This document shows positions 1 through 64,000 of a stretch of DNA of 64,000 bases, in pieces. The notes under the pieces were generated by a model. The model saw nothing but the letters and a program-made list of their open reading frames with translations, did not search any database and was not told where the DNA came from. This DNA comes from Nitrospirota bacterium. Lineage in GTDB: Bacteria > Nitrospirota > Thermodesulfovibrionia > Thermodesulfovibrionales > UBA9159. Each line of letters opens with the position of its first letter. Position 1 is the stretch's first letter. The position numbers and the translations under genes were made by a program. The stretch covers positions 4,951 to 68,950 of the forward strand of contig JAMCWJ010000076.1 in NCBI GenBank assembly GCA_023475105.1, written 5' to 3'.

Positions 1-259
1 TGAGCGGAGGAGCGCGATCTTCAGATTCGTCAATAACGTCCTCGCTTCGGAAACGTTTGAGCCCGCGCGGGTGAATGACTACCTCGGGTAGAAGGGGGAG
101 CTACGCCGGCATGCTGCCTTCCCGGGGGGGCGCTCCCTCCGGTGTCTCATCGTAAGAGAATGCGGCATTTGAAGAACGGCCTCTTATGCGATACAATGAA
201 AGTGATTTCCGAAACACAGAAAAGTCACAAAAACGACTCTCATGGATGGAGGTTATACG

Positions 260-598
260 ATGAAAAAAATGGCGGCCCTGCTTATCGTGTGTATTCTTCT
301 TCTGAGCTCAGCTTCAGCATTTGCCGAAACCGATGAAGCGTTCGTTGCAGCGGCGGATGCGGTGATTGCGAGACCTTTCGGCCTCGCTGCCATTGTGGTC
401 GGAGGCGCATTTTTTGTCGTCTCTTTACCCTTTGCCCTTGCAAGCAACAGCGTGAAGCAAACCGGCGATATGCTGGTGGGTGAACCCTTCAGATTTACGT
501 TTACGCGGCCTCTCGGGGATTTCCGGCAGAGCGGTTCCTATGGTGAGACCAAGGGCAGCCGTCAAAGACAAGAAAGCGAAAATACCACGGAAAAATAG
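260..598 (+). CDS. hypothetical exported/membrane protein
   Basis: ORF 242..598. The internal ATG at 260 follows a GGAGG-like site. The N-terminus MKKMAALLIVCILLLSSASAFA looks like a Sec signal peptide and is followed by a second hydrophobic segment. No recognisable domain. Confidence 0.5.
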   Translation: MKKMAALLIVCILLLSSASAFAETDEAFVAAADAVIARPFGLAAIVVGGAFFVVSLPFALASNSVKQTGDMLVGEPFRFTFTRPLGDFRQSGSYGETKGSRQRQESENTTEK

Positions 599-637
599 AG
601 ACTGCTGCCCAGACACTGCCCGAAGACCTTTGATGAC

Positions 638-660
638 GGGGGCAGGATTCCCCTGCCCCC
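638..660. terminator. GC-rich hairpin between convergent genes (candidate bidirectional terminator)
   Basis: GGGGGCAGG (638..646) pairs with CCTGCCCCC (652..660) around a 5-nt loop, giving 9 perfect GC-rich bp. It lies between the stop at 598 (+) and the atpE stop at 673 (-). There is no clean U-tract on either strand. Confidence 0.4.
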
Positions 661-672
661 TCCTATCGAGAA

Positions 673-1026
673 TTAAAGTTTGAAAGGATTCATGAAAAGG
701 ATGATGAGCACCACGACCAGTGCGTAAATAGCAAGAGACTCTATCATCGCCAGGCCGATGATAAGAGTTGTCGTGATTTTCCCTGACACGCCGGGGTTCC
801 TCGCAACACCTTCGCAGGCCTTGCTCAGACCTATACCCTGTCCGATGCCGGTGCCGAGCGCGGCGAGGCCGATAGCGAGACCGCAGCCCAGGGCCGCAAA
901 GGCATAGTAGTATATTTTTGAACCGCCGGCAGCAGGGGCTGCTGCCGCCTCTTCAGCGAGGGCAAGCGGAGCAAAGGCCCAGAGCATCACCAAGGCGAGA
1001 ATCATGAAAGCGACAATTCTTCTCAT
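673..1026 (-). CDS. atpE: F0F1 ATP synthase subunit c
   Basis: Hairpin proteolipid with GTGIGQGIG...ARNP loop and the carboxylate helix [14 protein letters not shown]. It sits immediately downstream of subunit a and carries a hydrophobic N-terminal extension of about 35 aa. Confidence 0.9.
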
Positions 1027-1056
1027 TGCAATTCCTCCTTTCTTCGGATATTTTGA

Positions 1057-1740
1057 TTAGTGTGCTTCTTCGACGGAACCTGCAAGATAAAGGGCAGTCA
1101 AAAGCACAAAGACAAATGCCTGTATCAAGCTTACCAGAACCCCCAATCCCAGGATCGCCACCGGTACGATCACCGGCGCCAGGAGTCCGAGGGCAAAAAG
1201 TATCATATGTTTTGCGATCATGTTGCCGAAAAGCCTCACCGAGAGAGTGACCGGCCTCACGAGGTGGCCGATGAACTCGATGACGAACATCATCGGCGCC
1301 AGCCATATGATCGGGCCGAGAAAATGTTTGATGTACTTGAATCCGTGCGCCTTGATGCCGTAGTAATGCGTCGCAAGAAAGACCGGGACGGCCATCGAGG
1401 CGGTCATGTTGATGTTGCTCGTGGGCGCCGTGAAACCCGGAATGAGACCCATAAAGTTGCAGACGAGAATGTACAGCCCTATCGTACCTATGAGAGGGAA
1501 AAAGTGTCTCCCCCAGTGATGCCCGATATTCTCCTCCGACAGATTCAGAAGGGAGTCGACCATCACCTCGACAAAGTTCTGCATGCCCCTTGGGACGAGC
1601 GAGAGAGAGCCCCTGACCGCAAGCGAAACGGCAATCAGGATGAGGGACGCAAAGAACGCGTACGACACGTAATGCGGAACGACGTGCGGATTAATTACGA
1701 GATCCATCAATAGAGATTCTTCTTGCATCGGGTCCTCCAA
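1057..1740 (-). CDS. atpB: F0F1 ATP synthase subunit a
   Basis: 227-aa polytopic membrane protein with the subunit-a signature region VRPVTLSVRLFGNMIAKH (conserved Arg), directly upstream of atpE. Confidence 0.9.
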   Translation of the reverse strand: MEDPMQEESLLMDLVINPHVVPHYVSYAFFASLILIAVSLAVRGSLSLVPRGMQNFVEVMVDSLLNLSEENIGHHWGRHFFPLIGTIGLYILVCNFMGLIPGFTAPTSNINMTASMAVPVFLATHYYGIKAHGFKYIKHFLGPIIWLAPMMFVIEFIGHLVRPVTLSVRLFGNMIAKHMILFALGLLAPVIVPVAILGLGVLVSLIQAFVFVLLTALYLAGSVEEAH

Positions 1741-1839
1741 AACCTGAATTCAAGTATCTTAAGAAAGAAGATCCCAAAAGTCAAGATTTGAGACCATCAA
1801 AAAATTAAATAACCCTATCAGCAGGGAGAAGCGGACAGA

Positions 1840-2727
1840 CTACCGAAGAACCAGACGGAGAACCCTTTCGATACCCCCATAGTCCCTTATGAGAGATGCG
1901 CACACAAGGCCCGCTTCTCCGGCGATCCGTACGGCAGCCTCGGCCTCGCCGTCCCCGAGTTCGACGATCAGGGAGCCCTCAGGGGCAAGATGGCGGGACG
2001 CGAGCGCGAATATCCTCCGGTAAAACGCCAGACCGTCCTCGCCGCCGTCAAGCGCTTCCCGGGGCTCCCACGCCGCAATCTCCGGCTGAAGGCTGTCGAT
2101 GGCCTTTCTTCTGACATAGGGAGGATTCGACACGACGAGGTCGAATTGCAGCCCTTCCACCGGTTCGTAGAGATCCCCCTTCAGAAACGTCACGTCTTCC
2201 GCGTTGTTCATCCGTGCATTCAGATCCGCATATTCCAAGGCCTTTTCGGAAGAATCGGTACCGTACACTACCGCGTTCCCGATCTCCTTTGCTAGCGCCA
2301 GGGCCACGCATCCGCTGCCGGTGCAAAGGTCAAGAATACGCAACGCCCGAGGGGTACGACGCATGGCGTTTTCTTCTTCCCTTGAGCCCACCGTTCCTTC
2401 CGCGAGAAACTTTATCGCCTCTTCGACGATCAATTCCGTTTCAGGACGGGGGATCAGCACTCCCGGCCCGACCTTTATCTTTAATCCGTAAAAATCGGCA
2501 TAGCCGACAATATACTGAAGGGGCTCCCTCATCTTTCTCCTGGCGAGCGCCTGCCTTATCCCCTCCAGTTGGTCCCCGGAAACGACAGGATTATCCCGGT
2601 AAAACGCGACCCTTTCTATCCCCGCGAACCTCGCGCAGATAACCTCTGCTTCCTTGCCGGCATCTTCAACACCGCAAGAACGCAGCTCCGTCGAGACCTC
2701 GCGGAACGCATCGGCAGCCCTCATCAT
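1840..2727 (-). CDS. prmC: release-factor glutamine N5-methyltransferase
   Basis: SAM-binding LDLCTGSGC and the catalytic NPPY motif (VSNPPYV). It abuts the prfA stop. Confidence 0.9.
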   Translation of the reverse strand: MMRAADAFREVSTELRSCGVEDAGKEAEVICARFAGIERVAFYRDNPVVSGDQLEGIRQALARRKMREPLQYIVGYADFYGLKIKVGPGVLIPRPETELIVEEAIKFLAEGTVGSREEENAMRRTPRALRILDLCTGSGCVALALAKEIGNAVVYGTDSSEKALEYADLNARMNNAEDVTFLKGDLYEPVEGLQFDLVVSNPPYVRRKAIDSLQPEIAAWEPREALDGGEDGLAFYRRIFALASRHLAPEGSLIVELGDGEAEAAVRIAGEAGLVCASLIRDYGGIERVLRLVLR

Positions 2728-3792
2728 TTAAAGTTCCTTCAGCCTTTCCGTCTGGTAGTGAGTGATCAGGGCGTCGATGATCTCGTCGAGATCACCCTCC
2801 AGGACCTGTTCAAGCCTGTGAAGCGTGAACCCTATCCTGTGGTCCGTCACCCTGTTCTGGGGAAAATTGTACGTCCGTATTCTTTCGCTCCTGTCGCCCG
2901 TCCCCACCTGGGTTTTTCTTTCGAGGGCGCGTTCCTTTTCCTGCCTCTCGATCTCGAGCTCATAGAGCCGCGAACGCAGGACCTTCAGCGCCTTATCCTT
3001 GTTCTTCATCTGAGAACGCTCATCCTGACACTGCACGATCATCCCCGTCGGGATATGGACGATCCTCACAGCAGAATAGGTGGTATTTACTCCCTGTCCG
3101 CCCGGACCCGACGAGCAGAACGTATCGACCCTCAGGTCCTTCTCCTCGATCCTGATATCCACGTCCTCGGCCTCGGGAAGGACCGCGACGGTTGCAGCAG
3201 AGGTGTGGATCCGCCCCGATGCCTCGGTGACCGGGACCCGTTGAACCCGGTGGGCGCCGCTCTCGTACTTAAGCCTGCTGTATGCACGCTTGCCCTCCAG
3301 AGAGGCGACGATCTCCTTGAGGCCGCCAAGACCGGTTGGGCTTGAATCGATCACTTCCACCTTCCATCTCTTTGCCTCCGCATACTTCGCGTACATCCTG
3401 AAGAGACTTGCAGCAAAAAGCGCCGCTTCCTCCCCCCCCCGTGCCGGCCCTTATCTCGAGGAGACGCCTTTTTCGTCCCTTGGGTCCTTCGGAAGAAGCA
3501 TCATCTTCAGTTCCTCCTCAACCTTCGGCTTCGCCTCTTTCAATTCGGTCAGCTCCGCCTGCGCAAGCTCCCGGAGGTCTCCATCGCCGCTCCGTAGAAT
3601 CTCTTCCGCCTCTTCAATGCCGGACAGAATCTTCTTGTACCTCCCGATCTTTTCCGCGAGGGGTTGGAGTTCGGCCTGCTCTCTTGAGTATTTCTGATAC
3701 GACTGAGGGTTCGAGAGGACTTCCGGACTCATCAGGAGACGGGTCAGTTCATCATATTTTTCTTCTAACGCCTTAAGCTTCTCTATCACCAT
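2728..3792 (-). pseudogene. prfA: peptide chain release factor 1, reading frame interrupted by two compensating 1-nt indels
   Basis: The N-terminal ORF 3451..3792 ends ...LLPKDPRDEKGVSSR*. The C-terminal ORF 2728..3396 carries RVQRVPVTE (RF1-type PxT) and SGPGGQ. Both ORFs are in the same frame. The conserved LEIRAGTGG is readable only in the -1 frame between 3465 and a G9 run (3432..3440). Confidence 0.85.
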
Positions 3793-4660
3793 TCCCCTCC
3801 AAAATCAGGACCTCGCTGACCGCCCTGATCGCGACTTCGATCTGGGAATCATCAGGCTCCCTTGTGGTGAGTTTCTGCAGCAGCAAGCCGGGCAGTATCA
3901 GGAGGCCGACCAGGGCGTTGTCCCTCCTCTTTGCCGAAAGTCTGAGAAGCTCGTAGGAGATGCCTGAGACCAGGGGGATGAGCACGAGTCTCGACAAAAA
4001 CTTCGCCGAAAGAGTCCATGACTGGGGGATGCAGGAAAAAACAAGGATGCTTATCACCATCACAATGAGGAGGAAACTCGTGCCGCACCTCGGATGATGG
4101 GGGCTGAAAGGCCGTATGTTCTCCACCTTCAGTTCCTTTCCCGCCTCGTAGGCATGGATCACCTTGTGCTCTGCGCCGTGGTACTCGAATATCCTCCCCA
4201 TGTCTTTCCATAGCCCTATCGCAAAAACGTAGAACAGAAACATGAAGACCCTGATGATACCGTCCGTCAGATTAAAGATAAAGGAGCTGTGCGACACCCC
4301 GCCGACGAAAAGTCCGATCAGCTTCGTGAGGTACAGGGGCAAGAGCAGAAACAGACCTATGCCGGCTCCCACGGCGACGACGATCGTTGCGGCGAGGGCC
4401 AGAGGGCTCAAAGGTTTTTCCCCTTCACCGGAATACGCCTTGCCTGCGGAAAACTCGATTGCCTTCATGCCGATCGCCAGGGCATGGTACAGTCCGACCA
4501 CGCCCCGCAGCAGAGGGAGAGTCAGCAATTTCGGCAGTTTTTCGAGCACTTCTCTTCTTATATGTATCTCCCCCTTCTGATCGCGCACCGCCACGGTCCA
4601 TGCCGAAGGTGACTTCATCATCACCCCTTCGATGACCGCCTGACCGCCGATATTCTTCAT
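3773..4660 (-). CDS. DUF1385-family membrane protein
   Basis: The N-terminus GGQAVIEGVMMKS and the EYHGAEHK motif are typical of the DUF1385 family, which commonly sits next to prfA/prmC. It has several TM segments. Confidence 0.7.
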   Translation of the reverse strand: MKNIGGQAVIEGVMMKSPSAWTVAVRDQKGEIHIRREVLEKLPKLLTLPLLRGVVGLYHALAIGMKAIEFSAGKAYSGEGEKPLSPLALAATIVVAVGAGIGLFLLLPLYLTKLIGLFVGGVSHSSFIFNLTDGIIRVFMFLFYVFAIGLWKDMGRIFEYHGAEHKVIHAYEAGKELKVENIRPFSPHHPRCGTSFLLIVMVISILVFSCIPQSWTLSAKFLSRLVLIPLVSGISYELLRLSAKRRDNALVGLLILPGLLLQKLTTREPDDSQIEVAIRAVSEVLILEGNGDREA

Positions 4661-4683
4661 GGTTTTCCCTTCCTTATTTTGTC

Positions 4684-4722
4684 AAAAAAAAGCCGTTAGC
4701 CCTTTGGCGAGAGACTAACGAC
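4684..4722 (-). terminator. rho-independent terminator candidate after rpmE
   Basis: On the minus strand, GUCGUUAG ... CUAACGGC forms an 8-bp stem (one GU pair) with a loop of about 15 nt. A run of 8 U follows (plus-strand A-run 4684..4691). Confidence 0.45.
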
Positions 4723-4734
4723 TCCGGATAACCG

Positions 4735-4944
4735 CTACTTTGTTGCGATGTTGGCGTATTTCCTCTTAAATTTCTGGACCCTTCCTTCCGCATCCACAAG
4801 CTTCTGCTTGCCGGTGAAGAAGGGGTGACACTTGGAACAGATATCCACATGGATCACCGGCTTCGTGGACTTTGTCACAAAGGTCTCGCCGCAGGCGCAA
4901 ACGACCTTCGCCTCTTTATAATCGGGATGAATTCCTTCTTTCAA
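4735..4944 (-). CDS. rpmE: 50S ribosomal protein L31
   Basis: [22 protein letters not shown]...[10 protein letters not shown] is the canonical Zn-ribbon form of L31. Confidence 0.95.
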
Positions 4945-5009
4945 ATCGGTTCCCTCCTGAATGAATTTTACTTCTTTATTTTAGAATATTGCGCACCTTT
5001 TTGGCAATA

Positions 5010-5993
5010 TCAAAAGCAGACCTGAAAGTCCGAGGGAACGTCCCGGGGACCCGTTGCTTCCCGCAGGACTTTGAGAAAGACTTCGTGGCAGCCTTTCCCG
5101 AGTCCTACGGTGCCCGGTTCCGCCTTCCATCCGACAGGGAACCTCTCGTAATACTTCCCGCCCAGACCAAAGTGTCTCGCCACATCGGGTCTGTCGTACA
5201 GGAAAGAAGCTCGCGCCGCCGCCTGGCTGCCCACAGAGACGTAGAGGTCCTCAACCGGCCTCCTCGTCCTCGCATCGAAGGCCCACCCTTCAATCACGAC
5301 GCTTCCCGGCCGGCCGCCGACCATGGCCTTCCGGTCCCTGAATTCCATGCCGTTCGCATGGTCCATCCAAAACTCGAGATTTCCCTGATTATCCTGATAT
5401 TCGTTTTTCATCCAGAACAGGAGATTTGTTTTATCGTGCCTCTTTCCGGTTTTCGCAAGCCACCGTTCATATTCTGAAAAGAGGGCGGGGCCGATCGACC
5501 GGTAAAAAGGAAAGACTCCGTACCGCCAGGAGAACTGCTCTTTCACCGCGGAAAGGGGGGGATCCTTCTCGATAGCCAGGGCAAGCGCGCTCACCAGACC
5601 TGTCCTGTCAGAACCTCTCCGGCAGTGGATCAGTATCGGCCTTTCCTCATTCGAGAGGATATCGAGGACCGCCATAAGCTTCGCGTATTGAGGAAGTTCG
5701 TTGGCGGAAAGCATGATATCGTAGAGGCGGACGTGATTCCGTTCTGCAACCGCCCTTTCCCTGACGTACCATTCGTCCTCCCTGAAGTCGCCCCTGAGAT
5801 TCACGATCGCCCTGATGCCCTTTTCCCGGATGATCTTCTGCAGCTCCTCGGCCGACAACTGCGCGCTCCGGTATACCCTGCCCCCCACGACTGTTTCTAT
5901 CCGCGTAGTGAAGAAAAGATGGTAGCAAGCAAAGACGAACAGGGAAATGCAGACTGCCGTGAGAAACAATCTCTTTTTTTTCAACAGACTCAT
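5010..5993 (-). CDS. membrane-anchored tyrosine/dual-specificity phosphatase-like protein with an unknown C-terminal domain
   Basis: N-terminal TM segment and the HCX5R(S/T) P-loop HCRRGSDRTG. The C-terminal region of about 150 aa has no motif I recognise. Confidence 0.6.
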   Translation of the reverse strand: MSLLKKKRLFLTAVCISLFVFACYHLFFTTRIETVVGGRVYRSAQLSAEELQKIIREKGIRAIVNLRGDFREDEWYVRERAVAERNHVRLYDIMLSANELPQYAKLMAVLDILSNEERPILIHCRRGSDRTGLVSALALAIEKDPPLSAVKEQFSWRYGVFPFYRSIGPALFSEYERWLAKTGKRHDKTNLLFWMKNEYQDNQGNLEFWMDHANGMEFRDRKAMVGGRPGSVVIEGWAFDARTRRPVEDLYVSVGSQAAARASFLYDRPDVARHFGLGGKYYERFPVGWKAEPGTVGLGKGCHEVFLKVLREATGPRDVPSDFQVCF

Positions 5994-6037
5994 CGTTTTC
6001 GCGAAAGTTTTTTCCAGAAGGGAAAAGAGGCGCCGCC

Positions 6038-7225
6038 TTATGCGGCGGCTGTTTTGGCTGCCTTTTTCTCTGCTGCGACCCGCAATACCTCAGCCGCATT
6101 GAACGTACCGCCGATCGCCTGCACAGGGCATTTTGCGGTGCATATCCCGCATCCTATACATTTCCGGACATCTATCTCGTGCTTCTTCTTCAACTCTCCC
6201 GAAGCCGCATTCACCGGACAGACTTTCATGCAGATCTGACATCCGATACAGTTGTCCAGAACGATAGCCTTCGGCCTTTTCGGTATGAAATCGATAATGG
6301 CTTTCGTCGGACACGCGGCCGCACACAGACCGCATACCCTGCACTTGTCGAGATCGATTCTCGAAAGGTTGTCTGCGATGGAAGGGGCGTCGAAGGGACA
6401 TATCTTTACGCACTTTCCGCACGCGATGCACCCGACCTGGCAGTTCTTTTTTGTCTCGACCCCTCTGTCTTTCGAATGGCAGGCGACAAGGACTCGCCTC
6501 GACGCGGGAAGGACTTCGATAACCTTTTTCGGACATGCCTGCTCGCACTTGCGACAGCCCGTACACTTTGTAATGTCCACGACCGGAAGACCGTCTCCGC
6601 TCATCGTAATCGCACCGAAGGGACAGACCCTCGCGCACGTCCCATATCCCAGGCAACCATACGCGCATGCCTTGTCTCCGCCGCCCGCCAGGACCGCGGC
6701 ACGGCAGTCCTGGACGCCTTCATATGTGAACTTCCTGACCGACTTTCCCGATCCTCCCTGGCACATGATCCTCGCGAACACCGGCTCCCGCACCTCGGCC
6801 TTTTTTCCGGTAATCAGGGCCACGGCTTCTGCTCCCTTTGCGCCTGCCGGGGTACAGAGGTTCGGGGGGACGTCAGGGTTCTTCACGACGGCCTCGGCGT
6901 ACTGCTCGCAGCCGGCATACCCGCACGCGCCGCAATGAGCGTGGGCAAGGACGTCCTTCACCTGCTCTACCCTGGGGTCGATCTCTACGACAAATCGTTT
7001 TGCCGCAAATGCAAGCCCCAGTCCGAATATGGTTCCCAATCCCGCCAGAAAGACAAGCGTCCACTTGATTAGGGGAATTATATCGACCTTCTCTTTTCCC
7101 TCGACGGTGCCACCGACACCGGCGTAAAGGGCAGAGGCGTAAACGAGCAAAAGTATCACTGTAAATAAACTCGTCTTTCTTATCATTCTCTTACCAAACA
7201 TTGGCGCGCTTTGTAAAGACCGCAT
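6038..7225 (-). CDS. rnfB: Rnf complex subunit B, extended polyferredoxin type
   Basis: TM anchor, then the RnfB-type CGACGYAGCEQYAEAV cluster motif, followed by six CxxCxxCxxxCP ferredoxin motifs. It is the last gene of the rnf operon. The exact start is uncertain (extra N-terminal hydrophobic segment). Confidence 0.85.
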   Translation of the reverse strand: MRSLQSAPMFGKRMIRKTSLFTVILLLVYASALYAGVGGTVEGKEKVDIIPLIKWTLVFLAGLGTIFGLGLAFAAKRFVVEIDPRVEQVKDVLAHAHCGACGYAGCEQYAEAVVKNPDVPPNLCTPAGAKGAEAVALITGKKAEVREPVFARIMCQGGSGKSVRKFTYEGVQDCRAAVLAGGGDKACAYGCLGYGTCARVCPFGAITMSGDGLPVVDITKCTGCRKCEQACPKKVIEVLPASRRVLVACHSKDRGVETKKNCQVGCIACGKCVKICPFDAPSIADNLSRIDLDKCRVCGLCAAACPTKAIIDFIPKRPKAIVLDNCIGCQICMKVCPVNAASGELKKKHEIDVRKCIGCGICTAKCPVQAIGGTFNAAEVLRVAAEKKAAKTAAA

Positions 7226-7292
7226 CTTATTCTACCATATACGAATAAGGCCGGAGGTACCCGCCTCTACCATACGATCAATCATTATATCC

Positions 7293-7886
7293 TCATAACG
7301 TAATCAAACCTGAAAATCCCGTGAATGCAAGCGCGATCAGACTGGTGATGACAAATGCCATCGGCAGGCCCTTGAAAGGGGCCGGCACTTCGGCTAATTC
7401 CAGCCTCTCACGTATACTGGCCATTATTATCAGCGCCAGCGCAAAACCTATTCCGGAACCAAATCCGAAAGCAAGGCTTTCGATAAATGAATATTTCTCC
7501 GCGGCATTTTCCAGAGGAACAGCAAGAATGATGCAGTTGGTCGATATCAGCGCAAGATAAATGCCAAGTTTGTAATAAAGTCCCGGCGCCGTTTTCCGCA
7601 TGATCGTGTCCGAGGTCTGGACCAATCCTGCTATGATACCGATGAAAACGATGATCTCCAAAAAAGAAATATCGAGCGGGACTAATATCTTGTTGAAAAC
7701 GACCCAGCTTAGGGCGGCGCTGATCATCATAACAGAGGTGAAGGTGATGCTCATTCCGATAGCGGTCTCCATTTTTTTCGAAACACCGAAGAATATGCAG
7801 AGTCCCAGAAACTTGGTGAAGACAAAATTGTTTATGAGAGATGCTGAAACTATCAGTTCAAAAAGTCTTGAAAAATCGCCGCCCAT
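7293..7886 (-). CDS. rnfA: Rnf complex subunit A
   Basis: 197-aa six-TM protein with LINNFVFTKFLGLC, which is RnfA/NqrE-like. Operon position supports the call. Confidence 0.9.
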   Translation of the reverse strand: MGGDFSRLFELIVSASLINNFVFTKFLGLCIFFGVSKKMETAIGMSITFTSVMMISAALSWVVFNKILVPLDISFLEIIVFIGIIAGLVQTSDTIMRKTAPGLYYKLGIYLALISTNCIILAVPLENAAEKYSFIESLAFGFGSGIGFALALIIMASIRERLELAEVPAPFKGLPMAFVITSLIALAFTGFSGLITL

Positions 7887-7961
7887 CTAATCGCCTCCTA
7901 CTCTGACCCGTCTGAACGATTCAAGCCGTTCAACCGTCCAAGCCGTTTAAACGGTCTAAGC

Positions 7962-8615
7962 CTAGTGTGAAGCATGCCTGTCCTTCTTATACAATGAGTC
8001 GATCCAGTTGAAGAAAGCCATGAGTATGCCCACTGCCAAAAAACCGCCTGCGGGCAGGATCATTATCAAGAGAGGTTTCGTATTCATCAACGTAATAACA
8101 TGGGAAGTCGAGAGGCCCGTTGGGATGGTAAGCGTCGCTTTGCCGACCAGTTCCCTGAAAAAGCTGATCACCGTGAGCGCAAAGAGGAATCCGACGCCCA
8201 TTCCAAGGCCATCTGCCATCGACGGCAGAATTGTGTTCTTGCTCGCAAACATCTCGGCCCTTGCAAGTATTGACGCAAAGGCGACGATAAGTGCGATATA
8301 CAACCCGACTTTTGCATATACGTCCGGCACGAATGCGGCCATCAAGAGTTGAGTCACCGTGACCCATCCCGATATAACCAGCATGAAGATAGGCAGTCTG
8401 ACTTTGGGATGTATCACTTTTCTGATAAGGGATATGGTGATATTCACCATCACCTGCACGAAGAGGACCGCCGCGCCCATGAAAATGCCGTTCTTCAGAT
8501 TGTTCGTGACGGCGATGGAGGGGCAAAGACTGAGCGCGAGCTTAAATATTGTATTTTCTTTTATGATCCCGTTTAAGAACTGGTCTTTGAGACTAACTGT
8601 GCCGGGGTTCGACAT
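7962..8615 (-). CDS. rnfE: Rnf complex subunit E
   Basis: ENTIFKLALSLCPSIAVT is typical of RnfE/NqrD. Polytopic protein in the expected operon position. Confidence 0.9.
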   Translation of the reverse strand: MSNPGTVSLKDQFLNGIIKENTIFKLALSLCPSIAVTNNLKNGIFMGAAVLFVQVMVNITISLIRKVIHPKVRLPIFMLVISGWVTVTQLLMAAFVPDVYAKVGLYIALIVAFASILARAEMFASKNTILPSMADGLGMGVGFLFALTVISFFRELVGKATLTIPTGLSTSHVITLMNTKPLLIMILPAGGFLAVGILMAFFNWIDSLYKKDRHASH

Positions 8616-9186
8616 CGGTTTTGCCTCCTTCCTTAATTGTCTTGATCAGAAATGCAACGCCGTTCTTTACCGCGTCTTCGGTTACCGCGCGGCTCGATAT
8701 AGTCGCCCCGGAGATCGCTTGTATGTATTCCGTCGTATCCGTTTTCAGGACCTTCAGATGGTCGAGGTCCTTGCCGGCGAACTGACTCTTGAAGGAGCCC
8801 GTCTCGATCTCGTCTCCCAGTCCGGGAGTTTCCGCATGGCTGAGAATGGCTATTTTCTGCACCTTGAAATCCTTATCGACGGCAACAAGGGTATTGATAA
8901 AACTCGAATACCCCTTTCCGAAGGACTGTACAATATAACCGATGGTCTCGCCGCCCTTTTTTGCAATAAAGTACTTGGCGTGTTTATCGTGAATTGTCCA
9001 TTCTCCCATTTTAGCTATATCGTCTGCATCCGGCATAAGCTGTTTCAAAGCTCTCTTTTCGGCTTCCTCGGCGTTCCTGTATATCTTCGGCGAGGTGTTC
9101 GCGTACACAAAGGCGAGGATAAACCCGCCGATCAGGTAGAAAACAACGAGGGTAAACGTTATCTTCGCTATATCTTTGCCGGTCAT
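8593..9186 (-). CDS. rnfG: Rnf complex subunit G (FMN-binding)
   Basis: N-terminal anchor and the covalent-FMN motif SGATISSRAV. Confidence 0.85.
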   Translation of the reverse strand: MTGKDIAKITFTLVVFYLIGGFILAFVYANTSPKIYRNAEEAEKRALKQLMPDADDIAKMGEWTIHDKHAKYFIAKKGGETIGYIVQSFGKGYSSFINTLVAVDKDFKVQKIAILSHAETPGLGDEIETGSFKSQFAGKDLDHLKVLKTDTTEYIQAISGATISSRAVTEDAVKNGVAFLIKTIKEGGKTDVEPRHS

Positions 9187-10235
9187 TTCTTTGTCTCCTT
9201 CACCTTAACTGCGCCGAAGACCTTTGACTTAAAGCCCCTGTCGATGATCGGAGCAAAGCAGTTCATGATGAGGATCGCAAACATCACGCCTTCGGGATAT
9301 CCGCCCTTCAGCCTGATGAGCATCGTCAGCGCGCCGCAACCTATCCCGAATACGATCTGGCCTTTTCTCACCGTGGGGCACGTAACATAGTCGGTTGCCA
9401 TGAAAAATGCCCCGAGAAGCATACCACCGCTGATGAGGTGAAGAATGGGGTCGCCCGCAAAGAAGAGCATCGTGCCCGTCTGAGGGTCTTTGCCTCCGAA
9501 CACCCACGCGAGAAGGGCAGCGGTGCCCAGAAACGAAACCGGGATGTGCCACGTGATGTAACGCTTGAACAGGAGGAATAACGCTCCTATCAGCAAGGCA
9601 ATGGCCGATGTCTCCCCGATCGAACCGGCCCTGTGCCCGACGAGCAGCTGTGTATAGAGGTTCATCTTGTCGCCGAACACTTCCACCAGTTTCCCGACCC
9701 CTTCTTCCTTCAGTATCCCGAGGGGAGTCGCCGTCGTCTTGGCGTCCATGCCGAGAAATGCAGCCGTCGGCTGAATCCATATCGTCATCAGCTTCGGGAA
9801 GGATATGAGAAGAAAGGCCCTCCCGATGAGCGCGGGATTGAAAATGTTATATCCGAGGCCGCCGAACAACTGCTTCGTGATCACCACCGCAACAAACGAG
9901 CCTATTATCGGGACGTGCACGGTGAAGGGATGAAAGGACCAGAGCGAAGCGGGGAGGTTCAGTCCGAGAAGAAGCCCTGTGAGGACCGCGCTCCCGTCAC
10001 CGACGGTGACCTTCCTTTTCAGCGCTCTTTCAAACAGGTACTCTGAGAGAACGGCGGTGATGACGCACAGAGCGGTGACCAGGGCGGCCTTCGGACCGAA
10101 AAAATACACGCCCATCACGAGAGCGGGCAGCAGGCTCAGATTCACGCTCCACATGATGCGGCTGACCGATTCTTCGCTCTTCACGTGGGGGCTGACCGCA
10201 ACAATCAGCCGCTGCTCTCTCTCCGTCATCTCCAT
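9183..10235 (-). CDS. rnfD: Rnf complex subunit D
   Basis: 350-aa polytopic protein with GAFFMATDYVT, which is RnfD/NqrB-like. The start overlaps rnfG by 4 nt. Confidence 0.9.
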   Translation of the reverse strand: MEMTEREQRLIVAVSPHVKSEESVSRIMWSVNLSLLPALVMGVYFFGPKAALVTALCVITAVLSEYLFERALKRKVTVGDGSAVLTGLLLGLNLPASLWSFHPFTVHVPIIGSFVAVVITKQLFGGLGYNIFNPALIGRAFLLISFPKLMTIWIQPTAAFLGMDAKTTATPLGILKEEGVGKLVEVFGDKMNLYTQLLVGHRAGSIGETSAIALLIGALFLLFKRYITWHIPVSFLGTAALLAWVFGGKDPQTGTMLFFAGDPILHLISGGMLLGAFFMATDYVTCPTVRKGQIVFGIGCGALTMLIRLKGGYPEGVMFAILIMNCFAPIIDRGFKSKVFGAVKVKETKK

Positions 10236-10257
10236 GCATCACCTCGTATCGTATCTC

Positions 10258-11562
10258 TCATGGTTTGGTCATGGACTTCGCCAGTCTCACGAGTTGCACA
10301 ATCGGCCTTTTCGAAGGGCAGACAAAGGCGCAGGAGCCGCACTCAAAGCAATCGAAGAGATGATACTCCTTTGCTTCTTCATAGCGACCCTTCTCCGAAA
10401 GAACGCTCAGCATCGAAGGCATCAGGCCCATCGGACAGACGTCGACGCATCTGCCGCATCTGATGCACGGTGCGAAGTCCTCGGCGTGGACAACCCCCTC
10501 TTCGGGGATGACGAGTATTCCCGAGGTGCCTTTCGTAACCGGAACATCGAGAGAAGAGAGCGCAAAACCCATCATCGGCCCTCCCGCCACGACCTTCCCC
10601 ATCCCGTCCTTAAGGCCTCCGCACTCCTTCACAAGCTCGGAGACGAGGGTCCCGATCCTCGCCATAAGATTGGAGGGATTCTGTATGCCTTCTCCCGTCA
10701 CGGTCACGACTCTTTCTATGAGCGGTTTTCCGTACCGCACCGCTTCGTAGACGGCAAAGGCGGTCCCGACGTTCTGCACGACCACTTTCACATCCATGGG
10801 CAGCCCTCTGGGAGGGACTTCCCTTCCGGTGGTCGCCTTGATCAGCATCTTCTCCGCGCCCTGGGGATATTTCACTTCGAGAGCGCATACCTCGATGCCA
10901 GGTTCACCCTGAGCGGCCTCTTTCATCTTTGCTATCGCATCGGGCTTGTTGTCCTCGATGCCAACAAACCCCCTCTTCACGCCTAGAACTTTCATGAGGA
11001 TCTTCAGTCCTTCGATCACTTCCCGGGGTTTTTCGATCATAAGCCGGTAGTCTGCGGTGAGGTATGGCTCGCATTCGGCGCCGTTGATGATAACGGTATC
11101 GACGGGTTTTTCTTTGGGGGGCGAGAGTTTCACGGCTGTCGGGAAGGCCGCGCCGCCGAGGCCGACGATCCCCGCGGTCTTGATTTTCTCTTTCAGCTCC
11201 TCAGGCGAAAGGCTCAGATAATCCGGATGGTCCCTCAGAGCGGTCCACTCCTCTTTTCCGTCGTTTTCTATCACCACGGAAGTGACCATCCTTCCCATGG
11301 CGTTGGGGAATTCCCCTATGGCGCTCACCTTCCCTGAGACCGATGCATGGACGGGAGACGAAACAAAGCCCGCGGGCTCCCCTATCAGTTCGCCCTTTTT
11401 GACTTCCTGGTTTATCGAGACGACCGGCTTGCAAGGGGCGCCGACATGCTGACTCAGGGGAACGACGACTCTTTTCGGAACATGAGCTTCTGCGATGGGA
11501 CGGTCTTTCGCCAGTTCCTTCTTGTCGGGCGGATGTATCCCGCCCCTGAATGTCAAGCCCAT
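10258..11562 (-). CDS. rnfC: Rnf complex subunit C
   Basis: GLGGAAFPT nucleotide/FMN motif and two C-terminal 4Fe-4S motifs (CIRCGRCVDVCP, CFECGSCAFVCP). AGGAGG lies 8 nt upstream of the ATG. Confidence 0.9.
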   Translation of the reverse strand: MGLTFRGGIHPPDKKELAKDRPIAEAHVPKRVVVPLSQHVGAPCKPVVSINQEVKKGELIGEPAGFVSSPVHASVSGKVSAIGEFPNAMGRMVTSVVIENDGKEEWTALRDHPDYLSLSPEELKEKIKTAGIVGLGGAAFPTAVKLSPPKEKPVDTVIINGAECEPYLTADYRLMIEKPREVIEGLKILMKVLGVKRGFVGIEDNKPDAIAKMKEAAQGEPGIEVCALEVKYPQGAEKMLIKATTGREVPPRGLPMDVKVVVQNVGTAFAVYEAVRYGKPLIERVVTVTGEGIQNPSNLMARIGTLVSELVKECGGLKDGMGKVVAGGPMMGFALSSLDVPVTKGTSGILVIPEEGVVHAEDFAPCIRCGRCVDVCPMGLMPSMLSVLSEKGRYEEAKEYHLFDCFECGSCAFVCPSKRPIVQLVRLAKSMTKP

Positions 11563-11783
11563 GAAGGGTTCCTCCTGTCCGACTACTTCATCCCCCCACT
11601 CAGGTCCGGGGGGGTTGCAGTGGACCCTAAAAATCGCGCTGGAAGACTAAAAAGATTTTAAGTAATAACATGATAGTCACCGAGATGTCAAGTGACATGT
11701 ACATCCATAAGAAAATTAAATAGTGTTTCATTCTTTTCCGGCAACGCGTTACGTCATTGCGGCGCAAGCGCCGTATCTCCTTA

Positions 11784-11813
11784 TTGACAACCAGGCCTTT
11801 CCGACGCTATGGT
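11784..11813 (+). promoter_or_regulatory. sigma70-like promoter candidate (TTGACA-N18-TATGGT)
   Basis: TTGACA is at 11784..11789 and TATGGT at 11808..11813. The -10 element ends only 8 nt before the ATG at 11822, and no SD is visible. Confidence 0.3.
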
Positions 11814-11821
11814 ATGTTCCA

Positions 11822-12790
11822 ATGAAAAGATTCTTGCTGCGTTCTTTTGCCGTCTGTTTTTTTCTCTTCTCCGTCCCCGCTTCAGCCCTGTGCTTCGGGG
11901 GGCCCCTCCAGGTAAAGAACCACTTTCCCCTCTTCCTCCATCTCAACGCACCCTATCTCGAGGCGGCAGCCTACGACAATTCCTTTTCTTTCAACGTTTC
12001 TTATTCGAGCGTTTATATGGTCAGAGATTCCGCTGCGTGGTCGGTAAACCTCGACATGGAAGCGGCGGAACTTGATGTGCGGTTCAGGAAAGAGGTCTTC
12101 AATCTCTTCGAGCTCGGCATCGAAGTCCCCTTTCTAAGCTTCAACAGCGGGTTTCTGGATGACGCCTTGAGCAGCTATCACAGGGCCTTCGGCTTTTCCG
12201 ACTACGGAAGAAGCGGCAGGCCGGCCAATCAGTTCCTCTACGAGGTGAGGAGAGACGGCAGCCGGGTCCTGACAGGCGAAGGCGGAGGGGTCGGAATCGG
12301 AGATATCAGGATAACGGCAAAACGGGCACTCCTGAGCGGAGATCCTGCTGTCAGTCTGATGGCAGACATAGAACTCCCCACAGGAAATGCCTCAAAAGGA
12401 TACGGCAACGGAAGTTTCGACACCGGTATCGCCCTTCTCGCGGACAAGGAACTCACCGAAAGACTTAAGGCTTATGCGAACCTCGGCATAGCTTTTCCCG
12501 GTCATCTGAGGGGGAGCGAAACGCTCAGAGTCAAGGAATTCGTCTATGGCGGAATCTGCATCGAGTTCCAGCCCTGGAGGAATTTCGGCCTTCTGGCACA
12601 GCTGTTCGCGCAGAACTCCCCGTTCCCCAAGACCGGAATCGGTTCTCTGGACCGTCCGGCCGTTCTTCTCACCCTCGGGGGGAGGTACTACTCCGGCAAG
12701 AACAGTTTTGAACTCTCTTTCACCGAAGACCCCAACACATCGGGTGCCCCTGACTTTACCGTATCTGTCGGGTTCAAGAAGTCGTTCTGA
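11822..12790 (+). CDS. DUF3187-like outer-membrane beta-barrel protein
   Basis: Signal peptide MKRFLLRSFAVCFFLFSVPASA, alternating beta-strand pattern and a C-terminal aromatic residue (…GFKKSF). The family assignment is from memory of DUF3187 and has not been searched. Confidence 0.5.
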   Translation: MKRFLLRSFAVCFFLFSVPASALCFGGPLQVKNHFPLFLHLNAPYLEAAAYDNSFSFNVSYSSVYMVRDSAAWSVNLDMEAAELDVRFRKEVFNLFELGIEVPFLSFNSGFLDDALSSYHRAFGFSDYGRSGRPANQFLYEVRRDGSRVLTGEGGGVGIGDIRITAKRALLSGDPAVSLMADIELPTGNASKGYGNGSFDTGIALLADKELTERLKAYANLGIAFPGHLRGSETLRVKEFVYGGICIEFQPWRNFGLLAQLFAQNSPFPKTGIGSLDRPAVLLTLGGRYYSGKNSFELSFTEDPNTSGAPDFTVSVGFKKSF

Positions 12791-12864
12791 CCCGTTCCCG
12801 TTTTGCCCCATTGACTTTTCATGATCGCAAGGGTCGCACGCTTTTCCCTAAACTCAACTATACT

Positions 12865-13344
12865 ATGGATATGAAACGGTCCCGGACCCTTCAAACCATG
12901 CTTTTTTCCCTTCTCGCTGCTGTCCCGGTCCTCGTTTCCGCAGCAGGGCCGGAGGCCGGGCGCTGGGAAATGATCGGGAAAAGCAGGACAGGGACCTGCT
13001 GGTATGTTGACATCGAGACGCCGGCCCGCGGGCGCGGCGACCCTGTCTCGTTTTGGTTGAAGAGCGTTCCGGACAAGGCATCTTCCGGTCTTCCGGAGGA
13101 CGCGGAACAGACCGAGGATATCCTGAAAAGGATCCAGGAGAGATATTTCGGCGACTATGAATATACTGAGGCCCTGTGGGAACTGAGTTGCACAAGACCT
13201 GCTTTCAGAATTCTGTATTTCTGCGCGTATGACGTGACCGGGGCACCGATTTTTTCCCGTCTCACGCCCGATGCCGAATGGTCCCTCATCCTGCCGGGAA
13301 GCGTCGGAGAAATTATTTTCGAAGCCCTTTGCCGGCACGATTGA
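12865..13344 (+). CDS. hypothetical exported protein
   Basis: An internal ATG gives the signal peptide MDMKRSRTLQTMLFSLLAAVPVLVSAAG. No domain recognised. Confidence 0.45.
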   Translation: MDMKRSRTLQTMLFSLLAAVPVLVSAAGPEAGRWEMIGKSRTGTCWYVDIETPARGRGDPVSFWLKSVPDKASSGLPEDAEQTEDILKRIQERYFGDYEYTEALWELSCTRPAFRILYFCAYDVTGAPIFSRLTPDAEWSLILPGSVGEIIFEALCRHD

Positions 13345-13374
13345 GCGTGAGACCCCGTTGTTCAGAGGGCACGC

Positions 13375-15063
13375 TTACCCCTTAAGCCTTCTGAGTCCCT
13401 CCGCGGCCCTTTTATCGGAGGGGTCGCATTTCAGCGCCCTCTCGAACGCAGTCCTTGCCCTTGCCCCGAAGCCGAGTTTCAGGTAAAGATGGCCGAGTTC
13501 CGCGCCGTATTTCGCATTCGTGGGATCGAGTTCCAGGGCCTTCTTAAAAGACCCTTCTGCCGGCTTCATCTTCTTACAGTTAAGGAAGGCCATGCCCAGA
13601 TAATGGTGATATTCCGGCTCCGTACCGTCGAGATACACGGCCTGCCCAAAAAACGTGGCGGCCTCTTCGTACCGGCCCGCGCTGAAGAGAAGCAGGCCTT
13701 CCTTTGCCCTCGACTTCGCCAAGTCTCTGTTGGTTTCACTCTGAGACTTTTCTTTGCTCACCGGGGCCTCGCTTCGCGGAGGTTTCCTGGTGCCGTACAG
13801 TTCCCGGTACGCCTCATTGATGCAGGAGAACACAACGTGCACCTTTTCCCTCAATGAATCGGACGCGAAGCGGAGATAACGGTCGGGATGGAACTCCTTC
13901 GCCATCTTGTGATAGGCGCGCTTTATTTCTTCGGCGGAGGCGCCCTCATCCACATCGAGAATCCGGTGGTAGCCCAGGGATCTATGCTCCCTGTAGATTC
14001 TCTCCATTCTTTCGAGCAGGACCTGAGGGATTTCCTCTTCCGGCTGTCCCTTCCCCTCCTCCCTTGAGCGAGGAACCTCGCTCTCCTGCCGTCCCGAGTT
14101 TTCGACAGCCTGAATTGCATAGAGAGCAGAGAGCGTGCGGAGAGTCTCGGCCTCATGAAAGGACGAAAGTGAAAGGATCTCCCTCACTGTGCGCCTGCCA
14201 TTGATGAGGGAACATACTTCCTTGCCGTCTTCGTCCAATGCGGTTCCCGCCAACACGGCTGCAGAGTCGGGCGGGAAGCAGAGCACCGCATCCGCCGGAA
14301 GACGGTTCCTCATGGTACCTTCCGGCCTCTTTCCTGCTTTGAGGCCACGGTAGATAAGGTTTTCCATCCTGAGCATGAAGGTTATCCCCTTATTTTCGGG
14401 CACCGGCGCTTCAGTGAATACGAAGCTGCCGCGGTCAACACCAAAGAGGGCCAGCGCTATTTCTTCCGCCTGCTTCCGTACCGCGGCCGACAACTCCGCA
14501 GCCGAGAGGTTGCCGAGCCCGACAAGAACAGCACCGGGATGCCTGCCCGTTTTTTTCGATGCATCAAGGGCCCGGCGGTACTGATCGGAAGTTATCCTCC
14601 CTGAACCGAGAAGGATTTCCCCGATGTCCCGGTATCCTTGAAGGGACGGGGGAAGCACGAGGGCGCCTTCCCGGAAGAAGATCTCATTGATCGGCAATTC
14701 CACAGTTAACCTCAGAACCCCTGTCCTCCTCGTCTTCTGTATGCCGAGAAAGAGATCCGAAAGCCGGTGGTGAGTGAGGTTTCCCCGCAGGGGCCCTGCC
14801 AAATCGATTCCTGCCCACATCCCTTCGGGCGCGCTCCTGCTCCAGATCACCCTGCCCCGGGTATCAACGTCGAGGTCTCTGATTGTGAGGTATACGGAGG
14901 AAGGACCGGGAGCCACGGCGTCTCTGATGAGAACGCCTACGCCGGAGAGGGAGAAATCGCCGACCTTCGCCCTGAACCTTCTTCCCGAAACCACTACGTC
15001 GGAGTCCAGGCTGGCCCTCTGTCTCAGGAAGATCCTCCTGTTCGAGCGATCCGGAGCACTCAT
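13375..15063 (-). CDS. PilZ / DUF4388-like / J-domain / TPR multidomain protein
   Basis: N-terminal PilZ motifs RIFLR (RxxxR) and DFSLSG (DxSxxG). Central J-domain YHRILDV...KEFHPDRY with an intact HPD. C-terminal TPR repeats. Confidence 0.75.
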   Translation of the reverse strand: MSAPDRSNRRIFLRQRASLDSDVVVSGRRFRAKVGDFSLSGVGVLIRDAVAPGPSSVYLTIRDLDVDTRGRVIWSRSAPEGMWAGIDLAGPLRGNLTHHRLSDLFLGIQKTRRTGVLRLTVELPINEIFFREGALVLPPSLQGYRDIGEILLGSGRITSDQYRRALDASKKTGRHPGAVLVGLGNLSAAELSAAVRKQAEEIALALFGVDRGSFVFTEAPVPENKGITFMLRMENLIYRGLKAGKRPEGTMRNRLPADAVLCFPPDSAAVLAGTALDEDGKEVCSLINGRRTVREILSLSSFHEAETLRTLSALYAIQAVENSGRQESEVPRSREEGKGQPEEEIPQVLLERMERIYREHRSLGYHRILDVDEGASAEEIKRAYHKMAKEFHPDRYLRFASDSLREKVHVVFSCINEAYRELYGTRKPPRSEAPVSKEKSQSETNRDLAKSRAKEGLLLFSAGRYEEAATFFGQAVYLDGTEPEYHHYLGMAFLNCKKMKPAEGSFKKALELDPTNAKYGAELGHLYLKLGFGARARTAFERALKCDPSDKRAAEGLRRLKG

Positions 15064-15203
15064 TAAAAAAATATTACCAGCTGAATCGCCGGGAGGTCAA
15101 TACGGCACACGCTGATTTTTCCCTGCGCTCCATGGTATGCTATTCGGTGAAAAGACAGTTTGCTGCCGTATTGCAGCGCATTCTCATGCAGAAGGAGTTT
15201 CAA

Positions 15204-15518
15204 ATGAAAAAGGTTCTGTCGGTATTCTTTATCCTTTCCGTCTTTGCCTTTTGGATCCTCGGCCAGAGCGTGCACGCCGGAACTCAGGATGCAGCCCCGA
15301 TATCGGGCAAGGTAGTGGAGACCATGAACAGCGGCGGATACACGTATGCACTCGTCGAGAAGGAAGGGAAGAAGACCTGGGTGGCTGTCCCGAAGATGAC
15401 GATCACCAAGGGTCAGAGTGTCTCTTTCAAGCCGGGGGTCGAGATGGTGAATTTCAGAAGCAAGACCCTCAACCGCACGTTCGAGAGCATCATCTTCTCC
15501 GCAGGGGCGATCAAGTAA
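15204..15518 (+). CDS. hypothetical small exported protein
   Basis: ATG at 15204 follows GAAGGAG. Signal peptide MKKVLSVFFILSVFAFWILGQSVHA. The mature part is about 80 aa with no recognised domain. Confidence 0.5.
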   Translation: MKKVLSVFFILSVFAFWILGQSVHAGTQDAAPISGKVVETMNSGGYTYALVEKEGKKTWVAVPKMTITKGQSVSFKPGVEMVNFRSKTLNRTFESIIFSAGAIK

Positions 15519-15529
15519 CAGGGACCGGA

Positions 15530-15582
15530 GGTCGGCGGGAGAAGGACCCGTTCTTTCCCTGTGTATCCCGCTCCCGCCGACC
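15530..15582. terminator. long hairpin between convergent genes (candidate bidirectional terminator)
   Basis: Perfect 12-nt arms GGTCGGCGGGAG (15530..15541) and CTCCCGCCGACC (15571..15582), separated by 29 nt. Confidence 0.4.
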
Positions 15583-15590
15583 GTCGCGTG

Positions 15591-15770
15591 TTATTCGATG
15601 TTGAATACGGCGACTTCCTTGATGCCGGGGAGGTACTCGCCCACGGGCACCAGTTTCTTTCCCTCGTCGACGCAGCCGACAATGATCGTCCAGAGTTGGT
15701 TCAGTTCATCCCTCTCCTTTTCGTTCTCAGGTGTCATTCGGATCAGCGTGCCGTCAAGTTCGATTCTCAT
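15591..15770 (-). CDS. hypothetical 59-aa protein
   Basis: An internal ATG preceded by GGAGGGAACGGT gives MRIELDGTLIRMTPENEKERDELNQLW.... It is on the same strand as the HD-GYP gene, about 245 nt downstream. No domain recognised. Confidence 0.35.
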   Translation of the reverse strand: MRIELDGTLIRMTPENEKERDELNQLWTIIVGCVDEGKKLVPVGEYLPGIKEVAVFNIE

Positions 15771-16016
15771 ACCGTTCCCTCCTTTTCTCTTTTCCTCTTT
15801 CAGTGTAGCCCATCCTGAGATTAATACAACGTGCCCGTCGAGTCTTCCTCGTCCCCCTCGCCTCCGAAGGGCCGCCGCACCCTCGCTCGCAAGTGCGTCC
15901 ACAATGCGATATAATGATTTTCGGATGAAAGGAGGCCAGGCACTGACAAACAATACGGGCCGTTTTTCAATATGAAGGGGCTGCGATAACTTTCACCCTG
16001 CGCCGGAGGAACCTCC

Positions 16017-17153
16017 TTATCTTCCGCCTTCGCCTGATGCCTCCTCTTTCAAGGAGAGGGCGACAACTTTCGAGAAGTGCTCTATAAGAAAGGGATTGAA
16101 CTCCTTCCCCGCGCCCTGCTCCATAAGCGAAACCATTCCGGCGATGCCGCCTTCGTTTCCGGCGCGCCTGTTCCGCATCGAATCGAGAAAGTCGGCGATT
16201 GCGATAATCTGGGTGAAAAGATGCTGCCGCCTTTCCTTTCCGGCCATCCCGGGATAGCCCTGCCCGTCATACCGCCGGTGATGTTCCAGCGCAACCAGCG
16301 GGGCGACGCGTGTAAGGCCCTTGTTCCTTGCAAGGTACCGAGCTCCGTAGACGGTATGACGCCGCAGTTCCTCCCACTCCTGCTCCTTCAGGGCTCCCTC
16401 TTTCTCTCCTACACCGCCCCGCAGGAACAGTTTCCCTACGTCGTGAAGGAGCGCCGCGATCCCGATGTCATACAGCAACTCGTCCTTTGCGCCGAGCGTC
16501 TCGGCCTGGTACATCGAGAGGACCGCCACGTTCACCGCGTGCGTGTAGGCGTGTTCCATCGGAAAAGGGACGGGCCGCAGGAGTTTGAGGAAATCCGTCT
16601 TCTTCCTGAGGGCCGAGATAAAGTTGTTGACGATCTCTTCGACACCCGCAACGTTCAGTCTCCCACGAGACGCGATGCCGTGGTAGAGGGTTTTGGTCCT
16701 TTCGACCTGAAGGGATGCAAGAAGGGAAAGCCCCTCGGCATCGATTTTGACTTCAGGGCCGAGACTCGCGAGCCGTACTTCGACGGTACCGGTTCTTATG
16801 TGGGAAAGCTGTCTGATTTCTCCGTCAGGCTCCGCCATACCCGCAATAAACTGCCTCAATTCCGGAAACGCTACGCCGTTGAGAAAACCGACACGGGAAA
16901 TCCCCTTCCTTTTGAGGCGCCTCACCAGATTGGCGCCATGGATGCCGGCGTCTCTGAGCGGCGTTTTGTTCACGATGAGGTCATCCTCCACCCTTATCAC
17001 CTCGACGCCGCCGGTCTCGGCAACCCACTGCTCCAGAAGAAGAAAGGCCTTTCTCGCAAGCTCTTCCACTATCTCATGCTCCGCGGAATACAGGGAACAA
17101 TTCGAAAGGGCGGAGGTAAAGGCGGTCACGAAAGCTCTTGCGGTCTCCGTCAT
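16017..17153 (-). CDS. HD-GYP domain protein (c-di-GMP phosphodiesterase family) with an N-terminal domain of unknown function
   Basis: HDVGK and HHRRYDGQGYP motifs. The start lies 1 nt after the stop of the upstream HEAT-repeat gene. Confidence 0.8.
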   Translation of the reverse strand: MTETARAFVTAFTSALSNCSLYSAEHEIVEELARKAFLLLEQWVAETGGVEVIRVEDDLIVNKTPLRDAGIHGANLVRRLKRKGISRVGFLNGVAFPELRQFIAGMAEPDGEIRQLSHIRTGTVEVRLASLGPEVKIDAEGLSLLASLQVERTKTLYHGIASRGRLNVAGVEEIVNNFISALRKKTDFLKLLRPVPFPMEHAYTHAVNVAVLSMYQAETLGAKDELLYDIGIAALLHDVGKLFLRGGVGEKEGALKEQEWEELRRHTVYGARYLARNKGLTRVAPLVALEHHRRYDGQGYPGMAGKERRQHLFTQIIAIADFLDSMRNRRAGNEGGIAGMVSLMEQGAGKEFNPFLIEHFSKVVALSLKEEASGEGGR

Positions 17154-17154
17154 A

Positions 17155-19290
17155 TCATCCCTTCGCTTTCAGCTGGAGCGCCTTTTTTCTGATCTGTGCG
17201 TTCTTCGACTTCAGTCCGGCCTCTATAAGGTCCCCTATCTCTGCCGACGGATAATTCCCGAGGGCGGCGTAGAGCTCCTCTTTCAACTTCTCGACCGCTC
17301 CCTTGAACAGAAGGCTCCTGGTTGCAAGAACCTCCCTCAGGGCCTTCAGAGCGTCCAGCCCCCCTATCTGGCCTAAGGCCCTCACCACGGGGATCTTCGC
17401 ATAAAAGTCGGCGCTTCCCGATTCCCTCTTTTTCAGGAGAGCGACCAGGTCGGGAACAGCCTCACGCAGTCTGAACGAACCCGAAAGGGCTATCGCCTGT
17501 TCACGCATTTCACGCGTCCCCGTCCTCAGGTGTTCCCTGATTGCGGAGGCCCCATAACTGTCCCCGGCCCTGAGGAGACATTTTACCGCCTCAAGACCCA
17601 CCTTCGCGTTTCCATGATGACAGTAAGGCCTCACCCGGGCAGTTGCCTCACTGTCGCCGCACTCACCTATGATAAAGAGCATGTTCCTCGTCACAAACCA
17701 CCTGCCGTCGCCGAGATACTTGAGCGCCTCCGCGCCGGCCTTGCGTCCGAAGCGTACGATGAGGCTCAGGAAAAACCGTCTCACTGTCTGCGACTCCTCG
17801 CCGATGAGTGCCCTGAACAGGTCGGACAGCATACCCTCCCCGCAATATTCGCAGAGCCGGACCGCTTCTGCTCTCATCTGTCTTCCCATCGTCCTGAAGG
17901 AATCGATCAGCTTCGCCACGAATTCCCGGGACCGAAAATACCGGAGCGACCCGGCGGTCTTTTCGACAAACCTGCGTCGCAAAATATTCGATTCCAGGAC
18001 CTCCACTATCTTCATCACCTCGCCGTATTGGCCGGTCCACAGAAATTGATCCGCCTGTTCTCTCAAGAGCGTCACAAAATAGCCATACTCTTCCTCCGAG
18101 CTTTCGGGCAGGAGGAATTCGAGGATCGTGTCGTTGAAGTCCTTCTCTATATATTCCTCGCTGCACTCCCTCTTGAGCTCTTTCAGTTCCTCAGTGACAA
18201 CCGCCGGAACGGTCCCGTCCAGGAGACGAAGGATCTGTCCCTGATAGACCTCGTCGCCTGAAGAGGCTTTGGGCCTGTTCCCCACCGCAGGAGTTGCAAC
18301 TTCAGCGGAGAGCATGATGTCGTCCATGATCAGGCTTCCTTCAAAAAAACGGTCTTCGATACCTTTCCGGTGAAGCCGTCTGAACTTATCGAGCAGCTGT
18401 TCGAGCTGCGCGGGAACAGCGACGCCATGTTCGCGAATGAGTCCAAGAAGCTCCGCGGCCTTATCCGGGGAAAGCTCACCCAGGGCCTTTTCGGCGGCAA
18501 CAGTCTCACCGGAGAAGACTTCGACCATGCTCGAAAGAAACTCCTTTTTCAGTTCAGGCCTCAGTCCCCTGATAAGTTCAATGAGCTTTCTGAGCCCCCT
18601 GACGGAAAAGATCTTTCCGTCGGCAATCTTCATTAAGGCCTTCACCGTTCTGCCGCATGCTTCTTTGTCCGCTCCTCCGGTGATCGTGGTATTCAGGAAT
18701 CCCGAGAGCTTCTCCACAGGAATCTCCTCTACGGCCTCCGCCGTCTCTTCGTCCTCCAGCGTCCCTGTGAGGAGACCGTACACGTATCGTTCCCAGAGAT
18801 GGCCCTCCTCCCCCGCCTGCTCTTTTTCTCCTTCGCGGAAAGAGAATGCCCCGTAATCGACAAGTCCTATATGGATATGGCTGAACATATGAGAAGCCTC
18901 CTCCCGTGAGACGGGGGCCGAGGCTTCCTTCGGATTCCTTGAGAAAAGCTTGTGAAACTCGTAGAGTTCGTCCTTGGTCACCCCGCGGAGGAACGTCACC
19001 GATACGATATTCATCTTGCTCAGCTGCAGGGCAACCTCCGTATGAGCGGCGTTCCTTTTCTCGAGCGCGAGATCATCGAAGACGAGGCTGTCCTTTGCGA
19101 CCACAAGAACGATCTCGTCTTTCATGGCGAGGAGCTTTTGGAGCGAGGCGAGGGCCTTATCCAGCGATCTCTCTACAGCGGGATGGCCCCGGGGATAGAT
19201 CGAAGCGTTTCTTCTGGAGACGCCTAACTCGGTGACGGTCCTGCTGAGCGCGCGGGCATCGGGGGGAAGCTCTCCTCTCTCTTCGGTCAT
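17155..19290 (-). CDS. HEAT-repeat protein sharing an N-terminal domain with the adjacent HD-GYP protein
   Basis: The C-terminal 200 aa show HEAT/PBS-lyase-like repeats (…VRALGQIGGLDALKAL…, …AVKCLLRAGDSYGASAI…). The N-terminal ~100 aa align without gaps to the HD-GYP N-terminus at roughly 25% identity by eye. Confidence 0.6.
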   Translation of the reverse strand: MTEERGELPPDARALSRTVTELGVSRRNASIYPRGHPAVERSLDKALASLQKLLAMKDEIVLVVAKDSLVFDDLALEKRNAAHTEVALQLSKMNIVSVTFLRGVTKDELYEFHKLFSRNPKEASAPVSREEASHMFSHIHIGLVDYGAFSFREGEKEQAGEEGHLWERYVYGLLTGTLEDEETAEAVEEIPVEKLSGFLNTTITGGADKEACGRTVKALMKIADGKIFSVRGLRKLIELIRGLRPELKKEFLSSMVEVFSGETVAAEKALGELSPDKAAELLGLIREHGVAVPAQLEQLLDKFRRLHRKGIEDRFFEGSLIMDDIMLSAEVATPAVGNRPKASSGDEVYQGQILRLLDGTVPAVVTEELKELKRECSEEYIEKDFNDTILEFLLPESSEEEYGYFVTLLREQADQFLWTGQYGEVMKIVEVLESNILRRRFVEKTAGSLRYFRSREFVAKLIDSFRTMGRQMRAEAVRLCEYCGEGMLSDLFRALIGEESQTVRRFFLSLIVRFGRKAGAEALKYLGDGRWFVTRNMLFIIGECGDSEATARVRPYCHHGNAKVGLEAVKCLLRAGDSYGASAIREHLRTGTREMREQAIALSGSFRLREAVPDLVALLKKRESGSADFYAKIPVVRALGQIGGLDALKALREVLATRSLLFKGAVEKLKEELYAALGNYPSAEIGDLIEAGLKSKNAQIRKKALQLKAKG

Positions 19291-19438
19291 GGCACTAGTG
19301 TATCAAAAAAGCGGCCCCCAGCACCACATCGCCGGTCAAGGATCGCCGGGGAGTGTATCGCTTCCTCCTGAGGCGGTGCGAGAGGCTTTTCCCTCTCTTG
19401 TGGTACAATATGCGTATTCTTTTTGAAGGGAGGGCGGT

Positions 19439-19903
19439 ATGAAGATCATCGAAGGTGAATTACAGGCAAAGGGTCTCAGGTTCGGCATTATCGTCAGCAG
19501 GTTCAATGATTTCATCACAAGCAAGCTGCTGGATGGCGCCCTTGACGCGCTCCGCAGACACGGCGCGGATGAAAAGGATATAGAGGTGGTGAAGGTCCCG
19601 GGCTCTTTCGAGATACCTATGGTCGCAAGAAAGCTTGCAGCCAAAGGCACGTACAGCGCCGTCATATGCCTCGGCACGGTGATACGCGGCGCGACGCCCC
19701 ATTTCGAATACGTCGCTGCCGAGGTATCCAAGGGGGTCGCCTCTGCATCCATCGAGACGGGCGTCCCGATCGCCTTCGGTGTGATCACCTCCGACACGAT
19801 CGAACAGGCGGTCGAGCGCGCCGGGACGAAGAGCGGCAACAAGGGCTGGGATGCCGCCCTTACCGCCATAGAAATGGCGCAGGTGATCAAAAAGCTCACA
19901 TGA
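19439..19903 (+). CDS. ribH: 6,7-dimethyl-8-ribityllumazine synthase
   Basis: [13 protein letters not shown]...VPGSFEIP...[14 protein letters not shown] is the canonical RibH pattern. Confidence 0.95.
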
Positions 19904-20319
19904 AACGCAGGAAGGGAAGGGAGTTTGCGTTTCAATTTCTCTTTCAGTTCGATTTTACCGGCAGGAGACCGGCGCAAAAAGATTTTGACGAATTCTGGGC
20001 GGACAAAGACGTGGACTTGGACGGCAGGGCGTTCACCGAGGACCTTGTACTCGGCACCATCGACAATCTCCGCGAGATAGACGCTTCGATACAAAAGGCC
20101 GCAGAGAACTGGGTGCTCCAGAGGATGGCGGCCGTCGACAGAAATGTTCTAAGGGCCGCGACGTACGAACTCCTCTACCGGAAAGACATCCCTTCCGCCG
20201 TGACAATCAATGAGGCGATAGAGATCGCAAAGCGTTACTCCTCTGTCGAGGCGGCCTCTTTCATCAACGGGATCCTCGACACGATCGCCAGAGGGATAGA
20301 AGGCAAGGGGATGAGATAG
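19899..20319 (+). CDS. nusB: transcription antitermination factor NusB
   Basis: The ATG at 19899 overlaps the ribH stop. [10 protein letters not shown]... and [16 protein letters not shown]...[14 protein letters not shown] are NusB-like. The ribH-nusB order is classical. Confidence 0.9.
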
Positions 20320-21045
20320 ATGCGTTACGCCGTCGTCTCCGATGTCCATGCGAACCTCGAGGCCCTCGAAGCCGTGCTCGCGGATATCGAAAGCAGAGAC
20401 CTGGAAGAGATACTTTTTCTTGGCGACGCGGTCGGTTACGGTCCGAACCCCAACGAATGCGTCGCGCTCCTGAAGGAACGCTGCAAGATCATGCTCGCGG
20501 GAAACCACGATCTGGCAGCGATAGGCAGTACCGGCCTCGAGTACTTCAATGAATATGCAAAGGCCGCCATCCTCTGGACACAGAGCGTCCTGACGGAGAA
20601 AAACCGAAGGTTCCTCGGGACATTGCCGGTGAAGAAGCACAGGAATAAGGAAAACGTCCTCCTCGTCCATTCGACACCGAAGGAGCCGGAGGAGTGGCAT
20701 TATCTTTCGACCCTATGGGACGCGGAGATCAATTTTCACTATTTCAGTGAACGGATCTGCTTCATCGGACACAGCCATATGCCCTTTCTCATCGAGAGAC
20801 TGCCCTCGGGTGAAATGCTCACCTCTACCGATAAGGGAAGTCTCGGGAAAAGCGCGAGATATATCATCAACGCGGGCAGCGTCGGCCAGCCGAGGGACCG
20901 TGACCTCAGGGCATGTTACGTCGCCGCAGACGATGATGCAGTGGAGTTTGTGAGAGTCGATTACAGGAGAGAAGCTACGCAGCGCAGGATGCATGAGTTC
21001 GGCCTTCCCCGGCCTCTCATCGAGAAGCTTTCGGAGGGAGCGTAG
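20320..21045 (+). CDS. metallophosphoesterase family protein
   Basis: Motifs VSDVHAN, GDAVGYG, GNHD and GHSH of the calcineurin-like phosphoesterase fold. Confidence 0.8.
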   Translation: MRYAVVSDVHANLEALEAVLADIESRDLEEILFLGDAVGYGPNPNECVALLKERCKIMLAGNHDLAAIGSTGLEYFNEYAKAAILWTQSVLTEKNRRFLGTLPVKKHRNKENVLLVHSTPKEPEEWHYLSTLWDAEINFHYFSERICFIGHSHMPFLIERLPSGEMLTSTDKGSLGKSARYIINAGSVGQPRDRDLRACYVAADDDAVEFVRVDYRREATQRRMHEFGLPRPLIEKLSEGA

Positions 21046-21160
21046 TTTCTCGCGGGCGCGGACATGGTCTGCGGGCCGTCCATTTGGAGAGCGCGGCGAG
21101 GCTGAGGTGCCGCAGCGTGTGCAGGTTCCTGATTGTAAATCTTCTTGAGAGGGAGACAGG

Positions 21161-22465
21161 ATGATACCAAGATACACACGGCCGGAAATGGGCAGGATAT
21201 GGACTGTCGAGAACAAATACAAAAAGTGGCTTGATGTGGAGCTCGCCGCCTGCGAGGCATGGTCTGAGATCGGAGAGATTCCGAAGACGGCCCTGAAGGC
21301 GATCAGGGAAAAGGCGCGTTTCGACATTGTGCGAATCGATGAAATAGAGAAGACCGTAAAACACGATGTCATCGCTTTTCTCACGTCGGTAGCGGAGAGC
21401 GTCGGACCGGAGTCGAGGTACATCCATAAGGGCCTTACCTCCTCGGACATCGTCGATACAGCCCTCTCCCTGCTGATGAGGGAAGCCGCCGAGATGATAG
21501 GGACGGACCTGAGAGAACTGACGGACGTCCTGAAGAGGCAGGCCTTTCACTACAAGGACACCCCCTGCATGGGCCGGAGCCACGGCGTCCATGCCGAACC
21601 AATGACCTTCGGACTGAAGTTCGCCCTCTGGTACGAGGATATGAAGAGAAACGCACGGAGGATGAAAGAAGCAAAGGACGTCATCAGCGTCGGGAAACTC
21701 TCGGGCGCTGTCGGTACGTTCTCGAATATCCCCCCGGCGGTCGAAGAGAAGGTGTGCAAGAAGCTCGGGCTCAGGCCGGAGCCTGTGGCGACTCAGGTGA
21801 TCCAGAGGGACAGGCACGCCGAATACCTGACGAATCTCGCACTGGTCGCTGCCTCCGCCGAAAAGATAGCGGTTGAAGTGCGCCACCTCCAGAGGACGGA
21901 GGTCCTGGAGGCTGAAGAGCCTTTCGACGCCGGACAGAAGGGGTCTTCGGCCATGCCCCACAAGAGGAATCCCGTGGGCTGCGAAAATATCTCGGGGCTC
22001 GCAAGGGTCGTCAGGGCAAATGCAATGGCGGCGCTGGAAGATATCGCCCTGTGGCATGAAAGGGACATTTCGCATTCATCGGTGGAACGTCTCATTGTTG
22101 CCGACAGTTGCATTCTCGTGGACTATATGCTCGCCCGTCTCAAAGACATACTGGCAGGCCTCCTCGTCTATCCTGAAAGAATGAAGGAAAATATGGCGAA
22201 GAGTCACGGCCTTTACAATTCACAAAGGGTCCTCCTCGCCCTCACGGGAAAGGGCCTCACCCGGGAAGAGGCGTACGCCATAGTCCAGAGAAACGCCATG
22301 AAGAGCTGGAAAGAGGGAAAAGATTTCAGGAAACTGCTGATGGGAGACAAAGAAGTGAAAAAGTTTCTCACCCCGGGGATGATCGCCCGGATATTCGACC
22401 TTAAGCACTATTTCGGGAACGTGGATTATATCTTCACGCGGGTGTTCGGCAAGGACAGGCCATGA
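21161..22465 (+). CDS. purB: adenylosuccinate lyase
   Basis: MIPRYTRPEM..., the fumarate-lyase signature GSSAMPHKRNP, and a length of 434 aa. Confidence 0.95.
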   Translation: MIPRYTRPEMGRIWTVENKYKKWLDVELAACEAWSEIGEIPKTALKAIREKARFDIVRIDEIEKTVKHDVIAFLTSVAESVGPESRYIHKGLTSSDIVDTALSLLMREAAEMIGTDLRELTDVLKRQAFHYKDTPCMGRSHGVHAEPMTFGLKFALWYEDMKRNARRMKEAKDVISVGKLSGAVGTFSNIPPAVEEKVCKKLGLRPEPVATQVIQRDRHAEYLTNLALVAASAEKIAVEVRHLQRTEVLEAEEPFDAGQKGSSAMPHKRNPVGCENISGLARVVRANAMAALEDIALWHERDISHSSVERLIVADSCILVDYMLARLKDILAGLLVYPERMKENMAKSHGLYNSQRVLLALTGKGLTREEAYAIVQRNAMKSWKEGKDFRKLLMGDKEVKKFLTPGMIARIFDLKHYFGNVDYIFTRVFGKDRP

Positions 22466-22650
22466 AGGCGACGGTGCAGCTGACAATCAAGACGGCGTCC
22501 GTTCCGGAGGCGCAAAGGCTCCTCCGGACGCTTTGCGAGGGGCTCGTTGCGAGCGGTTCGATTGAAGAGTACCGGTTTGAAATCGATACGGCCGAAGGCG
22601 CCGTTACGGAGAAATGTCTGCTCTCGGAGGAGGGCAGGGTCGTCGCCTGA
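22462..22650 (+). CDS. hypothetical 62-aa protein, translationally coupled to purB
   Basis: ATGA overlap with the purB stop. No recognisable motif. Coding status is uncertain. Confidence 0.3.
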   Translation: MKATVQLTIKTASVPEAQRLLRTLCEGLVASGSIEEYRFEIDTAEGAVTEKCLLSEEGRVVA

Positions 22651-22825
22651 AGGCGGTAGAAAGCGCCAGGTGGGCGGGAAAGAACGGATCGCAGCTTATT
22701 GGTATACTACTAATGGGCGACCTGGTTCAGGCACGCCCACAAACAGGAAGAGATCGGCGTGACCGTCATGCCGCCTTACGTACGTACTTCCCGGCAGGCT
22801 TTCGATTGCGGAGGATTGCACAGAA

Positions 22826-25800
22826 TTGTCCCTGACGTATGCATACAGGAAACCGGTTCTTTCTGAAGCGGGGAAAGAGAACCTCCTCTCGCGGTTGAGG
22901 CGTGACGTCTCACCCGGTATACTAGACATCGAGTCGGAATACTGTTTTTATATCGAGAGCCGGGAACCCCTCGAAGCGGGCGAATATGAACTCCTGCACT
23001 GGCTTCTCAGGGAAACGTTCGAACCCGAAAACTTCTCGGTTGAAAGCTTCCTCGTCGGAAACGCCGGACCTGAAACTCCGGATGTTCTTCTCGAGGTCGG
23101 GCCGAGGATGAACTTCACTACTGCCTGGTCGACAAACGCGGTTTCTGTCTGCCACGCCTGCGGTCTGAAGAAGATCCTGCGCATCGAACGTTCGAGGAGA
23201 TACCGATTAGTCGGAACCCTGAAGTCGGAAGTCACAAGTCAGAAAAACGATGCGGAACTACTTTCGTCGCTCATTACTCGTCACTCGTCGCTGTTCTATG
23301 ACCGGATGACGGAATGCCCTTACAGAGAGAGGCTCACCTCCTTCGAGACCGGGATGCGGCCCGAGCCGGTGCGCGAGGTCAGGGTCATTGAAGAGGGCCG
23401 GGCAGCGATAGAGGGAATCAACCGGGAGCTCGGTCTCGGACTCGACAAATGGGATATCGACTACTATTACTCCCTTTTCGCGGATGACCTCGGGAGAAAC
23501 CCTACAAACGTCGAATGCTTCGACCTCGGCCAGTCAAACAGCGAACATTCGCGGCACTGGTTCTTCCGGGGGAAACTGATCATAAACGGGCAAGAGATGC
23601 CGCAAACGCTGATGGAGATCGTAAAGGAGCCCTATAGAAAAAACCCCCGCAACAGCGTGATCGCTTTCAAGGACAACTCGAGCGCCATACAAGGATACGG
23701 GATTAGGACACTCATCCCCTTGAATCCCGGCAGACCTTCGCCTTTTCTCGAAAGAGAGCTTGTGTATCACATCATCTTCACCGCGGAGACCCATAATTTT
23801 CCGAGCGGGGTCGCACCGTTCCCCGGCGCCGAGACGGGAACGGGCGGCAGGATACGGGACGTTCAGGCAGCGGGAAGAGGCGGGCTTGTGGCGGCGGGTA
23901 CCGCGGCATACTGCGTCGGCAATCTCAGGATTCCCGGATACGAACTCCCCTGGGAAGACGGGTCCTTTGCCTATCCGGAGAACCTTGCGTCCCCTCTCCA
24001 AATAGAGATCGAGGCGAGCAACGGCGCGTCCGACTACGGGAACAAGTTCGGAGAGCCCGTGATACAGGGCTACACCAGGTCTTTCGGGATGAGGCTTCCG
24101 GGCGGAGAAAGAAGGGAATGGATCAAGCCCATTATGTTCACAGGCGGCGTGGGACAGATGGATGCCGGTCACGTAGCGAAGGGGGAACCGGACAAGGGGA
24201 TGCTCATCGTAAAGATCGGGGGCCCCGCTTACAGAATAGGCATCGGGGGCGGGGCCGCCTCGAGCATGATCCAGGGAGAGAATGTCGAGGAACTGGACTT
24301 CAACGCGGTGCAGCGGGGCGACGCCGAAATGGAGCAGAAGATGAACAGGGTCATTCGCGCCTGTATCGAACTCGGGGAAGAGAACCCGATCATAAGCATC
24401 CATGACCAGGGCGCGGGAGGAAACTGTAACGTCATAAAGGAGCTGATCTATCCCGCAGGGGCAAGGATAGAGATACGGAAGATACCGCTTGGAGACAATA
24501 CGCTCTCCGTTTTGGAGATATGGGGCGCCGAATATCAGGAAGACAATGCCCTTCTGATCAGGCCTGAGAAGGCGGAGATGTTTGAGGCCCTCTGCAGCCG
24601 GGAGAAAGTGCCCTTTGCCTTTATCGGGCAGATAACCGGTGACGGCTATATCGTCCTGTATGACGAGCATGACGGAAGCACCCCGGTGAACCTGGACCTC
24701 GGGAAGGTCCTCGGCGAGATGCCGCAGAAGACCTTTATGTTCGAGAGGACCAAACCCCTGGTCGAACCTCTCGGACTCGCCGGTGTTACAGTCAACGATG
24801 CGCTCGAAAGGGTGCTTAAACTCCTCTCCGTCGGCTCGAAGCGATTCCTTACGAACAAGGTCGACAGGTCCGTTACCGGACTGATCGCGCGGCAGCAGTG
24901 CACAGGTCCGCTCCAACTGACCGTCTCCGATGTAGCGGTGGTGGCCCAGAGCCATTTTGGCGTGACGGGCGCAGCGCTCTCGATCGGAGAACAGCCCGTG
25001 AAAGGCCTGATCGATCCCGGATGCATGGCAAGGATGTCTGTGGCAGAGGCGCTCACGAACATCGTCTGGGCAAAGATAAGCGCCCTTGAGGATATTCGCT
25101 GTTCAGCGAACTGGATGTGGCCGGCAAAACTTCCCGGCGAGGGCGCCGCGCTTTATGACGCGGCCGTTGCCATGAGGGACCTCATGGAAGAACTCGGCAT
25201 AGCCGTCGACGGGGGAAAGGACAGTCTCTCGATGGCGGCGGTCGTTCCCCGGGAGAAGGGCGGGAAGGAGATCGTCAAGGCTCCGGGCAGTCTCGTGATA
25301 TCGGCGTATGCGACATGTCCTGATGTCACGAAAGTCGTGACCCCCGATATAAAAAAACCTGGCGGAAGCAGACTCCTCCTCGTGGAGATGGGAGAAGGGA
25401 AACACCGGCTCGGAGGTTCTGCGCTCGCCCAGGTCTACGGACAGATAGGAGATGACTCTCCCGACATCGAAGATGCGGCGCTCCTGAAACGCGCCTTCAC
25501 CGCCACCCAGAAGCTCGTCGACGAAGGGCTCATCCTTTCGGGTCACGACGTGAGCGACGGCGGCCTGATCGTCGCGCTTCTCGAGATGGCGTTTTCGGGG
25601 AATTGCGGACTTCAAGTGACTCTCGGGAACGTTCCCGGGATGGCGCTCTCCCTCCTCTTTGCAGAGGAAGCGGGTCTGGTCATGGAATATCCGCCCGCAT
25701 ATGAGGACGCAGTCTTTCAAGTCCTCCGTGGCGCAAATCTGGATTTCAGGGTCATAGGAGAGACCCTGTCGGAGAAATCCGTCACGGTGCTCTGCGGCGG

Positions 25801-26797
25801 GGAGCAGGTGCTCGTCGGGAATATGGAGGGCCTGAGGGCACTGTGGGAAGAGACGAGTTATCGGCTCGACCGGCTCCAGGCAAACCCCGAATGCGTCGAT
25901 GAGGAGAAGAAAAACATCTTTGAACGAACAGGGCCCCGCTTTGCCCTTCCGTACACGCCCGGAGAGACCCCTCCGGCACTTCTCAGCGGGAAATTCAGGC
26001 CTGCAGTCGCGGTCATACGTGAAGAGGGGAGCAACGGCGACAGGGAGATGACCTCAGCCTTTCACTCTGCGGGCTTCGAAACGTGGGACATCTCGATGAC
26101 CGACCTGCTGAAGGGAGAGGCGACCCTCGACGGGTTCAGGGGAATCGCCTTCGTAGGGGGCTTCAGTTATGCCGACGTCCTCGACTCGGCAAAGGGCTGG
26201 GCGGGCGCGATACGCTTTCACAGGGGGCTGTACGGACAATTCCGGCGCTTCTATGAACGGCAGGACACCTTCAGCCTCGGGGTATGCAACGGATGCCAGC
26301 TCATGGCCCTCCTCGGCTGGGTCCCGTGGCAGGGGATAGAGGACGCACTTCAGCCGAGGTTTATTCGCAACAGGTCCGGCCGTTTCGAATCACGGTTCGC
26401 TTCCGTAAAAATCCTGCCGAGCCCTTCCGTCCTGCTGAAGGGCATGGAAGGTTCGACCCTCGGCATCTGGGTCGCGCACGGAGAGGGAAGGGCGCACTTT
26501 CCCGACGAGGCGTTAAAACAAAAGGTGCTCGCCATGAATATCGCCCCTGTCAGATACGTCGACGACGGGGGGACTATTACCGAATCCTACCCGTTCAATC
26601 CCAACGGCTCGCCCGAAGGCATTGCCGCGCTCTGCTCGCCCGACGGGAGACATCTCGCCGTCATGCCGCATCCGGAAAGGACATTTCTGAAGTGGCAATG
26701 GCCGTGGATGCCGGAAGAGTGGAGGAATACCCTCGGGGCCTCGCCCTGGCTCAGGATGTTCCAAAATGCGCGGCTATGGTGCGAAGGGAATGCGTAG
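22826..26797 (+). CDS. purL: phosphoribosylformylglycinamidine synthase, large single-chain form
   Basis: 1323 aa with a PurS-like N-terminus, an FGAM synthetase core (ETHNFPS, GGKDSLSM) and a C-terminal glutaminase (GVCNGCQLM, HPE). The start codon (TTG at 22826) is uncertain. Confidence 0.9.
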   Translation: MSLTYAYRKPVLSEAGKENLLSRLRRDVSPGILDIESEYCFYIESREPLEAGEYELLHWLLRETFEPENFSVESFLVGNAGPETPDVLLEVGPRMNFTTAWSTNAVSVCHACGLKKILRIERSRRYRLVGTLKSEVTSQKNDAELLSSLITRHSSLFYDRMTECPYRERLTSFETGMRPEPVREVRVIEEGRAAIEGINRELGLGLDKWDIDYYYSLFADDLGRNPTNVECFDLGQSNSEHSRHWFFRGKLIINGQEMPQTLMEIVKEPYRKNPRNSVIAFKDNSSAIQGYGIRTLIPLNPGRPSPFLERELVYHIIFTAETHNFPSGVAPFPGAETGTGGRIRDVQAAGRGGLVAAGTAAYCVGNLRIPGYELPWEDGSFAYPENLASPLQIEIEASNGASDYGNKFGEPVIQGYTRSFGMRLPGGERREWIKPIMFTGGVGQMDAGHVAKGEPDKGMLIVKIGGPAYRIGIGGGAASSMIQGENVEELDFNAVQRGDAEMEQKMNRVIRACIELGEENPIISIHDQGAGGNCNVIKELIYPAGARIEIRKIPLGDNTLSVLEIWGAEYQEDNALLIRPEKAEMFEALCSREKVPFAFIGQITGDGYIVLYDEHDGSTPVNLDLGKVLGEMPQKTFMFERTKPLVEPLGLAGVTVNDALERVLKLLSVGSKRFLTNKVDRSVTGLIARQQCTGPLQLTVSDVAVVAQSHFGVTGAALSIGEQPVKGLIDPGCMARMSVAEALTNIVWAKISALEDIRCSANWMWPAKLPGEGAALYDAAVAMRDLMEELGIAVDGGKDSLSMAAVVPREKGGKEIVKAPGSLVISAYATCPDVTKVVTPDIKKPGGSRLLLVEMGEGKHRLGGSALAQVYGQIGDDSPDIEDAALLKRAFTATQKLVDEGLILSGHDVSDGGLIVALLEMAFSGNCGLQVTLGNVPGMALSLLFAEEAGLVMEYPPAYEDAVFQVLRGANLDFRVIGETLSEKSVTVLCGGEQVLVGNMEGLRALWEETSYRLDRLQANPECVDEEKKNIFERTGPRFALPYTPGETPPALLSGKFRPAVAVIREEGSNGDREMTSAFHSAGFETWDISMTDLLKGEATLDGFRGIAFVGGFSYADVLDSAKGWAGAIRFHRGLYGQFRRFYERQDTFSLGVCNGCQLMALLGWVPWQGIEDALQPRFIRNRSGRFESRFASVKILPSPSVLLKGMEGSTLGIWVAHGEGRAHFPDEALKQKVLAMNIAPVRYVDDGGTITESYPFNPNGSPEGIAALCSPDGRHLAVMPHPERTFLKWQWPWMPEEWRNTLGASPWLRMFQNARLWCEGNA

Positions 26798-26921
26798 CGC
26801 CTGAAGACTTTCTCTCCTGACCGGGCGCGTTGCCGGAGACGGGAGAGCACGCCCTCCTCGCCGCATAGGCAAAGCGCGGAACTTCTGGTATAGTGATAAG
26901 CAATATGCTCTTACCGGGAGG

Positions 26922-28817
26922 ATGGCCGTGGCCGACGAGAAAAAGGGCGCATCGGACAAAATGAAAAGCATGTCGTGGAGGGTGATGCTCATGGTCGTCC
27001 TCGCTTTCATTTTCTTTTACGTATGGGGACAGTTATTCCCTGCGGGCGAGTCGGGGCTCCAGACCATCAGCTACACGCAGTTCATCGAGCAGCTGAATGC
27101 GGGAAACATCAAATCCGTCACGATAAAGAAGCTCCAGCTAAGCGGGGAATTCCTCAAGGAAGTGGAGATCACGGTTCCCGAAGGGAAAAAGCCCGTCGCA
27201 GTGAAAAAGTTTCTCACCTACCTGCCTTCCTTCCAGGGAGAGGGTCTGATTTCGGAGCTGCAGAAGAAGAACGTGGTGATCACTGTCGAACCCGCGGAGC
27301 AGGAATCGCTTTTCTGGCAGTTCCTTGTCGGAATTCTGCCGTGGGCCCTTATCATCGGCGTATGGATACTCATCATGAGGAGGGCCCAGCAGGTGCAGGG
27401 CGGACCGGGCGGCCTCTTCTCGTTCGGCGCGAGCAAGGCTAAGCTCTATGACGTCAAAAAACCGAGCATCACTTTCAAGGATGTGGCCGGGATGGACAAC
27501 GTGAAACAGGAACTCAGGGAGACGATCGAGTTTCTGAAGGATCCCGGGAAGTTCAGGAGGCTCGGGGGCAAAGTGCCGAAGGGTATTCTCCTGGTCGGTC
27601 CCCCGGGCACGGGAAAGACACTGCTCGCACGCGCGACCGCGGGAGAGGCGGGGGTTCCCTTTTTCAGCATCAGCGCCTCGGAATTCATAGAGATGTTCGT
27701 AGGCGTCGGGGCCTCACGTGTGCGGGACATGTTCAAGAAGGCCAAGTCCTCCCAGCCGAGCATCATTTTTATCGACGAGATCGATGCGGTCGGCCGCACG
27801 AGGGGTACGGGACTCGGCGGAGGACATGATGAAAGGGAGCAGACCCTCAACCAGCTTTTGAGCGAAATGGACGGGTTCGAGCCCCATGAAGAAGTGATCG
27901 TCATGGCCGCGACCAACAGACCCGATGTGCTCGATCCCGCGCTCCTGAGGCCGGGCAGATTCGACAGGCATATCGTCATCGACAGACCCGGATGGAAAGA
28001 GCGCAGGGCGATCCTCGCTATTCACGTGAAGGACAAGGCGCTCTCCGAGGACGTGGACCTCGATACGATAGCGAAAGGCACCCCGGGAATGACCGGGGCC
28101 GATCTCGAAAATCTTGCGAATGAGGCCGCTCTTGTCGCATCGAGGAAGAACAAGGAAAAAATAGAGATGACGGACTTCGAGGAGGCAAAAGACATCCTTA
28201 TGATGGGACAGGTGAGGGAAGAGACAATAAGCGATAGAGAGAAAAGGATCACCGCCTTTCACGAAGCCGGACACACCCTCGTCGCCTGGAAGCTCCCGAA
28301 TACGGACCCGATCTATAAGGTGAGCATCCTGCCGAGGGGGATGGCGATGGGAGTGACGCAGCTCTTGCCCGAGGAGGACAGGCATTATTATCCCAAGACA
28401 TACCTTATCAGCAGGCTGAGTGTCGCCCTCGGCGGGCGCGTCGCGGAGAAGCTCGTCTTTAATGACGTGAGCAGCGGGGCCCAGAACGACCTGAAAGAAG
28501 CTACTTCCCTCGCCGAGAAGATGGTGGCGCAGTGGGGCATGAGTGAAAAGGTTGGGCCTCTGAACCTCGGGAGGGGTGAGGAGCATCCCTTCCTGGGGAG
28601 GGAACTTGCCCAGCCAAAACGCTACAGCGAAGAAATGGCGTGGCTCATGGATCAGGAGATACGGAAGCTCATCACAGATGCCGAGTCAAAAGCGGAAGAT
28701 ATCCTAAGAACCGACCGGAAAATCCTTGACGCCCTGGCAGAGGCCCTGATCAGGGAAGAGACCCTGGGCAAGGCAGAGATAGAAAAGATAATCACAGAAT
28801 CCGAATCACAAACGTGA
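26922..28817 (+). CDS. ftsH: ATP-dependent zinc metalloprotease FtsH
   Basis: Two TM segments, Walker [12 protein letters not shown], an SRH region and the Zn site HEAGH. Confidence 0.95.
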
Positions 28818-28929
28818 TGTCAGTCCCGGAATCAATAGAACGGTGAACCGTAAATCGTCAGACGTAAAGTGTATGAGTAAAGGGCCTCAACTAACTCCTC
28901 ACGTTTTACACCTTACACTTCACGTGCGT

Positions 28930-31178
<2,249 letters not shown>

Positions 31179-31182
<4 letters not shown>

Positions 31183-31493
31183 TCCCTCTCCATCATGCAC
31201 CTGAGCGGGAACCCTTCCTTGCGCGCACGTTCGTGCACCTCCGCTACCTTGGTCTCTGCTATGTCCCGCGTATACACCCCGCACAACCCCATGCCCTTCT
31301 TGTGCACGTGAAGCATGATCTGGGTCGCCTCGGCAGGGGGCTTATGAAAGACCGTCTCGAGGATCCTGACAACAAAATCCATAGTCGTGTAATCGTCGTT
31401 CAGAAGAAAGACCCGATAAAGAGCAGGGGTCTTTGCCTCCTCCCGCACCCTTGTTTCAATGTCTTCGGCCGCCTTCAGTCCGCCTTCGCTCAT
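31179..31493 (-). CDS. clpS: Clp protease adaptor ClpS
   Basis: YRVFLLNDDYTTMDFVVRIL...THKKG core. The ATG at 31493 is preceded by AAGGAG. Confidence 0.85.
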
Positions 31494-31680
31494 TCTGCGC
31501 TCCTTACCCTCGCCCTCTTTTGATACTATTTTACCAGATTCCCGTAGGCTCCCACGAATTGACAAGCAACAGCTCTTTATTTCTTAATATGGGATGCTGA
31601 TGAGGCCCGGCCGGACAGCGATACGGTAGAATATACGCAATAGAGTAAAAAATCATAATGCACTGAAAAAAGGAACGGAT

Positions 31681-32583
31681 ATGAATCGCAGAGAGTTTTT
31701 GAAAGCGGGCACGATGGCAGGCATAGGGCTTTCCCTCCAGGGAATCGACGGCCTTGTGCGCTCCTCAGTGGAGGCATCCGAAAAGGCGGACCTCGCCGTG
31801 GCCCACGGCGCTTCTCCGGCCGCAATCACGAGGGCCGCGATTGACGCACTGGGCGGCATACGGAGTTTCATCTCGCGGGGCGACGTGGTCGTGATAAAGC
31901 CTAATATGGGATTTGACCGGCTGCCGGAACAGGCGGCGACCACCAATCCCGAAGTGGTGACAACCGTGGTTAAGCTCTGCTTCGAGGCGGGAGCAAAGAA
32001 GGTGAAAGTGTTTGACAGGCCGGTGAATGATCCGAGAAGATGTTATGTGCAGAGCGGCATCGCCCCTGCAGCATCCGCATTAGGTGCGGAAGTGAAGTAT
32101 GTTGATGAAAGAAAATTCAGGGACATGAAACTGAACGGACAGGTACTTAAAGAATGGCCGCTCTATACCGAAGTATTCGAAGCAGACAAAGTCATCAACC
32201 TCCCCATTGCAAAACAGCACAGCCGTGCCGTGCTCACCATGGCGATGAAAAACTGGATGGGGGTGATGGGAGGGAGAAGGAACAGCATCCACCAAAAACT
32301 CGATGAAAGCCTTGCCGACCTCGCCTTGGTCATAAAGCCGGTGCTTACCGTTCTCGATGCGGTCCGCATCCTCGTTGCCAACGGCCCTCAGGGAGGAGAC
32401 CTGAAGGACGTGAAGAAGCCGGACACCGTGATCGCGGGTGTCGATCAGGTAGCAGTGGATTCGTACGGCGCCACGCTCTTCGGCATGAAGGGCAGCGACC
32501 TCGGCTACGTGAGGATCGGGAACAAGATGGGCCTCGGCACTATGGACCTCTCGAAGCTGAAGATTAAGAAAATAAAAGTTTAG
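31681..32583 (+). CDS. Tat-exported DUF362 domain protein
   Basis: Twin-arginine signal MNRREFLKAGTMAGIG. The body matches the DUF362 pattern (VVIKPNMG..., INLPIAKQH) from memory. Confidence 0.65.
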   Translation: MNRREFLKAGTMAGIGLSLQGIDGLVRSSVEASEKADLAVAHGASPAAITRAAIDALGGIRSFISRGDVVVIKPNMGFDRLPEQAATTNPEVVTTVVKLCFEAGAKKVKVFDRPVNDPRRCYVQSGIAPAASALGAEVKYVDERKFRDMKLNGQVLKEWPLYTEVFEADKVINLPIAKQHSRAVLTMAMKNWMGVMGGRRNSIHQKLDESLADLALVIKPVLTVLDAVRILVANGPQGGDLKDVKKPDTVIAGVDQVAVDSYGATLFGMKGSDLGYVRIGNKMGLGTMDLSKLKIKKIKV

Positions 32584-32676
32584 CATGATGGAACCAGGAG
32601 GAAATCGAGCGCTATATGTCATGCTGAATTCATTTCAGCATCTCGATAAACTTATAAGACCGGAACCAAGTTCAGG

Positions 32677-34239
32677 GTGACATTCTTAACCCATATGCAG
32701 AACCTCAGAAGGATTTCACAGGGAATATTTCTTTTTATATTCCTTTTCCTCTTTCTCCAGACGGAGTCAAAGGGAAAGGATGTTCTGGGTTACCCGGTAA
32801 AGATATTTCTCGATTTCGATCCCCTTATCTTTATCACAACGATCTTTTCGGCCCATGCTGCGGCAAAGTCCTTTTATCTCTCGATCGTCCTGATTGCGGT
32901 CACGCTGCTGCTCGGAAGGGTCTTCTGCGGCTGGGTCTGTCCCCTCGGCACTCTTCACAATATGGTCGGTTCCTTGAAAAGGGCGCGGCTCGCCTCCCCG
33001 GCCCGAAACTGGCACCGGGTAAAGTATTACGTCCTCATCGCCGTTCTCGCCTCCTCCCTTTTCACGCTCCAGCTCGCCGGGATCGCGGATCCCCTTTCTT
33101 TCCTTATCAGATCCCTTTCGGTCGGCATCAATCCCCCGTTTAACTACGGGACGAGGTCCGTGTTCGACATGCTCTATGATCTTAATGTGCGGGGCATTGT
33201 CGACGTGTCGGAATTCCTGTATTCACTGCTCAAAAAATACGTCCTTTCCTTTCAACAGCCTTTCTACCGACAGAGCGTCTTCATCGGGTCTCTTTTCCTT
33301 TTCGTCCTGGTCCTGAACCTTGTCGAAAAACGCTTCTGGTGCAGATATCTCTGCCCCCTCGGCGCGCTCCTCGGACTCCTTTCGAGATTCTCCCTCCTCA
33401 GAAGGTCGGTGAGTGAGGGATGTACCTCCTGCGGCGCCTGCGCCATGGCCTGTCAGGGAAATGCCTCCCCCGACAAAAAGGGAGAATGGCAGGACGCCGA
33501 GTGTTATTATTGCTGGAATTGTGATGATATCTGTCCTCAGAATGCGGTCGGCTTCGGATTCTCCGGAAAGAAGGCTGCCGCTTCCTTGGACCTCGGCAGA
33601 AGGAAGGTCATAACGTCGGCCCTCTCGGGGATCGTCGCGGTACCTCTGCTCAGATCGATCCCCCTTGCGAAGCCGGGCTTCTCGAATCCGCTGCTGATCA
33701 GGCCTCCCGGGTCTCTGGAAGAGAGAGAGTTCCTTAAACGATGCGTCAAATGCGGAGAATGCATGAAGGTCTGCATCACCAACGGGCTCCAGCCGACGCT
33801 CCTGGAAGCAGGTCTCGAGGGAATATGGTCTCCTGTGCTGGTCCCGGGGATAGGATACTGCGAGTACCGGTGCACCCTCTGCGGCCAGGTCTGTCCGACC
33901 GGAGCGATCAAGAAACTCGGGCTGCAGGAAAAGATGAAGACAAAAATCGGGCTTGCGATGATCGACAAAGGGAGATGCCTGCCTTATGCCCATGCGACTC
34001 CGTGCATCGTCTGCGAAGAGGTCTGTCCCACGCCGAAGAAGGCGATATGGTTTGAAGAAGCGAGAGCAAAAGACAGGCAGGGGAGGGAGAAGGTGCTCAA
34101 ACAGCCAAGGGTCGACCTCGAACTCTGCATCGGCTGCGGCATATGCGAGGCGAAGTGCCCTGTCACGGGCAGGCCTGCGATTTATATAAGCAGCGTCGGG
34201 GAATCGAGGTCGAAGGAGAACCAGCTGCTGCTTTCCTGA
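32677..34239 (+). CDS. NapH/MauN-like integral-membrane polyferredoxin
   Basis: TM region with CGWVCPLG and CRYLCPLG motifs, then four CxxCxxCxxxCP-type 4Fe-4S motifs. The start (GTG 32677 or ATG 32695) is uncertain. Confidence 0.7.
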   Translation: MTFLTHMQNLRRISQGIFLFIFLFLFLQTESKGKDVLGYPVKIFLDFDPLIFITTIFSAHAAAKSFYLSIVLIAVTLLLGRVFCGWVCPLGTLHNMVGSLKRARLASPARNWHRVKYYVLIAVLASSLFTLQLAGIADPLSFLIRSLSVGINPPFNYGTRSVFDMLYDLNVRGIVDVSEFLYSLLKKYVLSFQQPFYRQSVFIGSLFLFVLVLNLVEKRFWCRYLCPLGALLGLLSRFSLLRRSVSEGCTSCGACAMACQGNASPDKKGEWQDAECYYCWNCDDICPQNAVGFGFSGKKAAASLDLGRRKVITSALSGIVAVPLLRSIPLAKPGFSNPLLIRPPGSLEEREFLKRCVKCGECMKVCITNGLQPTLLEAGLEGIWSPVLVPGIGYCEYRCTLCGQVCPTGAIKKLGLQEKMKTKIGLAMIDKGRCLPYAHATPCIVCEEVCPTPKKAIWFEEARAKDRQGREKVLKQPRVDLELCIGCGICEAKCPVTGRPAIYISSVGESRSKENQLLLS

Positions 34240-34288
34240 GAGAAGGCCCCCTCTGTGGTCATCCCTTCTTTTGTGATACACTTTTAGT

Positions 34289-34822
34289 ATGACACCGCTC
34301 GCGATATGGTTGACAGGAATACCCGGAAGCGGAAAGAGCACTCTCGCTGAGGAGATAGGGAGACGCCACCCGGACTTCGTCGTCCTTCGGATGGATGAAT
34401 TTCGGAAGATCCTCACTCCCGAGCCGACCTATTCCGAGGAAGAGAGGGATATGGCGTACCGGTGCATCGTATACACCGCAGCCTGCCTTGTCGAAAACGG
34501 CCACAGCGTACTCATCGACGCCACGGGGCATCTGAGAAAATGGAGGGACCTTGCGAGACAGCTCATCCCGAAATACGGGGAAGTGTACCTGAGGTGCCCC
34601 ATCGAATTATGCATGCAGAGAGAACGGGAACGGAGCGAAACGCACGGTGCTCCGAAGGAGATCTACAAGAAAGGAGAGGCCGGCTGGCCGGTGCCCGGCA
34701 TCTCGGCGCCGTATGAAGCGCCCCTGAACCCGGAGCTCCTGATCGAGGCGGACAGGACCTTTATTCCCGAGGCGGTGCAGAGGATCGAGGAGCTGATTGC
34801 ACAACTCCAGGAAGACCTATAA
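34289..34822 (+). CDS. P-loop kinase, adenylyl-sulfate-kinase-like
   Basis: Walker A GIPGSGKST and overall similarity to the APS-kinase/AAA_33 fold. The substrate cannot be inferred. Confidence 0.5.
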   Translation: MTPLAIWLTGIPGSGKSTLAEEIGRRHPDFVVLRMDEFRKILTPEPTYSEEERDMAYRCIVYTAACLVENGHSVLIDATGHLRKWRDLARQLIPKYGEVYLRCPIELCMQRERERSETHGAPKEIYKKGEAGWPVPGISAPYEAPLNPELLIEADRTFIPEAVQRIEELIAQLQEDL

Positions 34823-36901
34823 CTTTACGGTGCCGAGACCCAGAAGGTTAAACAGGACAGAGACGCTGAAGTCACTCTCTCTCTTCGCAAATATCATGTC
34901 CACGCCCCAACATTGCTTCTGATATTTTATCTTTGCGATAAAGTCCCTGAGCCCTCCGCTTTTCGCGTCATACCAGAGATTCGTCTCAGTCGAGATCGTT
35001 TTGGAGAATGCGTAGTTCAGGCCCAGCGAGAAAAAGAGTATCTCCTGCAGCCTGTTGTACCTTTCCCCCATCGTAAGCGTCATCTTCGGGGGAAAACGCA
35101 TGCCGACATCGGAATTGATCGTCTCGATCCTTCCCGTATTGACATCATATTCCGTCTCGCCCCTGAACAACAGGGGCCTCTGGATGGCGGCCTCGAGCTT
35201 CAGCGGGAGAAAGGGACGGTCCCCCATATAAGAATCGAAGGGCTGGGTGATTCTTACCGTCAGAAACTCACCCTTGTCGTCCATGAACCTGTTGAGAACA
35301 GAGAGTTGGATCGTCGATGTCTTCGTGTAAAGCTCCGTCGAATCGAAGAGGGGCAGGTCCGATCCAACCGACGGTCTGAAGGTGTATCCGAGCGACGGTT
35401 CGATAACGTGGATGAAAGCGGGATACTTCCTGGTCAATCTCGTCTGAGCGTTGAGCGAGTAATCGAAGCTTTCCCTGTGCGGCGAACTGCCGAAGCCGTC
35501 GCTCCTGACGAGGGAGTATGCGGTCTCCCGGAGCCCGAGTGTTTGGCTGATAACGATGTCGCTTCCGAAGGAATAGGCGATTCTCGGATAGAGATCGAAT
35601 CTTTGGCCCGAGACGTCCCTTTCCCTCCAGAAATTTGACAGGGTGGAGGCAAGGGAAAAAACGACCGGACCAATCCGCCGGGGATTCATGAAATACCCTG
35701 CCTCAGGGAGCCTTTGCGCAACAGTGCCCTGGTCCACACCCTCTTTCAGGTCCACAAGATACTGGGATGCGAGAAACAGTCTCGAGTCGTTCTCAAACCT
35801 GAGGGAGACCTCTCCTGTCGATTCGAGGAACCTCCCCGTAGTGACACTCAGGTACGAGGCAGTATTGATCAGTCCTTTGCTTGCATTGACAAGCAAGGGA
35901 TCGTATTCCGTATAGAAGTCCCTCGAGTTGATGTAGTTCAGGCTGAGATAGCCCGTAAGCTTCGCGTCGCGCTCCCTATCATACACACCCTTGAGGTCCC
36001 AGAAATCTTCCTTGAGCGTGTTATCCCTGAGATGATATGCCCAGAGGTCGCCCTTCGATCCGTCGGGTTCGAGAAACCGGTACTCGAGGCTCTCTCCCAC
36101 GCCTCTCCCGGTGTAGACGTCGAGGGAAATCGTCGCGTCCTTGTTGTCCGAGATCGCCCAGAAGAAGGGCTGCTCGTAATGCACACCCTTCGATTTTGTG
36201 TAGCCCGGAACCGGCATGAGAAAACCTGTTTTTCTTTCCTTGCTCAGACCCGCAGAGAAATAAGGGGAATAGAGGACAGGTTGGTTTTCGATGTTGAAGG
36301 TCACGTTCTTCGCCTTCAACCGGTCGCCGACGAGCACATCTACGTCGGAGCCCCTGAAGCACCACGCAGGCACGGGCGCATCGCACGTGGTAAAAGAAGC
36401 CTGTCTCAGCGTATACTCTTTTTCCCCTACCCTTTCTATTTCGAGGCCTGAGACGTGGTAATTGTCCTTCCTGGAGTATATCTCCGCTTCGTAGAGAGTG
36501 CCTGTCTTTAATTCGAGGTCCAGATCCGCCCTTTTTGCCCTGATAATCACGTCGGGGTCGTCGTAGACGACACTCCCTTCCGCTGTAAGCTCCGATGTCT
36601 CCTCGTTATAGGACATTTCGTCCGCCTCGACGGTCGCCGGACCGCGTTTGACCACGGCATGACCCTTTGCCGTGTAGGTAAAGGTGCCGGCGTCATACTC
36701 GAGGCTGTCCGACGTTATCGTCGTGCCCTCTCCCGGACGCGGGGCAAAGCCTTCATCCACCGGCTTCGCCGTTGCGCCCATTCTTGCGTGGACAGGAAGA
36801 GCCAAAAAGAAGCAGAGAGCCTGGAGCACCGCGCAGAACATGAGAAGTGAACTTTTTGCGACAATGAGCCATAGGCTATCGGCTATGAAACTTTTTCTCA
36901 T
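34817..36901 (-). CDS. lptD: LPS-assembly protein LptD
   Basis: Signal peptide, an OstA-like N-terminal domain and a large C-terminal beta-barrel pattern. The ATG at 36901 overlaps the folC stop (ATGA). Confidence 0.8.
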   Translation of the reverse strand: MRKSFIADSLWLIVAKSSLLMFCAVLQALCFFLALPVHARMGATAKPVDEGFAPRPGEGTTITSDSLEYDAGTFTYTAKGHAVVKRGPATVEADEMSYNEETSELTAEGSVVYDDPDVIIRAKRADLDLELKTGTLYEAEIYSRKDNYHVSGLEIERVGEKEYTLRQASFTTCDAPVPAWCFRGSDVDVLVGDRLKAKNVTFNIENQPVLYSPYFSAGLSKERKTGFLMPVPGYTKSKGVHYEQPFFWAISDNKDATISLDVYTGRGVGESLEYRFLEPDGSKGDLWAYHLRDNTLKEDFWDLKGVYDRERDAKLTGYLSLNYINSRDFYTEYDPLLVNASKGLINTASYLSVTTGRFLESTGEVSLRFENDSRLFLASQYLVDLKEGVDQGTVAQRLPEAGYFMNPRRIGPVVFSLASTLSNFWRERDVSGQRFDLYPRIAYSFGSDIVISQTLGLRETAYSLVRSDGFGSSPHRESFDYSLNAQTRLTRKYPAFIHVIEPSLGYTFRPSVGSDLPLFDSTELYTKTSTIQLSVLNRFMDDKGEFLTVRITQPFDSYMGDRPFLPLKLEAAIQRPLLFRGETEYDVNTGRIETINSDVGMRFPPKMTLTMGERYNRLQEILFFSLGLNYAFSKTISTETNLWYDAKSGGLRDFIAKIKYQKQCWGVDMIFAKRESDFSVSVLFNLLGLGTVKL

Positions 36902-38304
36902 CTCAGCCTTGCCAGGGCGGGAGAAGTGCATTCCTCACCAAGATATTCTTTCGCTTCCCCTATCGTGTAAAAGGAACCGGTGATCACTATCAGCGTCTTC
37001 CGTCCTTTACGAGCCTTCTCTCTTGCCGCCTCTATCGCCGCCTTCACCGAGTCCGCGACCGCCGGCTGGAACCCCAGTGCCTGAGCCCGCCCGGCAAGCA
37101 CCTTGGGAGACGCGGCCCTTTCGTACCTGGGCGCAGTGAAGATCGTTTCCGAAGCGAGAGGCAGCAGGGGTTTCATGATCCCCTCCACGTCCTTGTCGCC
37201 CATGATTCCGAGAATCATGATCACCCTTTCATACTCCGGCAGGAAATACTCTTCCAACGCATGCGCGAGCGCCCTTGACGCGGAGGGGTTGTGCGCGCCG
37301 TCGATCAGAAAGTCATAGGTGCACCCTTCGTTCCTGATAAGCTCGAGCCTCCCCGGCCACCGCGTCCTGAGAAGTCCTTCCCTCACATGATCGTAGGAAA
37401 CGGATTCCTTTTCCATGATGAGCTCGAGTGTCTTCACTGCGACGGATGCGTTCTCGATCTGATGCATCCCGGGAAGGGGAACGTGCAGGGCTTCCAGCCG
37501 CACCTTTCCCTCATAGTCAAAAGTAATGCCGGAGGAGTTGGTATTTCTTGGATGAGAAGCGAAATCTCTCCCGTAGGCGAACAGACGTGTCCCTGTCTCC
37601 ACAGCCTTCCTGCCGATCACTTCCCTCGCCTCGGGCTCCTGGGATGACGAGACGACGGGGATTCCGCTCTTTATGATGCCTGCCTTTTCACCTGCAATCT
37701 CCTTCAGGGTCGCACCGAGGAATTCGCTGTGGTCACAGCTGATGTTCGTTATGACCGACACCTCGGGTACAAGGACATTCGTGGCATCGAGCCTGCCTCC
37801 CATGCCTGTCTCGACAACCGCCCATGCGACGCCTTTTCGCTTGAAATGGAGGAATCCCATAGCGGTGACAAATTCGAAGAAGGTGGGCAAAAGCGGCTCT
37901 TGACTCATGGCTGACGGCCGATCAATCTCCCTCCGGGAAAAAGAAAGGGGGGGGGGATTTAAACTCCGTTCCTTTTCTACGACTTCCCGTATCTCCCTCG
38001 TCAGTGCAACGATCTCCCTTTCTTCTATCTGACTATTGCCCACCTGTATTCTCTCCGTGAAGCTCACCAGATGCGGAGAGGTGAAGAGGCCAACCTTACA
38101 TCCGGCAGCCCCCAATGCAGAGGATATCATGGCGGAGGTAGAGCCTTTGCCGTTCGTCCCTGCAACATGAACCGACCTGAAGGAGTCCTGCGGATCGCCG
38201 AGCAGGGCCAAGAGTTTGACGGTGTTGGCGAGCCCTAACTTGATCCCGTATTTCTGCAGGCCGTAGAGATAATTGATCGCATCGTTATATTTCATGTTCG
38301 CCAC
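36898..38304 (-). CDS. folC: folylpolyglutamate synthase / dihydrofolate synthase
   Basis: Mur-ligase P-loop GTNGKGST, and FLIDGAHNP. The start is GTG 38304 or ATG 38295. The gene contains a 10-nt homopolymer at 37947..37956. Confidence 0.9.
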   Translation of the reverse strand: MANMKYNDAINYLYGLQKYGIKLGLANTVKLLALLGDPQDSFRSVHVAGTNGKGSTSAMISSALGAAGCKVGLFTSPHLVSFTERIQVGNSQIEEREIVALTREIREVVEKERSLNPPPLSFSRREIDRPSAMSQEPLLPTFFEFVTAMGFLHFKRKGVAWAVVETGMGGRLDATNVLVPEVSVITNISCDHSEFLGATLKEIAGEKAGIIKSGIPVVSSSQEPEAREVIGRKAVETGTRLFAYGRDFASHPRNTNSSGITFDYEGKVRLEALHVPLPGMHQIENASVAVKTLELIMEKESVSYDHVREGLLRTRWPGRLELIRNEGCTYDFLIDGAHNPSASRALAHALEEYFLPEYERVIMILGIMGDKDVEGIMKPLLPLASETIFTAPRYERAASPKVLAGRAQALGFQPAVADSVKAAIEAAREKARKGRKTLIVITGSFYTIGEAKEYLGEECTSPALARLR

Positions 38305-38644
38305 GGAGGTTCAAGGGGTCAAAGGCCGGGTATCCGAGTCCGCAGGCCCCGGGACCCTTCCGATGTTTTCCTTAGAAGTTTACCAGAGAGGCGCAGAAAA
38401 AGTCATTGAAAGAGGCGAATCTGACAGCGCAAAATCTTCCGTACAAGAAAGAAGGGCCAACGAGCCTGTCCAAGAGCTGCGAGTCCGACGAGAAGAGGTT
38501 CGGATCCTCCGGTCAAGCGGGGAGACGACAAAACGTGTCAAGACAGGCTCCGGACTCTCGACATTCGGGAATACCGTCAGGACAAGACAGAAAGACTTCC
38601 CGCCGCCAGTCAGGGAGTGAGGGCACAACATAAGGCGGTAATCG

Positions 38645-40078
38645 TCAGAAACCGGCCACTGCCGCGCGGGCCAGTTCGATGATGCCTGAAGGAAGCACTC
38701 CGATAAGGAGAACGGCACACGTCGCGACTGCGAGGGCGATGCCGTGCGGCGCCGACGTGGAGAGTGCGACTTCGGCCTTTGGCTCCTTCATGTACATATA
38801 CATCACGATCCTCAGATAGAAGTAAGCCGAGATGGCGCTGAAGATCACCGCCACGAGCGCAAGCCATGTGTATCCTTCCGCTACCGCTGCCATGAAGAGA
38901 TAGAACTTTCCGACGAACCCCGCCGTAGGCGGTATCCCCGTGAGGGAGAACATGAAGACGAGCATCAGGGCGGCGGCGAGGGGATGCGATTTCGCAAGGC
39001 CCTCATAATCGGTGATCTCTTCTCCCTTGAAACCTTCGGTCCTCAACATGATCACGACGCCGAAGGCACCGATGTTCATGAAGGCGTAGATGAAGAGGTA
39101 GTTCATCATGCTCGCAACACCGTTCCCTCCCCCGGCGATCAGACCGATAAGGGCATATCCCGCATGGGCGATGGAGGAGTAGGCGAGCATCCTTTTTATG
39201 TTCGTCTGTGAAATGGCGAGGATGTTGCCGACAGCCATGGTGAGAATTGCGAGAGGGATGAGTATGCCCGCCCAGTCCACCTGAAGACCTCCGAAGGCCG
39301 TGAGGAAGACCCTTCCGAAGACGGCAAACCCGGCGGCCTTCGGACCGACGGACATGAATGCGGTGACCGACGTCGGCGCTCCCTCATATACGTCCGGGGC
39401 CCACATATGAAAGGGCGCGGCCGCTATCTTGAAGCCGAAAGCCACAACAAAAAGTATCACAGAAAGCATCACGGCGGGATTATGCGCAACGCCGTTTGCG
39501 GCAAGGTAATGTGCGATGGCCTTCAGATTCGTCGTCCCCGTGAGTCCGTATATCATGGAGGTGCCGTACAGGAGAAAGGCCGAAGCAAAGGCCCCGAGGA
39601 GGAAATACTTCAATGAAGCTTCATTGGACTTCGTGTCGTGCCTGAGAAAGCCCGCGAGCACGTAAAGGCTCAATGCCATCAGTTCGAGGCCCAGATACAG
39701 GACGATGATATCCCCTGCCGAGGCCATGAGCATCATGCCGAGGGTCGAAAAGAGCATGAGGCTGTAATACTCCCCGAAGTTGACGCTCTCGATCTTTATG
39801 TACCTGATCGAGATAAGTACCGAGAGCACGAGGCTTACGAGGAATATGAGCTTGAAAAACGAGCTGTATCCGTCCGATATGAACATACCTGAAAATGCGG
39901 TCCCCGACGAGCCTGTCAGAAAAAACCCCACGACAGCCGCAATAACAATGGCGAGCAGCGCGGTAATCTCCTTCCTCCTGATGAAAAGATCCAGCATCAG
40001 CAAGACAAGCGCCAGACAGGTCATCACAATTTCCGGCATCAGAGCGGTCACATCGGGCATCTCAGTCAAAATCTTCAT
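38645..40078 (-). CDS. nuoN: NADH-quinone oxidoreductase subunit N
   Basis: 477-aa antiporter-like subunit (…LYLGLELMALSLYVLAGF…). It is the last gene of the nuo operon. Confidence 0.9.
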   Translation of the reverse strand: MKILTEMPDVTALMPEIVMTCLALVLLMLDLFIRRKEITALLAIVIAAVVGFFLTGSSGTAFSGMFISDGYSSFFKLIFLVSLVLSVLISIRYIKIESVNFGEYYSLMLFSTLGMMLMASAGDIIVLYLGLELMALSLYVLAGFLRHDTKSNEASLKYFLLGAFASAFLLYGTSMIYGLTGTTNLKAIAHYLAANGVAHNPAVMLSVILFVVAFGFKIAAAPFHMWAPDVYEGAPTSVTAFMSVGPKAAGFAVFGRVFLTAFGGLQVDWAGILIPLAILTMAVGNILAISQTNIKRMLAYSSIAHAGYALIGLIAGGGNGVASMMNYLFIYAFMNIGAFGVVIMLRTEGFKGEEITDYEGLAKSHPLAAALMLVFMFSLTGIPPTAGFVGKFYLFMAAVAEGYTWLALVAVIFSAISAYFYLRIVMYMYMKEPKAEVALSTSAPHGIALAVATCAVLLIGVLPSGIIELARAAVAGF

Positions 40079-40099
40079 TCCTCATCTCTCCGCATGCGT

Positions 40100-41620
40100 T
40101 TATTTGATAATCTCCGCTATCTTCCCGGCCAGGGTGACCTCCTGCCCACCCGTGTTCAGGCGCTCCAGCAGATTCTGGACCGACGGATGCATGAAGCTCA
40201 GAAAAGTGTCGGGATAGATGCCTATCCAGAATACCAGAATGATCATCGGCAGGAGGGTGATGACCTCGCGAAGCTCCATCGCCTGAAGTCCGACAAGTTT
40301 CTGGTTCGTCTCCAGGAAAAAGACCCGCTGATAAAGCCAGAGCATGTATGCCGCACCGATGATGATGCCGGTCGCAGCGAGGACCCCGGCCCATTTGCTC
40401 GCGGTAAAGCCGCCGAGGATGATCAGGAATTCACCCACGAACCCGTTCAGGCCGGGAAGTCCGATGGACGCCAGGGTGAACACCATGAAAAAAGCGGCAT
40501 ACAGGGGGAAAACCGTCGCAAGCCCTCCGTAGTCGCTTATCTGCCTCGAATGCGTCCTGTCATAGATTATCCCTACGGAAAGGAACAGCGCCCCTGTCAC
40601 GACGCCGTGATTGATCATCTGGAGGATGCCGCCCTCAAGTCCCTGGATATTCAGGGCGAAGATACCGAGCGTTACAAAGCCCATATGGCTCACCGAGCTG
40701 TACGCAATGAGGCGTTTCAGATCGGTCTGTGCGAGGCAGACCACCGCTCCGTAGATTATGGCGATCACCGAGAGCGTCAGCATCGGGACTGCCATCGCCT
40801 TCGACGCGTCGGGGAAGAGAGGCAGACTGAACCTCAGAAAGCCGTATGCGCCCATCTTGATCAGCACCGCGGCGAGGATCACACTGCCGGCGGTAGGGGC
40901 CTCCGTGTGGGCATCGGGAAGCCACGTATGTACGGGGAACATCGGCACCTTTACCGCGAAGGCCGCGAAGAATGCCCAGAAGAGCCAGAACTGCATCCGG
41001 TATGGATAGGTCTTTGTCATCAGCTCGAGGATATTGAAAGTGTGGCCCGCGTAAGAATAGAGCACGATGATGCCCACTAACATGAGCACGCTCCCCACAA
41101 GGGTATAGAGGAAAAACTTTATGGCTGCATAGACCCTGTTCGGCCCGCCCCAGACACCGATCAGGAGATACATCGGGATGAGCATCGCCTCCCAGAAAAG
41201 GTAAAAGAGGAAAAAATCGAGCGCCGAGAAGACGCCGATCATCGCGCCTTCCATGACGAGGACGGCGATATAGAATTCCTTCACCTTCGTCTTAATCGAG
41301 TTCCAGGAGATGAGGACGCAGAGGACCGTGATGAGGGTGCTCAAAAGGATAAACAGTACGCTTATCCCGTCCACGCCGAGGAAATAGGTTATGTTCCAGG
41401 AAGGTATCCAGGCATGCGATTCCGTGAACTGCATGAGGGGGGTCATCCTGTTGAAATCCGTAAACAGGGGGATCGACAGAACGAAGACCGCGATGCTCAC
41501 GGCGAGCGCCGCCCACTTCGTCAGTCTCTCCTGATTCCTGCCGATGAAGAGGATCACCGCCGCGCCGAGGACAGGCAGGAATATCAGCGTGCTGAGAATG
41601 GGATACGCGAGGCCGTTCAT
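40100..41620 (-). CDS. nuoM: NADH-quinone oxidoreductase subunit M
   Basis: Antiporter-like subunit with FYLFWEAMLIPMYLLIGVWGG. The likely start is MNGLAYPIL at 41620. Confidence 0.9.
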   Translation of the reverse strand: MNGLAYPILSTLIFLPVLGAAVILFIGRNQERLTKWAALAVSIAVFVLSIPLFTDFNRMTPLMQFTESHAWIPSWNITYFLGVDGISVLFILLSTLITVLCVLISWNSIKTKVKEFYIAVLVMEGAMIGVFSALDFFLFYLFWEAMLIPMYLLIGVWGGPNRVYAAIKFFLYTLVGSVLMLVGIIVLYSYAGHTFNILELMTKTYPYRMQFWLFWAFFAAFAVKVPMFPVHTWLPDAHTEAPTAGSVILAAVLIKMGAYGFLRFSLPLFPDASKAMAVPMLTLSVIAIIYGAVVCLAQTDLKRLIAYSSVSHMGFVTLGIFALNIQGLEGGILQMINHGVVTGALFLSVGIIYDRTHSRQISDYGGLATVFPLYAAFFMVFTLASIGLPGLNGFVGEFLIILGGFTASKWAGVLAATGIIIGAAYMLWLYQRVFFLETNQKLVGLQAMELREVITLLPMIILVFWIGIYPDTFLSFMHPSVQNLLERLNTGGQEVTLAGKIAEIIK

Positions 41621-41675
41621 CAATTCCTCCTTGGAGCGGACACAAGATCTTCCGATTCGCAATAGCGCATATTCA

Positions 41676-43592
41676 TCACCAGAACAACACTATGGCGATG
41701 ACGACAAAGGCGCCGAGCGCCATCACCGCCGCATATTGATGTACCATCCCCGTCTGGATGTTCCTCAGCCACGAGGAGAGTGTTCCGATAAAGCGGGGCA
41801 CGCCGTTTACTATCCCCTCGATGATCTTCCCGTCGGTAACGCCGACAATCACGTTCTTCGCGACCCAGAAGGTCGGCCTCACGATGATGGTATCATAGAG
41901 TTCGTCGACGTAGTACTTGTTCCACAGAAGCCGGTAAATGAAACTGAACCTCCCGGCGACCGTATCGGCAAGAGTGCTTTTTCTCAGATACACGAATGCC
42001 GCCGCGGCGATGCCGCCCAGGCCCAGGATCACCGCGGTGATCATCGTGGCCCACTCCTCCGCGTGGGTCCCTTCGCCCTTGGCATGTCCGACGACAGGGG
42101 CGAGGAACTCGGCAAAGTGTTCTCCTCCACCCAGGAGAGGCGGTATGCCGACCCAGCCTGCTGCGAGCGCGCCCGCCGCGAGGATAAGAAGAGGGACTGT
42201 CATGATCTTCGGAGATTCATGGAGATGGTGCTCCTGTTCGTGCGTGCCCCGGAACTTGCCGTGGAAAGCCACAAAAATGATCCTGAAGGAGTAGAACGCG
42301 GTGAGGAGCGCGGTGAGCGCGCCGATCGCGTACAACAGATGCCCGAGAGGTCCGGAGGCGTAAGCCCTCCAGAGGATCTCGTCCTTGCTGAAGAAGCCCG
42401 CGAAGCCCGGTACCCCGGAGATGCTCAGCGAGGCGAGGAGGAAGGTCCAGTACGTCAGGGGCATATGCTTTTTGAGCCCTCCCATCTTCTGAATATCCAG
42501 TTCCCCGGCCATCGCATGCATCACGCTTCCGGCCCCGAGGAAGAGGAGGGCTTTAAAGAATGCATGCGTATAGAGATGAAAAATACCTGCGCTGAAGGCG
42601 CCGACTCCGCAGGCGAGGAACATGTAGCCGAGCTGGCTCACCGTGGAGTAGGCGACGATCCGCTTAATGTCGTTCTGTACAAGGGCTATCGTCCCCGCAA
42701 AGAGGGCCGTCACCGCCCCTACCAAAGCGACCACATTCATCGCGGGGGGCGACAGAACGAATATCGGATTGCACCGCGCCACCAGAAACACACCGGCAGT
42801 CACCATCGTAGCGGCATGGATCAGGGCCGATACCGGGGTCGGACCCTCCATCGCATCGGGCAACCAGACGTGCAGGGGCAGCTGGGCGGATTTTCCTACG
42901 GCGCCGCAGAAAAGGAGAAGGGCGATGAGGGTCGGGAGGTCGACCTGCAAACCCAGGAAATCGACGGTCTTTCCGACAATACCGTTTACCGAGCCGAACA
43001 CGGGGGCGTAGTGAAGGGTGCCGAAAGTGAGGAATATCATGATCACCCCGAGGCCGAACCCGAAATCCCCGAACCTGTTGACGATGAAGGCCTTCTTGCC
43101 TGCGTCGGAGGCGGACTTCTTCTCGTACCAGAAGCCGATGAGGAAATAGGAGCAGAGGCCGACCGCCTCCCATCCGAAGTAGAGCTGGAGAAAGTTGTTC
43201 GCCATCACGAGCATGAGCATCGAGAAGGTGAAAAGACTCAGGTACGCGAAGAACCGGTAGTACCCCTTGTCGCCGTGCATGTAGCCGATCGAGTAGATAT
43301 GGACGAGAGAGCTGACCGTGGTGACGACGATCAGCATCACCGCGGTGAGCTGATCGATGAGAAAGCCGACGGAGACACGGAAGTCTCCCGAGACTATCCA
43401 GGTATAGAGGTCCCTGTTCACCGTCCTTCCCCCGATCACCTCAAAGAGGGTCATCACCGCTATCACCCAGGAGCAGACGACCGCAAAGAGGGAGACCCAG
43501 TGGGACTTGTCCCTTATGAGCGTCTTTCCGAAGAGGATATTGACGAAAAACGCCGCGAGCGGAAGAAACGGTATCAAGAGATAATTATCCAT
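41676..43592 (-). CDS. nuoL: NADH-quinone oxidoreductase subunit L
   Basis: 638 aa with LQLYFGWEAVGLCSYFLIGFW and a C-terminal lateral-helix extension. Confidence 0.9.
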   Translation of the reverse strand: MDNYLLIPFLPLAAFFVNILFGKTLIRDKSHWVSLFAVVCSWVIAVMTLFEVIGGRTVNRDLYTWIVSGDFRVSVGFLIDQLTAVMLIVVTTVSSLVHIYSIGYMHGDKGYYRFFAYLSLFTFSMLMLVMANNFLQLYFGWEAVGLCSYFLIGFWYEKKSASDAGKKAFIVNRFGDFGFGLGVIMIFLTFGTLHYAPVFGSVNGIVGKTVDFLGLQVDLPTLIALLLFCGAVGKSAQLPLHVWLPDAMEGPTPVSALIHAATMVTAGVFLVARCNPIFVLSPPAMNVVALVGAVTALFAGTIALVQNDIKRIVAYSTVSQLGYMFLACGVGAFSAGIFHLYTHAFFKALLFLGAGSVMHAMAGELDIQKMGGLKKHMPLTYWTFLLASLSISGVPGFAGFFSKDEILWRAYASGPLGHLLYAIGALTALLTAFYSFRIIFVAFHGKFRGTHEQEHHLHESPKIMTVPLLILAAGALAAGWVGIPPLLGGGEHFAEFLAPVVGHAKGEGTHAEEWATMITAVILGLGGIAAAAFVYLRKSTLADTVAGRFSFIYRLLWNKYYVDELYDTIIVRPTFWVAKNVIVGVTDGKIIEGIVNGVPRFIGTLSSWLRNIQTGMVHQYAAVMALGAFVVIAIVLFW

Positions 43593-43603
43593 GGTTCACT
43601 CCC

Positions 43604-43906
43604 TCATCCCTTCATCTCATTTGCTTCGTCCACATGGGCGGTCGCCTTGTTCCTGAAAAGGGCGATGATGATCGCCAGTCCTATCGCTGCCTCGGCAGCG
43701 GCCACGGCGATGACAAAAAAGACGAGCACCTGTCCCCGCATATCGCTCAGGTAACGGCTGAAAGAGACGAGGCTTATATTCACCGCATTGAGCATCAGTT
43801 CTATGGACATGAACATGATGATGATGTTCCTCCTCGTGAGAAACCCCGCCACGCCGACGACGAATACGGCGGAACTCAGCAACAGATACCAGTGAAGTGG
43901 GACCAT
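43604..43906 (-). CDS. nuoK: NADH-quinone oxidoreductase subunit K
   Basis: 100-aa three-TM protein with …[11 protein letters not shown]…[11 protein letters not shown]…. Confidence 0.9.
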
Positions 43907-43907
43907 A

Positions 43908-44420
43908 TCAGTTCCTCAACCTTTTCTTCGCAAGGACGATCGCCCCTATGATCGCCACGAGCAATATCATCGATACTACCTCGAAAGGGTACAGATACTC
44001 CGTAAAGAGGATCTGCCCCAGCACCTTTGTATTCGTCTCCGCCCTGACCACCTCGGTCGTGAAGACGCCCGAAGGTCCGGGGATGAAAGACTTCAGGGAA
44101 AGGACTATCACGACCAGCAGGCCCAGGGCAGCGAGGACCCCAAGAGGCCAGGGTCCGATGTATCTCCTCGCCACCATTTCCTCTTTCAGGTTCAGCAGCA
44201 GGACCACGAAGAGGAAGAGGACGAGAATGGCGCCCGCATAGACGATGACCTGGATCGCAGCAAGAAATTCCGCGTTTAGTGTTACGTACAGTGCAGCGAT
44301 GTGGAAGAAGAGCACGAGCATCGTGATCATGCTGTGCACAGGATTGCTCCGTGTTATCACCAGCACGGAGAGGATGACGATCGCCGCGGCAAGATAGATG
44401 AAGATTCCCTCAGCCATCAT
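43908..44420 (-). CDS. nuoJ: NADH-quinone oxidoreductase subunit J
   Basis: 170-aa membrane protein between nuoI and nuoK with a NuoJ-like N-terminal pattern. Confidence 0.85.
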
Positions 44421-44964
44421 GGTGTTTCCCCCTGAAGACTGGCTGGGTCTCCGGCGCGGTAAAATCGTCGATGACCGGATGCCAGAACCTCTTGAAGTAT
44501 TCGCTGTCTTTTTCGGGTCCCATGTATGCGTCCCAGTTTTGGAGGAGTCTTTCCTTCGTCATATACAGGGCGTCTCTCGAATAACTTGCGTATTCGAAGT
44601 GCTCCGTGAGGACCACTGCCGAGTACGGGCAGGCCTCCACGCAGAACCCGCAGTACACGCAGCGCAGCACCTCGATCTCGTAGCGTTCGACGACCTTTTT
44701 GTGGTCGAGACTGTCGGCGGTATAGATGTAAATACACTTCGAAGGGCATATCGCGGCGCAAAGTCCGCAGCCTACGCATCTCGCCTCGCCCGTCGCCGAG
44801 TCCCTCGCAAGTCCGTGCAACCCCCTGAACCCGGGCATGGCCAGCCGTTTCTCGGTCGGGTACTGCCTCGTCACCGAGTGGCCGAACATGGTTTTCAGCG
44901 TAAGGGCCATGCCCTTGACTATCTCCGTAAGGAATACGGTCTTGACAAGATCCTTGAATTTCAT
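44410..44964 (-). CDS. nuoI: NADH-quinone oxidoreductase subunit I
   Basis: The start MKFKDLVKTVFL at 44964 overlaps the nuoH stop. Two 4Fe-4S motifs are present (CVGCGLCAAICP, CVYCGFCVEACP). Confidence 0.9.
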   Translation of the reverse strand: MKFKDLVKTVFLTEIVKGMALTLKTMFGHSVTRQYPTEKRLAMPGFRGLHGLARDSATGEARCVGCGLCAAICPSKCIYIYTADSLDHKKVVERYEIEVLRCVYCGFCVEACPYSAVVLTEHFEYASYSRDALYMTKERLLQNWDAYMGPEKDSEYFKRFWHPVIDDFTAPETQPVFRGKHHDG

Positions 44965-45974
44965 AGCAGCACCTTTACGATCCCCGTTACGACGATGTTC
45001 AGGAGCGCAAGGGGAATCAGTACCTTCCATCCGAGATCCATGAGATGATCGTAACGGTATCTCGGCAATGTGGCCCTGATCCAGTAATACACGAAGATGA
45101 GCAGATAGAGCTTGAGGAAGAACCAGGCAAAGGGCACGTAGGGGATCTCGAACGGCCCGTTCCAGCCGCCGAGGAAACAGACGATCCCGATGGACGCCAT
45201 GATAATCATCGCCGTGTACTCGGCGATGAAAAAGAGTCCGTATCTCATTCCGCTGTACTCCACAAAATACCCCGCCACCAGTTCGCTCTCCGCCTCGGGA
45301 AGATCGAAGGGGGCCCTGTTCGTCTCGGCGATGACGGAGATCGTGTAGACAAAGCACGCGATGAGCTGCGGGAACAGGAACATGCCGAGGGGATAGTGTT
45401 CCTGCGCCTTCACGATCTCGGTGAGGTTCATCGAACCGGAAAGCATCATCACCCCGACAAGGCTCAAACCCATGGCGATTTCATAGCTTATGATCTGGGC
45501 CGCCGAACGGAGGCCGCCCAGAAAGGAGTATTTCGAGTTCGACGACCACCCAGCAAGAATAATTCCGTAGGAACCGAGCGACGACATGGCGAGAACGAAG
45601 AGCAGCCCGACATTGATGTCGGCGATGACGAACCCGTCGAAAAAGGGTATCACCGCCAGAGAGGTGAGGGCCGCAACGAGCGATATCACCGGGGCGACGA
45701 AGAAGACCGGCTTGTCGGACTGGGCGGGAATGATATCTTCCTTGAAAAACAGCTTGATCCCGTCCGCAATCGGCTGCAAAAGCCCGTGGGGGCCGACCCT
45801 CATCGGACCGAGCCTCACCTGCATGTGGCCGATGGTCTTCCGCTCAAAGTAGGTCGCATAAGCGACATGGAGCATGATCACGCCGAACACCACGAGTATC
45901 TTGATTACGATTATGGCGATATTATAGAGAAAGTCCACCGAACCGGGCTGCATTGCAGCCTCAAGGAAATTCAT
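44961..45974 (-). CDS. nuoH: NADH-quinone oxidoreductase subunit H
   Basis: FERKTIGHMQVRLGPMRVGPHGLLQPIADGIKLF is the canonical NuoH/ND1 pattern. Confidence 0.95.
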   Translation of the reverse strand: MNFLEAAMQPGSVDFLYNIAIIVIKILVVFGVIMLHVAYATYFERKTIGHMQVRLGPMRVGPHGLLQPIADGIKLFFKEDIIPAQSDKPVFFVAPVISLVAALTSLAVIPFFDGFVIADINVGLLFVLAMSSLGSYGIILAGWSSNSKYSFLGGLRSAAQIISYEIAMGLSLVGVMMLSGSMNLTEIVKAQEHYPLGMFLFPQLIACFVYTISVIAETNRAPFDLPEAESELVAGYFVEYSGMRYGLFFIAEYTAMIIMASIGIVCFLGGWNGPFEIPYVPFAWFFLKLYLLIFVYYWIRATLPRYRYDHLMDLGWKVLIPLALLNIVVTGIVKVLL

Positions 45975-46098
45975 TTCTCCCTCACCTCCGCGCGGCCGTT
46001 TCCGGCCATGGGTAAATCTCGTACCGACCTATCCGCCACTAATAAAACAAAATCAGGGCGCTCTTTGTCAATCCGGCCCCTGTCCGCCGCAGCCCGCT

Positions 46099-46593
46099 CT
46101 ACTTCCTCTTCCTGAACATGAGGTGCATGAGATCGATATACTGGCTGTTCATGTTCCTCACTATGGATGCGAGATGAACGGCGAGTCTCCTCAGTATCTT
46201 GCCAGCGATCAGGGGGTGCGTTCTCAGAAGGTCGTCGAAGTCCCGCTTCGCAAGGACGGTCAGGCGCGTCTGCTGGTCGGAGACGATCGTCGCGTCGTGT
46301 GCGCTTCCGTCAAGGAACGACATAATGCCGAAGATATCTCCCTCCTTCAGTGTCGCGATACAGAACTGGTCGCCTTCAACCATCATCTTGTTGATCTTCA
46401 CTTTCCCCTTGTCGATAATGCTGAGGCTGTCACCCTTTTCACCCTCACGGTATATCATCTCGTTCGGCCCGTAATCCCCGGACTGCAACAACCCCGCCAC
46501 GACACTCATTTCCGAGCCGTCAAGCTCCTCGAAAATGTAAGTCTTTTTATTCACCCGTACGACCTCGCTCCTTACGGCATTCGCCTGTATCAA
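46099..46593 (-). CDS. stand-alone cyclic-nucleotide-binding-domain protein with a degenerate phosphate-binding cassette
   Basis: CAP_ED-like pattern (IYREGEKGDSLSIIDKGKVKI … GDIFGIMSFLDGSAHDATIVS … RDFDDLL). It is inserted between nuoD and nuoH on the same strand. The start (TTG 46593 or GTG 46554) is uncertain. Confidence 0.7.
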   Translation of the reverse strand: MIQANAVRSEVVRVNKKTYIFEELDGSEMSVVAGLLQSGDYGPNEMIYREGEKGDSLSIIDKGKVKINKMMVEGDQFCIATLKEGDIFGIMSFLDGSAHDATIVSDQQTRLTVLAKRDFDDLLRTHPLIAGKILRRLAVHLASIVRNMNSQYIDLMHLMFRKRK

Positions 46594-46647
46594 GTCAACG
46601 GTGCGGGAGACAACAAGGAGTTCTACGCGGCCCTGATTGCCTGTCCA

Positions 46648-47844
46648 CTATCTATCACATTCGCCGAGCACGATATCGACAGTCCCGATATTTGCGATCA
46701 CGTCCGCCACGAGGGAGCCCTCGCAGAGCCTCGGTATCACCGAGGCATGCACGAACGACGGAGCCCGCACCCGCATCCGGTACGGTCGGCCGGTCCCATC
46801 GCTCACGAAGTAAAAGCCGAGTTCGCCCTTGGGCGCTTCGATAGCGGAGTAGATCTCCCCTTCAGGAGCAGCAATAGGCCCCTTCGTGATCAGGATGAAG
46901 TGATGGATCATCGATTCCATGCTCTTCAGCACATTGTCCTTCGGCGGAAGAGTGAGCTTCGGCGCATCGGGCGCCATGATCGGTCCCCGCGGAAGCTTCT
47001 CGATACATTGCCGTATGATCCTGTTCGACTGCCTGAACTCCTCCATCCTGCAACGGTATCTGTCGTACACGTCTCCGGTCTTGCCGACGGGCACGTCGAA
47101 CTCCACGTTACCGTATGCATCGTACGGGGCGTATTTTCTTACGTCATAGGCCACCCCCGAACCGCGCAGAGTCGGCCCCGAGAGCCCCCAGTTCACCGCC
47201 TCGTCCGCTTCGATCACTCCGATGCCCTTCGTCCTCTTGAGCCATATCCGGTTCTGGTCGATCAGGGTCTCATATTCCTCCACCCTCTTCGGGAATTCGT
47301 CGGTGAATTTATAGAGGCTGTCCAGAAACTCCTGGGAGACGTCATTCCTAACCCCGCCCGCCCGCGCATAGCTTGTGGTGAGCCTTGCGCCGCAGAGCAT
47401 CTCGAAGAGATCGAGGATCCATTCCCTCTCCCTGAAAGCATAGAGAAACACCGTCATCGCTCCGATATCGAGCGCATGGGTTCCGAGCCACAGGATATGG
47501 CTGCTTATCCTCGACATTTCGGCAACCATGGTGCGGATATACTGCGCCCTTTCAGGGGCCTCGATGCCGAAGAGCCGTTCGACCGCCAGACAATAGCCCT
47601 GATTGTTCGCCATGGCGGCGATGTAATCGAACCTGTCGGTAAGGGGAAGGGCGGTCAGATAGGTCCGGTTCTCCGCGAGCTTTTCGACGCCTCGATGGAG
47701 ATATCCTATATAAGGAGTACACTTGACGACCGTTTCGCCGTCGAGATCGAGGACAAGCCTCAACACCCCGTGCGTAGCGGGATGCTGGGGACCCATGTTT
47801 ATGGTCAATTCCCTGGTCTGTAATTCCGCCTTTCCTCTGTCCAT
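46648..47844 (-). CDS. nuoD: NADH-quinone oxidoreductase subunit D
   Basis: [15 protein letters not shown] and a C-terminal …DIVLGECDR are canonical for NuoD. Confidence 0.95.
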
Positions 47845-47845
47845 A

Positions 47846-48403
47846 TCAGTCCAGTCCGTATGCCTTGTTCTTTTCGGAAAGTTCCAGGGTTTCAGTGAAT
47901 CCCTTCCATTCTTTCTCGCCGAGGTCGCTCTTCAGCGGATAGTCCCTCCTGAGCGGATGCCCCTCCCAGTCCTCAGGCATCAGTATCCTTCTGAGGTCCG
48001 GATGCCCCCTGAACTCTATCCCGAACATGTCGTAACATTCCCTCTCGTGCCAGTTTGCGCCGTCCCATATGCTCACCACGCTGTCGATGACGGGATCCTC
48101 CTCGGGGACCTCCGCCCGTATCCTCAGCATATGCCTGTGACTGACGGAATAGAGCTGGTACACGACCTCGAATCTCGGAGTTTTTCTGCCGAGATAGTCG
48201 ACGCCGCACAGGTCCCTCAGGTAGCTGAAGCAGAGTTCGGAAGTGTCGTGAAGGTATTCCATGATCTCCTTCACTCTGTCTTTTCTCAGCAGAACCGACA
48301 CCTGTCCCCGAAATTCCCGTATCTCTTTCACTTCTTCCGGATAACGCTCTTTCAGTCCTTCGGCGATCGCCTGTGCGATGAGTTTCGCTTCCGTCTGATC
48401 CAT
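47846..48403 (-). CDS. nuoC: NADH-quinone oxidoreductase subunit C
   Basis: The 30-kDa subunit pattern …[26 protein letters not shown]…. Confidence 0.9.
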
Positions 48404-48404
48404 C

Positions 48405-48926
48405 TTATCTCCACCTGCTCCATCTGTAATGTTCCGCCTTTATCTTTTCCTGCAGCTTGATAATCCCTTCCATCAGCGCTTCGGGTCTCGGGGGGCATCC
48501 GGGTATGTAAACGTCGACAGGGAGAAAGGTGTCGACGCCTTGCACCGTACTGTAGGTGTTGTAAATCCCTCCCGAGCATGCGCAGCTTCCCATTGCCATG
48601 ACATACCGGGGCTCGGGCATCTGGTCGTACACCCTCCGTATGATAGGCACCATCTTCTTCGTGACCGTACCCGCGATGATCACCACGTCCGACTGCCGCG
48701 GCGAGCCCCTGAAGATTATCCCGAATCTGTCGAGGTCATAGTGGGCCGACCCCGTGGTCATCATCTCTATCGCGCAGCAGGCGAGCCCGAAGGCCATCGG
48801 CCAGAGAGAGGAAGCCCTTCCCCAGTTCACCACCTTATCGAGGGTCGTGACAATGGCGTTTCCTCCGGGAAGAACCTTCACTCCCTCTTCGACTTCAACA
48901 AGTCCCGTCGCGCCTTCTATGATCAT
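48405..48926 (-). CDS. nuoB: NADH-quinone oxidoreductase subunit B
   Basis: N2-cluster ligands in …[10 protein letters not shown]…, …GSCACSGG… and …IPGCPP…. Confidence 0.95.
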
Positions 48927-48971
48927 ACGGTCATCATCTTTCCGCGGTCGCGATCGGCATTTCCCCGTTTT

Positions 48972-49343
48972 TCAGTCCCATCTGAAGGCCTCTTTCTTCC
49001 ACGCGTAGACATATCCGACCACGAGCACCGCAATGAACAGGAGCATCTCGACAAGGGCAAAGAGGCCTATCTTATCGAACACGATGGCCCATGGATAGAG
49101 AAAAACCGCTTCAACGTCGAATATCACGAAGAGCATGGCGATAATGTAAAACTTTACGGAGAATCTGTATCTCGGCTCTCCGACGGGGGGATTACCCGAT
49201 TCATAGGGGACGAGCTTCTCGCGATAGGGCCTTTTCGGTCTGAAGATGATGCCTGCCGCCAAGGTGCCGAGACCAAAGGCGATAACAATCATCATGAAGA
49301 TGACTATCGGCAAATATTCTTCTGGCAAGAATGCGCTTGGCAT
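48972..49343 (-). CDS. nuoA: NADH-quinone oxidoreductase subunit A
   Basis: 123-aa three-TM protein with …YESGNPPVG…FDVEAVFLYPW…. Confidence 0.9.
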   Translation of the reverse strand: MPSAFLPEEYLPIVIFMMIVIAFGLGTLAAGIIFRPKRPYREKLVPYESGNPPVGEPRYRFSVKFYIIAMLFVIFDVEAVFLYPWAIVFDKIGLFALVEMLLFIAVLVVGYVYAWKKEAFRWD

Positions 49344-49354
49344 AAAACAGTTAT

Positions 49355-49383
49355 TTTATACCTGAACTCACGCGCAGAGTCAA
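49355..49383 (-). promoter_or_regulatory. sigma70-like promoter candidate for the nuo operon (TTGACT-N17-TATAAA)
   Basis: On the minus strand, TTGACT is at 49383..49378 and TATAAA at 49360..49355. The -10 element ends 11 nt before the nuoA ATG, and no SD lies in between. Confidence 0.4.
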
Positions 49384-49446
49384 GTGGTAAATTTAGGCCG
49401 CCTGAAACGGCGGTGTTTTTCCGCGGTTTTTGTGATAAAATTGTGA

Positions 49447-51054
49447 ATGATTCGTAAATCCCTGAACTCCCTTGCCGGCAAGCTCATCATCGCAGTGGGG
49501 ACCTTGATGACCCTCGGCAGCATCATTTTCGGCTTCACCTTCATCCGCTATGAAGAAAAGATCATGATGAACAACCTGGTGAGTTACGCCTCTTCGACCG
49601 CGGACCTCGTCAAGAAAGGCGTCTCCTACGACATGCTATCCGGTCATCGCGAGGCGATAGCACAGACGATCGAAATCGTCGGTTCCGGCTCCGAGATCAG
49701 GGACATCGCGCTGTTCGACAAGCGGGGGAAGATCGTCTTCTCCTCGAAGAAATCCGAAGTGGGCAGGACCGTCGGAAAAGATTCTTCGACCTGCAGGATC
49801 TGCCATAAAGGAGACGGGAAACCCCTCATTGCGATCCCCGAATCGAAACACTGGGCCATTGTGACATCCCCCTCGGGAGTGAAGGTGATGAAACTCGTCA
49901 TGCCGATCTATAACGAGACTGCCTGCTTCTCGGCGTCCTGCCATTATCATCCGAAGGAAAAGAGGATCCTCGGGATTCTCGAAACGAACTTCAGCACCGC
50001 GACCGTAGACACGGCGATCAAACAGAACCGCATCGGCACCTTCCTCTTCGGCGGGCTGTTCATCATCATGATTTCTTTCTGTCTCTGCATCATCCTTTAT
50101 AAGTTCGTCTCGCGGCCGGTTTCCCTCCTCGATGAAGGCATGCACAAGCTCGCCCGCGGGCAACTCGACCATGTCATAGAGATCCATTCGAAGGACGAGA
50201 TGGGGCTCCTCGCTAATACCTTCAACACCATGGCCGGCGACATAAAAAGGTACCAGGACAATATGGAGAACTGGACAAAAGCCCTGGAGGAGGAGATCCA
50301 GAAGAAGACCTCGGAGATCATGAAGGCCCATGATCAGCTCATCAACGCAGAGAAGCTCGCGTCCCTCGGCAGGATGGCGGCGGGCGTCGCGCACGAACTG
50401 AACAGCCCCCTGACGGGGATCGTCACGTTTGCCCATCTCATGCTGAAAAGGATGCCGCCCGAGAACAGGCAGGACATCGAGGATCTCGAGGTGATTATCG
50501 AACAGGCGGAGAGGTGTTCAAAAATCGTCAAGGGGCTCCTCGGCTTTTCGCGGAAGACGAGCGCCGAGAAGGCCTTCGTAAACATCAATACCCTGACGGA
50601 AAACACGATAGCCATGGTGAGGAACCAGGCGAAGTTCCACAACATAAAATTCAACCTGAAATTCGACGACTCCGTCCCCGAGATACCGACCGATCCGAAC
50701 CAGCTGCAGCAGGTCTTCATCAACCTCTTCATTAATGCTGCGGATGCGATGAACGAAAGGGGCCAGGTCACCGTCGCGACGAGGCTGATATCCGATACCA
50801 CCGCCGGCAGGAAGTTTGTGGAGATAGAATTCAGCGACACGGGGCCGGGAATCCCCGAGGAGTTGCTCGGCCGGGTCTTCGAACCCTTCTTCACTACCAA
50901 GCCGGTCGGCAAGGGCACCGGCCTGGGCCTTGCGGTGAGCTACGGGATCATCAAGAAGCACGGGGGAAACATTTTTGTGAGAAGCGAAATCGGCAAGGGC
51001 GCGAGCTTTTTTGTGAGGCTCCCCATAGAGGATAATGCCGCAGCGGACTCTTAG
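49447..51054 (+). CDS. HAMP-domain sensor histidine kinase with a periplasmic domain carrying heme-c-type motifs
   Basis: Two TM segments flank a loop of about 165 aa containing CRICH (CxxCH) and CFSASCH (Cx4CH). HAMP, the H-box AAGVAHELNSPL, and the N/G1/G2 boxes of HATPase_c follow. Confidence 0.85.
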   Translation: MIRKSLNSLAGKLIIAVGTLMTLGSIIFGFTFIRYEEKIMMNNLVSYASSTADLVKKGVSYDMLSGHREAIAQTIEIVGSGSEIRDIALFDKRGKIVFSSKKSEVGRTVGKDSSTCRICHKGDGKPLIAIPESKHWAIVTSPSGVKVMKLVMPIYNETACFSASCHYHPKEKRILGILETNFSTATVDTAIKQNRIGTFLFGGLFIIMISFCLCIILYKFVSRPVSLLDEGMHKLARGQLDHVIEIHSKDEMGLLANTFNTMAGDIKRYQDNMENWTKALEEEIQKKTSEIMKAHDQLINAEKLASLGRMAAGVAHELNSPLTGIVTFAHLMLKRMPPENRQDIEDLEVIIEQAERCSKIVKGLLGFSRKTSAEKAFVNINTLTENTIAMVRNQAKFHNIKFNLKFDDSVPEIPTDPNQLQQVFINLFINAADAMNERGQVTVATRLISDTTAGRKFVEIEFSDTGPGIPEELLGRVFEPFFTTKPVGKGTGLGLAVSYGIIKKHGGNIFVRSEIGKGASFFVRLPIEDNAAADS

Positions 51055-51106
51055 CGGATCGAAAGGGAAATAGCGGACTACGGTGCGTGATGAGGAAGGA
51101 GAAAGC

Positions 51107-51466
51107 ATGACCCTCGGGAGAGTAATCGAGATACTGGAAGCAGAGGTGGTCGTTGATGCGATCGACAGAGAAATGGAAATCCGCTCGATATGCAGTTCCG
51201 ATCTCATGAGCGACCTTCTTCACTTTTCGAGCAGACCGAAGTCCATACTCATCACGGGCCTCAACAACACACAGGCGATCAGGACGGCCGAAATTGCGGA
51301 CATAAAGGGGATCGTCTTCGTGCTCGACAAGAGGCCGGACAAGGAAACGGTCCGCATGGCGCGGGAGAAGGGCATCCCCCTGATGGTGACGAGACTGTCG
51401 AGGTTCACCGCCTGCGGCAGGCTCTATGCAGCGGGGCTCGGCAGCTGCACCGGGGAGGACCGGTGA
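51107..51466 (+). CDS. DRTGG domain protein
   Basis: The ATG at 51107 follows GGAAGGAG. The pattern …SDLMSDLL…ILITGLNNTQAIRTA…GIPL… is DRTGG-like. Confidence 0.65.
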   Translation: MTLGRVIEILEAEVVVDAIDREMEIRSICSSDLMSDLLHFSSRPKSILITGLNNTQAIRTAEIADIKGIVFVLDKRPDKETVRMAREKGIPLMVTRLSRFTACGRLYAAGLGSCTGEDR

Positions 51467-51906
51467 CCAGAAGGAACATCGAGGGAAGCTTCCATCTCAG
51501 CGGAGGGGATTTTACCAATGCGGGCGCGGCATCGAGTGAATTGAAATCAATCCTGACAAACCTCGGTATCAACCCGGAAATCGTCCGGCGGGCGGCCATC
51601 GCCACCTTCGAGGCGGAGATGAACGTGATCATCCACGCCGTCGCGGGAGTGATGTACTACCTCATCACCCAGGACACCATCAAGGTTGTCCTGAACGACA
51701 TGGGTCCCGGCATCCCCGACATCGACCGGGCGATGACGGAAGGCTATTCTACTGCGCCTGATTGGATACGGGAGATGGGCTGGGGCGCGGGAATGGGGCT
51801 GCCGAACATGAAGAAGAACTCCGATAGATTCAAACTAGACTCGGTTGTCGGAGAGGGGACAACGGTAGAGATCATCATACGGATCAAGGAGGGCAAAACA
51901 GAATGA
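51463..51906 (+). CDS. HATPase_c-only protein (RsbW/anti-sigma-factor-kinase-like)
   Basis: GTG at 51463 (GTGA overlap with the upstream stop) is preceded by GGGGAGGA. Boxes are EAEMNVIIHA (N), NDMGPGIPD (G1) and GAGMGLPN (G2). Confidence 0.7.
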   Translation: MTRRNIEGSFHLSGGDFTNAGAASSELKSILTNLGINPEIVRRAAIATFEAEMNVIIHAVAGVMYYLITQDTIKVVLNDMGPGIPDIDRAMTEGYSTAPDWIREMGWGAGMGLPNMKKNSDRFKLDSVVGEGTTVEIIIRIKEGKTE

Positions 51907-52238
51907 ACGTGCAAGAGATTGTCGACGCCTTGTCTCTGGAAGTGAAAACTGCAAAGGGAGACCTCAGCCGTACGGTTACCGGGTGCTATATCAGCGACCT
52001 GCTCTCCGACGTGATGGCGAACGCCAAAGAGGGCGAGATATGGATCACCCTCCAGACCCATCCGAACGTCGTGGCCGTGGCCTCCCTCAAGAACCTCGGA
52101 GGCATTATCGTGACAAACAGACGTAGCCCGGAAGCGGAGACGCTCCAGAAAGCCGAGAACGAAGGCGTCGTTATCGCGGTAAGCCCCCTCTCGACATTCG
52201 AGGTGGGAGGCATGCTTTACAAGATGCTGCGATGCTGA
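51903..52238 (+). CDS. DRTGG domain protein (paralogue of 51107..51466)
   Basis: ATGA overlap with the upstream stop. …SDLLSDVM…WITLQTHPNVVAVA…GVVI… follows the same pattern as the first DRTGG gene. Confidence 0.65.
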   Translation: MNVQEIVDALSLEVKTAKGDLSRTVTGCYISDLLSDVMANAKEGEIWITLQTHPNVVAVASLKNLGGIIVTNRRSPEAETLQKAENEGVVIAVSPLSTFEVGGMLYKMLRC

Positions 52239-52975
52239 AACCGTACCATGCCGACCTCCATATGCATACCTGCCTTTCTCCGTGCGCAGAAATCGATATG
52301 ACCCCGCGCGAAATAGTCGCAGCTGCCCTCAGGAGAGGGCTGCATCTCATCGCTGTTACAGACCACAACTCGGCCGAAAATGCGGAGGCAACGAGAAGAG
52401 CCGCCGAAGGGACGGGGCTTGTGGTCTTCGCGGGCATGGAAGTCACTTCGTCCGAGGAAGTGCATATCCTCGCGCTCTTCGAGTCACCTGACGGGGCCGG
52501 GGCGCTCCAGGACGTGGTGCACAGAAACCTTCCCGCCGGCGAGAACGATGAGAGGCTGTACGGGCACCAGATAATCGTGAACAAGGACAATGAAGTGATG
52601 GGCTTCGACAGGCGGCTGCTTATCGCGGCCACCGGACTCAATGCCCGTGCCCTTGTCGACCTGATCCGGTCGCTTGAGGGTGTCTCGATCGCAAGTCATG
52701 TCGACCGAGAGGCCTTCAGCGTTCTCTCACAGCTGGGATTCATCCCTGAAGACCTCAGATTCGACGCCGTCGAGCTTTCGCCGAAAGTGGGAAGGCAAGC
52801 GGCGGAACGGCTCTTCGGTGGTCTGAAGAGATTTCCCTGGGTCTCCTTTTCGGACGCCCACTACATCAGGGACATCGGCAAGAGAGTCACCACCTTCATG
52901 CTGGAGGAGGCGACCTTCGGAGAGATGAAGGCCGCGCTTGCCTCCGCAGGCGGCAGGGACATCTTCTGGGAGTGA
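52232..52975 (+). CDS. PHP-domain phosphoesterase
   Basis: HADLHMHTCLSPCA, VTDHNS and the GMEV… metal-ligand pattern of the PHP fold. It overlaps the upstream gene by 7 nt. Confidence 0.75.
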   Translation: MLKPYHADLHMHTCLSPCAEIDMTPREIVAAALRRGLHLIAVTDHNSAENAEATRRAAEGTGLVVFAGMEVTSSEEVHILALFESPDGAGALQDVVHRNLPAGENDERLYGHQIIVNKDNEVMGFDRRLLIAATGLNARALVDLIRSLEGVSIASHVDREAFSVLSQLGFIPEDLRFDAVELSPKVGRQAAERLFGGLKRFPWVSFSDAHYIRDIGKRVTTFMLEEATFGEMKAALASAGGRDIFWE

Positions 52976-52979
52976 CTCC

Positions 52980-53525
52980 ATGGAAGACCTTTCCCTGCAT
53001 ATCCTCGACATCGTCGAGAACTCCGTCGCAGCCGGAGCGACGACCGTGGAGATCACGGTCGAGGAAGATACGGGAAAGGATCTGCTCGGCCTGGAGATAA
53101 AAGACAACGGCAAGGGCATCGATAATGATATGATAGAGGCAGTTACCGACCCTTTCTTCACGACGAAAACAGTGAGGAGGGTGGGACTTGGCCTGCCGCT
53201 GCTGAAACAGGCGGCAGAGGGATGCGAGGGCACCTTCTCTCTCAGGTCGGACAAGGGAAAGGGCACGACGGTGTCAGTCGGCCTCAGACGCAGTCATATC
53301 GACAGAAAGCCGCTGGGTGACATGGCGGCTACGATGATAGTGCTGATAGCCGGCAATCCCGAAACTGACTTTGTCTTCTCGTACAGGAAGGATGAACTCA
53401 GTTACCGGCTGGATACCCGGGAAATCAGGGAAGAGCTGGCAGGGATACCGATCACTTCTCCCGAAGTGCTGAGGATAATACGGGAGGACATGGAGAGAGG
53501 GCTGAGCAAAGAGGCGGCAGGATGA
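52980..53525 (+). CDS. HATPase_c-only ATP-binding protein
   Basis: Start ATG at 52980. Boxes are LDIVENSVAAGA (N), KDNGKGI (G1) and VGLGLPL (G2). There is no HisKA/H-box. Confidence 0.7.
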   Translation: MEDLSLHILDIVENSVAAGATTVEITVEEDTGKDLLGLEIKDNGKGIDNDMIEAVTDPFFTTKTVRRVGLGLPLLKQAAEGCEGTFSLRSDKGKGTTVSVGLRRSHIDRKPLGDMAATMIVLIAGNPETDFVFSYRKDELSYRLDTREIREELAGIPITSPEVLRIIREDMERGLSKEAAG

Positions 53526-53911
53526 GCAAACCCCGGATACTGGTGATCGACGACGAAGAGATTGTGAGAATAAGTTGCAGGAAATGCCTCGCCCCCGAAG
53601 GATATGAAGTGGATCTTGCAGGGAGCGGCGCAGAGGGTATGCGCGTTCTGGCGGAAACCCCGTATGATCTTGTCCTGACCGACCTCAAGATGCCCGATAT
53701 GGACGGCATGGAATTCTTGATGAAGATAAAGGAGGCCAGGCCAGGCACAAAGGTGATCATGATAACCGGATACAGCACCGTGGAACATGCCGAAGAGGCG
53801 ATGCTGCTGGGTGCATGCAATTATGTAGAAAAACCCTTCACCCCCGATACTCTTATCAGGGCGGTAAGGGAAGCATTAGGGGAAGCTGGAAAGCGAAGGG
53901 ACGACGCCTAG
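53522..53911 (+). CDS. stand-alone response-regulator receiver (CheY-like)
   Basis: VIDDE, LVLTDLKMPDMDG, MITGY and EKPF show all phospho-acceptor pocket residues are present. There is no output domain. ATGA overlap with the upstream stop. Confidence 0.9.
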   Translation: MSKPRILVIDDEEIVRISCRKCLAPEGYEVDLAGSGAEGMRVLAETPYDLVLTDLKMPDMDGMEFLMKIKEARPGTKVIMITGYSTVEHAEEAMLLGACNYVEKPFTPDTLIRAVREALGEAGKRRDDA

Positions 53912-54029
53912 CGAACGCCGGAGAGTAGCGTTGTGCCGCAACTCTCACCGCCCTCCGTCCGTGAAGAATGCTTGATAAAGGAGAGTTTATTTATTTATTA
54001 TAATAGCAAGTTGCAAGGAGGGAAATTCA

Positions 54030-54893
54030 ATGGCGGGCAGAATACTTGTGGTAGATGACGAACCTGTCGTTGTCAAGAGCTGTGAGCGCATCCTGACTCC
54101 CGCAGGTTATACCGTGGACGGCGCCTCGAACGGCAACGAGGCCATCGGCAAGCTTGGCAAGGACGGCTATGACCTTGTGGTGACGGATCTCAGGATGCCT
54201 GACATCGACGGCCTTGAACTCATCCGGTGGATCAGAAACTCGAAGCCGGAAACGGGCGTTGTGGTGATTACGGGCTACCCGTCGCAGGAGAGCATACGGG
54301 AAGCCCTCGGCCTCCGGATTCTGGATTACCTGCCGAAACCTTTTTCCCCGGCCCTCCTTACCGAAATCGTCCAGCGCGCCATGGAATACAAGAAGGCGGG
54401 CAAGGTCACTGAGACCCCTCCTTCCGAGGAATACACCGAGGAGATGGCGAAAGAACTCGACGGAATCATCAGGAAATACAGAAAGAAGCCCGGGAGTCTG
54501 ATTCCCGTCCTCCAGGAAGCGCAGGAACTGATCGGCTACCTCCCCCCCTCCGTGCAGAGACACATCGCAAGAGGCTTGAAGGTGCCGGTAAGCGAAGTGC
54601 ACGGCGTGGTGTCGTTCTACTCCTTCTTCACGATGAAACCGAAGGGAAAGCACAACATACGCGTTTGTCTCGGCACGGCCTGCTACGTGAAGGGCGCTGA
54701 AGAGATCGTGAAAAAACTGAGCGAAGGCCTTGCGATCAGCGTCGGCGGCATCACTGAGGACAAGAACTTTTCTCTTGAAACCGTGCGGTGTCTCGGAGCA
54801 TGCGGACTCGCACCTGTTGTCGTAATAGACAAAGACACCCATGGTTCCATCAATGCCGTGAAGGTCCACGAACTCTTGAAAGATTACGAATAG
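54030..54893 (+). CDS. receiver domain fused to a NuoE/HydC-type 2Fe-2S subunit
   Basis: Residues 1-118 form an intact REC domain (VVDDE, VVTDLRMPDIDG, VITGY, PKPF). Residues ~135-287 are NuoE-like, with the 2Fe-2S ligands in CLGTAC and CLGACGLAP. Confidence 0.85.
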   Translation: MAGRILVVDDEPVVVKSCERILTPAGYTVDGASNGNEAIGKLGKDGYDLVVTDLRMPDIDGLELIRWIRNSKPETGVVVITGYPSQESIREALGLRILDYLPKPFSPALLTEIVQRAMEYKKAGKVTETPPSEEYTEEMAKELDGIIRKYRKKPGSLIPVLQEAQELIGYLPPSVQRHIARGLKVPVSEVHGVVSFYSFFTMKPKGKHNIRVCLGTACYVKGAEEIVKKLSEGLAISVGGITEDKNFSLETVRCLGACGLAPVVVIDKDTHGSINAVKVHELLKDYE

Positions 54894-54902
54894 GAGGCGG
54901 AT

Positions 54903-55286
54903 ATGGCCAGGCTGACGATAGAGGATCTGAAAAAAATAAAGGAAGATTACAAGGCGATGCTCACTCTGAGAGAGGGCGGATACAGGGCGAAGATCACCGT
55001 TCATATGGGCACTTGCGGCATTGCCGCGGGCGCGAGAAAAGTGATGGAGGCGCTTCTCGACGAGATAAACACGAGCAATGTAAAAGACGTGATCGTCACC
55101 ACGTCGGGATGCGCCGGGCTCTGCAGCAAGGAGCCGATGGCTACCGTCGAAATGATCAACGAAGCCCCCGTGAAATACGTCCAACTCAACGATGAGAAGA
55201 TACGAAAAATTTTCAAGGAACACGTCCTGAACGGCCGGATCGTCCAGGATTCCGCCCTTGTCATGGGAAGTGAAACGGCATACTGA
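54903..55286 (+). CDS. thioredoxin-like 2Fe-2S ferredoxin (HydD-like small subunit)
   Basis: The HMGTCGIAAGA … SGCAGLCSKEP pattern. AGGAGG lies upstream. Confidence 0.75.
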   Translation: MARLTIEDLKKIKEDYKAMLTLREGGYRAKITVHMGTCGIAAGARKVMEALLDEINTSNVKDVIVTTSGCAGLCSKEPMATVEMINEAPVKYVQLNDEKIRKIFKEHVLNGRIVQDSALVMGSETAY

Positions 55287-55290
55287 GAAT

Positions 55291-55325
55291 AGCATAGGTC
55301 AAATATGACTTATATGACCTATGCT
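55291..55325 (+). other. perfect 11-bp intercistronic stem-loop
   Basis: AGCATAGGTCA (55291..55301) pairs with TGACCTATGCT (55315..55325) around a 13-nt AT-rich loop. It sits between the 2Fe-2S gene stop and the SD of the NuoF-like gene. Confidence 0.6.
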
Positions 55326-55339
55326 TCTTTGGAGGAGGA

Positions 55340-57223
55340 ATGGAAAAGTACCGCGCAAGTGTAATGCTGTGTGGAGGCACCGGTTGCATCGCAGGCGGCA
55401 GTTTGAAGGTCAAGAACGCTCTCGATGCGGAGCTTAAGAATAGAGGTCTCGAAAATGAAATAAACGTCGTTCTCACCGGCTGCAACGGCTTCTGTGCCGA
55501 AGGCCCTGTCATGACCGTCTACCCCGAAGACATTTTTTATGAAAAAGTTACGCTCAACGATGTGCCCCTGATCGTGGAAGAGCACTTTATCAAGGGAAGG
55601 CCGGTGGAGAAACTCATGTACAAGGAGCCGCTGAAGAAGCAGCCCATCCCGCTGATGAAGGAAATCCCCTTCTTCAGCCTCCAGGTGCTCAGGGCGCTGA
55701 GGAACAAGGGGCTCGTCGATGCCGAAAAGATCGAAGAATATATCGCGAGGGACGGATATCAGGCTGCGGCAAAGGCGTTGACGGAGATGACCCCGGCACA
55801 GATAATCGACGAACTGAAGAGGTCGGGGCTCCGGGGAAGAGGGGGCGCGGGCTTCCCCACGGGCATGAAATGGGAACTCTGCGCGCGGGTGCAGGGAGAC
55901 CAGAAGTTCATCCTCTGCAACGGTGACGAAGGGGACCCCGGCGCCTTCATGGACCGGAGTGTCATGGAGGCGGACCCCCATGTGGTCCTTGAGGGAATGA
56001 TAATCGGCGCAAAGGCGATCGGGGCGGACAAGGGGTATATCTATGTGAGGGCGGAATATCCTCTGGCAGTGCACCGTCTGCAACTTGCAATAAACCAGGC
56101 GAAAGAGAACGGACTTCTGGGGAATAATATCCTGGGCACGGGCTTTAACCTCGACATCGAGATATATCTGGGGGCGGGCGCCTTTGTCTGCGGTGAAGAG
56201 ACAGCGCTCATGCGTTCCATCGAAGGGAAACGGGGAATGCCAAGGCCGAGACCTCCCTTCCCCGCCCAGAAAGGACTGTGGGACAAGCCTTCGGTGCTCA
56301 ACAACGTCGAGACCTACGCGAACATTCCCCAGATAATCCTGAACGGCTCCGACTGGTACAGAAGCCTCGGGACGGAAAAATCGACAGGCACAAAGGTCTT
56401 CGCCCTGAGCGGTGCGATAAGCAACATAGGACTTATAGAGGTGCCGATGGGAATTCCCCTCAGGAAGATCATTTATGACATCGGCGGCGGGGTACCCAAG
56501 GGAAGAAAATTCAAGGCCGTTCAGCTCGGCGGGCCTTCCGGAGGGTGTATCCCGGAGCATCTTCTCGATACCCCGGTCACCTATGAAGACATCGTACAGA
56601 CGGGGGCCATCGTCGGTTCGGGCGGTATGGTCGTCATGAACGACCTGAACTGCATGGTGAGCGTCGCAAAATTCTTCCTCGAATTCACCGCGGAGGAATC
56701 CTGCGGCAAATGCCCTCCTTGCAGGATCGGCACCACGGTGATGCTTGATCTCCTGACGAAGATCACCGAGGGGAACGGGAAAGACGGGGACATAGAGCTC
56801 CTCGGCGATATGGCTCTCGACATCATCGCCACCTCCCTGTGCGGACTGGGGCAGACCGCCCCGAACCCCGTGCTGACGACGATAAAATACTTCAAGCAGG
56901 AGTATGAATCACACATCTATGAGAAATGGTGCAAGACCGGTGTCTGCAAAGACCTCTGCACGTTCTATATCGACGAAGAAAAGTGCAAGGCCTGCGGTGT
57001 ATGCAAAAGGGTCTGCCCCCAGAAAGCGGTTACCGGGGAAAAGAAGGTGCCCCACCACATCGATCAGTCTCTCTGCATCCAGTGCCGCTCCTGCTATGAG
57101 GCGTGCAAGTTCGACTCGGTGAAGATAGGCCCGCGGAGCATGAGGGATGAGCTGCTGAACCTCCCCGACCAAGAGGCGCTGAAAAACAAGCAGTTAGAGG
57201 CACTCGCGGGAAAGGGGGAATAG
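55340..57223 (+). CDS. NuoF-like NADH-binding flavoprotein with HydB/HndC-type extra domains
   Basis: N-terminal thioredoxin-like 2Fe-2S domain, FMN/NADH motifs GRGGAGFPTG and GDEGDPGAF, the N3 cluster ESCGKCPPCR, and two C-terminal 4Fe-4S motifs (CKACGVCKRVCP, CIQCRSCYEAC). Confidence 0.9.
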   Translation: MEKYRASVMLCGGTGCIAGGSLKVKNALDAELKNRGLENEINVVLTGCNGFCAEGPVMTVYPEDIFYEKVTLNDVPLIVEEHFIKGRPVEKLMYKEPLKKQPIPLMKEIPFFSLQVLRALRNKGLVDAEKIEEYIARDGYQAAAKALTEMTPAQIIDELKRSGLRGRGGAGFPTGMKWELCARVQGDQKFILCNGDEGDPGAFMDRSVMEADPHVVLEGMIIGAKAIGADKGYIYVRAEYPLAVHRLQLAINQAKENGLLGNNILGTGFNLDIEIYLGAGAFVCGEETALMRSIEGKRGMPRPRPPFPAQKGLWDKPSVLNNVETYANIPQIILNGSDWYRSLGTEKSTGTKVFALSGAISNIGLIEVPMGIPLRKIIYDIGGGVPKGRKFKAVQLGGPSGGCIPEHLLDTPVTYEDIVQTGAIVGSGGMVVMNDLNCMVSVAKFFLEFTAEESCGKCPPCRIGTTVMLDLLTKITEGNGKDGDIELLGDMALDIIATSLCGLGQTAPNPVLTTIKYFKQEYESHIYEKWCKTGVCKDLCTFYIDEEKCKACGVCKRVCPQKAVTGEKKVPHHIDQSLCIQCRSCYEACKFDSVKIGPRSMRDELLNLPDQEALKNKQLEALAGKGE

Positions 57224-57227
57224 GGAA

Positions 57228-59702
57228 ATGATAGAACTCAAGATAAACGGAAAAAACATACAGGTCGAGCAGGGCGCGACCCTGCTTCAGGCTGCGCTCG
57301 CAAACGGCATTTATATTCCGAACCTCTGCTACGACAAGAGACTCAGACCGTACGGCGGCTGCAGGCTCTGCATTGTAGAGCTGGAGGGACAGAAAAGGCT
57401 TTTTGCCGCCTGCTCCACCCCGGCGGAGAACGGAATGGCGGTCCGGACCGAGACCCCGAGACTTCATAAGGCGAGGAAGACGGTACTCGAGTTCCTGCTG
57501 ATCCATCATCCCCTGGATTGTCCGGTCTGCGACAAGGCAGGAGAATGCAAGCTCCAGGACCTCGCGTTCAAATACGGCCCGTCCGAGTCGAGGTTTGTCG
57601 GGGAAAGGAAGCACGAACCCGAGAGGATTGCCGCTCCGCTCGTCGAGAGAAACCCCAACAGGTGCATCCTGTGCGGAAAGTGCGTGAGGGTGTGCTATGA
57701 CCATCAGGGAGTCGGCGCGATCAGCCTGCTCGGCAGAGGGTTCAAATCGAAGATCAGCCCCGCCTTTGAGGAGACCCTCGATTGCGAGTTCTGCGGTCAG
57801 TGTATCGATGCCTGTCCCGTCGGCGCCCTCGGCAGCAAGCCTTACCGCTTCCGGTCAAGGGTCTGGTTCATGGACGAAAAGCCGATCACCTGTCCCTACT
57901 GCGGCTGCGGATGCACTACAAACCTGAGCCTCAGGGATGGAAGGATCATACGCGCCAGGGGAAGACAGGGTGTCGGGACGAACGACGGCGACCTTTGCAG
58001 CAGGGGAAGGTTCGGGTTCGACTATATCTACTCGGAAAACCGACTCACGACGCCCCTCGTCAGGAAAGAAGGGAAGCTCGTCGAGGCATCATGGGAAGAG
58101 GCCCTCGAGTTCGTCGGCAAGAGACTCGAAGAGATAAAGGAGATGAGCGGTCCTTCGGCGATCGGTGCGATCGGTTCCCAGAGATGCACGATGGAAGATA
58201 ATTACCTGTTGCAGCGCTTCATGCGGGAGGTCATCGGGACGGACAATGTCGACTCTGCTGCGCGCTTCGGTTACGCAAAGGCACAGAAGACCTTCGAAAA
58301 AGCCTTCGGTCTCGACCTCCAACCGATACAGTGGGACGCGCCTCTGAAAGCCGATTTCATCCTCGTGGTGGAGTCGGACATCACCTCGGCCGTGCCCGTA
58401 TGGGGACTGAACTTCATCAGCGCCAGAAACAACGGGGCGCAGCTTGTCGTCGCGGATGCGAAGGAGACGAAACTTGCGCGTAACAGTACTTCGTGGCTCC
58501 AGATAAAGCCCGGATCAGGGGTCGCCCTTCTTAACGGGATTGCAAAAGTGATCCTCGATGAGAAGCTGTACGACCTCGATGAGGAAGTCCCCATGGAAGA
58601 CAAGAACCTCACCATCCCGAATTATGAGGCCATGGTGAGGGGGCTCGCCGAGTTTACCCCGGCTGCGGTTTCACAGCTCACCGGTCTTTCCGAAAACGAG
58701 ATTGTTCACCTCGCACGGTCTTACGCTGCCGCAAAGAGCAGACTCCTGTCTCTCACCTCGAGCGCCTCGGAGAACACAAAAGGCCTGAATACGCTCCTGG
58801 CGGCCGCAAATCTGGCGATCCTCATGGGTGACGGGCCCGACACGCTGCAGATACCCGCGGAGTTCTCGAATACGCTCGGCATGTGGGAAGTCGGGGTGAG
58901 GCCGCTTTCCGGGGGAAAAGACGCGTACGAAATGCTGTATAAACCCGGGACGATGAAGGCCCTCTATATGATGGGCGAGAACCCTCTGGTCACGTGCAAG
59001 GACGTTTCGGTGGTCGAAAAGACCCTAAGAGGCCTCGAACTGTTTATCGTGCAGGACATCATCCTTACTGACACCGCAAAACTTGCGGACGTGGTGCTGC
59101 CCGCCAGCAGTTGGGGAGAAAAGGAAGGCATCTTTATGTCTGCCACGGGGGACATTCATGAGATCCCCAAGCTTCTCACTGAAACCGGCCAGTCGATCCC
59201 CGACTGGAAGATCTTCAGGAATCTTGCGAGGGCGATGAACAAGGACCTCGGGGTGACAGATCTGGCAGAGATCAGGGGCGCGATCATGGACCTGATCGCC
59301 GCGGCGCCTGCCGGCGAAGAGGTCAGGAGTTTCACCCCCGTGGAATTCAAGGTCTCCGAGAGGCCCGACGAAGAGTATCCGATGCTTCTGGTCACGGCGA
59401 ATCTCCTGCAGCACTCGGGTGCCCTGTCGATACTTTCGAAAAACCTGGGCTCTGTGGTCTCGGATGCGTATCTGCAGATCAATCCCGGGGATGCAAAAAA
59501 ATACAAGATTCACGACGAAGGATATGTGAAGGTGACATCGAGAAGGGGAGAGGTGTATCTGAAGGCGATGGTCAGCGAAGAAATGCCGGAGGGCGCGGTG
59601 TTTGCCCCGACGCATTTCCCCCATGCCAACGTCAATGCCCTGACCCATCCTCCGCTGAACGGTGAGGCACCGACGGACGCGATCAAGATCCAGCTCGCTT
59701 GA
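57228..59702 (+). CDS. NuoG-like Fe-S / molybdopterin-fold subunit lacking the catalytic Cys/Sec
   Basis: 2Fe-2S (CYDKRLRPYGGCRLC), HxxxCxxCxxxxxC (HHPLDCPVCDKAGEC), 4Fe-4S motifs and CPYCGCGC, then a molybdopterin-oxidoreductase fold. The position equivalent to the FDH Cys/Sec-His reads NVDSAARFGYAKAQ. Confidence 0.85.
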   Translation: MIELKINGKNIQVEQGATLLQAALANGIYIPNLCYDKRLRPYGGCRLCIVELEGQKRLFAACSTPAENGMAVRTETPRLHKARKTVLEFLLIHHPLDCPVCDKAGECKLQDLAFKYGPSESRFVGERKHEPERIAAPLVERNPNRCILCGKCVRVCYDHQGVGAISLLGRGFKSKISPAFEETLDCEFCGQCIDACPVGALGSKPYRFRSRVWFMDEKPITCPYCGCGCTTNLSLRDGRIIRARGRQGVGTNDGDLCSRGRFGFDYIYSENRLTTPLVRKEGKLVEASWEEALEFVGKRLEEIKEMSGPSAIGAIGSQRCTMEDNYLLQRFMREVIGTDNVDSAARFGYAKAQKTFEKAFGLDLQPIQWDAPLKADFILVVESDITSAVPVWGLNFISARNNGAQLVVADAKETKLARNSTSWLQIKPGSGVALLNGIAKVILDEKLYDLDEEVPMEDKNLTIPNYEAMVRGLAEFTPAAVSQLTGLSENEIVHLARSYAAAKSRLLSLTSSASENTKGLNTLLAAANLAILMGDGPDTLQIPAEFSNTLGMWEVGVRPLSGGKDAYEMLYKPGTMKALYMMGENPLVTCKDVSVVEKTLRGLELFIVQDIILTDTAKLADVVLPASSWGEKEGIFMSATGDIHEIPKLLTETGQSIPDWKIFRNLARAMNKDLGVTDLAEIRGAIMDLIAAAPAGEEVRSFTPVEFKVSERPDEEYPMLLVTANLLQHSGALSILSKNLGSVVSDAYLQINPGDAKKYKIHDEGYVKVTSRRGEVYLKAMVSEEMPEGAVFAPTHFPHANVNALTHPPLNGEAPTDAIKIQLA

Positions 59703-59726
59703 CAGAGGAGATGCGGGTAAGGGCTG

Positions 59727-59993
59727 TTGATTCCGTACAAGGACGATAACCCTGCTGGCGTTTTCCCTGTCGTTACGGTCGCGATAGTTTTTCCGAACGC
59801 CGTCCTGTCCCCCGTATCCGCCTTGATTGTTATAGGATTTTGGGCTATTATACAGCCGGTCGGTGCTCTGATTACCCAGGCGCTGCCGGGCAGGGATAGT
59901 GTCGCGTGGTTCGCCCATGTTGGCGGGTTTCTTTTTGGTCTCATCACCGTCAAATTGTGGCTGCCGAAAAGGAGGGTTCCCCAGTGGTCATAA
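59727..59993 (+). pseudogene. rhomboid-family protease remnant (internal deletion removes the catalytic Ser region)
   Basis: The 88-aa ORF has a rhomboid-like N-terminus (MIPYKDDNP…FPVVTVAIV) joined directly to the last TM region with the catalytic His (VAWFAHVGGFLFG). The GxSG helix and about 130 aa are absent. Confidence 0.5.
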
Positions 59994-60874
59994 TTTGCCC
60001 GAAATGCAAAGTGAAACTGAAAGTGGCTGATGAAAAAATAGCCCCCGAGGGTACGCGCTTCAAGTGCCCCAGGTGCAGCACTGTTCTGCTGGTGAAAAGG
60101 CCGACGCCGAAGATGAAACCCCTCGATCTTGCCACGGTTCTTGTGGCCCACGAAAAGCCTTCGGTGATGGAGAGGATAAAGTCCGTGCTCTCGACGCAGG
60201 GATACCGGATTATCGCTGTTTCGGACGGTATCACGGCGATGGTGAATGCGACAAAAGAATTGCCCTTTCTCTCTCTCCTGAGCGTCTCCCTCCCGAAGAT
60301 TTACGGATTCGAGATATGCAGAAGGCTGAAAAGCAGGCCGGAAACGAAGGGCATGAAGGTGATCCTGATTGCCTCCATCTACGACGAGAAAAGATACCGC
60401 AGGGAACCGGAATCCCTTCACGACGCTGACGATTATCTGGAAGAGCATCAGATAGAAGAAATGCTCGGCCAAAAAATCAACCTCCTGAGAGGGACCCCTG
60501 AAACTGCCCGCCCGTCTGCTCCCGCGCCGGGAACGGAAGGGCCCCGCGGGCAGGCGCCGCAGCCGGAAGACAAGGCGAGGGCAGAAGAGAGGCCCCGTCC
60601 CTCGCTGCCTGAAGTGAAACCCTCGGAAGCCCCTGAGGTGGAAAAGGCGCGGCGGCTCGTGAGAATCATACTGTCCGACATCTATCTTTACAGCAAGGCG
60701 AAAGTCGATGATTCGATCAGGAACGGCACGTTCCATAAGACTTTTTCCTCTGAATTGAGGGAAGGACTCAAGCTGTACGAGAATAGGATTTCGGCCGATA
60801 TAAGAAGCCGGGGTGACTTCTATAACGAAGCAGTCAATAATTTCATAGAGAAAAGAAAAAAAGAAATAGCTTAG
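59984..60874 (+). CDS. zinc-ribbon / pseudo-receiver / Pro-rich linker / conserved C-terminal domain protein
   Basis: GTG at 59984 follows AAAAGGAGGG. MJ0042-type CPKC…CPRC ribbon. The REC-like fold has Ser at the phospho-acceptor position (LSLLSVSLPKIYGFE). A P/E/A-rich linker and a C-terminal domain ARRLVRIILSDIYLYSKAKVDDSIRNGTF follow. Confidence 0.6.
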   Translation: MVIICPKCKVKLKVADEKIAPEGTRFKCPRCSTVLLVKRPTPKMKPLDLATVLVAHEKPSVMERIKSVLSTQGYRIIAVSDGITAMVNATKELPFLSLLSVSLPKIYGFEICRRLKSRPETKGMKVILIASIYDEKRYRREPESLHDADDYLEEHQIEEMLGQKINLLRGTPETARPSAPAPGTEGPRGQAPQPEDKARAEERPRPSLPEVKPSEAPEVEKARRLVRIILSDIYLYSKAKVDDSIRNGTFHKTFSSELREGLKLYENRISADIRSRGDFYNEAVNNFIEKRKKEIA

Positions 60875-60953
60875 AAATATCAGAAAAACGCAGAAAATTA
60901 CAGATATTTTAAACAAGACGTTACTTTCTTAAGAATTCTACCCTAACCCGGCC

Positions 60954-60983
60954 TTGCCATAAACTACTCTAAACCATTATATT
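60954..60983 (+). promoter_or_regulatory. sigma70-like promoter candidate for groESL (TTGCCA-N18-TATATT)
   Basis: TTGCCA is at 60954..60959 and TATATT at 60978..60983. The CIRCE operator overlaps the -10 by 2 nt and extends downstream, which is the usual arrangement. Confidence 0.5.
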
Positions 60984-61008
60984 AGCACTCGTTCCAATTG
61001 AGTGCTAA
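60982..61008 (+). promoter_or_regulatory. CIRCE operator (HrcA binding site)
   Basis: TTAGCACTC-N9-GAGTGCTAA is a perfect match to the CIRCE consensus, 28 nt upstream of the groES ATG. Confidence 0.9.
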
Positions 61009-61035
61009 TAATTCATCAGAGAAAGGAGAAATGTC

Positions 61036-61326
61036 ATGAAGTTCAAACCGTTGAGAGACAGGGTGTTAGTGAAATACTCCGAAGAGGCCGAAAGGACCGC
61101 GAGCGGCCTTTATATTCCCGACACCGCAAAAGAGAAGCCGCAAAAAGGCGAGGTCGTTGCGGTCGGCGCGGGGAAGGTCACGGACGACGGGAAGCTCCAG
61201 CCGGTATCGGTAAAGGTCGGAGACGTCGTGCTCTTCGACAAGTATTCGGGATCGAAGGTCACCATGGATGACGTTGAGTACCTGATCATCAGGGAAGAAG
61301 ACATCCTGGGAATCGTAGAGAAATAA
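61036..61326 (+). CDS. groES: co-chaperonin GroES
   Basis: [13 protein letters not shown]…GEVVAVG… is canonical for a 96-aa GroES. Confidence 0.95.
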
Positions 61327-61338
61327 AGGAGGCTGACA

Positions 61339-62970
61339 ATGGCGAAACAACTCTTATTTGACGAAGAAGCACAGAGGTCTATTCTGAGCGGCGTTACGCT
61401 TCTGACCAAAGCGGTCAAGGCAACCCTGGGGCCGAAAGGGAGAAACGCGATCCTGGACAAGAAATACGGCGCGCCGACCATCACCAAGGACGGGGTGACC
61501 GTTGCGAAGGAGATCGAGTTGAAAGATCCATGGGAGAACATGGGCGCGCAGCTTGTGAGGGAAGTGGCATCCAAAACCTCGGACGTCGCAGGCGACGGCA
61601 CCACCACTGCCACGGTCCTTGCTCACGCGGTATACCGTGAAGGGATAAAGAACGTCGTAGCCGGGGCGAACCCCATGGACCTGAAGAGGGGCATAGAGAA
61701 GGCGGTCGAGGTCGTCCTCGAAGAACTGAAGAAGATCAGCAAGCCTGTTGTAGATAAGAAGGAGATAGCCCAGGTAGGCACCATATCCGCGAACAACGAC
61801 TCATCCGTGGGCGAGCTCATCGCGGAGGCAATGGACAAGGTAGGGAAAGACGGCGTCATCACCGTGGAAGAGGCGAAGAGTATGGCGACGACGCTGGACG
61901 TCGTCGAGGGGATGCAGTTTGACCGTGGCTATATCTCCCCGTATTTCATCACCGACCCCGAAAGAATGGAATGTACCCTCGAAGACGTTTTCATCCTGAT
62001 CAACGAGAAGAAGATATCGAGCATGAAGGACCTCCTTCCGATACTCGAGCAGACCGCAAAAATGGGCAAACCGCTCCTCATCCTCGCCGAGGATGTGGAA
62101 GGCGAGGCCCTTGCAACCCTTGTCGTAAACAAACTCCGCGGAACGCTGCAGGTCTGTGCCGTGAAAGCTCCCGGATTCGGTGACAGAAGGAAGGCAATGC
62201 TCGAAGATATCGCGATCCTGACGGGCGGTACCATGATCTCCGAAGACCTCGGCATCAAACTCGAGAATGTGAAACTCTCCGACCTTGGAAAGGCGAAGAA
62301 GATCACCATCGACAAGGAGAATACCACCATCGTCGAGGGCGCCGGCGACACCGCGAAAATCCAGGGCAGGGTAAAACAGATCAAGGCGCAGATCGAAGAG
62401 ACGACATCCGATTATGACCGGGAAAAGCTCCAGGAACGCCTTGCGAAGATAGTGGGCGGGGTCGCGGTAATCAACGTCGGCGCCGCAACCGAGACGGAGA
62501 TGAAGGAAAAGAAGGCGAGGGTCGAAGACGCCCTCCACGCCACAAGGGCTGCGGTCGAAGAAGGGATTGTACCCGGCGGCGGTGTTGCCCTTCTCAGGTG
62601 TCTGCCGGCCCTCAAGGCCCTCAAACTCGACAACCATGACCAGAAGATGGGGGTTGCGATCGTGATGAAAGCCCTCGAAGAGCCGATCCGCCAGATCGTG
62701 AACAACGCCGGACTCGAAGGCTCGGTCATCGTGGAGAAAGTGAAGGCGTCCAAGGATGCGAATTACGGGTTCGACGCCCAGGGCGAAGAGTACGTGGACA
62801 TGATGAAGGCAGGCATCATCGACCCTACCAAGGTCACGAGGACCGCTCTCCAGAACGCGACCTCCGTCGCTTCCCTCATGCTCACCACCTCCGTGATGAT
62901 TTCGGAACTGCCGGAAGAGGAAAAGAAGATGCCCCCGATGCCGGGCGGCGGCATGGAAGGGATGTACTAA
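61339..62970 (+). CDS. groEL: chaperonin GroEL
   Basis: [12 protein letters not shown], and a C-terminal GGM-type tail (PGGGMEGMY). 543 aa. Confidence 0.97.
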
Positions 62971-63001
62971 GAGAATTCGTAAAAGTGAATCAGGGTCCCG
63001 G

Positions 63002-63042
63002 GAAGGGGCGGCAGGGAGATCCCCTGCCGCCCCTTCTTTTTT
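63002..63042 (+). terminator. rho-independent terminator after groEL
   Basis: GAAGGGGCGGCAGGG pairs with CCCTGCCGCCCCTTC (about 15 bp, 4-5 nt loop), followed by TTTTTT (63037..63042). Confidence 0.8.
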
Positions 63043-63100
63043 CAGAATCGGCGGAAAGTTTTCGTCCCCTTTCTCTGACCTTCTCCACCGGCCCTCTCGG

Positions 63101-63826
63101 CTATCGGCCGGCCTCTTCATCCCTCCGCTCATTGCCGGCTTCAGCGGGGTCACTCTTCTCGCAGACAGGCATTCTGCTCCGTCTCCCCGTCCCCAGCCGC
63201 GCCATTGCGTGAAGCAGCGCTGTGAGGAGAAGGAGGCACGCACCGACCGACCAGGGCGTCAGGAGATCCCCCGGAACGTTTTCATAAAGCCCGTAACCGC
63301 CAAACGCGATGAAGATGAGCGCTGCAACCCATCGAATCCCGCGCTCGGGGATATGCCGCCCCATCACGTTGCCGACGACAATACCGAAGGCGTTCGAGAC
63401 GACCATGCCGATGGTCGTTCCCATCCAGACAGTGATGACAGTGTTGTATTCGACCGCAAGGGCGATCGTCGCAAGCTGGGTCTTGTCACCCATCTCGGCC
63501 ATGAAAAAGGCGATGGTAACCGTCCAGAAGGGACTGAAATTGTACCGCCTGTCTTCTCCTTCGAGGGTGTCGCCCCTGACAGTCCAGAGCCCGAAGATGA
63601 TGAAGGACACTGCGGCGGCGATCTTGATGTGTGCAAGGGGCACAATCTCTGCAAGGTAGTTCCCCGCTGAAGCGGCGAGCAGATGGTTGGCCGCTGTCGC
63701 TACGAACACGCCCCACATGACCGTCTGCCACCGGAACTTGCACGAAAGGGCCATCGCGAGCAACTGGGTCTTGTCCCCCATTTCAGCAAGGATGACGAAT
63801 ATCAATGAAGCGACAAACGCCTTCAC
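63101..63826 (-). CDS. UPF0016 (GDT1/TMEM165) family cation transporter
   Basis: Two copies of the E-x-G-D-K-T motif (AEMGDKTQL twice) in a six-TM protein. GTG start follows AGGAGGAACAC. A charged C-terminal tail of about 40 aa is present. Confidence 0.8.
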   Translation of the reverse strand: MKAFVASLIFVILAEMGDKTQLLAMALSCKFRWQTVMWGVFVATAANHLLAASAGNYLAEIVPLAHIKIAAAVSFIIFGLWTVRGDTLEGEDRRYNFSPFWTVTIAFFMAEMGDKTQLATIALAVEYNTVITVWMGTTIGMVVSNAFGIVVGNVMGRHIPERGIRWVAALIFIAFGGYGLYENVPGDLLTPWSVGACLLLLTALLHAMARLGTGRRSRMPVCEKSDPAEAGNERRDEEAGR

Positions 63827-63934
63827 GTGTTCCTCCTGATTATGCGTTCTCTATGGCTCCGGCGGGCTTTCGGCAAGCGTCCACTTCAGAGGACTGCCGG
63901 GACTCGTTTTCCCGAACTGCTCAGCATCGGGCTA

Positions 63935-63964
63935 ATTATAGGGTGCGGGGATGACCGGTGTCAA
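63935..63964 (-). promoter_or_regulatory. near-consensus sigma70 promoter (TTGACA-N18-TATAAT) upstream of the UPF0016 gene
   Basis: On the minus strand, TTGACA is at 63964..63959 and TATAAT at 63940..63935. This would give a leader of about 100 nt before the GTG at 63826. Confidence 0.5.
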
Positions 63965-64000
63965 GATGGCGTCTTGCGCCGCGTAAAATGTAACCGTATG

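Follow-up and report, generated by a model that had tools for sequence, protein, structure and literature searches.

Genes for HATPase, DRTGG and PHP proteins are found alongside HydABC operons, with no role assigned to them (PMC4237134, PMC8880783). The purified NiFe-HydABCSL enzyme did not contain the HisK and HydD homologues, and in the structural paper on the A. mobile enzyme "maturation and/or regulation" was left undecided (PMC8880783). For complex I, an enzyme with a Bfu-type head, "Nuo-Bfu", was predicted by Schut et al. in 2022, Nitrospirae included (PMC9304861). The Nuo of cultured Thermodesulfovibrio, which lacks NuoEFG, is usually read as ferredoxin-dependent and headless (PMC5165239).

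We analysed a window of 64,000 nt from contig JAMCWJ010000076.1 (GCA_023475105.1) of an uncultured Nitrospirota bacterium. Eleven plus-strand genes (49447-59702) run divergently from an 11-subunit nuo operon (A-D, H-N). A sequence-only reading of the window had noted that HATPase, DRTGG and PHP genes lie beside HydABC without an assigned role; this was correct and proved far more general than claimed, and no assigned function for the cassette was found in the searched literature. Its remark that the locus matched no described system was half true, since Nuo-Bfu had already been predicted.

Gene order and the electron module

Pfam searches recovered all eleven genes with the coordinates and domains first read from the letters. 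Successive genes are separated by +52, -4, -4, -7, +4, -4, +118, +9, +53 and +4 nt, in agreement with the overlaps and short spacings claimed within the cassette. As had also been proposed, the eleven proteins gave no hit to a DNA-binding, sigma or STAS domain. The 118-nt gap, described as AT-rich, is so only in its 3' half (GC 0.28, against 0.63 in the 5' half). A consensus scan of this gap gave a sigma-70-like promoter candidate, TTGATA-18-TATTAT (53972..54001, plus strand, 10/12 matches), and no sigma-54 site. The complete 11-gene order was also present in loci L005 and L088, with REC::NuoE 83-89% identical.

The last four genes are predicted to encode a flavoprotein module of the Bfu/HydABC type, linked to NADH and ferredoxin. 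Its first gene (54030..54893) joins a receiver to the 2Fe-2S subunit NuoE/HydC/BfuC (Pfam Response_reg and 2Fe-2S_thioredx), and both domains occur in all of the best 120 database matches. D9, D10, D53, T81, K103 and the four cluster cysteines were invariant in 36/36 homologues. The AlphaFold model consists of two domains with a disordered linker between them and no confident receiver-NuoE contact. A small thioredoxin-like 2Fe-2S protein of HydD/HndB type follows (54903..55286, weak Pfam 2Fe-2S_thioredx match); the A. mobile enzyme, as purified, did not include HydD (PMC8880783). The NuoF (55340..57223) is of the BfuB/HydB type, with an N-terminal 2Fe-2S domain, an FMN/NADH site (Complex1_51K), a 4Fe-4S domain (NADH_4Fe-4S) and a C-terminal 2x[4Fe-4S] region (two Fer4). 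Its top PDB matches were the bifurcating-hydrogenase HydB chains 7t2r_B (E 1e-247) and 7q4v_B (E 8e-245), and NfnB 9n5u_B.

The fourth gene (57228..59702) encodes a NuoG-like or degenerate formate-dehydrogenase alpha subunit (BfuA) with the Pfam domains Fer2_4, NADH-G_4Fe-4S_3, Fer4_Nqo3, Molybdop_Fe4S4, Molybdopterin and Molydop_binding. It scored 449 bits against the NCBIfam NuoG model (cut-off 470) and 437 against Fdh-alpha (cut-off 666). The Cys/Sec-His active-site pair is absent from this subunit: FdsA has "CARVCH" where the window protein has "AARFGY", whereas Sec-containing formate dehydrogenases in L030 and L073 retain "CARLUH". Two of the four pterin-binding motifs inspected are degenerate in the same manner as in NuoG proteins encoded within nuo operons; the pterin-region motifs GENP and VVQDI are kept, as is the Molydop_binding domain.

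The accessory cassette and its two-component input

The five-gene cassette comprises submodules A and B. Submodule A begins with a stand-alone DRTGG protein (51107..51466; Pfam DRTGG, E 5e-8) that weakly matched AF_1212 (PDB entry 2ioj, E 0.013); its motif DLMSDV is shared by at least 90% of 72 orthologues. L041 and L079 have this protein joined to the product of the following gene (DRTGG::kinase). That gene (51463..51906; HATPase_c_2, E 9e-7) encodes a SpoIIAB/RsbW-like, serine-kinase-type GHKL protein, which matched NCBIfam spIIAB with E 5e-14, under the family cut-off, and anti-sigma F factor as top PDB hits. Its N, G1 and G2 boxes are kept in 76 orthologues, and in 14 loci it bears an N-terminal CBS pair.

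Submodule B contains a second stand-alone DRTGG protein (51903..52238; E 2e-5, just under the gathering score; motif DLLSDV kept in 80 orthologues), a PHP-family metal-dependent phosphoesterase (52232..52975; Pfam PHP) and a GHKL ATPase (52980..53525; HATPase_c, HATPase_c_3). In the PHP protein, H10, H12, D44, H45, E70, H78, H156, D208 and H210 were invariant in 41 diverse members of a family of 454 clusters at E<1e-30. Its nearest solved relatives are EndoQ, the putative metal-dependent phosphoesterase 3e0f and the 5'-3' exoribonuclease 7ug9; it thus resembles nucleotide or nucleic-acid phosphoesterases, unlike known protein phosphatases. The ATPase had been taken for a second HATPase-only protein but has two domains, with a MutL-like N box (ENSxxAGA) and a C-terminal alpha/beta domain carrying an invariant H106-I-D-x-x-P-x-G. 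Full-length Foldseek matches of its AlphaFold model (pLDDT 86) were MutL, PMS2 and TopoVI-B (E 3e-7, TMq ~0.5), so it is closer to MutL-type clamps than to kinases. A natural PHP::ATPase fusion exists (P0272). Given the nucleic-acid-type likeness of the PHP protein and the MutL-like ATPase, a simple kinase/phosphatase cycle is not established.

The cassette was found beside NuoE/Fd/NuoF genes in ~80 genomes of many phyla, and its Bfu partner varies between NiFe, FeFe, formate dehydrogenase and Nuo. Among 42 loci flanked by at least 6 kb on each side, 40-41 had all four other cassette genes, 36 a small ferredoxin gene and 33 a same-strand NuoF. A sensor at one fixed position is swapped between lineages, being a HydS-like hydrogenase, a CBS pair, a kinase with receivers, or none. 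A cNMP::HydD-like fusion occurs in L043 and, by length, probably also in L059 and L069. Because the sensor input is exchangeable, we infer that the cassette is a protein-level signal-processing device acting on the module.

In the window the input is a membrane histidine kinase (49447..51054; Pfam HAMP, HisKA and HATPase_c), ordered as TM1, a ~160-aa domain, TM2, HAMP, HisKA and HATPase_c. Hydropathy peaks at residues ~9-33 and 194-225 probably span the membrane, and the ~160-aa domain between them is probably periplasmic. This domain contains C116xxCH and C160x4CH, which the earlier reading did not mention; both motifs were kept in 9/9 full-length orthologues, down to 44% identity, and are probable haem-c attachment sites for redox sensing. 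A stand-alone CheY-like receiver (53522..53911; Response_reg, E 1e-31) overlaps the ATPase gene by 4 nt (ATGA) and is a paralogue, 46% identical, of the receiver fused to NuoE. The kinase H box and the receiver residues are intact. With the phospho-acceptor residues kept in 36/36 REC::NuoE homologues, direct phospho-control of the module is plausible.

Relationship of the module to the nuo operon

The nuo operon (38645..49343, minus strand) was assigned by Pfam, ORF reading and blastp against orthologous operons. It consists of nuoA (48972-49343), nuoB (48405-48926), nuoC (47846-48403), nuoD (46648-47844), nuoH (44961-45974), nuoI (44410-44964), nuoJ (43908-44420), nuoK (43604-43906), nuoL (41676-43592), nuoM (40100-41662) and nuoN (38645-40078), with a cNMP-binding gene (46099-46593) between nuoD and nuoH. 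Exactly nuoE, nuoF and nuoG are missing, and nuoA lies 103 nt from the kinase start, which bears out the earlier description of both.

Comparative data gave independent support to the proposed link with Nuo. In other Nitrospirota and Desulfomonilaceae, cassette and module lie within or upstream of nuo operons. The cassette and NuoE-Fd-NuoF-NuoG are embedded between nuoD and nuoH, the nuoEFG slot, in L060, L070, L072, L084, L086 (visible through NuoG) and L087 (where the contig ends right after the small ferredoxin); L058 and L077, which are partial, apparently show the same. In L015 an EFG-less nuo operon follows them closely in the same direction. The window, L005 and L006 have both of them divergent from nuoA; in L008, L029 and L048 the kinase and cassette are divergent from nuoA, and the Nuo subunits are orthologous (NuoD identity 77-81% for L008 and L048). 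A rough NJ tree placed the NuoF clade of the window as sister to the in-operon Nitrospirota NuoFs. These placements suggest that the module is probably a Nuo input head fitting the "Nuo-Bfu" class; in the window the head has a divergent transcription unit of its own, apart from nuo. Even close relatives do not all have it next to nuo: no nuo genes occurred within 10 kb in L088, L090, L089 and L002-L004. L088 has the same 11-gene order and a REC::NuoE 83% identical.

Alternative explanations and the joint reading

That unrelated signalling and redox genes were juxtaposed by chance is barely conceivable. The promoter candidate in the 118-nt gap means that the two halves may form separate transcripts, but synteny effectively refutes chance: the 11-gene order recurs in L005 and L088, and dozens of genomes, spread over many phyla, link the cassette with NuoE/Fd/NuoF genes. 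It is possible, though unlikely, that the module works as a soluble Bfu enzyme in its own right, with no relation to Nuo and next to nuoA by lineage accident, using a third substrate at a non-canonical Mo/W-pterin site of the FDH-like subunit or another partner protein. The nuo-free surroundings of the loci listed above would fit such an enzyme, as would the retained GENP and VVQDI motifs and Molydop_binding domain. L034 combines in one protein a window-type NuoF and a GltD-like NADPH domain, which fits a soluble transhydrogenase-like enzyme. In L002-L004 a sulfurated Mo/W cofactor is hinted at by FdhD, whose gene is the second after that for the NuoG-like protein, with a PAS/GAF gene in between. 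L002-L004 and L089 also have an upstream MoaA-like radical-SAM gene, and L089 has MoaC as well. Against this stand the missing Cys/Sec-His pair and the NuoG-like degeneration of two pterin motifs, the three independent architectures by which Nitrospirota connect the cassette and module with nuo, the NuoF sister relationship and an adjoining operon devoid of exactly these three subunits.

The two-component system might instead act mainly on transcription, through an NtrC-type regulator encoded elsewhere in the window lineage, with the free and NuoE-fused receivers serving as phosphate sinks or modulators rather than enzyme switches; we regard this as rather doubtful. Close relatives L090, L048, L029 and L010 encode an NtrC-type sigma-54 activator within the cluster, NtrC-type or REC-HTH_8 regulators occur in these loci and L014, and in L002, L003, L089 and L090 the module operon is preceded, at a distance of 55-85 nt, by sigma-54 promoter-like sites (0-1 mismatches). 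Control in the family is thus not purely post-translational; the earlier claim of only post-translational outputs is not valid for the family. In the 64 kb of the window itself, both a sigma-54 site and a regulator of this kind are absent, and the conserved catalytic residues of the NuoE receiver and its fusion in all 120 best matches argue for a selected function on NuoE itself. That the cassette serves to mature, repair or assemble Bfu flavoproteins instead of signalling, with a nucleotide phosphoesterase and an ATPase clamp handling flavin or Fe-S cofactors, for instance, appears improbable. The relatives of the PHP protein, the MutL/TopoVI-B-like ATPase, the overlapping genes within structural operons and the wording of the A. 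mobile authors are compatible with it, but interchangeable sensors, the SpoIIAB-like kinase and the receiver and cNMP domains fused to small Bfu proteins are hallmarks of signalling. Moreover, L010 and L048 (at least 8 kb on both flanks) have cassette, kinase and regulators and no Bfu-type (extended) NuoF in the available sequence, and the same apparently goes for the shorter loci L013, L014 and L029.

The reading we prefer, a Bfu head on Nuo with a signalling cassette and two-component input to NuoE, we hold to be about evenly balanced as a whole. Gene content, intact domains, synteny and the phylogenetic association are observed; docking on Nuo, the pairing of kinase with receivers, haem binding and effects on activity are inferred. 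Besides the nuo-free loci, the L034 fusion, FdhD in L002-L004 and the sigma-54 regulators of relatives, what speaks against it is the usual headless reading of Thermodesulfovibrio Nuo (PMC5165239), the kind of enzyme that the PHP protein and the second ATPase resemble, and an AlphaFold model with no confident receiver-NuoE contact. Lacking a catalytic site in its third subunit, the flavoprotein module most likely docks on the neighbouring 11-subunit Nuo as an electron-input head. The cassette, through submodules A and B, would process signals onto this module at the protein level. The lineage-specific kinase, presumably reporting periplasmic or electron-acceptor redox state, would phosphorylate two receivers: the free one, whose translation is coupled to that of the cassette ATPase, and its paralogue on NuoE. 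Once phosphorylated, the fused receiver would alter the input module in its activity, oligomeric state or docking. If this is true, electron entry into complex I may be switched by phosphorylation.

The gene cluster and its five-gene cassette

Pfam searches bore out the eleven plus-strand genes that the sequence-only reading had placed at 49447-59702, with the domains it had named. In order, they encode a HAMP-HisKA-HATPase_c kinase (49447-51054), a DRTGG protein (DRTGG1, from 51107), a HATPase_c_2 protein (from 51463), a second DRTGG protein (DRTGG2, from 51903), a PHP protein (from 52232), a HATPase_c protein (52980-53525), a free receiver (53522-53911), a receiver fused to a 2Fe-2S_thioredx domain (REC::NuoE, 54030-54893), a small thioredoxin-like 2Fe-2S protein, an extended NuoF, and a NuoG/formate-dehydrogenase-like third subunit. 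The five genes from DRTGG1 to the second ATPase form the cassette. The junctions of the six-gene block that ends with the free receiver were also as read, with overlaps of 4-7 nt or 4-nt gaps, followed by a 118-nt gap before REC::NuoE; the AT richness claimed for that gap applied to its 3' half but not to the remainder. On the minus strand, the nuo operon (38645-49343) was confirmed to lack exactly nuoEFG. It reads nuoA-B-C-D, a cyclic-nucleotide (cNMP)-binding gene and nuoH-I-J-K-L-M-N, and begins 103 nt from the kinase start. By its database matches, the organism falls within the Thermodesulfovibrionales (Nitrospirota). Nothing related to the cluster was found in the rest of the window (Mur ligase, LptD, ClpB, FtsH, PurL, PurB and others).

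Two features border the cluster. The 103-nt nuoA/kinase intergenic region contains a terminator-like, GC-rich hairpin followed by a T run (49397-49414, plus strand), 33 nt before the kinase start, which may serve as an attenuator or, for the divergent promoters, as a site of protein binding. At 59906-60874 (plus strand), a gene encodes a zinc ribbon with a degenerate receiver that has Ser at the acceptor position and is missing the acidic pair. This gene is kept just downstream of the NuoG-like gene in four related loci from other genomes (L005, L088, L089 and L090) and sits downstream of the cassette in two more (L017 and L024); groES/groEL come after it. A rhomboid protease gene precedes it in L088, L089 and L090, is reduced to a weak 61-aa fragment in L005, and is missing in the window.

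The Pfam and gene-neighbourhood tabulation proposed in the sequence-only reading was carried out, and showed the cassette kept beside NuoE/NuoF genes across phyla, with a varying partner enzyme. At E<1e-3 the PHP family comprised 3852 representative clusters, and at the stricter E<1e-30 it comprised 454; nearly all have a length of about 245 aa. Loci were collected with a PHP-protein profile scan using one genome per species, the best 80 were retained, and their ORFs were labelled by blastp with the window proteins. Among the 42 loci with 6 kb or more of sequence on either side, the second ATPase was present in 41, DRTGG2, the SpoIIAB-like gene and DRTGG1 in 40 each, the small ferredoxin in 36, and NuoF on the same strand within 9 kb in 33; several of the remaining loci carried NuoF on the opposite strand. 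The phyla with the cassette included Nitrospirota, Thermodesulfobacteriota (Syntrophales, Desulfobacterales), Acidobacteriota, Bacillota, Bacteroidota/Ignavibacteria, Cloacimonadota, Spirochaetota, Aminicenantes, Zixibacteria and Fidelibacterota. Its partners were NiFe hydrogenase, Sec formate dehydrogenase with a NuoF::GltD fusion, Nuo, and probably FeFe hydrogenase, the last from a weak blastp match to the hydrogenase probe. The Sec formate dehydrogenase alpha subunits (L030:15595-18402 and L073:5363 onward), with an in-frame TGA in 'CARL-U-HS', adjoin a NuoF::GltD-like fusion of 1018 aa and a sensor-less cassette. The NuoF::GltD arrangement was also seen in many Syntrophales and Smithella genomes.

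Gene splitting and fusions indicate that the cassette consists of two submodules, A (DRTGG1 and the SpoIIAB-like kinase) and B (DRTGG2, PHP and the second ATPase). A and B are separated in L060 and L084, A is fused into a single DRTGG1::kinase protein in L041 and L079, and PHP and ATPase of B are fused in one PHP-family protein (P0272). An opposite-strand block of four genes (L006:6055-9785), comprising an OmpR-type two-component pair, a hypothetical gene and a DUF5666 gene, lies between DRTGG2 and PHP, which suggests that the cassette tolerates splitting between its two submodules.

The HATPase protein of submodule A is SpoIIAB-like, with scores below the family cut-off. The second ATPase carries a MutL-like N box (ENSxxAGA), G1 and G2 boxes, and a C-terminal alpha/beta domain with an invariant H-I-D-x-x-P-x-G. 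Its AlphaFold model (pLDDT 86) matched MutL, PMS2 and TopoVI-B over its full length in Foldseek, with alignments of 170-200 columns and a TMq of only 0.45-0.58; histidine-kinase ATP domains matched over only about 100 residues. The PHP metal ligands are complete, and H10, H12, H45, E70, H78, H156, D208 and H210 were invariant in 41 members. The nearest solved relatives of this protein are EndoQ, the putative metal-dependent phosphoesterase 3e0f and a 5'-3' exoribonuclease (7ug9), and a CpsB-type protein phosphatase found no support in the sequence. Both DRTGG proteins conserve a DL(M/L)SDV motif. In the searched literature, we found no function assigned to a DRTGG/PHP/NuoE-NuoF-linked cassette or to a response regulator-NuoE link; the sole DRTGG match in a sulfate reducer concerns DVU3031 and lactate.

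Sensors, receivers and outputs

The cassette has a fixed sensor slot: the sensor either lies between the kinase-like gene and DRTGG2 or is joined to the kinase-like gene itself. In about 30 loci the slot holds a 420-460-aa HydS-like protein with Fer4, Fe_hyd_lg_C and FeS domains, as in L071:8284-9645, between the kinase-like gene and DRTGG2. A CBS pair on the kinase-like gene takes its place in 14 loci, including all those with the cassette inside a nuo operon except the partial locus L058. The slot is empty in many Syntrophales. No HydS-like gene is present in the window, and in Nitrospirota a membrane kinase and receivers flank the cassette instead. Such swapping of sensors is typical of signalling systems, not of maturation factors.

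In the window kinase, two hydrophobic segments (residues about 9-33 and 194-225) flank a 160-aa domain, in which C116xxCH and C160x4CH were conserved in 9/9 full-length orthologues, down to 44% identity. CxxCH and Cx4CH are c-type haem attachment motifs, and we infer that this sensor domain binds haem. The remaining features are those of a classical two-component system, as the kinase has HisKA and HATPase_c domains and both receivers have the DD...D...T...K residues. In the fused receiver, D9, D10, D53, T81 and K103 were invariant in 36/36 REC::NuoE homologues, and the receiver-NuoE fusion was found in all of the best 120 database matches. The AlphaFold model of REC::NuoE (pTM 0.48), built to look for a docked receiver, has a disordered linker and shows no confident receiver-NuoE contact. 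The free receiver is 46% identical to the REC::NuoE receiver, and its gene overlaps the ATPase gene by 4 nt. Several relatives carry directly upstream of REC::NuoE a gene for a receiver joined to a glycine-cleavage-H-like domain of lipoyl/biotinyl type (REC::GCV_H; L003:9224-9988, L006:11381-12145, L089:9164-9931 and L090:9113-9883); the window has the bare receiver only.

A response regulator with a transcriptional output domain was found neither among the eleven cluster proteins nor among the ten largest flanking window ORFs scanned, and the cluster proteins lack DNA-binding, sigma and STAS domains by Pfam, as the sequence-only reading had stated. Its conclusion that the outputs are only post-translational agrees with the window lineage but does not extend to the family. 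NtrC-type regulators were found in L048, L029 and L010 and a REC-HTH_8 protein in L014, and L090 carries an NtrC-type activator and REC::GCV_H between the free receiver and REC::NuoE. Sigma-54 promoter-like sites, TGGCA(C/T)-N5-TTGCT with 0-1 mismatches, lie 55-85 nt upstream of REC::GCV_H (L090:9043-9058, L003:9139-9154, L002:9166-9181 and L089:9108-9123), and in L090 the activator gene is immediately upstream of this region. Unlike in these relatives, no sigma-54 promoter was found near the window cluster, and the 118-nt gap contains a sigma-70-like site, TTGATA-18-TATTAT. Since the NtrC-type regulator and sigma-54 site of its relatives are missing, the window lineage appears to have retained only protein-level outputs; in the family as a whole, both levels are in use.

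The redox module and its relation to Nuo

The window NuoF is of the long HydB/BfuB type, with an N-terminal 2Fe-2S domain, an FMN/NADH domain, a 4Fe-4S domain and a C-terminal 2x[4Fe-4S] domain. BfuB, a subunit of the HydABC-like electron-bifurcating (Bfu) flavoenzymes, has been defined operationally by an FMN/NADH domain, SLBB, a NuoF 4Fe-4S domain and C-terminal ferredoxin-type 4Fe-4S domains (PMC9304861). In Pfam searches the window protein showed Complex1_51K, NADH_4Fe-4S, two Fer4 and the N-terminal 2Fe-2S domain, together with a weak SLBB match (E 3e-4). Its best PDB matches were HydB, StnB and NfnB (E 1e-247 to 1e-208), so that among solved structures it is closest to B subunits, namely those of electron-bifurcating hydrogenases (7t2r_B, E 1e-247; 7q4v_B) and of NfnABC; complex I NuoF matched more distantly (E about 1e-110). 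A BfuC-type subunit (NuoE-like 2Fe-2S) and a BfuA-type subunit (NuoG/HydA-like, multi-cluster) are both present by Pfam, and the four NuoE cluster cysteines were invariant in 36/36 REC::NuoE homologues. By gene and domain content, the module is predicted to be a bifurcating or confurcating Bfu-type flavoenzyme.

The third subunit could be taken for a formate dehydrogenase, as its closest sequence match is FdsA of the NAD-dependent enzyme of R. capsulatus (PDB 6tg9, E 1e-120), and FdsABG resembles the window module in the Fe-S domain order of this subunit and in its NuoE/NuoF-type diaphorase. However, the active-site 'CARVCH' of FdsA aligns with 'AARFGY', replacing the catalytic Cys386-His387 by Gly-Tyr, and the window NuoF is longer and of Bfu type. 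The Sec formate dehydrogenases of L030 and L073 retain 'CARLUH' by TGA read-through, and the Cys/Sec-His pair is absent from the window group and from NuoG proteins encoded inside nuo operons; on this ground the formate dehydrogenase reading was rejected. The subunit scored 449 bits against the NCBI NuoG model TIGR01973 (cut-off 470) and 437 bits against the Fdh-alpha model (cut-off 666). Of the four pterin-binding motifs inspected, two are degenerate, and the in-operon NuoG proteins show the same degeneration. Given the missing Cys/Sec-His pair, these scores and the degenerate motifs, the third subunit looks like an electron conduit, with or without a bound pterin, that has no substrate site itself. 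In L002-L004, a PAS/GAF gene and then FdhD (formate dehydrogenase sulfurtransferase) follow the NuoG-like gene without the Cys/Sec ligand, where FdhD could point to a non-canonical Mo/W site or to an unrelated formate dehydrogenase encoded at another place in the genome.

A 'Nuo-Bfu' class with BfuABC in place of NuoEFG was predicted by Schut et al. (2022), with Nuo-associated BfuB in clades 38 and 39, one clade occurring in Planctomycetes and Nitrospirae and clade 39 taking in Nitrospirae (PMC9304861). The window shares with this class the extended NuoF, NuoE, a NuoG-like subunit without a catalytic site, nuoA-D/H-N and the phylum. It differs in that the published genes lie in the middle of a 14-gene operon, whereas those of the window form a separate unit divergent from nuoA and add a receiver on NuoE, a small HydD-like ferredoxin and a preceding kinase and five-gene cassette. 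In the searched main text of that paper, neither the cassette nor a histidine kinase, response regulator, PHP protein or any kinase is mentioned. The sequence-only reading could not match the locus to a described system; this no longer holds for the module, a variant of the predicted Nuo-Bfu, but stands for the cassette, which is unexplained in the searched literature.

The evidence leans towards the module being the electron-input head of Nuo, which is its best reading. In four relatives (L060, L070, L072 and L084), nuoA-B-C-D, the cassette, NuoE, the small ferredoxin, NuoF, the NuoG-like gene and nuoH onward lie on one strand with small gaps, with the module at the nuoEFG position. L086 (through NuoG) and L087 (to the small ferredoxin) follow this order as far as their contigs extend, and what is present of the partial loci L058 and L077 agrees with it. 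L015 has, in succession on one strand, the end of a NuoG-like gene of window type, the cassette and a nuoA-N operon that lacks EFG; its NuoD is 77% identical to that of the window. The divergent window arrangement recurs in L005 and L006, and in L008, L029 and L048 the kinase and cassette are divergent from nuoA. A rough neighbour-joining tree of NuoF without bootstrap placed the window clade as sister to the in-operon Nitrospirota NuoFs. Against this, no nuo genes are nearby in L088, which has the identical 11-gene order and an 83% identical REC::NuoE, nor in L090, L089 and L002-L004; FdhD follows two genes downstream of the NuoG-like gene in L002-L004, after the PAS/GAF gene, and a GltD-like domain is fused to NuoF in L034. 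On balance, we rate a Nuo head as somewhat more likely than not.

The Nitrospirota loci L008 and L048 have an orthologous nuo operon (NuoD 77-81% identical to the window) in which short canonical nuoE and nuoF follow nuoD, and nuoG begins at the locus edge. Divergent from it lie a kinase, a receiver or NtrC-type regulator, and the cassette. No Bfu-type NuoF was found within 10 kb in either locus, which indicates that the cassette is linked to Nuo even without a Bfu-type head.

The EFG slot of the window nuo operon is occupied by a gene for a 164-aa stand-alone cNMP-binding protein (46099-46593, minus strand), between nuoD and nuoH; L005 has the same insertion. A cNMP-binding::HydD-like fusion of 249 aa occurs in the Desulfobacterales locus L043, and probably in L059 and L069, where the proteins have the same length. 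Taken together, cNMP sensing seems repeatedly tied to such modules.

Known relatives and a candidate mode of control

Accessory genes beside NuoE/NuoF homologues are also known from HydABC and NiFe-HydABCSL operons (Feng et al. 2022, PMC8880783) and from Halanaerobium hydrogeniformans (PMC4237134). They include PHP, a HATPase-only 'histidine kinase', an 'anti-sigma factor serine kinase' and a small 2Fe-2S protein (PMC8880783; PMC4237134). The NiFe-HydABCSL operon has the extra genes HydD, HisK and HydP, and the purified enzyme was without HisK and HydD (PMC8880783); the Halanaerobium hydrogenase operon lists the cassette genes without comment (PMC4237134). The earlier statement that HATPase, DRTGG and PHP genes accompany HydABC operons without an assigned role thus proved correct, and the cassette is the same one, equally unexplained there. 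Those operons have a hydrogenase partner and usually a HydS-like sensory hydrogenase in the cassette, whereas the window lacks any hydrogenase and carries instead a two-component kinase and receivers.

Other known systems resemble the locus in part. Putative H2-sensing [FeFe] HydS of groups C/D (R. albus, PMC5707799; T. maritima, PMC10055695) likewise place a sensor beside a bifurcating enzyme and have raised the idea of control by phosphorylation, and the HydS-type hydrogenase of R. albus has an adjacent Ser/Thr kinase and phosphatase (discussed in PMC5707799). The hfs and R. albus systems, however, rely on a PAS domain and the serine phosphatase hfsC where the window has DRTGG, PHP and a MutL-like ATPase, and equivalence with Thermoanaerobacterium hfsABCD was rejected since hfs has been described as a PAS-containing hydrogenase with a serine phosphatase. 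Partner switching of the SpoIIAB-SpoIIAA-SpoIIE or RsbW-RsbV-RsbU type would offer an analogy, in which a SpoIIAB-like GHKL kinase has as its neighbour a small alpha/beta protein bearing a conserved serine, and a phosphoesterase is encoded in the same cluster. In the window, DRTGG and PHP proteins stand in the places of STAS, PP2C and sigma factor; with only the kinase-like protein present by Pfam, SpoIIAB-type partner switching was ruled out. CBS-pyrophosphatases also combine DRTGG with CBS pairs, in a CBS-DRTGG-CBS insert that binds AMP/ADP/ATP and Ap4A (PMC11172384; bioRxiv 10.1101/2020.04.07.028951). By contrast, the window DRTGG proteins are free-standing, with putative nucleotide binding, and the window kinase-like protein carries no CBS pair.

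In the mechanism we propose, the kinase would sense the redox state of the periplasm or of the electron acceptor and phosphorylate the free receiver. Given its translational coupling to the ATPase, this receiver probably communicates with the cassette. The kinase would also phosphorylate the receiver on NuoE, with an effect on how the Bfu-type head dimerises, how active it is or how it docks. Further signals may be integrated by the cassette: the DRTGG proteins would bind nucleotides, the two GHKL proteins would turn over ATP, and the PHP phosphoesterase would act as the reset enzyme. The cassette's own signal could be protein phosphorylation or a nucleotide. Direct protein-level control gains support from the cNMP::HydD-like fusion, a second case of a small Bfu protein with a regulatory domain. 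More tentatively, and rather improbably in our judgement, the cassette could be a universal, modular post-translational governor of Bfu enzymes with interchangeable sensors, where the NuoE receiver gates NADH/ferredoxin entry into a complex-I-type proton pump. HydS-like proteins would then report H2, CBS pairs adenylates, and the haem-containing kinase periplasmic redox. If this is true, it would be the first phosphorylation-gated electron input into complex I in bacteria.

The unexplained cassette beside HydABC-type operons and the predicted Nuo-Bfu class are already known. New are the generality of the cassette and the modularity of its sensors, its division into two submodules, the MutL-like character of 'HisK', the kinase with haem motifs, the receiver-NuoE fusion, and the repeated linkage of all these to Nuo in Nitrospirota. 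Bfu/HydABC-type enzymes are central to energy conservation in anaerobes, among them fermenters, syntrophs, acetogens and sulfate reducers, and the cassette is a concrete candidate for their control system, across phyla and whatever the third partner. The Nitrospirota version is the most informative one, with a conventional kinase as sensor and a receiver fused directly to the 2Fe-2S subunit, which points to the targeted subunit, and it ties the system to a complex-I-type pump without the normal NADH head. The locus is thus a genomic test case for the hypothetical 'Nuo-Bfu' respiratory complex, which to our knowledge has never been purified, and it challenges the common view of the EFG-less Nuo of sulfate reducers as purely ferredoxin-driven.

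Follow-up and report, generated by a model that had tools for sequence, protein, structure and literature searches.

The six genes at positions 51107–53911 of the window, a 64,000-nucleotide stretch of Nitrospirota DNA, are best interpreted, with moderate confidence, as the Nitrospirota form of a conserved five-gene regulatory cassette that is accessory to NuoEF-type redox enzymes and acts post-translationally. The cassette combines a fixed gene order and adjacency to NuoEF genes with invariant ATP- and metal-binding residues and a pair of paralogous DRTGG proteins. Every functional step proposed below is read from homology and gene context. A literature search found no paper that treats the cassette as a unit and no experiment on any cassette protein, and the cassette is a candidate for how NuoEF-type redox enzymes are switched in many phyla of anaerobes.

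Organization of the Cassette and Its Flanking Genes

All six genes lie on the plus strand. The first three encode DRT1, a single-domain DRTGG protein of 119 residues (51107–51466; Pfam DRTGG, 5e-8), HATa, a SpoIIAB-like GHKL ATPase and putative serine kinase of 147 residues with a GTG start (51463–51906; HATPase_c_2, 9e-7), and DRT2, a second DRTGG protein of 111 residues (51903–52238; DRTGG, 2e-5). These are followed by the genes for a predicted PHP-family metal-dependent phosphoesterase of 247 residues (52232–52975; Pfam PHP, 2e-10), for HATb, which consists of a histidine-kinase-type CA domain and a C-terminal α/β domain (181 residues; 52980–53525; HATPase_c, 7e-17), and for REC, a stand-alone receiver of 129 residues (53522–53911; Response_reg, 1e-31). 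Direct reading of the sequence bears out all the start/stop junctions given in the first-pass annotation: the HATa start overlaps the DRT1 stop in GTGA at 51463, HATa and DRT2 are joined by ATGA at 51903, DRT2 and PHP overlap by 7 nt (52232–52238), PHP and HATb are separated by a 4-nt gap (52976–52979), and the REC start overlaps the HATb stop in ATGA at 53522. A Shine–Dalgarno-like purine run precedes every start, within the gene upstream, and the starts of PHP and HATb match the N-termini of their homologues (MLKxFxADLH and MEDLSLHILD, respectively). ORF calls and Pfam profile searches likewise confirm the six reading frames, their tight coupling and their domains, all six of which were recovered, that of DRT2 just under the cut-off. 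The cassette is present in a single copy in the source genome.

The gene for a membrane sensor histidine kinase (49447–51054, plus strand), in which Pfam detects HAMP (5e-11), HisKA (1e-13) and HATPase_c (4e-25) domains, ends 52 nt 5′ of the cassette. On the other side, a gap of 118 nt, which contains a sigma-70-like promoter candidate (TTGATA-18-TATTAT; 53972–54001, plus strand) that is a consensus match only (10/12; three sites found in the region versus 2.2 expected), precedes the gene for a REC::NuoE fusion, a BfuC/HydC-like 2Fe-2S subunit that carries a receiver at its N-terminus (54030–54893, plus strand; Response_reg, 2.5e-29; 2Fe-2S_thioredx, 5e-50). Next on the same strand are the genes for a small thioredoxin-like 2Fe-2S protein of the HydD/BfuD type, called Fd2 (54903–55286; 2Fe-2S_thioredx, 3e-5), for a NuoF/HydB-like flavoprotein (55340–57223; TIGR01959 nuoF, 3e-148) and for an 824-residue NuoG/formate-dehydrogenase-alpha-like subunit (57228–59702; TIGR01973 NuoG, 3e-134, and Fdh-alpha, 8e-131, both below the cut-off). 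The flavoprotein has an N-terminal 2Fe-2S domain and a C-terminal 2x[4Fe-4S] domain, with ferredoxin-type matches at both ends, and an Fd2-type gene comes after NuoE in most cassette loci. The neighborhood also includes nuoA–D, and the NuoEF enzyme is encoded divergently from a nuo operon of 11 subunits from which nuoEFG are missing. Since the NuoG-like large subunit is apparently non-catalytic and the divergent nuo operon lacks nuoEFG, the cassette in the source genome probably targets the electron-input module of complex I.

The upstream kinase has a HisKA domain, and both receivers retain the acceptor residues DD, D54, T and K (DD10–11, D54, T82 and K104 in the stand-alone REC, which shares 46% identity with the REC::NuoE receiver). 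This kinase is likely to be the phosphodonor for both receivers. The input in the source genome would then be a two-component system in which the membrane kinase phosphorylates both receivers, the sixth-gene receiver signaling to the cassette while that of REC::NuoE acts on the enzyme directly.

Distribution of the Cassette

The PHP protein was used as the bait for a survey of species-representative genomes, which contain at least 595 relatives, and the neighborhoods of the best 80 loci were examined. The strict order DRT1–HATa–DRT2–PHP–HATb is found in 55 of these 80 loci, and the inferred gene spacings have medians of 1–14 nt in the surveyed loci. Since this order recurs across many phyla, it is far beyond chance. 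The 80 loci span more than 12 phyla, with Nitrospirota, Desulfobacterota, Acidobacteriota, Aminicenantes, Clostridia, Spirochaetota, Cloacimonadota, Ignavibacteria, Bacteroidota and Dehalococcoidia among the lineages represented. Therefore, the gene set is not the local oddity for which it had been taken, and it is REC that is lineage-specific.

Among 43 well-flanked loci, a NuoF-like gene is present in 35 and a NuoE-like gene in 37. The window has the whole of the operational definition of the cassette, namely the five-gene order with adjoining NuoE, 2Fe-2S and NuoF genes. Eight of the 43 loci lack a full-length NuoF-like gene (>400 aa) within 9 kb, indicating that NuoF adjacency is not obligatory; the cassette lies upstream of an IcmF-like mutase in one locus without such a gene (L063), and another locus (L058) has a shorter NuoF-like ORF of 349 aa together with NuoE on the opposite strand. 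The catalytic subunit encoded downstream varies from an [FeFe] hydrogenase (L037) to an Fdh/NuoG-like protein (the window, L001 and L077) and an HdrA-like protein (L025). The cassette nearly always accompanies the NuoE/2Fe-2S/NuoF flavoprotein core of Bfu/HydABC-type NADH–ferredoxin oxidoreductases, whichever catalytic subunit is served.

Different lineages plug differing sensors into the common five-gene scaffold, and many cassettes have no recognizable sensor domain. A CBS pair is fused to HATa in L022 and L026, such CBS::HATa fusions occurring in at least seven lineages, and a HydS-like hydrogenase gene lies between HATa and DRT2 in L041. Of 21 Nitrospirota loci, 14 have a kinase gene 5′ of the cassette; none of 28 Desulfobacterota loci has one, and outside Nitrospirota it was seen only in L039 (Zixibacteria) and L038 (an unclassified MAG). 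Nine of 16 Nitrospirota loci, compared with 0 of 24 Desulfobacterota loci, have a REC gene next after HATb, and the REC::NuoE fusion is found in 8 of 21 Nitrospirota loci. The kinase, the sixth-gene REC and REC::NuoE are thus almost only Nitrospirota additions.

HATa, the DRTGG Proteins and the PHP Protein

HATa matches HATPase_c_2 with 29.4 bits (cut-off 27.4), and its best solved relatives in the PDB are SpoIIAB, anti-sigma F factor (1e-11). It also matches TIGR01925 spoIIAB (5e-14) with 52 bits, under the equivalog cut-off of 135, indicating that HATa is a relative of SpoIIAB and not an orthologue. The catalytic Glu, the Mg-binding Asn and the G1 and G2 boxes (E50/E52/N54, DxGxG at 79–83 and GxGxGMG at 106–112) are invariant in 26 sequences, so that the predicted HATa protein has the ATP-site residues of a HATPase_c_2 serine kinase. 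The first-pass annotation had likened both HATPases to RsbW and SpoIIAB; the likeness holds for HATa but not for HATb, which has a KinB-type CA domain (9e-15) with an F-box and a C-terminal domain.

DRT1 belongs to the DRTGG family (PF07085) by profile (33.1 bits; cut-off 25.2), and a DRTGG match is found in all 24 aligned homologues. DRT2 scores 24.7 bits, just below the cut-off, and is assigned to the family by hhalign against DRT1 (probability 99.8%, E 5e-30) and by its AF2 model (pLDDT 96.7), for which Foldseek returns AF1212 (TM 0.82) and the DRTGG domain of CBS-pyrophosphatase (TM 0.74). As judged from the model, the fold of DRT2 is a bona fide DRTGG fold, and the profile alignment marks the two DRTGG proteins as paralogues. 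Of 301 Nitrospirota genomes, 87 encode a member of the DRT2 family. The invariant residues are L10, D32, S35, D36, L38, T50, T60, G104 and L106 in DRT1 and D32, S35, D36, W47, T49, Q51, H53 and N55 in DRT2; an invariant D-L-x-S-D motif is common to both proteins, and DRT2 carries its own invariant WxTxQxHxN patch.

The PHP protein has the complete metal-ligand set of the PHP superfamily (HxH, D/H, E, H, H and DxH), with H10, H12, D44, H45, E70, H78, H156, D208 and H210 invariant in 80 homologues, and two further invariant cysteines, C14 and C18, in HxHTCLSPC. Its nearest solved relatives are nucleic-acid and nucleotide phosphoesterases, namely EndoQ (2e-8), pAp phosphatases and RNase AM (7ug9), with 3e0f and 2yb1 also among the closest entries, and not protein phosphatases.

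A literal partner switch, in which HATa phosphorylates DRT1 and/or DRT2, PHP dephosphorylates them and the unphosphorylated DRTGG protein or HATa binds and gates NuoEF instead of a sigma factor, is possible, though on balance we doubt it. The relationship of HATa to SpoIIAB and its intact ATP site favor such a switch, as do the order DRT1–HATa–DRT2, which parallels STAS–kinase–target with start/stop overlaps, and the invariant Ser of the paralogous DRTGG proteins, placed at a helix N-cap in the DRT2 model. The source genome has a separate canonical GAF-PP2C/HATPase_c_2/STAS module with its own kinase on another contig, suggesting that the cassette is a distinct system. However, AF1212, an unrelated DRTGG protein outside the cassette context, has a Ser at the aligned position, and so the motif Ser may belong to the fold and not mark a phosphorylation site. 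PHP-family protein phosphatases such as CpsB/YwqE exist, but the PHP protein of the cassette shows no similarity to them at E ≤ 1e-3, and its nearest relatives do not support the opposing-phosphatase role first suggested for it. Moreover, a literal switch leaves HATb without a role, and the locus lacks the other canonical parts. Pfam detects neither a STAS nor a sigma domain in the six cassette proteins, no STAS domain in the 24 DRT1 homologues (E ≤ 1) and no PP2C phosphatase at the locus, where PHP is the sole esterase, and the Foldseek matches of DRT2 are DRTGG, HPrK-N and Mur-ligase N domains, with SpoIIAA not among them. The absence of STAS and sigma partners, as originally claimed, therefore survives the search for hidden domains.

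HATb and Other Possible Roles of the Cassette

The CA domain of HATb comprises residues 1–103 and is followed by a conserved C-terminal α/β domain. The best PDB sequence match is KinB, with an F-box DPFxTTK, and MutL (8e-7) and, weakly, BCKDK (5e-5) are also matched. H7, D10, E13, N14, DxGxG, GxG, D108, P111 and G113 are invariant. HATb also has an ENSxxAGA motif, and its D108-R/x-K/x-P111 loop is invariant. Pfam finds no HisKA match in HATb, which lacks a DHp domain with its H-box; the motif SHIDRKPLG, which follows the CA domain, superficially resembles the H-box sequence SHELRTPL and was rejected, as hhalign against a DHp alignment gave a probability of 1%. Sequence profiles favor HK CA domains over GHL ATPases, whereas Foldseek with the full-length AF2 model (pLDDT 90) returns N-terminal fragments of PMS2, MutL and TopoVI-B with TMq of only 0.46–0.58, so that modeled full-length HATb resembles a mini-GHL ATPase about as closely as it does a kinase.

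A phosphorylation-independent sensor, in which the DRTGG proteins (and the CBS pair where there is one) have adenine nucleotides, Ap4A or NAD(H) as ligands and the assembly regulates NuoEF allosterically, the GHKL proteins serve as ATP-gated clamps and PHP hydrolyzes pAp, Ap4A or nanoRNA, is rather unlikely. DRTGG is part of the adenine-nucleotide/Ap4A regulatory insert of CBS-pyrophosphatases (bioRxiv 10.1101/2020.04.07.028951), and the CBS::HATa fusions, the pAp phosphatases and RNase AM among the relatives of PHP, and the GHL-like form of HATb, in which a conserved D-R-K-P loop follows the Bergerat fold, are consistent with such a sensor. In the DRT2 model, the invariant residues map to the ends of strands and the N-termini of helices, resembling a ligand pocket. 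However, stand-alone DRTGG proteins have no known ligand, the kinase/ATPase catalytic Glu is retained in HATa, and the sequence of HATb, F-box included, is that of a CA domain of the HK type.

It is improbable that the cassette proteins are assembly or maturation factors that aid FMN or Fe-S insertion or the oligomerization of NuoE, Fd2 and NuoF. The cassette does lie inside the structural operon, as NuoE–cassette–Fd2–NuoF, in some lineages such as those of L041, L060 and L076; the Acetomicrobium mobile 'hisK' is co-encoded yet missing from the purified holoenzyme, as a chaperone would be (PMC9304861); and HATb has GHL/Hsp90-superfamily ATPase features. The lineage-specific links to CBS, HydS-like, REC and upstream kinase modules point instead to signaling, and no SpoIIAB-like protein is known as a chaperone. 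Furthermore, to our knowledge, the literature on Bfu/HydABC enzymes makes no mention of the cassette genes, and in our reading these enzymes are described without them. A nucleic-acid module, with PHP as an EndoQ-like nuclease and a MutL-like ATPase processing DNA or the mRNA of the operon, would fit EndoQ as the best solved relative of PHP and the top Foldseek matches of HATb, but it is very improbable, because the EndoQ match is limited to the PHP core, neither the Zn-ribbon nor the C-terminal DNA-binding part of EndoQ is present in PHP (247 aa versus 400 aa), HATb has HK-type sequence motifs, and the strict redox-enzyme linkage is left unexplained.

The NuoEF-accessory regulatory cassette that we favor would process signals and determine post-translationally how active NuoEF is or what its assembly state is. 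HATa and HATb would perform ATP-dependent steps, PHP would perform a reversal or second-messenger step, and DRT1 and DRT2 would be ligand-binding or switchable partner proteins. We propose only tentatively the more specific and rather doubtful reading that the cassette is an undescribed partner-switch-like device, with DRTGG in place of STAS, PHP in place of PP2C and a second GHKL ATPase added, which gates NuoE/NuoF, the NADH/ferredoxin input module of complex-I-like and electron-bifurcating enzymes, post-translationally across many anaerobic phyla and in Nitrospirota has merged with a His–Asp phosphorelay ending in a receiver on NuoE.

Comparison with Known Systems

The cassette resembles the SpoIIAA/SpoIIAB/SpoIIE and RsbV/RsbW/RsbU systems in that a small SpoIIAB-like GHKL protein with an intact ATP site is coupled to small single-domain partners in a partner–kinase–partner order, with a phosphoesterase gene alongside. 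In contrast to these systems, the partners are DRTGG and not STAS proteins, the esterase is PHP and not PP2C, a sigma factor is absent, an extra HK-type ATPase is present, and what is presumably controlled is an enzyme complex and not transcription.

The gene neighborhood of HydS, upstream of HydABC, is also similar. Thermoanaerobacter mathranii TamHydS is a group D (M2e) [FeFe] hydrogenase that has an HK-like ATPase as its neighbor and has been put forward as a sensor (PMC8163306), and the hydrogenase operon of Halanaerobium hydrogeniformans (Halsa_1862–1871) has an identical accessory gene list (PMC4237134). As in the window, an anti-sigma-type kinase, PHP and an HK-like ATPase are found with NuoE, 2Fe-2S and NuoF proteins, the accessory set precedes the NuoEF-type enzyme, and a HydS-containing cassette was recovered in our survey (L041). 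The window has no HydS or hydrogenase, however; the sensor slot is taken by the membrane histidine kinase and receivers, and the large subunit is the NuoG-like, apparently non-catalytic one. In NiFe-HydABCSL of A. mobile, a HATb-type 'hisK' and a small 2Fe-2S 'hydD' lie between the structural genes; both are named only in a figure legend and are reported to be outside the purified holoenzyme (Schut et al. 2022, PMC9304861), and a structural-subunit role of the HATb-type gene is argued against. That paper does not discuss the paired DRTGG, SpoIIAB-like and PHP genes or the conservation of the unit.

The CBS-DRTGG-CBS insert of family II pyrophosphatase (PDB 3L2B/3L31) shares the DRTGG fold (TM 0.74) and a context of adenine-nucleotide regulation, and a CBS pair accompanies the cassette in several lineages; DRTGG is internal in the insert, whereas the cassette has two free-standing paralogues with cassette-specific invariant residues. 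Finally, by analogy only, since homology with the cassette ends at the Bergerat fold, the kinases and phosphatases of the pyruvate and branched-chain ketoacid dehydrogenases (BCKDK being weakly matched by HATb) bring GHKL serine kinases and a dedicated phosphatase together on one large NAD-linked redox complex, which they switch according to the energy and redox state.

Organization of the cassette locus

Five genes encoding a DRTGG protein (DRT1), a SpoIIAB-like HATPase (HATa), a second DRTGG protein (DRT2), a PHP phosphoesterase and a second HATPase (HATb) are conserved as a unit, are linked to the NuoEF module, retain intact catalytic residues and are joined by sensors that differ from lineage to lineage. 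In the window, they occupy positions 51107-51466 (DRT1), 51463-51906 (HATa, with a GTG start), 51903-52238 (DRT2), 52232-52975 (PHP) and 52980-53525 (HATb), and a receiver gene, REC (53522-53911), follows as the sixth gene. All six open reading frames and the junctions between them, which are GTGA, ATGA, a 7-nt overlap, a 4-nt gap and ATGA in gene order, are present in the sequence exactly as the first-pass annotation described them. A purine-rich Shine-Dalgarno-like run precedes each start within the preceding gene, and the chosen starts agree with the N-termini of homologues. Pfam profile searches have also confirmed the six domain assignments made by that annotation (DRTGG, HATPase_c_2/HATPase_c, DRTGG, PHP, HATPase_c and Response_reg), with only DRT2 falling marginally below the threshold. 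NCBIfam has neither a DRT1 nor a DRT2 model and lacks equivalogs for HATa, PHP and HATb. The source genome has a single copy of the cassette.

A gap of 52 nt separates the cassette from the upstream gene of a complete HAMP-HisKA-HATPase kinase (49447-51054). Downstream, REC is followed by a 118-nt gap and then by the genes for REC::NuoE, a receiver fused to NuoE (54030-54893), a small 2Fe-2S protein, a HydB-type NuoF and a NuoG/Fdh-like protein. This AT-rich gap contains a candidate sigma-70-like promoter, TTGATA-18-TATTAT (53972-54001), suggesting that there may be two transcription units, one made of the kinase, the cassette and REC and the other running from REC::NuoE to NuoG. No sigma-54 promoter is found upstream of the kinase or of the cassette, and a scan of the 64-kb window shows no Rex-box-like site near the cassette. 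Control of the cassette by Rex has been rejected: the sole two matches with three mismatches in 64 kb, at ~12.7 and ~13.2 kb, are no more than expected by chance.

Conservation of the cassette and its association with NuoEF

A search of one genome per species with an alignment of PHP homologues as bait has identified at least 595 relatives, and the best 80 loci (L numbers) were fetched and annotated by phmmer with the window's proteins as queries. Genes in these loci are open reading frames picked by homology, and taxa are named as in the MAG records. The strict DRT1–HATa–DRT2–PHP–HATb order is found in 55 of these best 80 loci; those without it are mostly truncated at contig ends or contain weak DRT1 matches. 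The median inferred spacing between cassette genes is 1 to 14 nt. Fusions between cassette genes have been considered and dismissed, the long open reading frames examined being start-codon over-extensions and the real exceptions CBS::HATa fusions. The DRT2 family is present in 87 of the 301 Nitrospirota genomes sampled and, at genus level, in 48 of 129.

Among the loci with enough flank, a NuoF-like gene is present in 35 of 43 and a NuoE-like gene in 37 of 43. The typical arrangement is cassette–NuoE–2Fe2S–NuoF–X, where X is a variable large or catalytic subunit, and at times the cassette separates NuoE from the 2Fe-2S gene. The identity of X differs between loci: L037 has a true [FeFe] hydrogenase, the window and its close relatives have an Fdh/NuoG-like protein, and L025, L040 and L064 have a 2Fe2S-Fer4-HdrA-like flavoprotein (585-594 aa; 2Fe2S-Fer4-Pyr_redox_2). 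The cassette therefore tracks the NuoE/NuoF flavoprotein core and not any one catalytic activity. A minority of cassettes, such as those of L045 and L038, stand alone.

The orphan cassette of a Thermodesulfobacteriota MAG (L063:11968-14296) is followed by a TPR gene on the opposite strand and then by an IcmF-like B12-binding/MeaB/mutase fusion in place of NuoEF. The NuoF-like subunit of Syntrophales/Smithellaceae (L034, L037, L043, L048, L055-L057, L068, L071, L072 and L080) is ~1018 aa long, roughly 400 aa longer than that of the window. NuoE of Fidelibacterota and Cloacimonadota carries an N-terminal HdrA-like FAD/4Fe-4S fragment (split HdrA; L073:11483-12373, L015:376-1269 and L019:3-785), and the matching large subunit is found in other loci (L025, L040 and L064).

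Properties of the cassette proteins

Both HATPases had been described as RsbW/SpoIIAB-like, which holds for HATa and not for HATb. HATa is closest to SpoIIAB (1e-11 against PDB; 5e-14 against TIGR01925, which is below the cut-off of that model), and the catalytic Glu, the Mg-binding Asn and the G1 (DxGxG) and G2 (GxGxGMG) boxes are invariant in 26 homologues. The profile matches of HATb are the CA domains of histidine kinases (KinB 9e-15, WalK and ZraS), and HATb bears the histidine-kinase-type signature DPFxTTK...GLGL. Residues 104-181 of HATb form an additional conserved domain, and N-terminal fragments of PMS2, MutL and TopoVI-B match ~180 columns of its AF2 model (pLDDT 90), compared with ~105 for histidine-kinase CA domains. 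HATb is therefore an orphan CA domain or else a mini ATPase of the GHL type.

A near-invariant S-H-I-D-R-K-P-L-G loop (residues 105-113; 53292-53318) connects the Bergerat fold of HATb to its C-terminal domain, and the His of this loop is replaced in one of 25 HATb sequences. The loop resembles the H-box SHELRTPL by eye, but homology to a permuted mini histidine kinase has been rejected: when the C-terminal region is compared by hhalign with a DHp alignment of 19 kinases, the probability is 1%. The loop could be a gamma-phosphate 'switch' loop of the GHL type.

DRT1 and DRT2 are paralogous (hhalign 99.8%). The AF2 model of DRT2 (pLDDT 96.7) has a genuine DRTGG fold, with TM-scores of 0.82 to AF1212, a DRTGG protein outside the cassette context, 0.74 to the DRTGG domain of CBS-pyrophosphatase and 0.71 to the HPr-kinase N-domain. 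An invariant D-L-x-S-D motif is common to DRT1 and DRT2, and its Ser forms a helix N-cap in the DRT2 model. Since this Ser aligns with a Ser of AF1212, it may be a feature of the fold; within the motif, just the flanking Asp residues are specific to the cassette. PHP keeps the full set of PHP metal ligands and has two invariant Cys residues directly behind HxH, C14 and C18 (HTCLSPC; 52271-52285), where related PHP enzymes have S..SDG. As judged from the sequence, the Cys residues may be a redox-sensitive or an alternative metal ligand pair. REC has all the acceptor residues and shows 46% identity to the receiver fused to NuoE.

Lineage-specific sensors

Lineages in which a CBS pair is found at the N-terminus of HATa include Cloacimonadota, Spirochaetota, Dehalococcoidia and Fidelibacterota. 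A protein with ferredoxin, H-cluster and PF04060 domains is encoded between HATa and DRT2 in Stahlbacteria and WOR-3 and has the same architecture as the M2e/group D putative sensory hydrogenase. This HydS-type insertion matches a gene arrangement that has been listed for Halanaerobium (PMC4237134) and noted for TamHydS of Thermoanaerobacter (PMC8163306). Three features are nearly exclusive to Nitrospirota: a kinase upstream of the cassette, a stand-alone REC behind HATb and the fusion REC::NuoE. Outside this phylum, REC and REC::NuoE occur in one MAG with the label Deferribacteres, and an upstream kinase occurs in L038/L039. REC comes after HATb in 9 of 16 Nitrospirota loci, compared with 0 of 24 Desulfobacterota loci. 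Therefore, the six genes are present as first annotated, but the unit is a five-gene core with a phylum-specific receiver. REC is kept with the cassette in loci where NuoEF is non-adjacent (L011, L012, L031, L036, L044 and L058). The sensor slot in the window is occupied by a two-component system, and this two-component-wired variant, with the kinase, REC as the sixth gene and REC::NuoE, is what the window contributes.

Cassette loci of Desulfobacterales encode a small 2Fe-2S (HydD/Fd2-like) protein with a fused cyclic-nucleotide-binding domain (L033:2094-2846, L049:5900-6649 and L074:10720-11463), a further example of a sensor domain joined to a small NuoEF-module subunit. The domain is confirmed by Pfam for L033 only (cNMP_binding 2e-8), the N-terminal regions of L049 and L074 having been compared by eye.

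Possible role of the cassette in control of the NuoEF module

Electron-bifurcating HydABC/Bfu enzymes and EFG-less complex I are central in the energy conservation of fermenters, syntrophs, acetogens and sulfate reducers, and to our knowledge almost nothing is known about their post-translational control. The five-gene set, found beside the NuoEF core in more than a dozen phyla with its catalytic residues invariant, is a concrete and testable candidate for such control. A literature search on the cassette found gene lists or figure legends only and no study of it, the accessory genes being mere items in operon lists and figure legends (PMC4237134, PMC8163306 and PMC9304861). None of the papers mentioning DRTGG in the searched literature does so in the cassette context.

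It is fairly probable that the cassette is a regulatory device with the NuoEF module as its post-translational target. HATa and HATb would carry out ATP-dependent steps, the DRTGG paralogues would be switchable or ligand-binding partners, and PHP would be a resetting esterase, possibly made redox-sensitive by its Cys pair. DRTGG has been studied solely as part of an adenine-nucleotide/Ap4A regulatory insert (bioRxiv 10.1101/2020.04.07.028951). In one Bfu enzyme that has been purified, the product of the HATb-type gene 'hisK' is not among the holoenzyme subunits (PMC9304861). The membrane kinase of the source genome would phosphorylate two receivers: REC, which would provide input to the cassette, and that of REC::NuoE, which would act on the enzyme directly. 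The Nitrospirota version is especially informative because it ties the cassette both to a kinase of the classical type and to a NuoE-fused receiver; this points to NuoE as the point of control, and phosphotransfer gives an experimental entry into the system. The NuoG/Fdh-like large subunit (57228-59702) reads ...DSAARFGYAKA... by eye, and ARFGY stands where formate dehydrogenase H (FdhH) presumably has ...ARVUHGPS..., so that the large subunit seems to lack the Sec/Cys-His catalytic pair and to be non-catalytic. Because of this apparent lack of catalysis and because the locus is divergent from a nuoABCD... operon without nuoEFG, the regulated object is probably the electron-input module of complex I.

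A literal phospho-switch, following the partner-switch logic of the first-pass annotation, is a possible but tentative alternative. The kinase, the DRT1–HATa–DRT2 order and the D-L-x-S-D motif shared by both DRTGG proteins, whose Ser caps a helix in the DRT2 model, are consistent with it. However, this Ser aligns with one in AF1212, STAS, PP2C and sigma partners are missing, and HATb has no place in the scheme. The proposal that PHP could be the phosphoesterase opposing the kinase is weakened, as PHP resembles nucleotide or nucleic-acid esterases, its nearest solved relatives being EndoQ, pAp phosphatases and RNase AM, and not PHP-type protein phosphatases. A nucleotide or redox sensor working free of phosphorylation is rather unlikely, and a role of the cassette as an assembly factor is improbable. 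A role directed at nucleic acids, the substrates of some esterases that PHP resembles, is very improbable.

Comparison with SpoIIAB/RsbW systems

Only the kinase of the four defining parts of the RsbW/SpoIIAB system is present at the locus. No STAS domain is detected in the six proteins by Pfam, in 24 DRT1 homologues by Pfam at E<=1 or in DRT2 by Foldseek, and neither PP2C nor a sigma factor is encoded in the locus. These searches exclude a hidden STAS or sigma domain, in agreement with the first reading of the locus as one without such partners. The source genome encodes a canonical trio of GAF-PP2C (SpoIIE domain), HATPase_c_2 kinase and STAS on contig C20 (L094:699-3241, minus strand), adjoining an MlaE permease gene. 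Since this textbook partner-switch trio is encoded on another contig, the cassette is a separate system and not a degenerate copy. STAS, PP2C and a sigma factor belong to SpoIIAB/RsbW systems and the cassette is built without all three, but its gene order around HATa resembles their antagonist–kinase–target order.

Follow-up and report, generated by a model that had tools for sequence, protein, structure and literature searches.

Receivers and NuoE-type subunits in described systems

Receiver domains are not confined to transcriptional control: CheB, PleD and RssB are response regulators with outputs other than DNA binding, and CheY and DivK consist of a single domain. The NADP-reducing hydrogenase HndABCD of Desulfovibrio fructosovorans is encoded in the order NuoE-like HndA, small 2Fe-2S protein HndB, NuoF-like HndC and large Fe-S subunit, and to our knowledge HndA carries no receiver. 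FixT, an Fe-S-binding receiver, exerts feedback inhibition on its kinase (PMC7078487). A subunit of mycobacterial complex I, MSMEG_2064/Rv3143, is an orphan single-domain response regulator (PMC10068793, PMC9274095); it is stoichiometric in the complex, with its phospho-Asp (Asp63) buried (PMC10068793), and the authors called such a receiver subunit unique to mycobacteria (PMC10068793, PMC9274095).

Members of the electron-bifurcating Bfu family are recognised by a BfuB with NuoF FMN, SLBB, 4Fe-4S, ferredoxin-type and N-terminal 2Fe-2S domains (Schut et al. 2022, PMC9304861), together with a BfuA that contains at least a 2Fe-2S ferredoxin-type and a 4Fe-4S domain (PMC9304861). Neither receivers nor response regulators are mentioned in the paper defining the family (PMC9304861). 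Within the family, a Nuo-Bfu type has been predicted, in which a 14-subunit complex I possesses a BfuABC head and whose BfuB proteins fall into clades 38 and 39, including Nitrospirae (PMC9304861). In HydABC, the C1/B1 clusters and a mobile domain have been implicated in bifurcation (PMC9499530).

A receiver fused to a NuoE-type domain

Analysing 64,000 nucleotides of a Nitrospirota contig (JAMCWJ010000076.1; this whole stretch is referred to as the window), we found at 54030..54893 (+) one unbroken ORF of 287 aa, with an ATG start and AGGAGG 5' of it. In its product, aa 1-122 form a CheY-like receiver and aa 137-287 a NuoE/HydC/BfuC-type domain, joined by a linker of about aa 123-136; we refer to this protein as REC-BfuC on the basis of Pfam, solved-structure matches, conservation among orthologues and an AF2 model. 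Response_reg (PF00072) matches residues 5-114 (E 2.5e-29, profile positions 1-110 of 111) and 2Fe-2S_thioredx (PF01257, IPR002023) residues 144-286 (E 4.6e-50, profile positions 2-144 of 145), which bears out the initial annotation in its description of a complete receiver and a complete NuoE/HydC domain in a single ORF; every motif quoted there (VVDDE, VVTDLRMP, VITGY, PKPF, CLGTAC, CLGACGLAP) is present. The receiver contains the acidic pocket D9 and D10, the phospho-acceptor D53, T81, K103-P104 and an aromatic Y100 on beta5. The NuoE-type half combines an N-terminal helical bundle with a thioredoxin-like [2Fe-2S] fold and has kept, as claimed, all four cluster cysteines (Cys213, 218, 254 and 258). 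Its closest solved relatives are the HydC subunits of bifurcating hydrogenases (7t2r_C, 7q4v_C, 8a6t_C, 7p5h_C): BfuC/HydC of HydABC-type enzymes can be aligned over the whole length of the C-terminal 150 aa, the four cysteines included, but the matched chains align only to residues ~134-287, the N-terminal receiver being the feature that distinguishes the fusion from them.

In the AF2 model the receiver adopts a (beta/alpha)5 fold of five strands alternating with five helices (pLDDT ~80-93). The linker, first estimated at about 15 aa, comprises ~14 residues (123-136) and is predicted to be a flexible or disordered tether, with pLDDT <50 for residues 125-133. Both domains are modelled with confidence, and the model yields no defined interdomain contact or geometry (pTM 0.55); it therefore does not discriminate between mechanisms, and any structural mechanism is speculative.

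To the idea that a receiver gene and a nuoE gene were merged through a sequencing error, in assembly or annotation, we attach next to no weight. A Logan contig of 3,548 bp, assembled separately from a mine-tailings metagenome at ~10x depth, spans 53500..55400 and shows 0 mismatches and 0 gaps there, support for the junction that is contig-level and not read-level. At least 120 best database clusters (69-100% identity, Thermodesulfovibrionales/Nitrospirota, many from independent assemblies) are full length with both Pfam domains, and so are distant fusions of other phyla. A missed stop or frameshift at the domain junction, which the initial annotation had wished to see excluded, is thereby ruled out. 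In the 120 orthologue clusters D9 is kept in 118 and D10 in 119, D53, T81, K103, P104 and the four cysteines are invariant, and Y100 varies hardly or not at all. Judged by this conservation, the fused receiver is canonical and under purifying selection, and we propose that it is a functional phospho-acceptor.

The fusion is rare: of the top 150 matches in 1.84 billion representatives, those with this architecture form ~19 clusters at 50% identity. The architecture had been called unusual, which stands as to its rarity but not in the sense that it would be unique to the source genome; among the matches listed (a sample, no census) it also occurs in KSB1, Zixibacteria, deltaproteobacterial and other metagenome-assembled genomes (MAGs). 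Its supposed novelty has to be qualified likewise: our literature search found no paper on a receiver-NuoE/BfuC fusion, but the architecture recurs in several phyla and is already auto-annotated in databases, some JGI annotations naming such fusions 'HndA'. All carriers are uncultivated MAGs or metagenome contigs, and a search for RNA runs holding the locus found none. In a neighbour-joining tree of NuoE domains, which is too weak for choosing between a single and a repeated origin, the fusions fall into two or three clusters, mixed with unfused or truncated sequences. Some distant fusions (P0125, P0128, P0200, P0203) have degenerate receivers, in which the acidic pocket or the phospho-Asp is missing, so phosphorylation is not a universal requirement for the role of the domain. 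One of these, P0125, belongs to the Dissulfurispiraceae. Taken on this sequence evidence, the REC-NuoE fusion gene is real, conserved and uncharacterised.

The enzyme genes and the neighbouring nuo operon

Three enzyme genes follow on the same strand. The first (54903..55286, +) encodes an HndB-like thioredoxin-like [2Fe-2S] protein of 127 aa, which has a weak Pfam match to 2Fe-2S_thioredx and whose PDB matches are the 2Fe-2S domains at the N-termini of NfnB, StnB and HydB; this gene adjoins the fusion in every locus examined. The second, two genes downstream of the fusion (55340..57223, +), encodes a NuoF of the BfuB/HydB type (627 aa, with an end-to-end PDB match), and a NuoF-type gene accompanies the fusion in all loci examined. 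It comprises an N-terminal 2Fe-2S domain, the FMN/NADH site, an N3-type 4Fe-4S cluster and a C-terminal 2x[4Fe-4S] ferredoxin domain; in Pfam, Complex1_51K, NADH_4Fe-4S, two Fer4 and 2Fe-2S_thioredx score above the cut-off, and SLBB is weak (E 2.8e-4, below cut-off). Residues 3-594 match the bifurcating NiFe-HydB 7t2r_B at 827 bits, compared with ~390 bits for respiratory NuoF/Nqo1. The flavoprotein partner presumed by the initial annotation is hence present as a NuoF-type gene, but the HydB match makes the pair Bfu/HydABC-type and not a generic NuoEF.

The third gene (57228..59702, +) encodes BfuA, a NuoG/FdsA-like protein of 824 aa, characterised by Pfam and NCBIfam searches and an FdsA alignment; its Pfam domains are Fer2_4, NADH-G_4Fe-4S_3 and Fer4_Nqo3, i.e. 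2Fe-2S and 4Fe-4S clusters followed by a molybdopterin-type domain. Against the NuoG and Fdh-alpha profiles of Pfam and NCBIfam both scores lie below the cut-off. The best solved-structure matches of this subunit are FdsA (404-410 bits), FdhD lies downstream in three related loci (L001-L003) and MoaA/MoaC are found nearby in several relatives, all of which would suit a formate dehydrogenase, either NAD-linked or bifurcating (FdsGBA or Fdh-Bfu type), with the receiver regulating formate metabolism. We nevertheless regard this as highly unlikely and reject it on the catalytic residues. Aligned with FdsA of R. capsulatus, ARVCHSPT has become ARFGYAKA, with loss of the Mo/W-ligating Cys/Sec-His, and PLRGQNNVQG has become IPAEFS-NTLG, in which Glu replaces the catalytic Arg; all nine orthologues checked have FG[YH] at the Cys-His site and IPAE[FYL] at the Arg site. 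Moreover, the NCBIfam profile for Fdh-alpha scores 437, well short of its cut-off of 666, and FdhD and MoaA are absent from the window. Because the catalytic Cys-His and Arg are lost in 9/9 orthologues, BfuA is, as far as its sequence tells, NuoG-like and not a formate dehydrogenase; it may still bind a pterin with a non-formate function. The catalytically degenerate pterin domain of BfuA is a further difference from the HydABC-type enzymes.

The domains by which BfuB and BfuA of the Bfu family are recognised were found in 55340..57223 and 57228..59702, respectively, and as in HydABC-type enzymes the neighbours of the fused gene are a BfuB with N-terminal 2Fe-2S and C-terminal 2x[4Fe-4S] domains and a BfuA with NuoG-type clusters. 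On these domain assignments the four genes REC-BfuC, HndB-like, BfuB and BfuA are a Bfu/HydABC-type module, that is, of the electron-bifurcating family. The gene order equals that of HndABCD, from which the cluster differs in a large subunit without an H-cluster domain. In every REC-BfuC/HndB/BfuB/BfuA cluster examined (L001-L009, L032, L086-L088) the fused gene is the sole NuoE-type gene, so that the role of the BfuC subunit must fall to its product. Three Bfu types carry the fusion: the NuoG-like type of the window, an HdrA/MvhD/HdrBC-linked type in KSB1 and Zixibacteria, and an [FeFe]-hydrogenase-linked type in L032, which suggests that what is regulated is the BfuBC core they have in common. 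An ordinary complex I NuoEFG was rejected on account of the HydB/BfuB-type NuoF, the presence of the HndB-like gene and the position of the cluster outside the nuo operon.

That operon (38645..49343, -; Pfam) encodes 11 subunits in the order nuoABCD-(cNMP-binding gene)-HIJKLMN. It lacks nuoEFG, the gap between nuoD and nuoH being filled by the cNMP-binding gene, and the fusion cluster is divergent from nuoA. The module possibly docks to this adjacent nuoEFG-less Nuo complex. Taken further, the cluster would be a detachable, phosphorylation-controlled head for the 11-subunit Nuo, fed by NADH and ferredoxin (confurcating) and gated by a di-haem sensor kinase, a reading we consider rather doubtful. 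As in the predicted Nuo-Bfu, a Nitrospirota genome combines a NuoF of the Bfu type, equipped with a ferredoxin domain, with a NuoG-like BfuA devoid of a catalytic pterin site, here beside a nuo operon without nuoEFG; in Nuo-Bfu, however, bfuABC occupy the nuoEFG position inside the operon, whereas the cluster of the window is separate, divergent and separately regulated. L006 and L007 have an orthologous nuo operon (NuoA-D 64-77% identical) in the same divergent arrangement and have kept the canonical nuoEFG. Altogether, nuo adjoins the fusion cluster in three of the 11 Nitrospirota-type loci examined (window, L006, L007) and is not adjacent in L001-L005 and L086-L088. If the reading as a detachable head were true, two-component signalling would here switch the input module of a respiratory complex, and a receiver would have become a component of complex I for a second time, independently of mycobacteria.

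With MSMEG_2064/Rv3143 the fusion shares a CheY-like receiver within a NuoEFG-related machine, and the two can also be likened in that the mycobacterial gene adjoins nuoA and modulation by protein-protein contact, not by transcription, has been proposed for it. MSMEG_2064/Rv3143 is, however, a separate protein that binds NuoB/A/C/I at the Q-module and has no known kinase, whereas the present receiver is covalently joined to NuoE/BfuC, would occupy the other end of the peripheral arm, provided that the module docks to Nuo, and is encoded together with an upstream kinase and a second, free receiver.

Upstream signalling genes and proposed control at the protein level

The kinase (49447..51054, +) is a membrane sensor histidine kinase with the Pfam layout TM - periplasmic domain - TM - HAMP - HisKA - HATPase. 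Its periplasmic domain contains CRICH (aa 116-120) and CFSASCH (aa 160-166), both CxxCH-type motifs being kept in six orthologues, one of which has Cx7CH for Cx4CH; a weak Pfam match to the haem-c sensor family PF21563 was also obtained, and the domain is probably a di-haem c redox sensor. Between the kinase and the fusion lie a DRTGG-domain protein (51083..51466, +; Pfam), a SpoIIAB-like HATPase_c_2 protein (51463..51906, +; NCBIfam anti-sigma F factor-like, E 4.8e-14) with a likely GTG start at 51463 overlapping the preceding stop (GTGA) and orthologues of 149-164 aa, a second DRTGG-domain protein (51903..52238, +; Pfam), a PHP-domain metallophosphoesterase-like protein (52232..52975, +; Pfam, NCBIfam) and a stand-alone HATPase_c resembling a kinase catalytic domain, without HisKA (52938..53525, +; Pfam, NCBIfam). 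The stop of the latter overlaps the start of a stand-alone receiver of 129 aa (53522..53911, +; Response_reg E 1.4e-31), a paralogue of the fused receiver. The two receivers, estimated by eye at about 45% identity, are 46% identical over 122 aa, and the gap between their genes is 118 nt, as the initial annotation had it. The DRTGG block is kept in L005, L086 and L087 and lies downstream of BfuA in L006/L007, and in L032 the Bfu cluster, of the [FeFe]-hydrogenase type, is likewise bordered by DRTGG/HATPase/PHP genes; our literature search found nothing on a role of these genes beside Bfu clusters.

The order kinase, receiver, fusion, all in the same orientation, is found in six loci (window, L005, L006, L007, L086, L087), the stand-alone receiver of the five relatives occupying the same position. 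This gene order suggests that the kinase phosphorylates the fused receiver, and it is reasonable to take both receivers as targets of one kinase. No DNA-binding regulator was found between kinase and enzyme genes in the window, or in the clusters of L086 and L087; L005 and L006 contain an NtrC-type activator. The best sigma-70 consensus match in 49200..60000 (TTGATA-18-TATTAT, 10/12; 53972..54001, +) is a promoter candidate, in a region where the total count of such sites is no higher than in shuffles; it is located within the 118 nt that precede the fusion gene. Sigma-54 control was rejected for the window, which has no GG-N10-GC promoter 5' of the fusion gene. Among the relatives, L002, L004, L005 and L088 have clear TGGCA[CT]-N5-TTGC sites and L006 a weaker GG-N10-GC. 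Structured RNAs and tRNAs were searched for in the window and none were found. The absence of a DNA-binding regulator from the clusters of the window, L086 and L087 and of a sigma-54 promoter from the window speaks for phospho-control at the protein level.

With moderate confidence we thus favour REC-BfuC as the BfuC subunit of a four-gene Bfu-family module that is switched by phosphorylation at the protein level. The membrane kinase would sense the periplasmic redox state via its probable di-haem c domain and phosphorylate Asp53 of the fused receiver, and probably the stand-alone receiver as well. Held on a flexible tether of ~14 aa at the N-terminus of BfuC, the receiver might dimerise or re-dock once phosphorylated, and this movement could alter either how the BfuABC protomers oligomerise or how accessible the region of the C1/B1 clusters is, the place to which BfuB has to bring its mobile ferredoxin-type domain in the solved HydABC structures; NADH/ferredoxin-linked electron flow would then be switched at the protein level. 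In this scheme we infer the phosphotransfer from the kinase, the sensor haem, the structural effect of phosphorylation and the third substrate or partner of the enzyme. That phosphorylation gates assembly or electron transfer, as the initial annotation suggested, is a reasonable assumption. Like CheB, PleD, RssB, CheY/DivK and FixT, the fusion would then have a canonical receiver controlling an enzyme or a protein-protein interaction and not transcription; unlike them, its output is no self-contained enzyme or signalling domain but a structural redox subunit within an oxidoreductase of several subunits, and unlike in FixT the Fe-S cluster is not inside the receiver itself (PMC7078487).

The number of receivers per kinase, up to four in L005/L006 (REC, NtrC-type, REC-GCV_H-like and REC-BfuC), would also fit the reverse logic, in which the redox or assembly state of BfuC tunes receiver phosphorylation and the receiver, as a phosphate sink or kinase inhibitor, feeds the state of the enzyme into a branched pathway (the stand-alone REC, and NtrC-type or REC-GCV_H proteins in relatives). 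FixT, inhibiting its kinase by feedback, provides a precedent (PMC7078487). We judge this improbable: the clusters of the window, L086 and L087 hold no transcription-factor output for such feedback, and the NuoE domain constitutes an entire enzyme subunit, encoded by the sole NuoE-type gene of the enzyme cluster.

Equally improbable, in our opinion, is a mainly structural receiver, a permanent supernumerary module anchoring BfuC to the Nuo Q-module or to a second protomer, with phosphorylation of minor importance or absent. The stoichiometric MSMEG_2064 with its occluded phospho-Asp (PMC10068793) is consistent with such a docking role, as is the retention of degenerate receivers in some fusion lineages, e.g. 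that of P0125; yet in the orthologue group of the window, whose 120 clusters reach down to 69% identity, the residues of phosphoryl chemistry vary hardly or not at all, and the kinase is kept upstream in the six loci named above.

Bfu/HydABC-type enzymes are central to anaerobic energy metabolism, and our literature search found nothing on their post-translational control. The fusion suggests that control by a sensor kinase reaches beyond transcription and switches the enzyme itself. A receiver on BfuC offers a testable handle, namely a putative D53 phospho-switch beside the C1/B1 clusters implicated in bifurcation. Mycobacterial complex I is the single known example of a receiver in a NuoEFG-related machine, to which the fusion would add further lineages and a covalent form. 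Together with the putative periplasmic haem-based sensor, the fusion suggests a direct route from the extracellular redox state to the cytoplasmic NADH/ferredoxin balance.

A receiver-NuoE fusion and its occurrence

The open reading frame at 54030..54893 (+) runs through 287 codons in one open frame with a strong ribosome-binding site (AGGAGG) and joins a complete receiver (residues 5-114, E 2.5e-29 in Pfam) to a complete NuoE-type, thioredoxin-like 2Fe-2S domain (residues 144-286, profile positions 2-144 of 145, E 4.6e-50 in Pfam), as read in the initial annotation, every quoted motif of which was found again in this frame. That two separate genes were joined by an artefact can be rejected: a Logan contig from a separate assembly (mine-tailings metagenome, 3,548 bp, ~10x) is identical to the window over 53500..55400 and each of the 120 top-ranking database clusters (69-100% identity) spans the full length and includes both domains, ruling out, at the contig level, a missed stop or frameshift at the junction. 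The fusion is therefore confirmed. These clusters, from Thermodesulfovibrionales, Nitrospirae or Dissulfurispiraceae MAGs, are usually annotated as 'NAD(P)H-dependent oxidoreductase subunit E'.

Throughout the 120 clusters D53, T81, Y100, K103 and P104 of the receiver and the four 2Fe-2S cysteines of the NuoE domain are invariant, D9 is kept in 118 and D10 in 119, and conservation is lowest in the linker. A purely structural role of the fused receiver is a less likely rival reading, and some distant REC-NuoE fusions do carry degenerate receivers. In an AF2 model from an alignment of 56 orthologues the (beta/alpha)5 receiver is confident, the NuoE domain moderately so, and residues 125-133 are disordered; its pTM of 0.55 therefore suggests two domains on a flexible tether.

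The architecture had been called unusual, and literature searches indeed found no paper on a receiver-NuoE fusion, but it is already present in databases, auto-annotated by JGI as 'NADH:ubiquinone oxidoreductase subunit E/CheY-like chemotaxis protein'. Among the best 150 matches of an exhaustive profile-free search (1.84 billion representatives, 50% identity clusters), 18 clusters have REC followed by NuoE, two of them resembling tandem doublets, and one has the reversed order; named members are Dissulfurispiraceae, Pseudomonadota and Deltaproteobacteria MAGs. The two tandem representatives and the reversed one (among P0121, 578 aa, P0126, 501 aa, and P0258, 246 aa) may be genuine variants, or gene calling may have run through adjacent genes. 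In GTDB species genomes, full-length fusions occur, among the matches listed, in Nitrospirota, KSB1, Zixibacteria and an unclassified MAG, and a rough NJ tree is compatible with a single or several origins.

The enzyme module and the neighbouring nuo operon

Downstream of the fusion lie genes for an HndB-like thioredoxin-like 2Fe-2S protein (54903..55286, 127 aa), a NuoF-type flavoprotein (55340..57223, 627 aa), to which a 2Fe-2S domain is added at the N-terminus and a 2x[4Fe-4S] ferredoxin domain at the C-terminus, and a large Fe-S subunit (57228..59702, 824 aa) that combines NuoG-type clusters with a molybdopterin-type domain. Over its whole length the flavoprotein matches HydB from solved structures of electron-bifurcating hydrogenases (7t2r_B, 827 bits), whereas respiratory NuoF/Nqo1 reach only ~390 bits, and the NuoE part of REC-NuoE is nearest to HydC of bifurcating enzymes. 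As Schut et al. 2022 (PMC9304861) define the family by its domains, the module is BfuABC with the fused protein (REC-BfuC) as BfuC.

Among solved structures, the 824-aa subunit is most similar to FdsA formate dehydrogenases. Its counterpart of the Mo-ligating Cys-His site (ARVCHSPT in R. capsulatus FdsA), however, is ARFGYAKA, the Glu of IPAEFS-NTLG stands opposite the catalytic Arg in PLRGQNNVQG, and these replacements are common to all nine orthologues checked; formate dehydrogenase activity was therefore rejected in favour of a NuoG-like subunit, predicted to be catalytically degenerate. The former active site (residues ~343-352 and ~540-552) reads AARFG[YH]A and LQ[IV]PAE[FYL][SA]NT.G in 9/9 orthologues, and such conserved replacements hint at a new pocket function rather than simple decay. 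A pterin-dependent activity on a substrate other than formate is conceivable. FdhD and MoaA/MoaC lie near the cluster in some relatives, and none was found within the window. FdhD occurs at L001:17515-18282, L002:17587-18345 and L003:12465-13223 of related loci and MoaA, of molybdenum-cofactor biosynthesis, at L002:6211-7194, L004:780-1772 and L088:628-1614, both despite a BfuA without formate dehydrogenase active-site residues.

The partners of REC-BfuC differ elsewhere. The KSB1 and Zixibacteria loci (L008:3706-11808, L009:7773-10562) combine it with BfuB and a short BfuA (214-218 aa) coupled to HdrA, MvhD and HdrBC-like genes, L008 holding the HdrBC-like gene and further HdrA copies, and would encode an Hdr-linked Bfu enzyme bearing the same fusion. 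In the unclassified MAG (L032), a DRTGG/HATPase/PHP set and a 525-aa HATPase_c_2, ferredoxin and partial [FeFe]-hydrogenase (HydS-like) protein (777-2351) precede REC-BfuC; behind it come a 1,040-aa fusion of BfuB with a GltD-like module for NADPH binding (5036-8155) and then [FeFe]-hydrogenase HydA. The receiver therefore goes with the conserved BfuBC core and not with one catalytic partner.

Divergent from the kinase gene of the locus, 103 nt away, stands a nuoABCD-HIJKLMN operon lacking nuoEFG. Between nuoD and nuoH, at 46099..46593 (-), a 163-aa cyclic-nucleotide-binding protein (PF00027, E 1.3e-19) is encoded in the exact spot of canonical nuoEFG in L006/L007; this regulatory-looking gene has taken the place of the N-module genes. 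The divergent arrangement recurs in both loci, and Nuo subunits 64-77% identical mark the blocks as orthologous. That REC-Bfu serves Nuo as an alternative, regulated head is attractive but rather unlikely, since the L006/L007 operon keeps nuoE (154 aa), nuoF (420 aa) and nuoG, and eight other loci examined have the cluster without nuo adjacency. In the Nuo-Bfu predicted for Nitrospirae, bfuABC lie inside the nuo operon (PMC9304861), whereas here the cluster is divergent from it.

The two-component locus and its outputs

On the same strand (+) upstream of the fusion follow a membrane HAMP-HisKA-HATPase kinase (49447..51054), a DRTGG protein (51083..51466), a SpoIIAB-like HATPase_c_2 protein (51463..51906), a second DRTGG protein (51903..52238), a PHP protein (52232..52975), an HATPase_c protein without HisKA (52938..53525) and a stand-alone receiver (53522..53911). 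The latter ends 118 nt before the fusion gene, as stated initially, and its identity to the fused receiver, estimated by eye at about 45%, is 46% over 122 aa. The periplasmic domain of the kinase carries CxxCH (CRICH, ~49792..49806) and Cx4CH (CFSASCH, ~49924..49944), kept in six orthologues down to 51% identity (Cx7CH in L087), and weakly matches a haem-c sensor family; the kinase may thus well be a c-type di-haem redox sensor.

The kinase-to-fusion cluster recurs in L086, L087, L005 and L006/L007 (91%, 83%, 75% and 56-57% identity). Its DRTGG-HATPase_c_2-DRTGG-PHP block precedes the receiver genes in the window (51083..52975), L005, L086 and L087 and stands downstream of BfuA in L006 (15961-17847) and L007 (15967-17839); since it travels with the Bfu genes in one piece, it is probably tied to them functionally. 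After the cluster, before groES/groEL, a zinc-ribbon (PF13717) and receiver-like protein is encoded at 59906..60874 (+), its start uncertain as the mechanical frame is longer than the orthologues; the gene keeps its position in L004, L005, L086 and L087.

In many relatives, including L005, L006 and L007, a REC-GCV_H-like gene (~255 aa) lies directly upstream of REC-BfuC, preceded by sigma-54 promoters TGGCA[CT]-N5-TTGC (L002:9138, L004:9108, L005:9043, L088:9137) or a weaker GG-N10-GC site (L006 ~9150), and an NtrC-type sigma-54 activator is also encoded in L005 and L006. Neither gene is found in the window, L086 or L087, nor is there a sigma-54 promoter upstream of the fusion in the window, where the 118-nt gap holds a candidate sigma-70-like site (TTGATA-18-TATTAT); the window lineage has lost all three. 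The kinase would therefore have no local outputs other than the free and the enzyme-fused receivers, which favours control at the protein level.

Possible control of the enzyme

In solved HydABC, which works as dimers of ABC protomers, clusters C1 of BfuC and B1 of BfuB sit where the mobile ferredoxin-type domain must approach (PMC9499530). The nearest solved receivers to the fused one are NtrC1. Phosphorylation of D53, on a receiver tethered by ~14 aa at the BfuC N-terminus, could lead to dimerisation, as in NtrC-class receivers, and alter protomer association, or to docking that occludes or exposes the C1/B1 region. Less probably, REC-BfuC would act as a feedback sensor in the manner of FixT (PMC7078487). 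Of the systems studied by experiment, MSMEG_2064/Rv3143 comes closest: this receiver, whose gene lies upstream of nuoA, forms a structural subunit of complex I in mycobacteria, its phosphorylation being proposed to block binding (PMC10068793, PMC9274095); that receiver, however, is a single-domain protein and not fused.

The initial interpretation is partly supported and sharpened. REC-BfuC is best described as a predicted BfuC subunit with a fused receiver, part of a Bfu-type module whose NuoG/FdsA-like subunit is catalytically degenerate and which lies inside a two-component locus. It joins two known kinds of proteins, the Bfu family and response regulators whose outputs act at the protein level.
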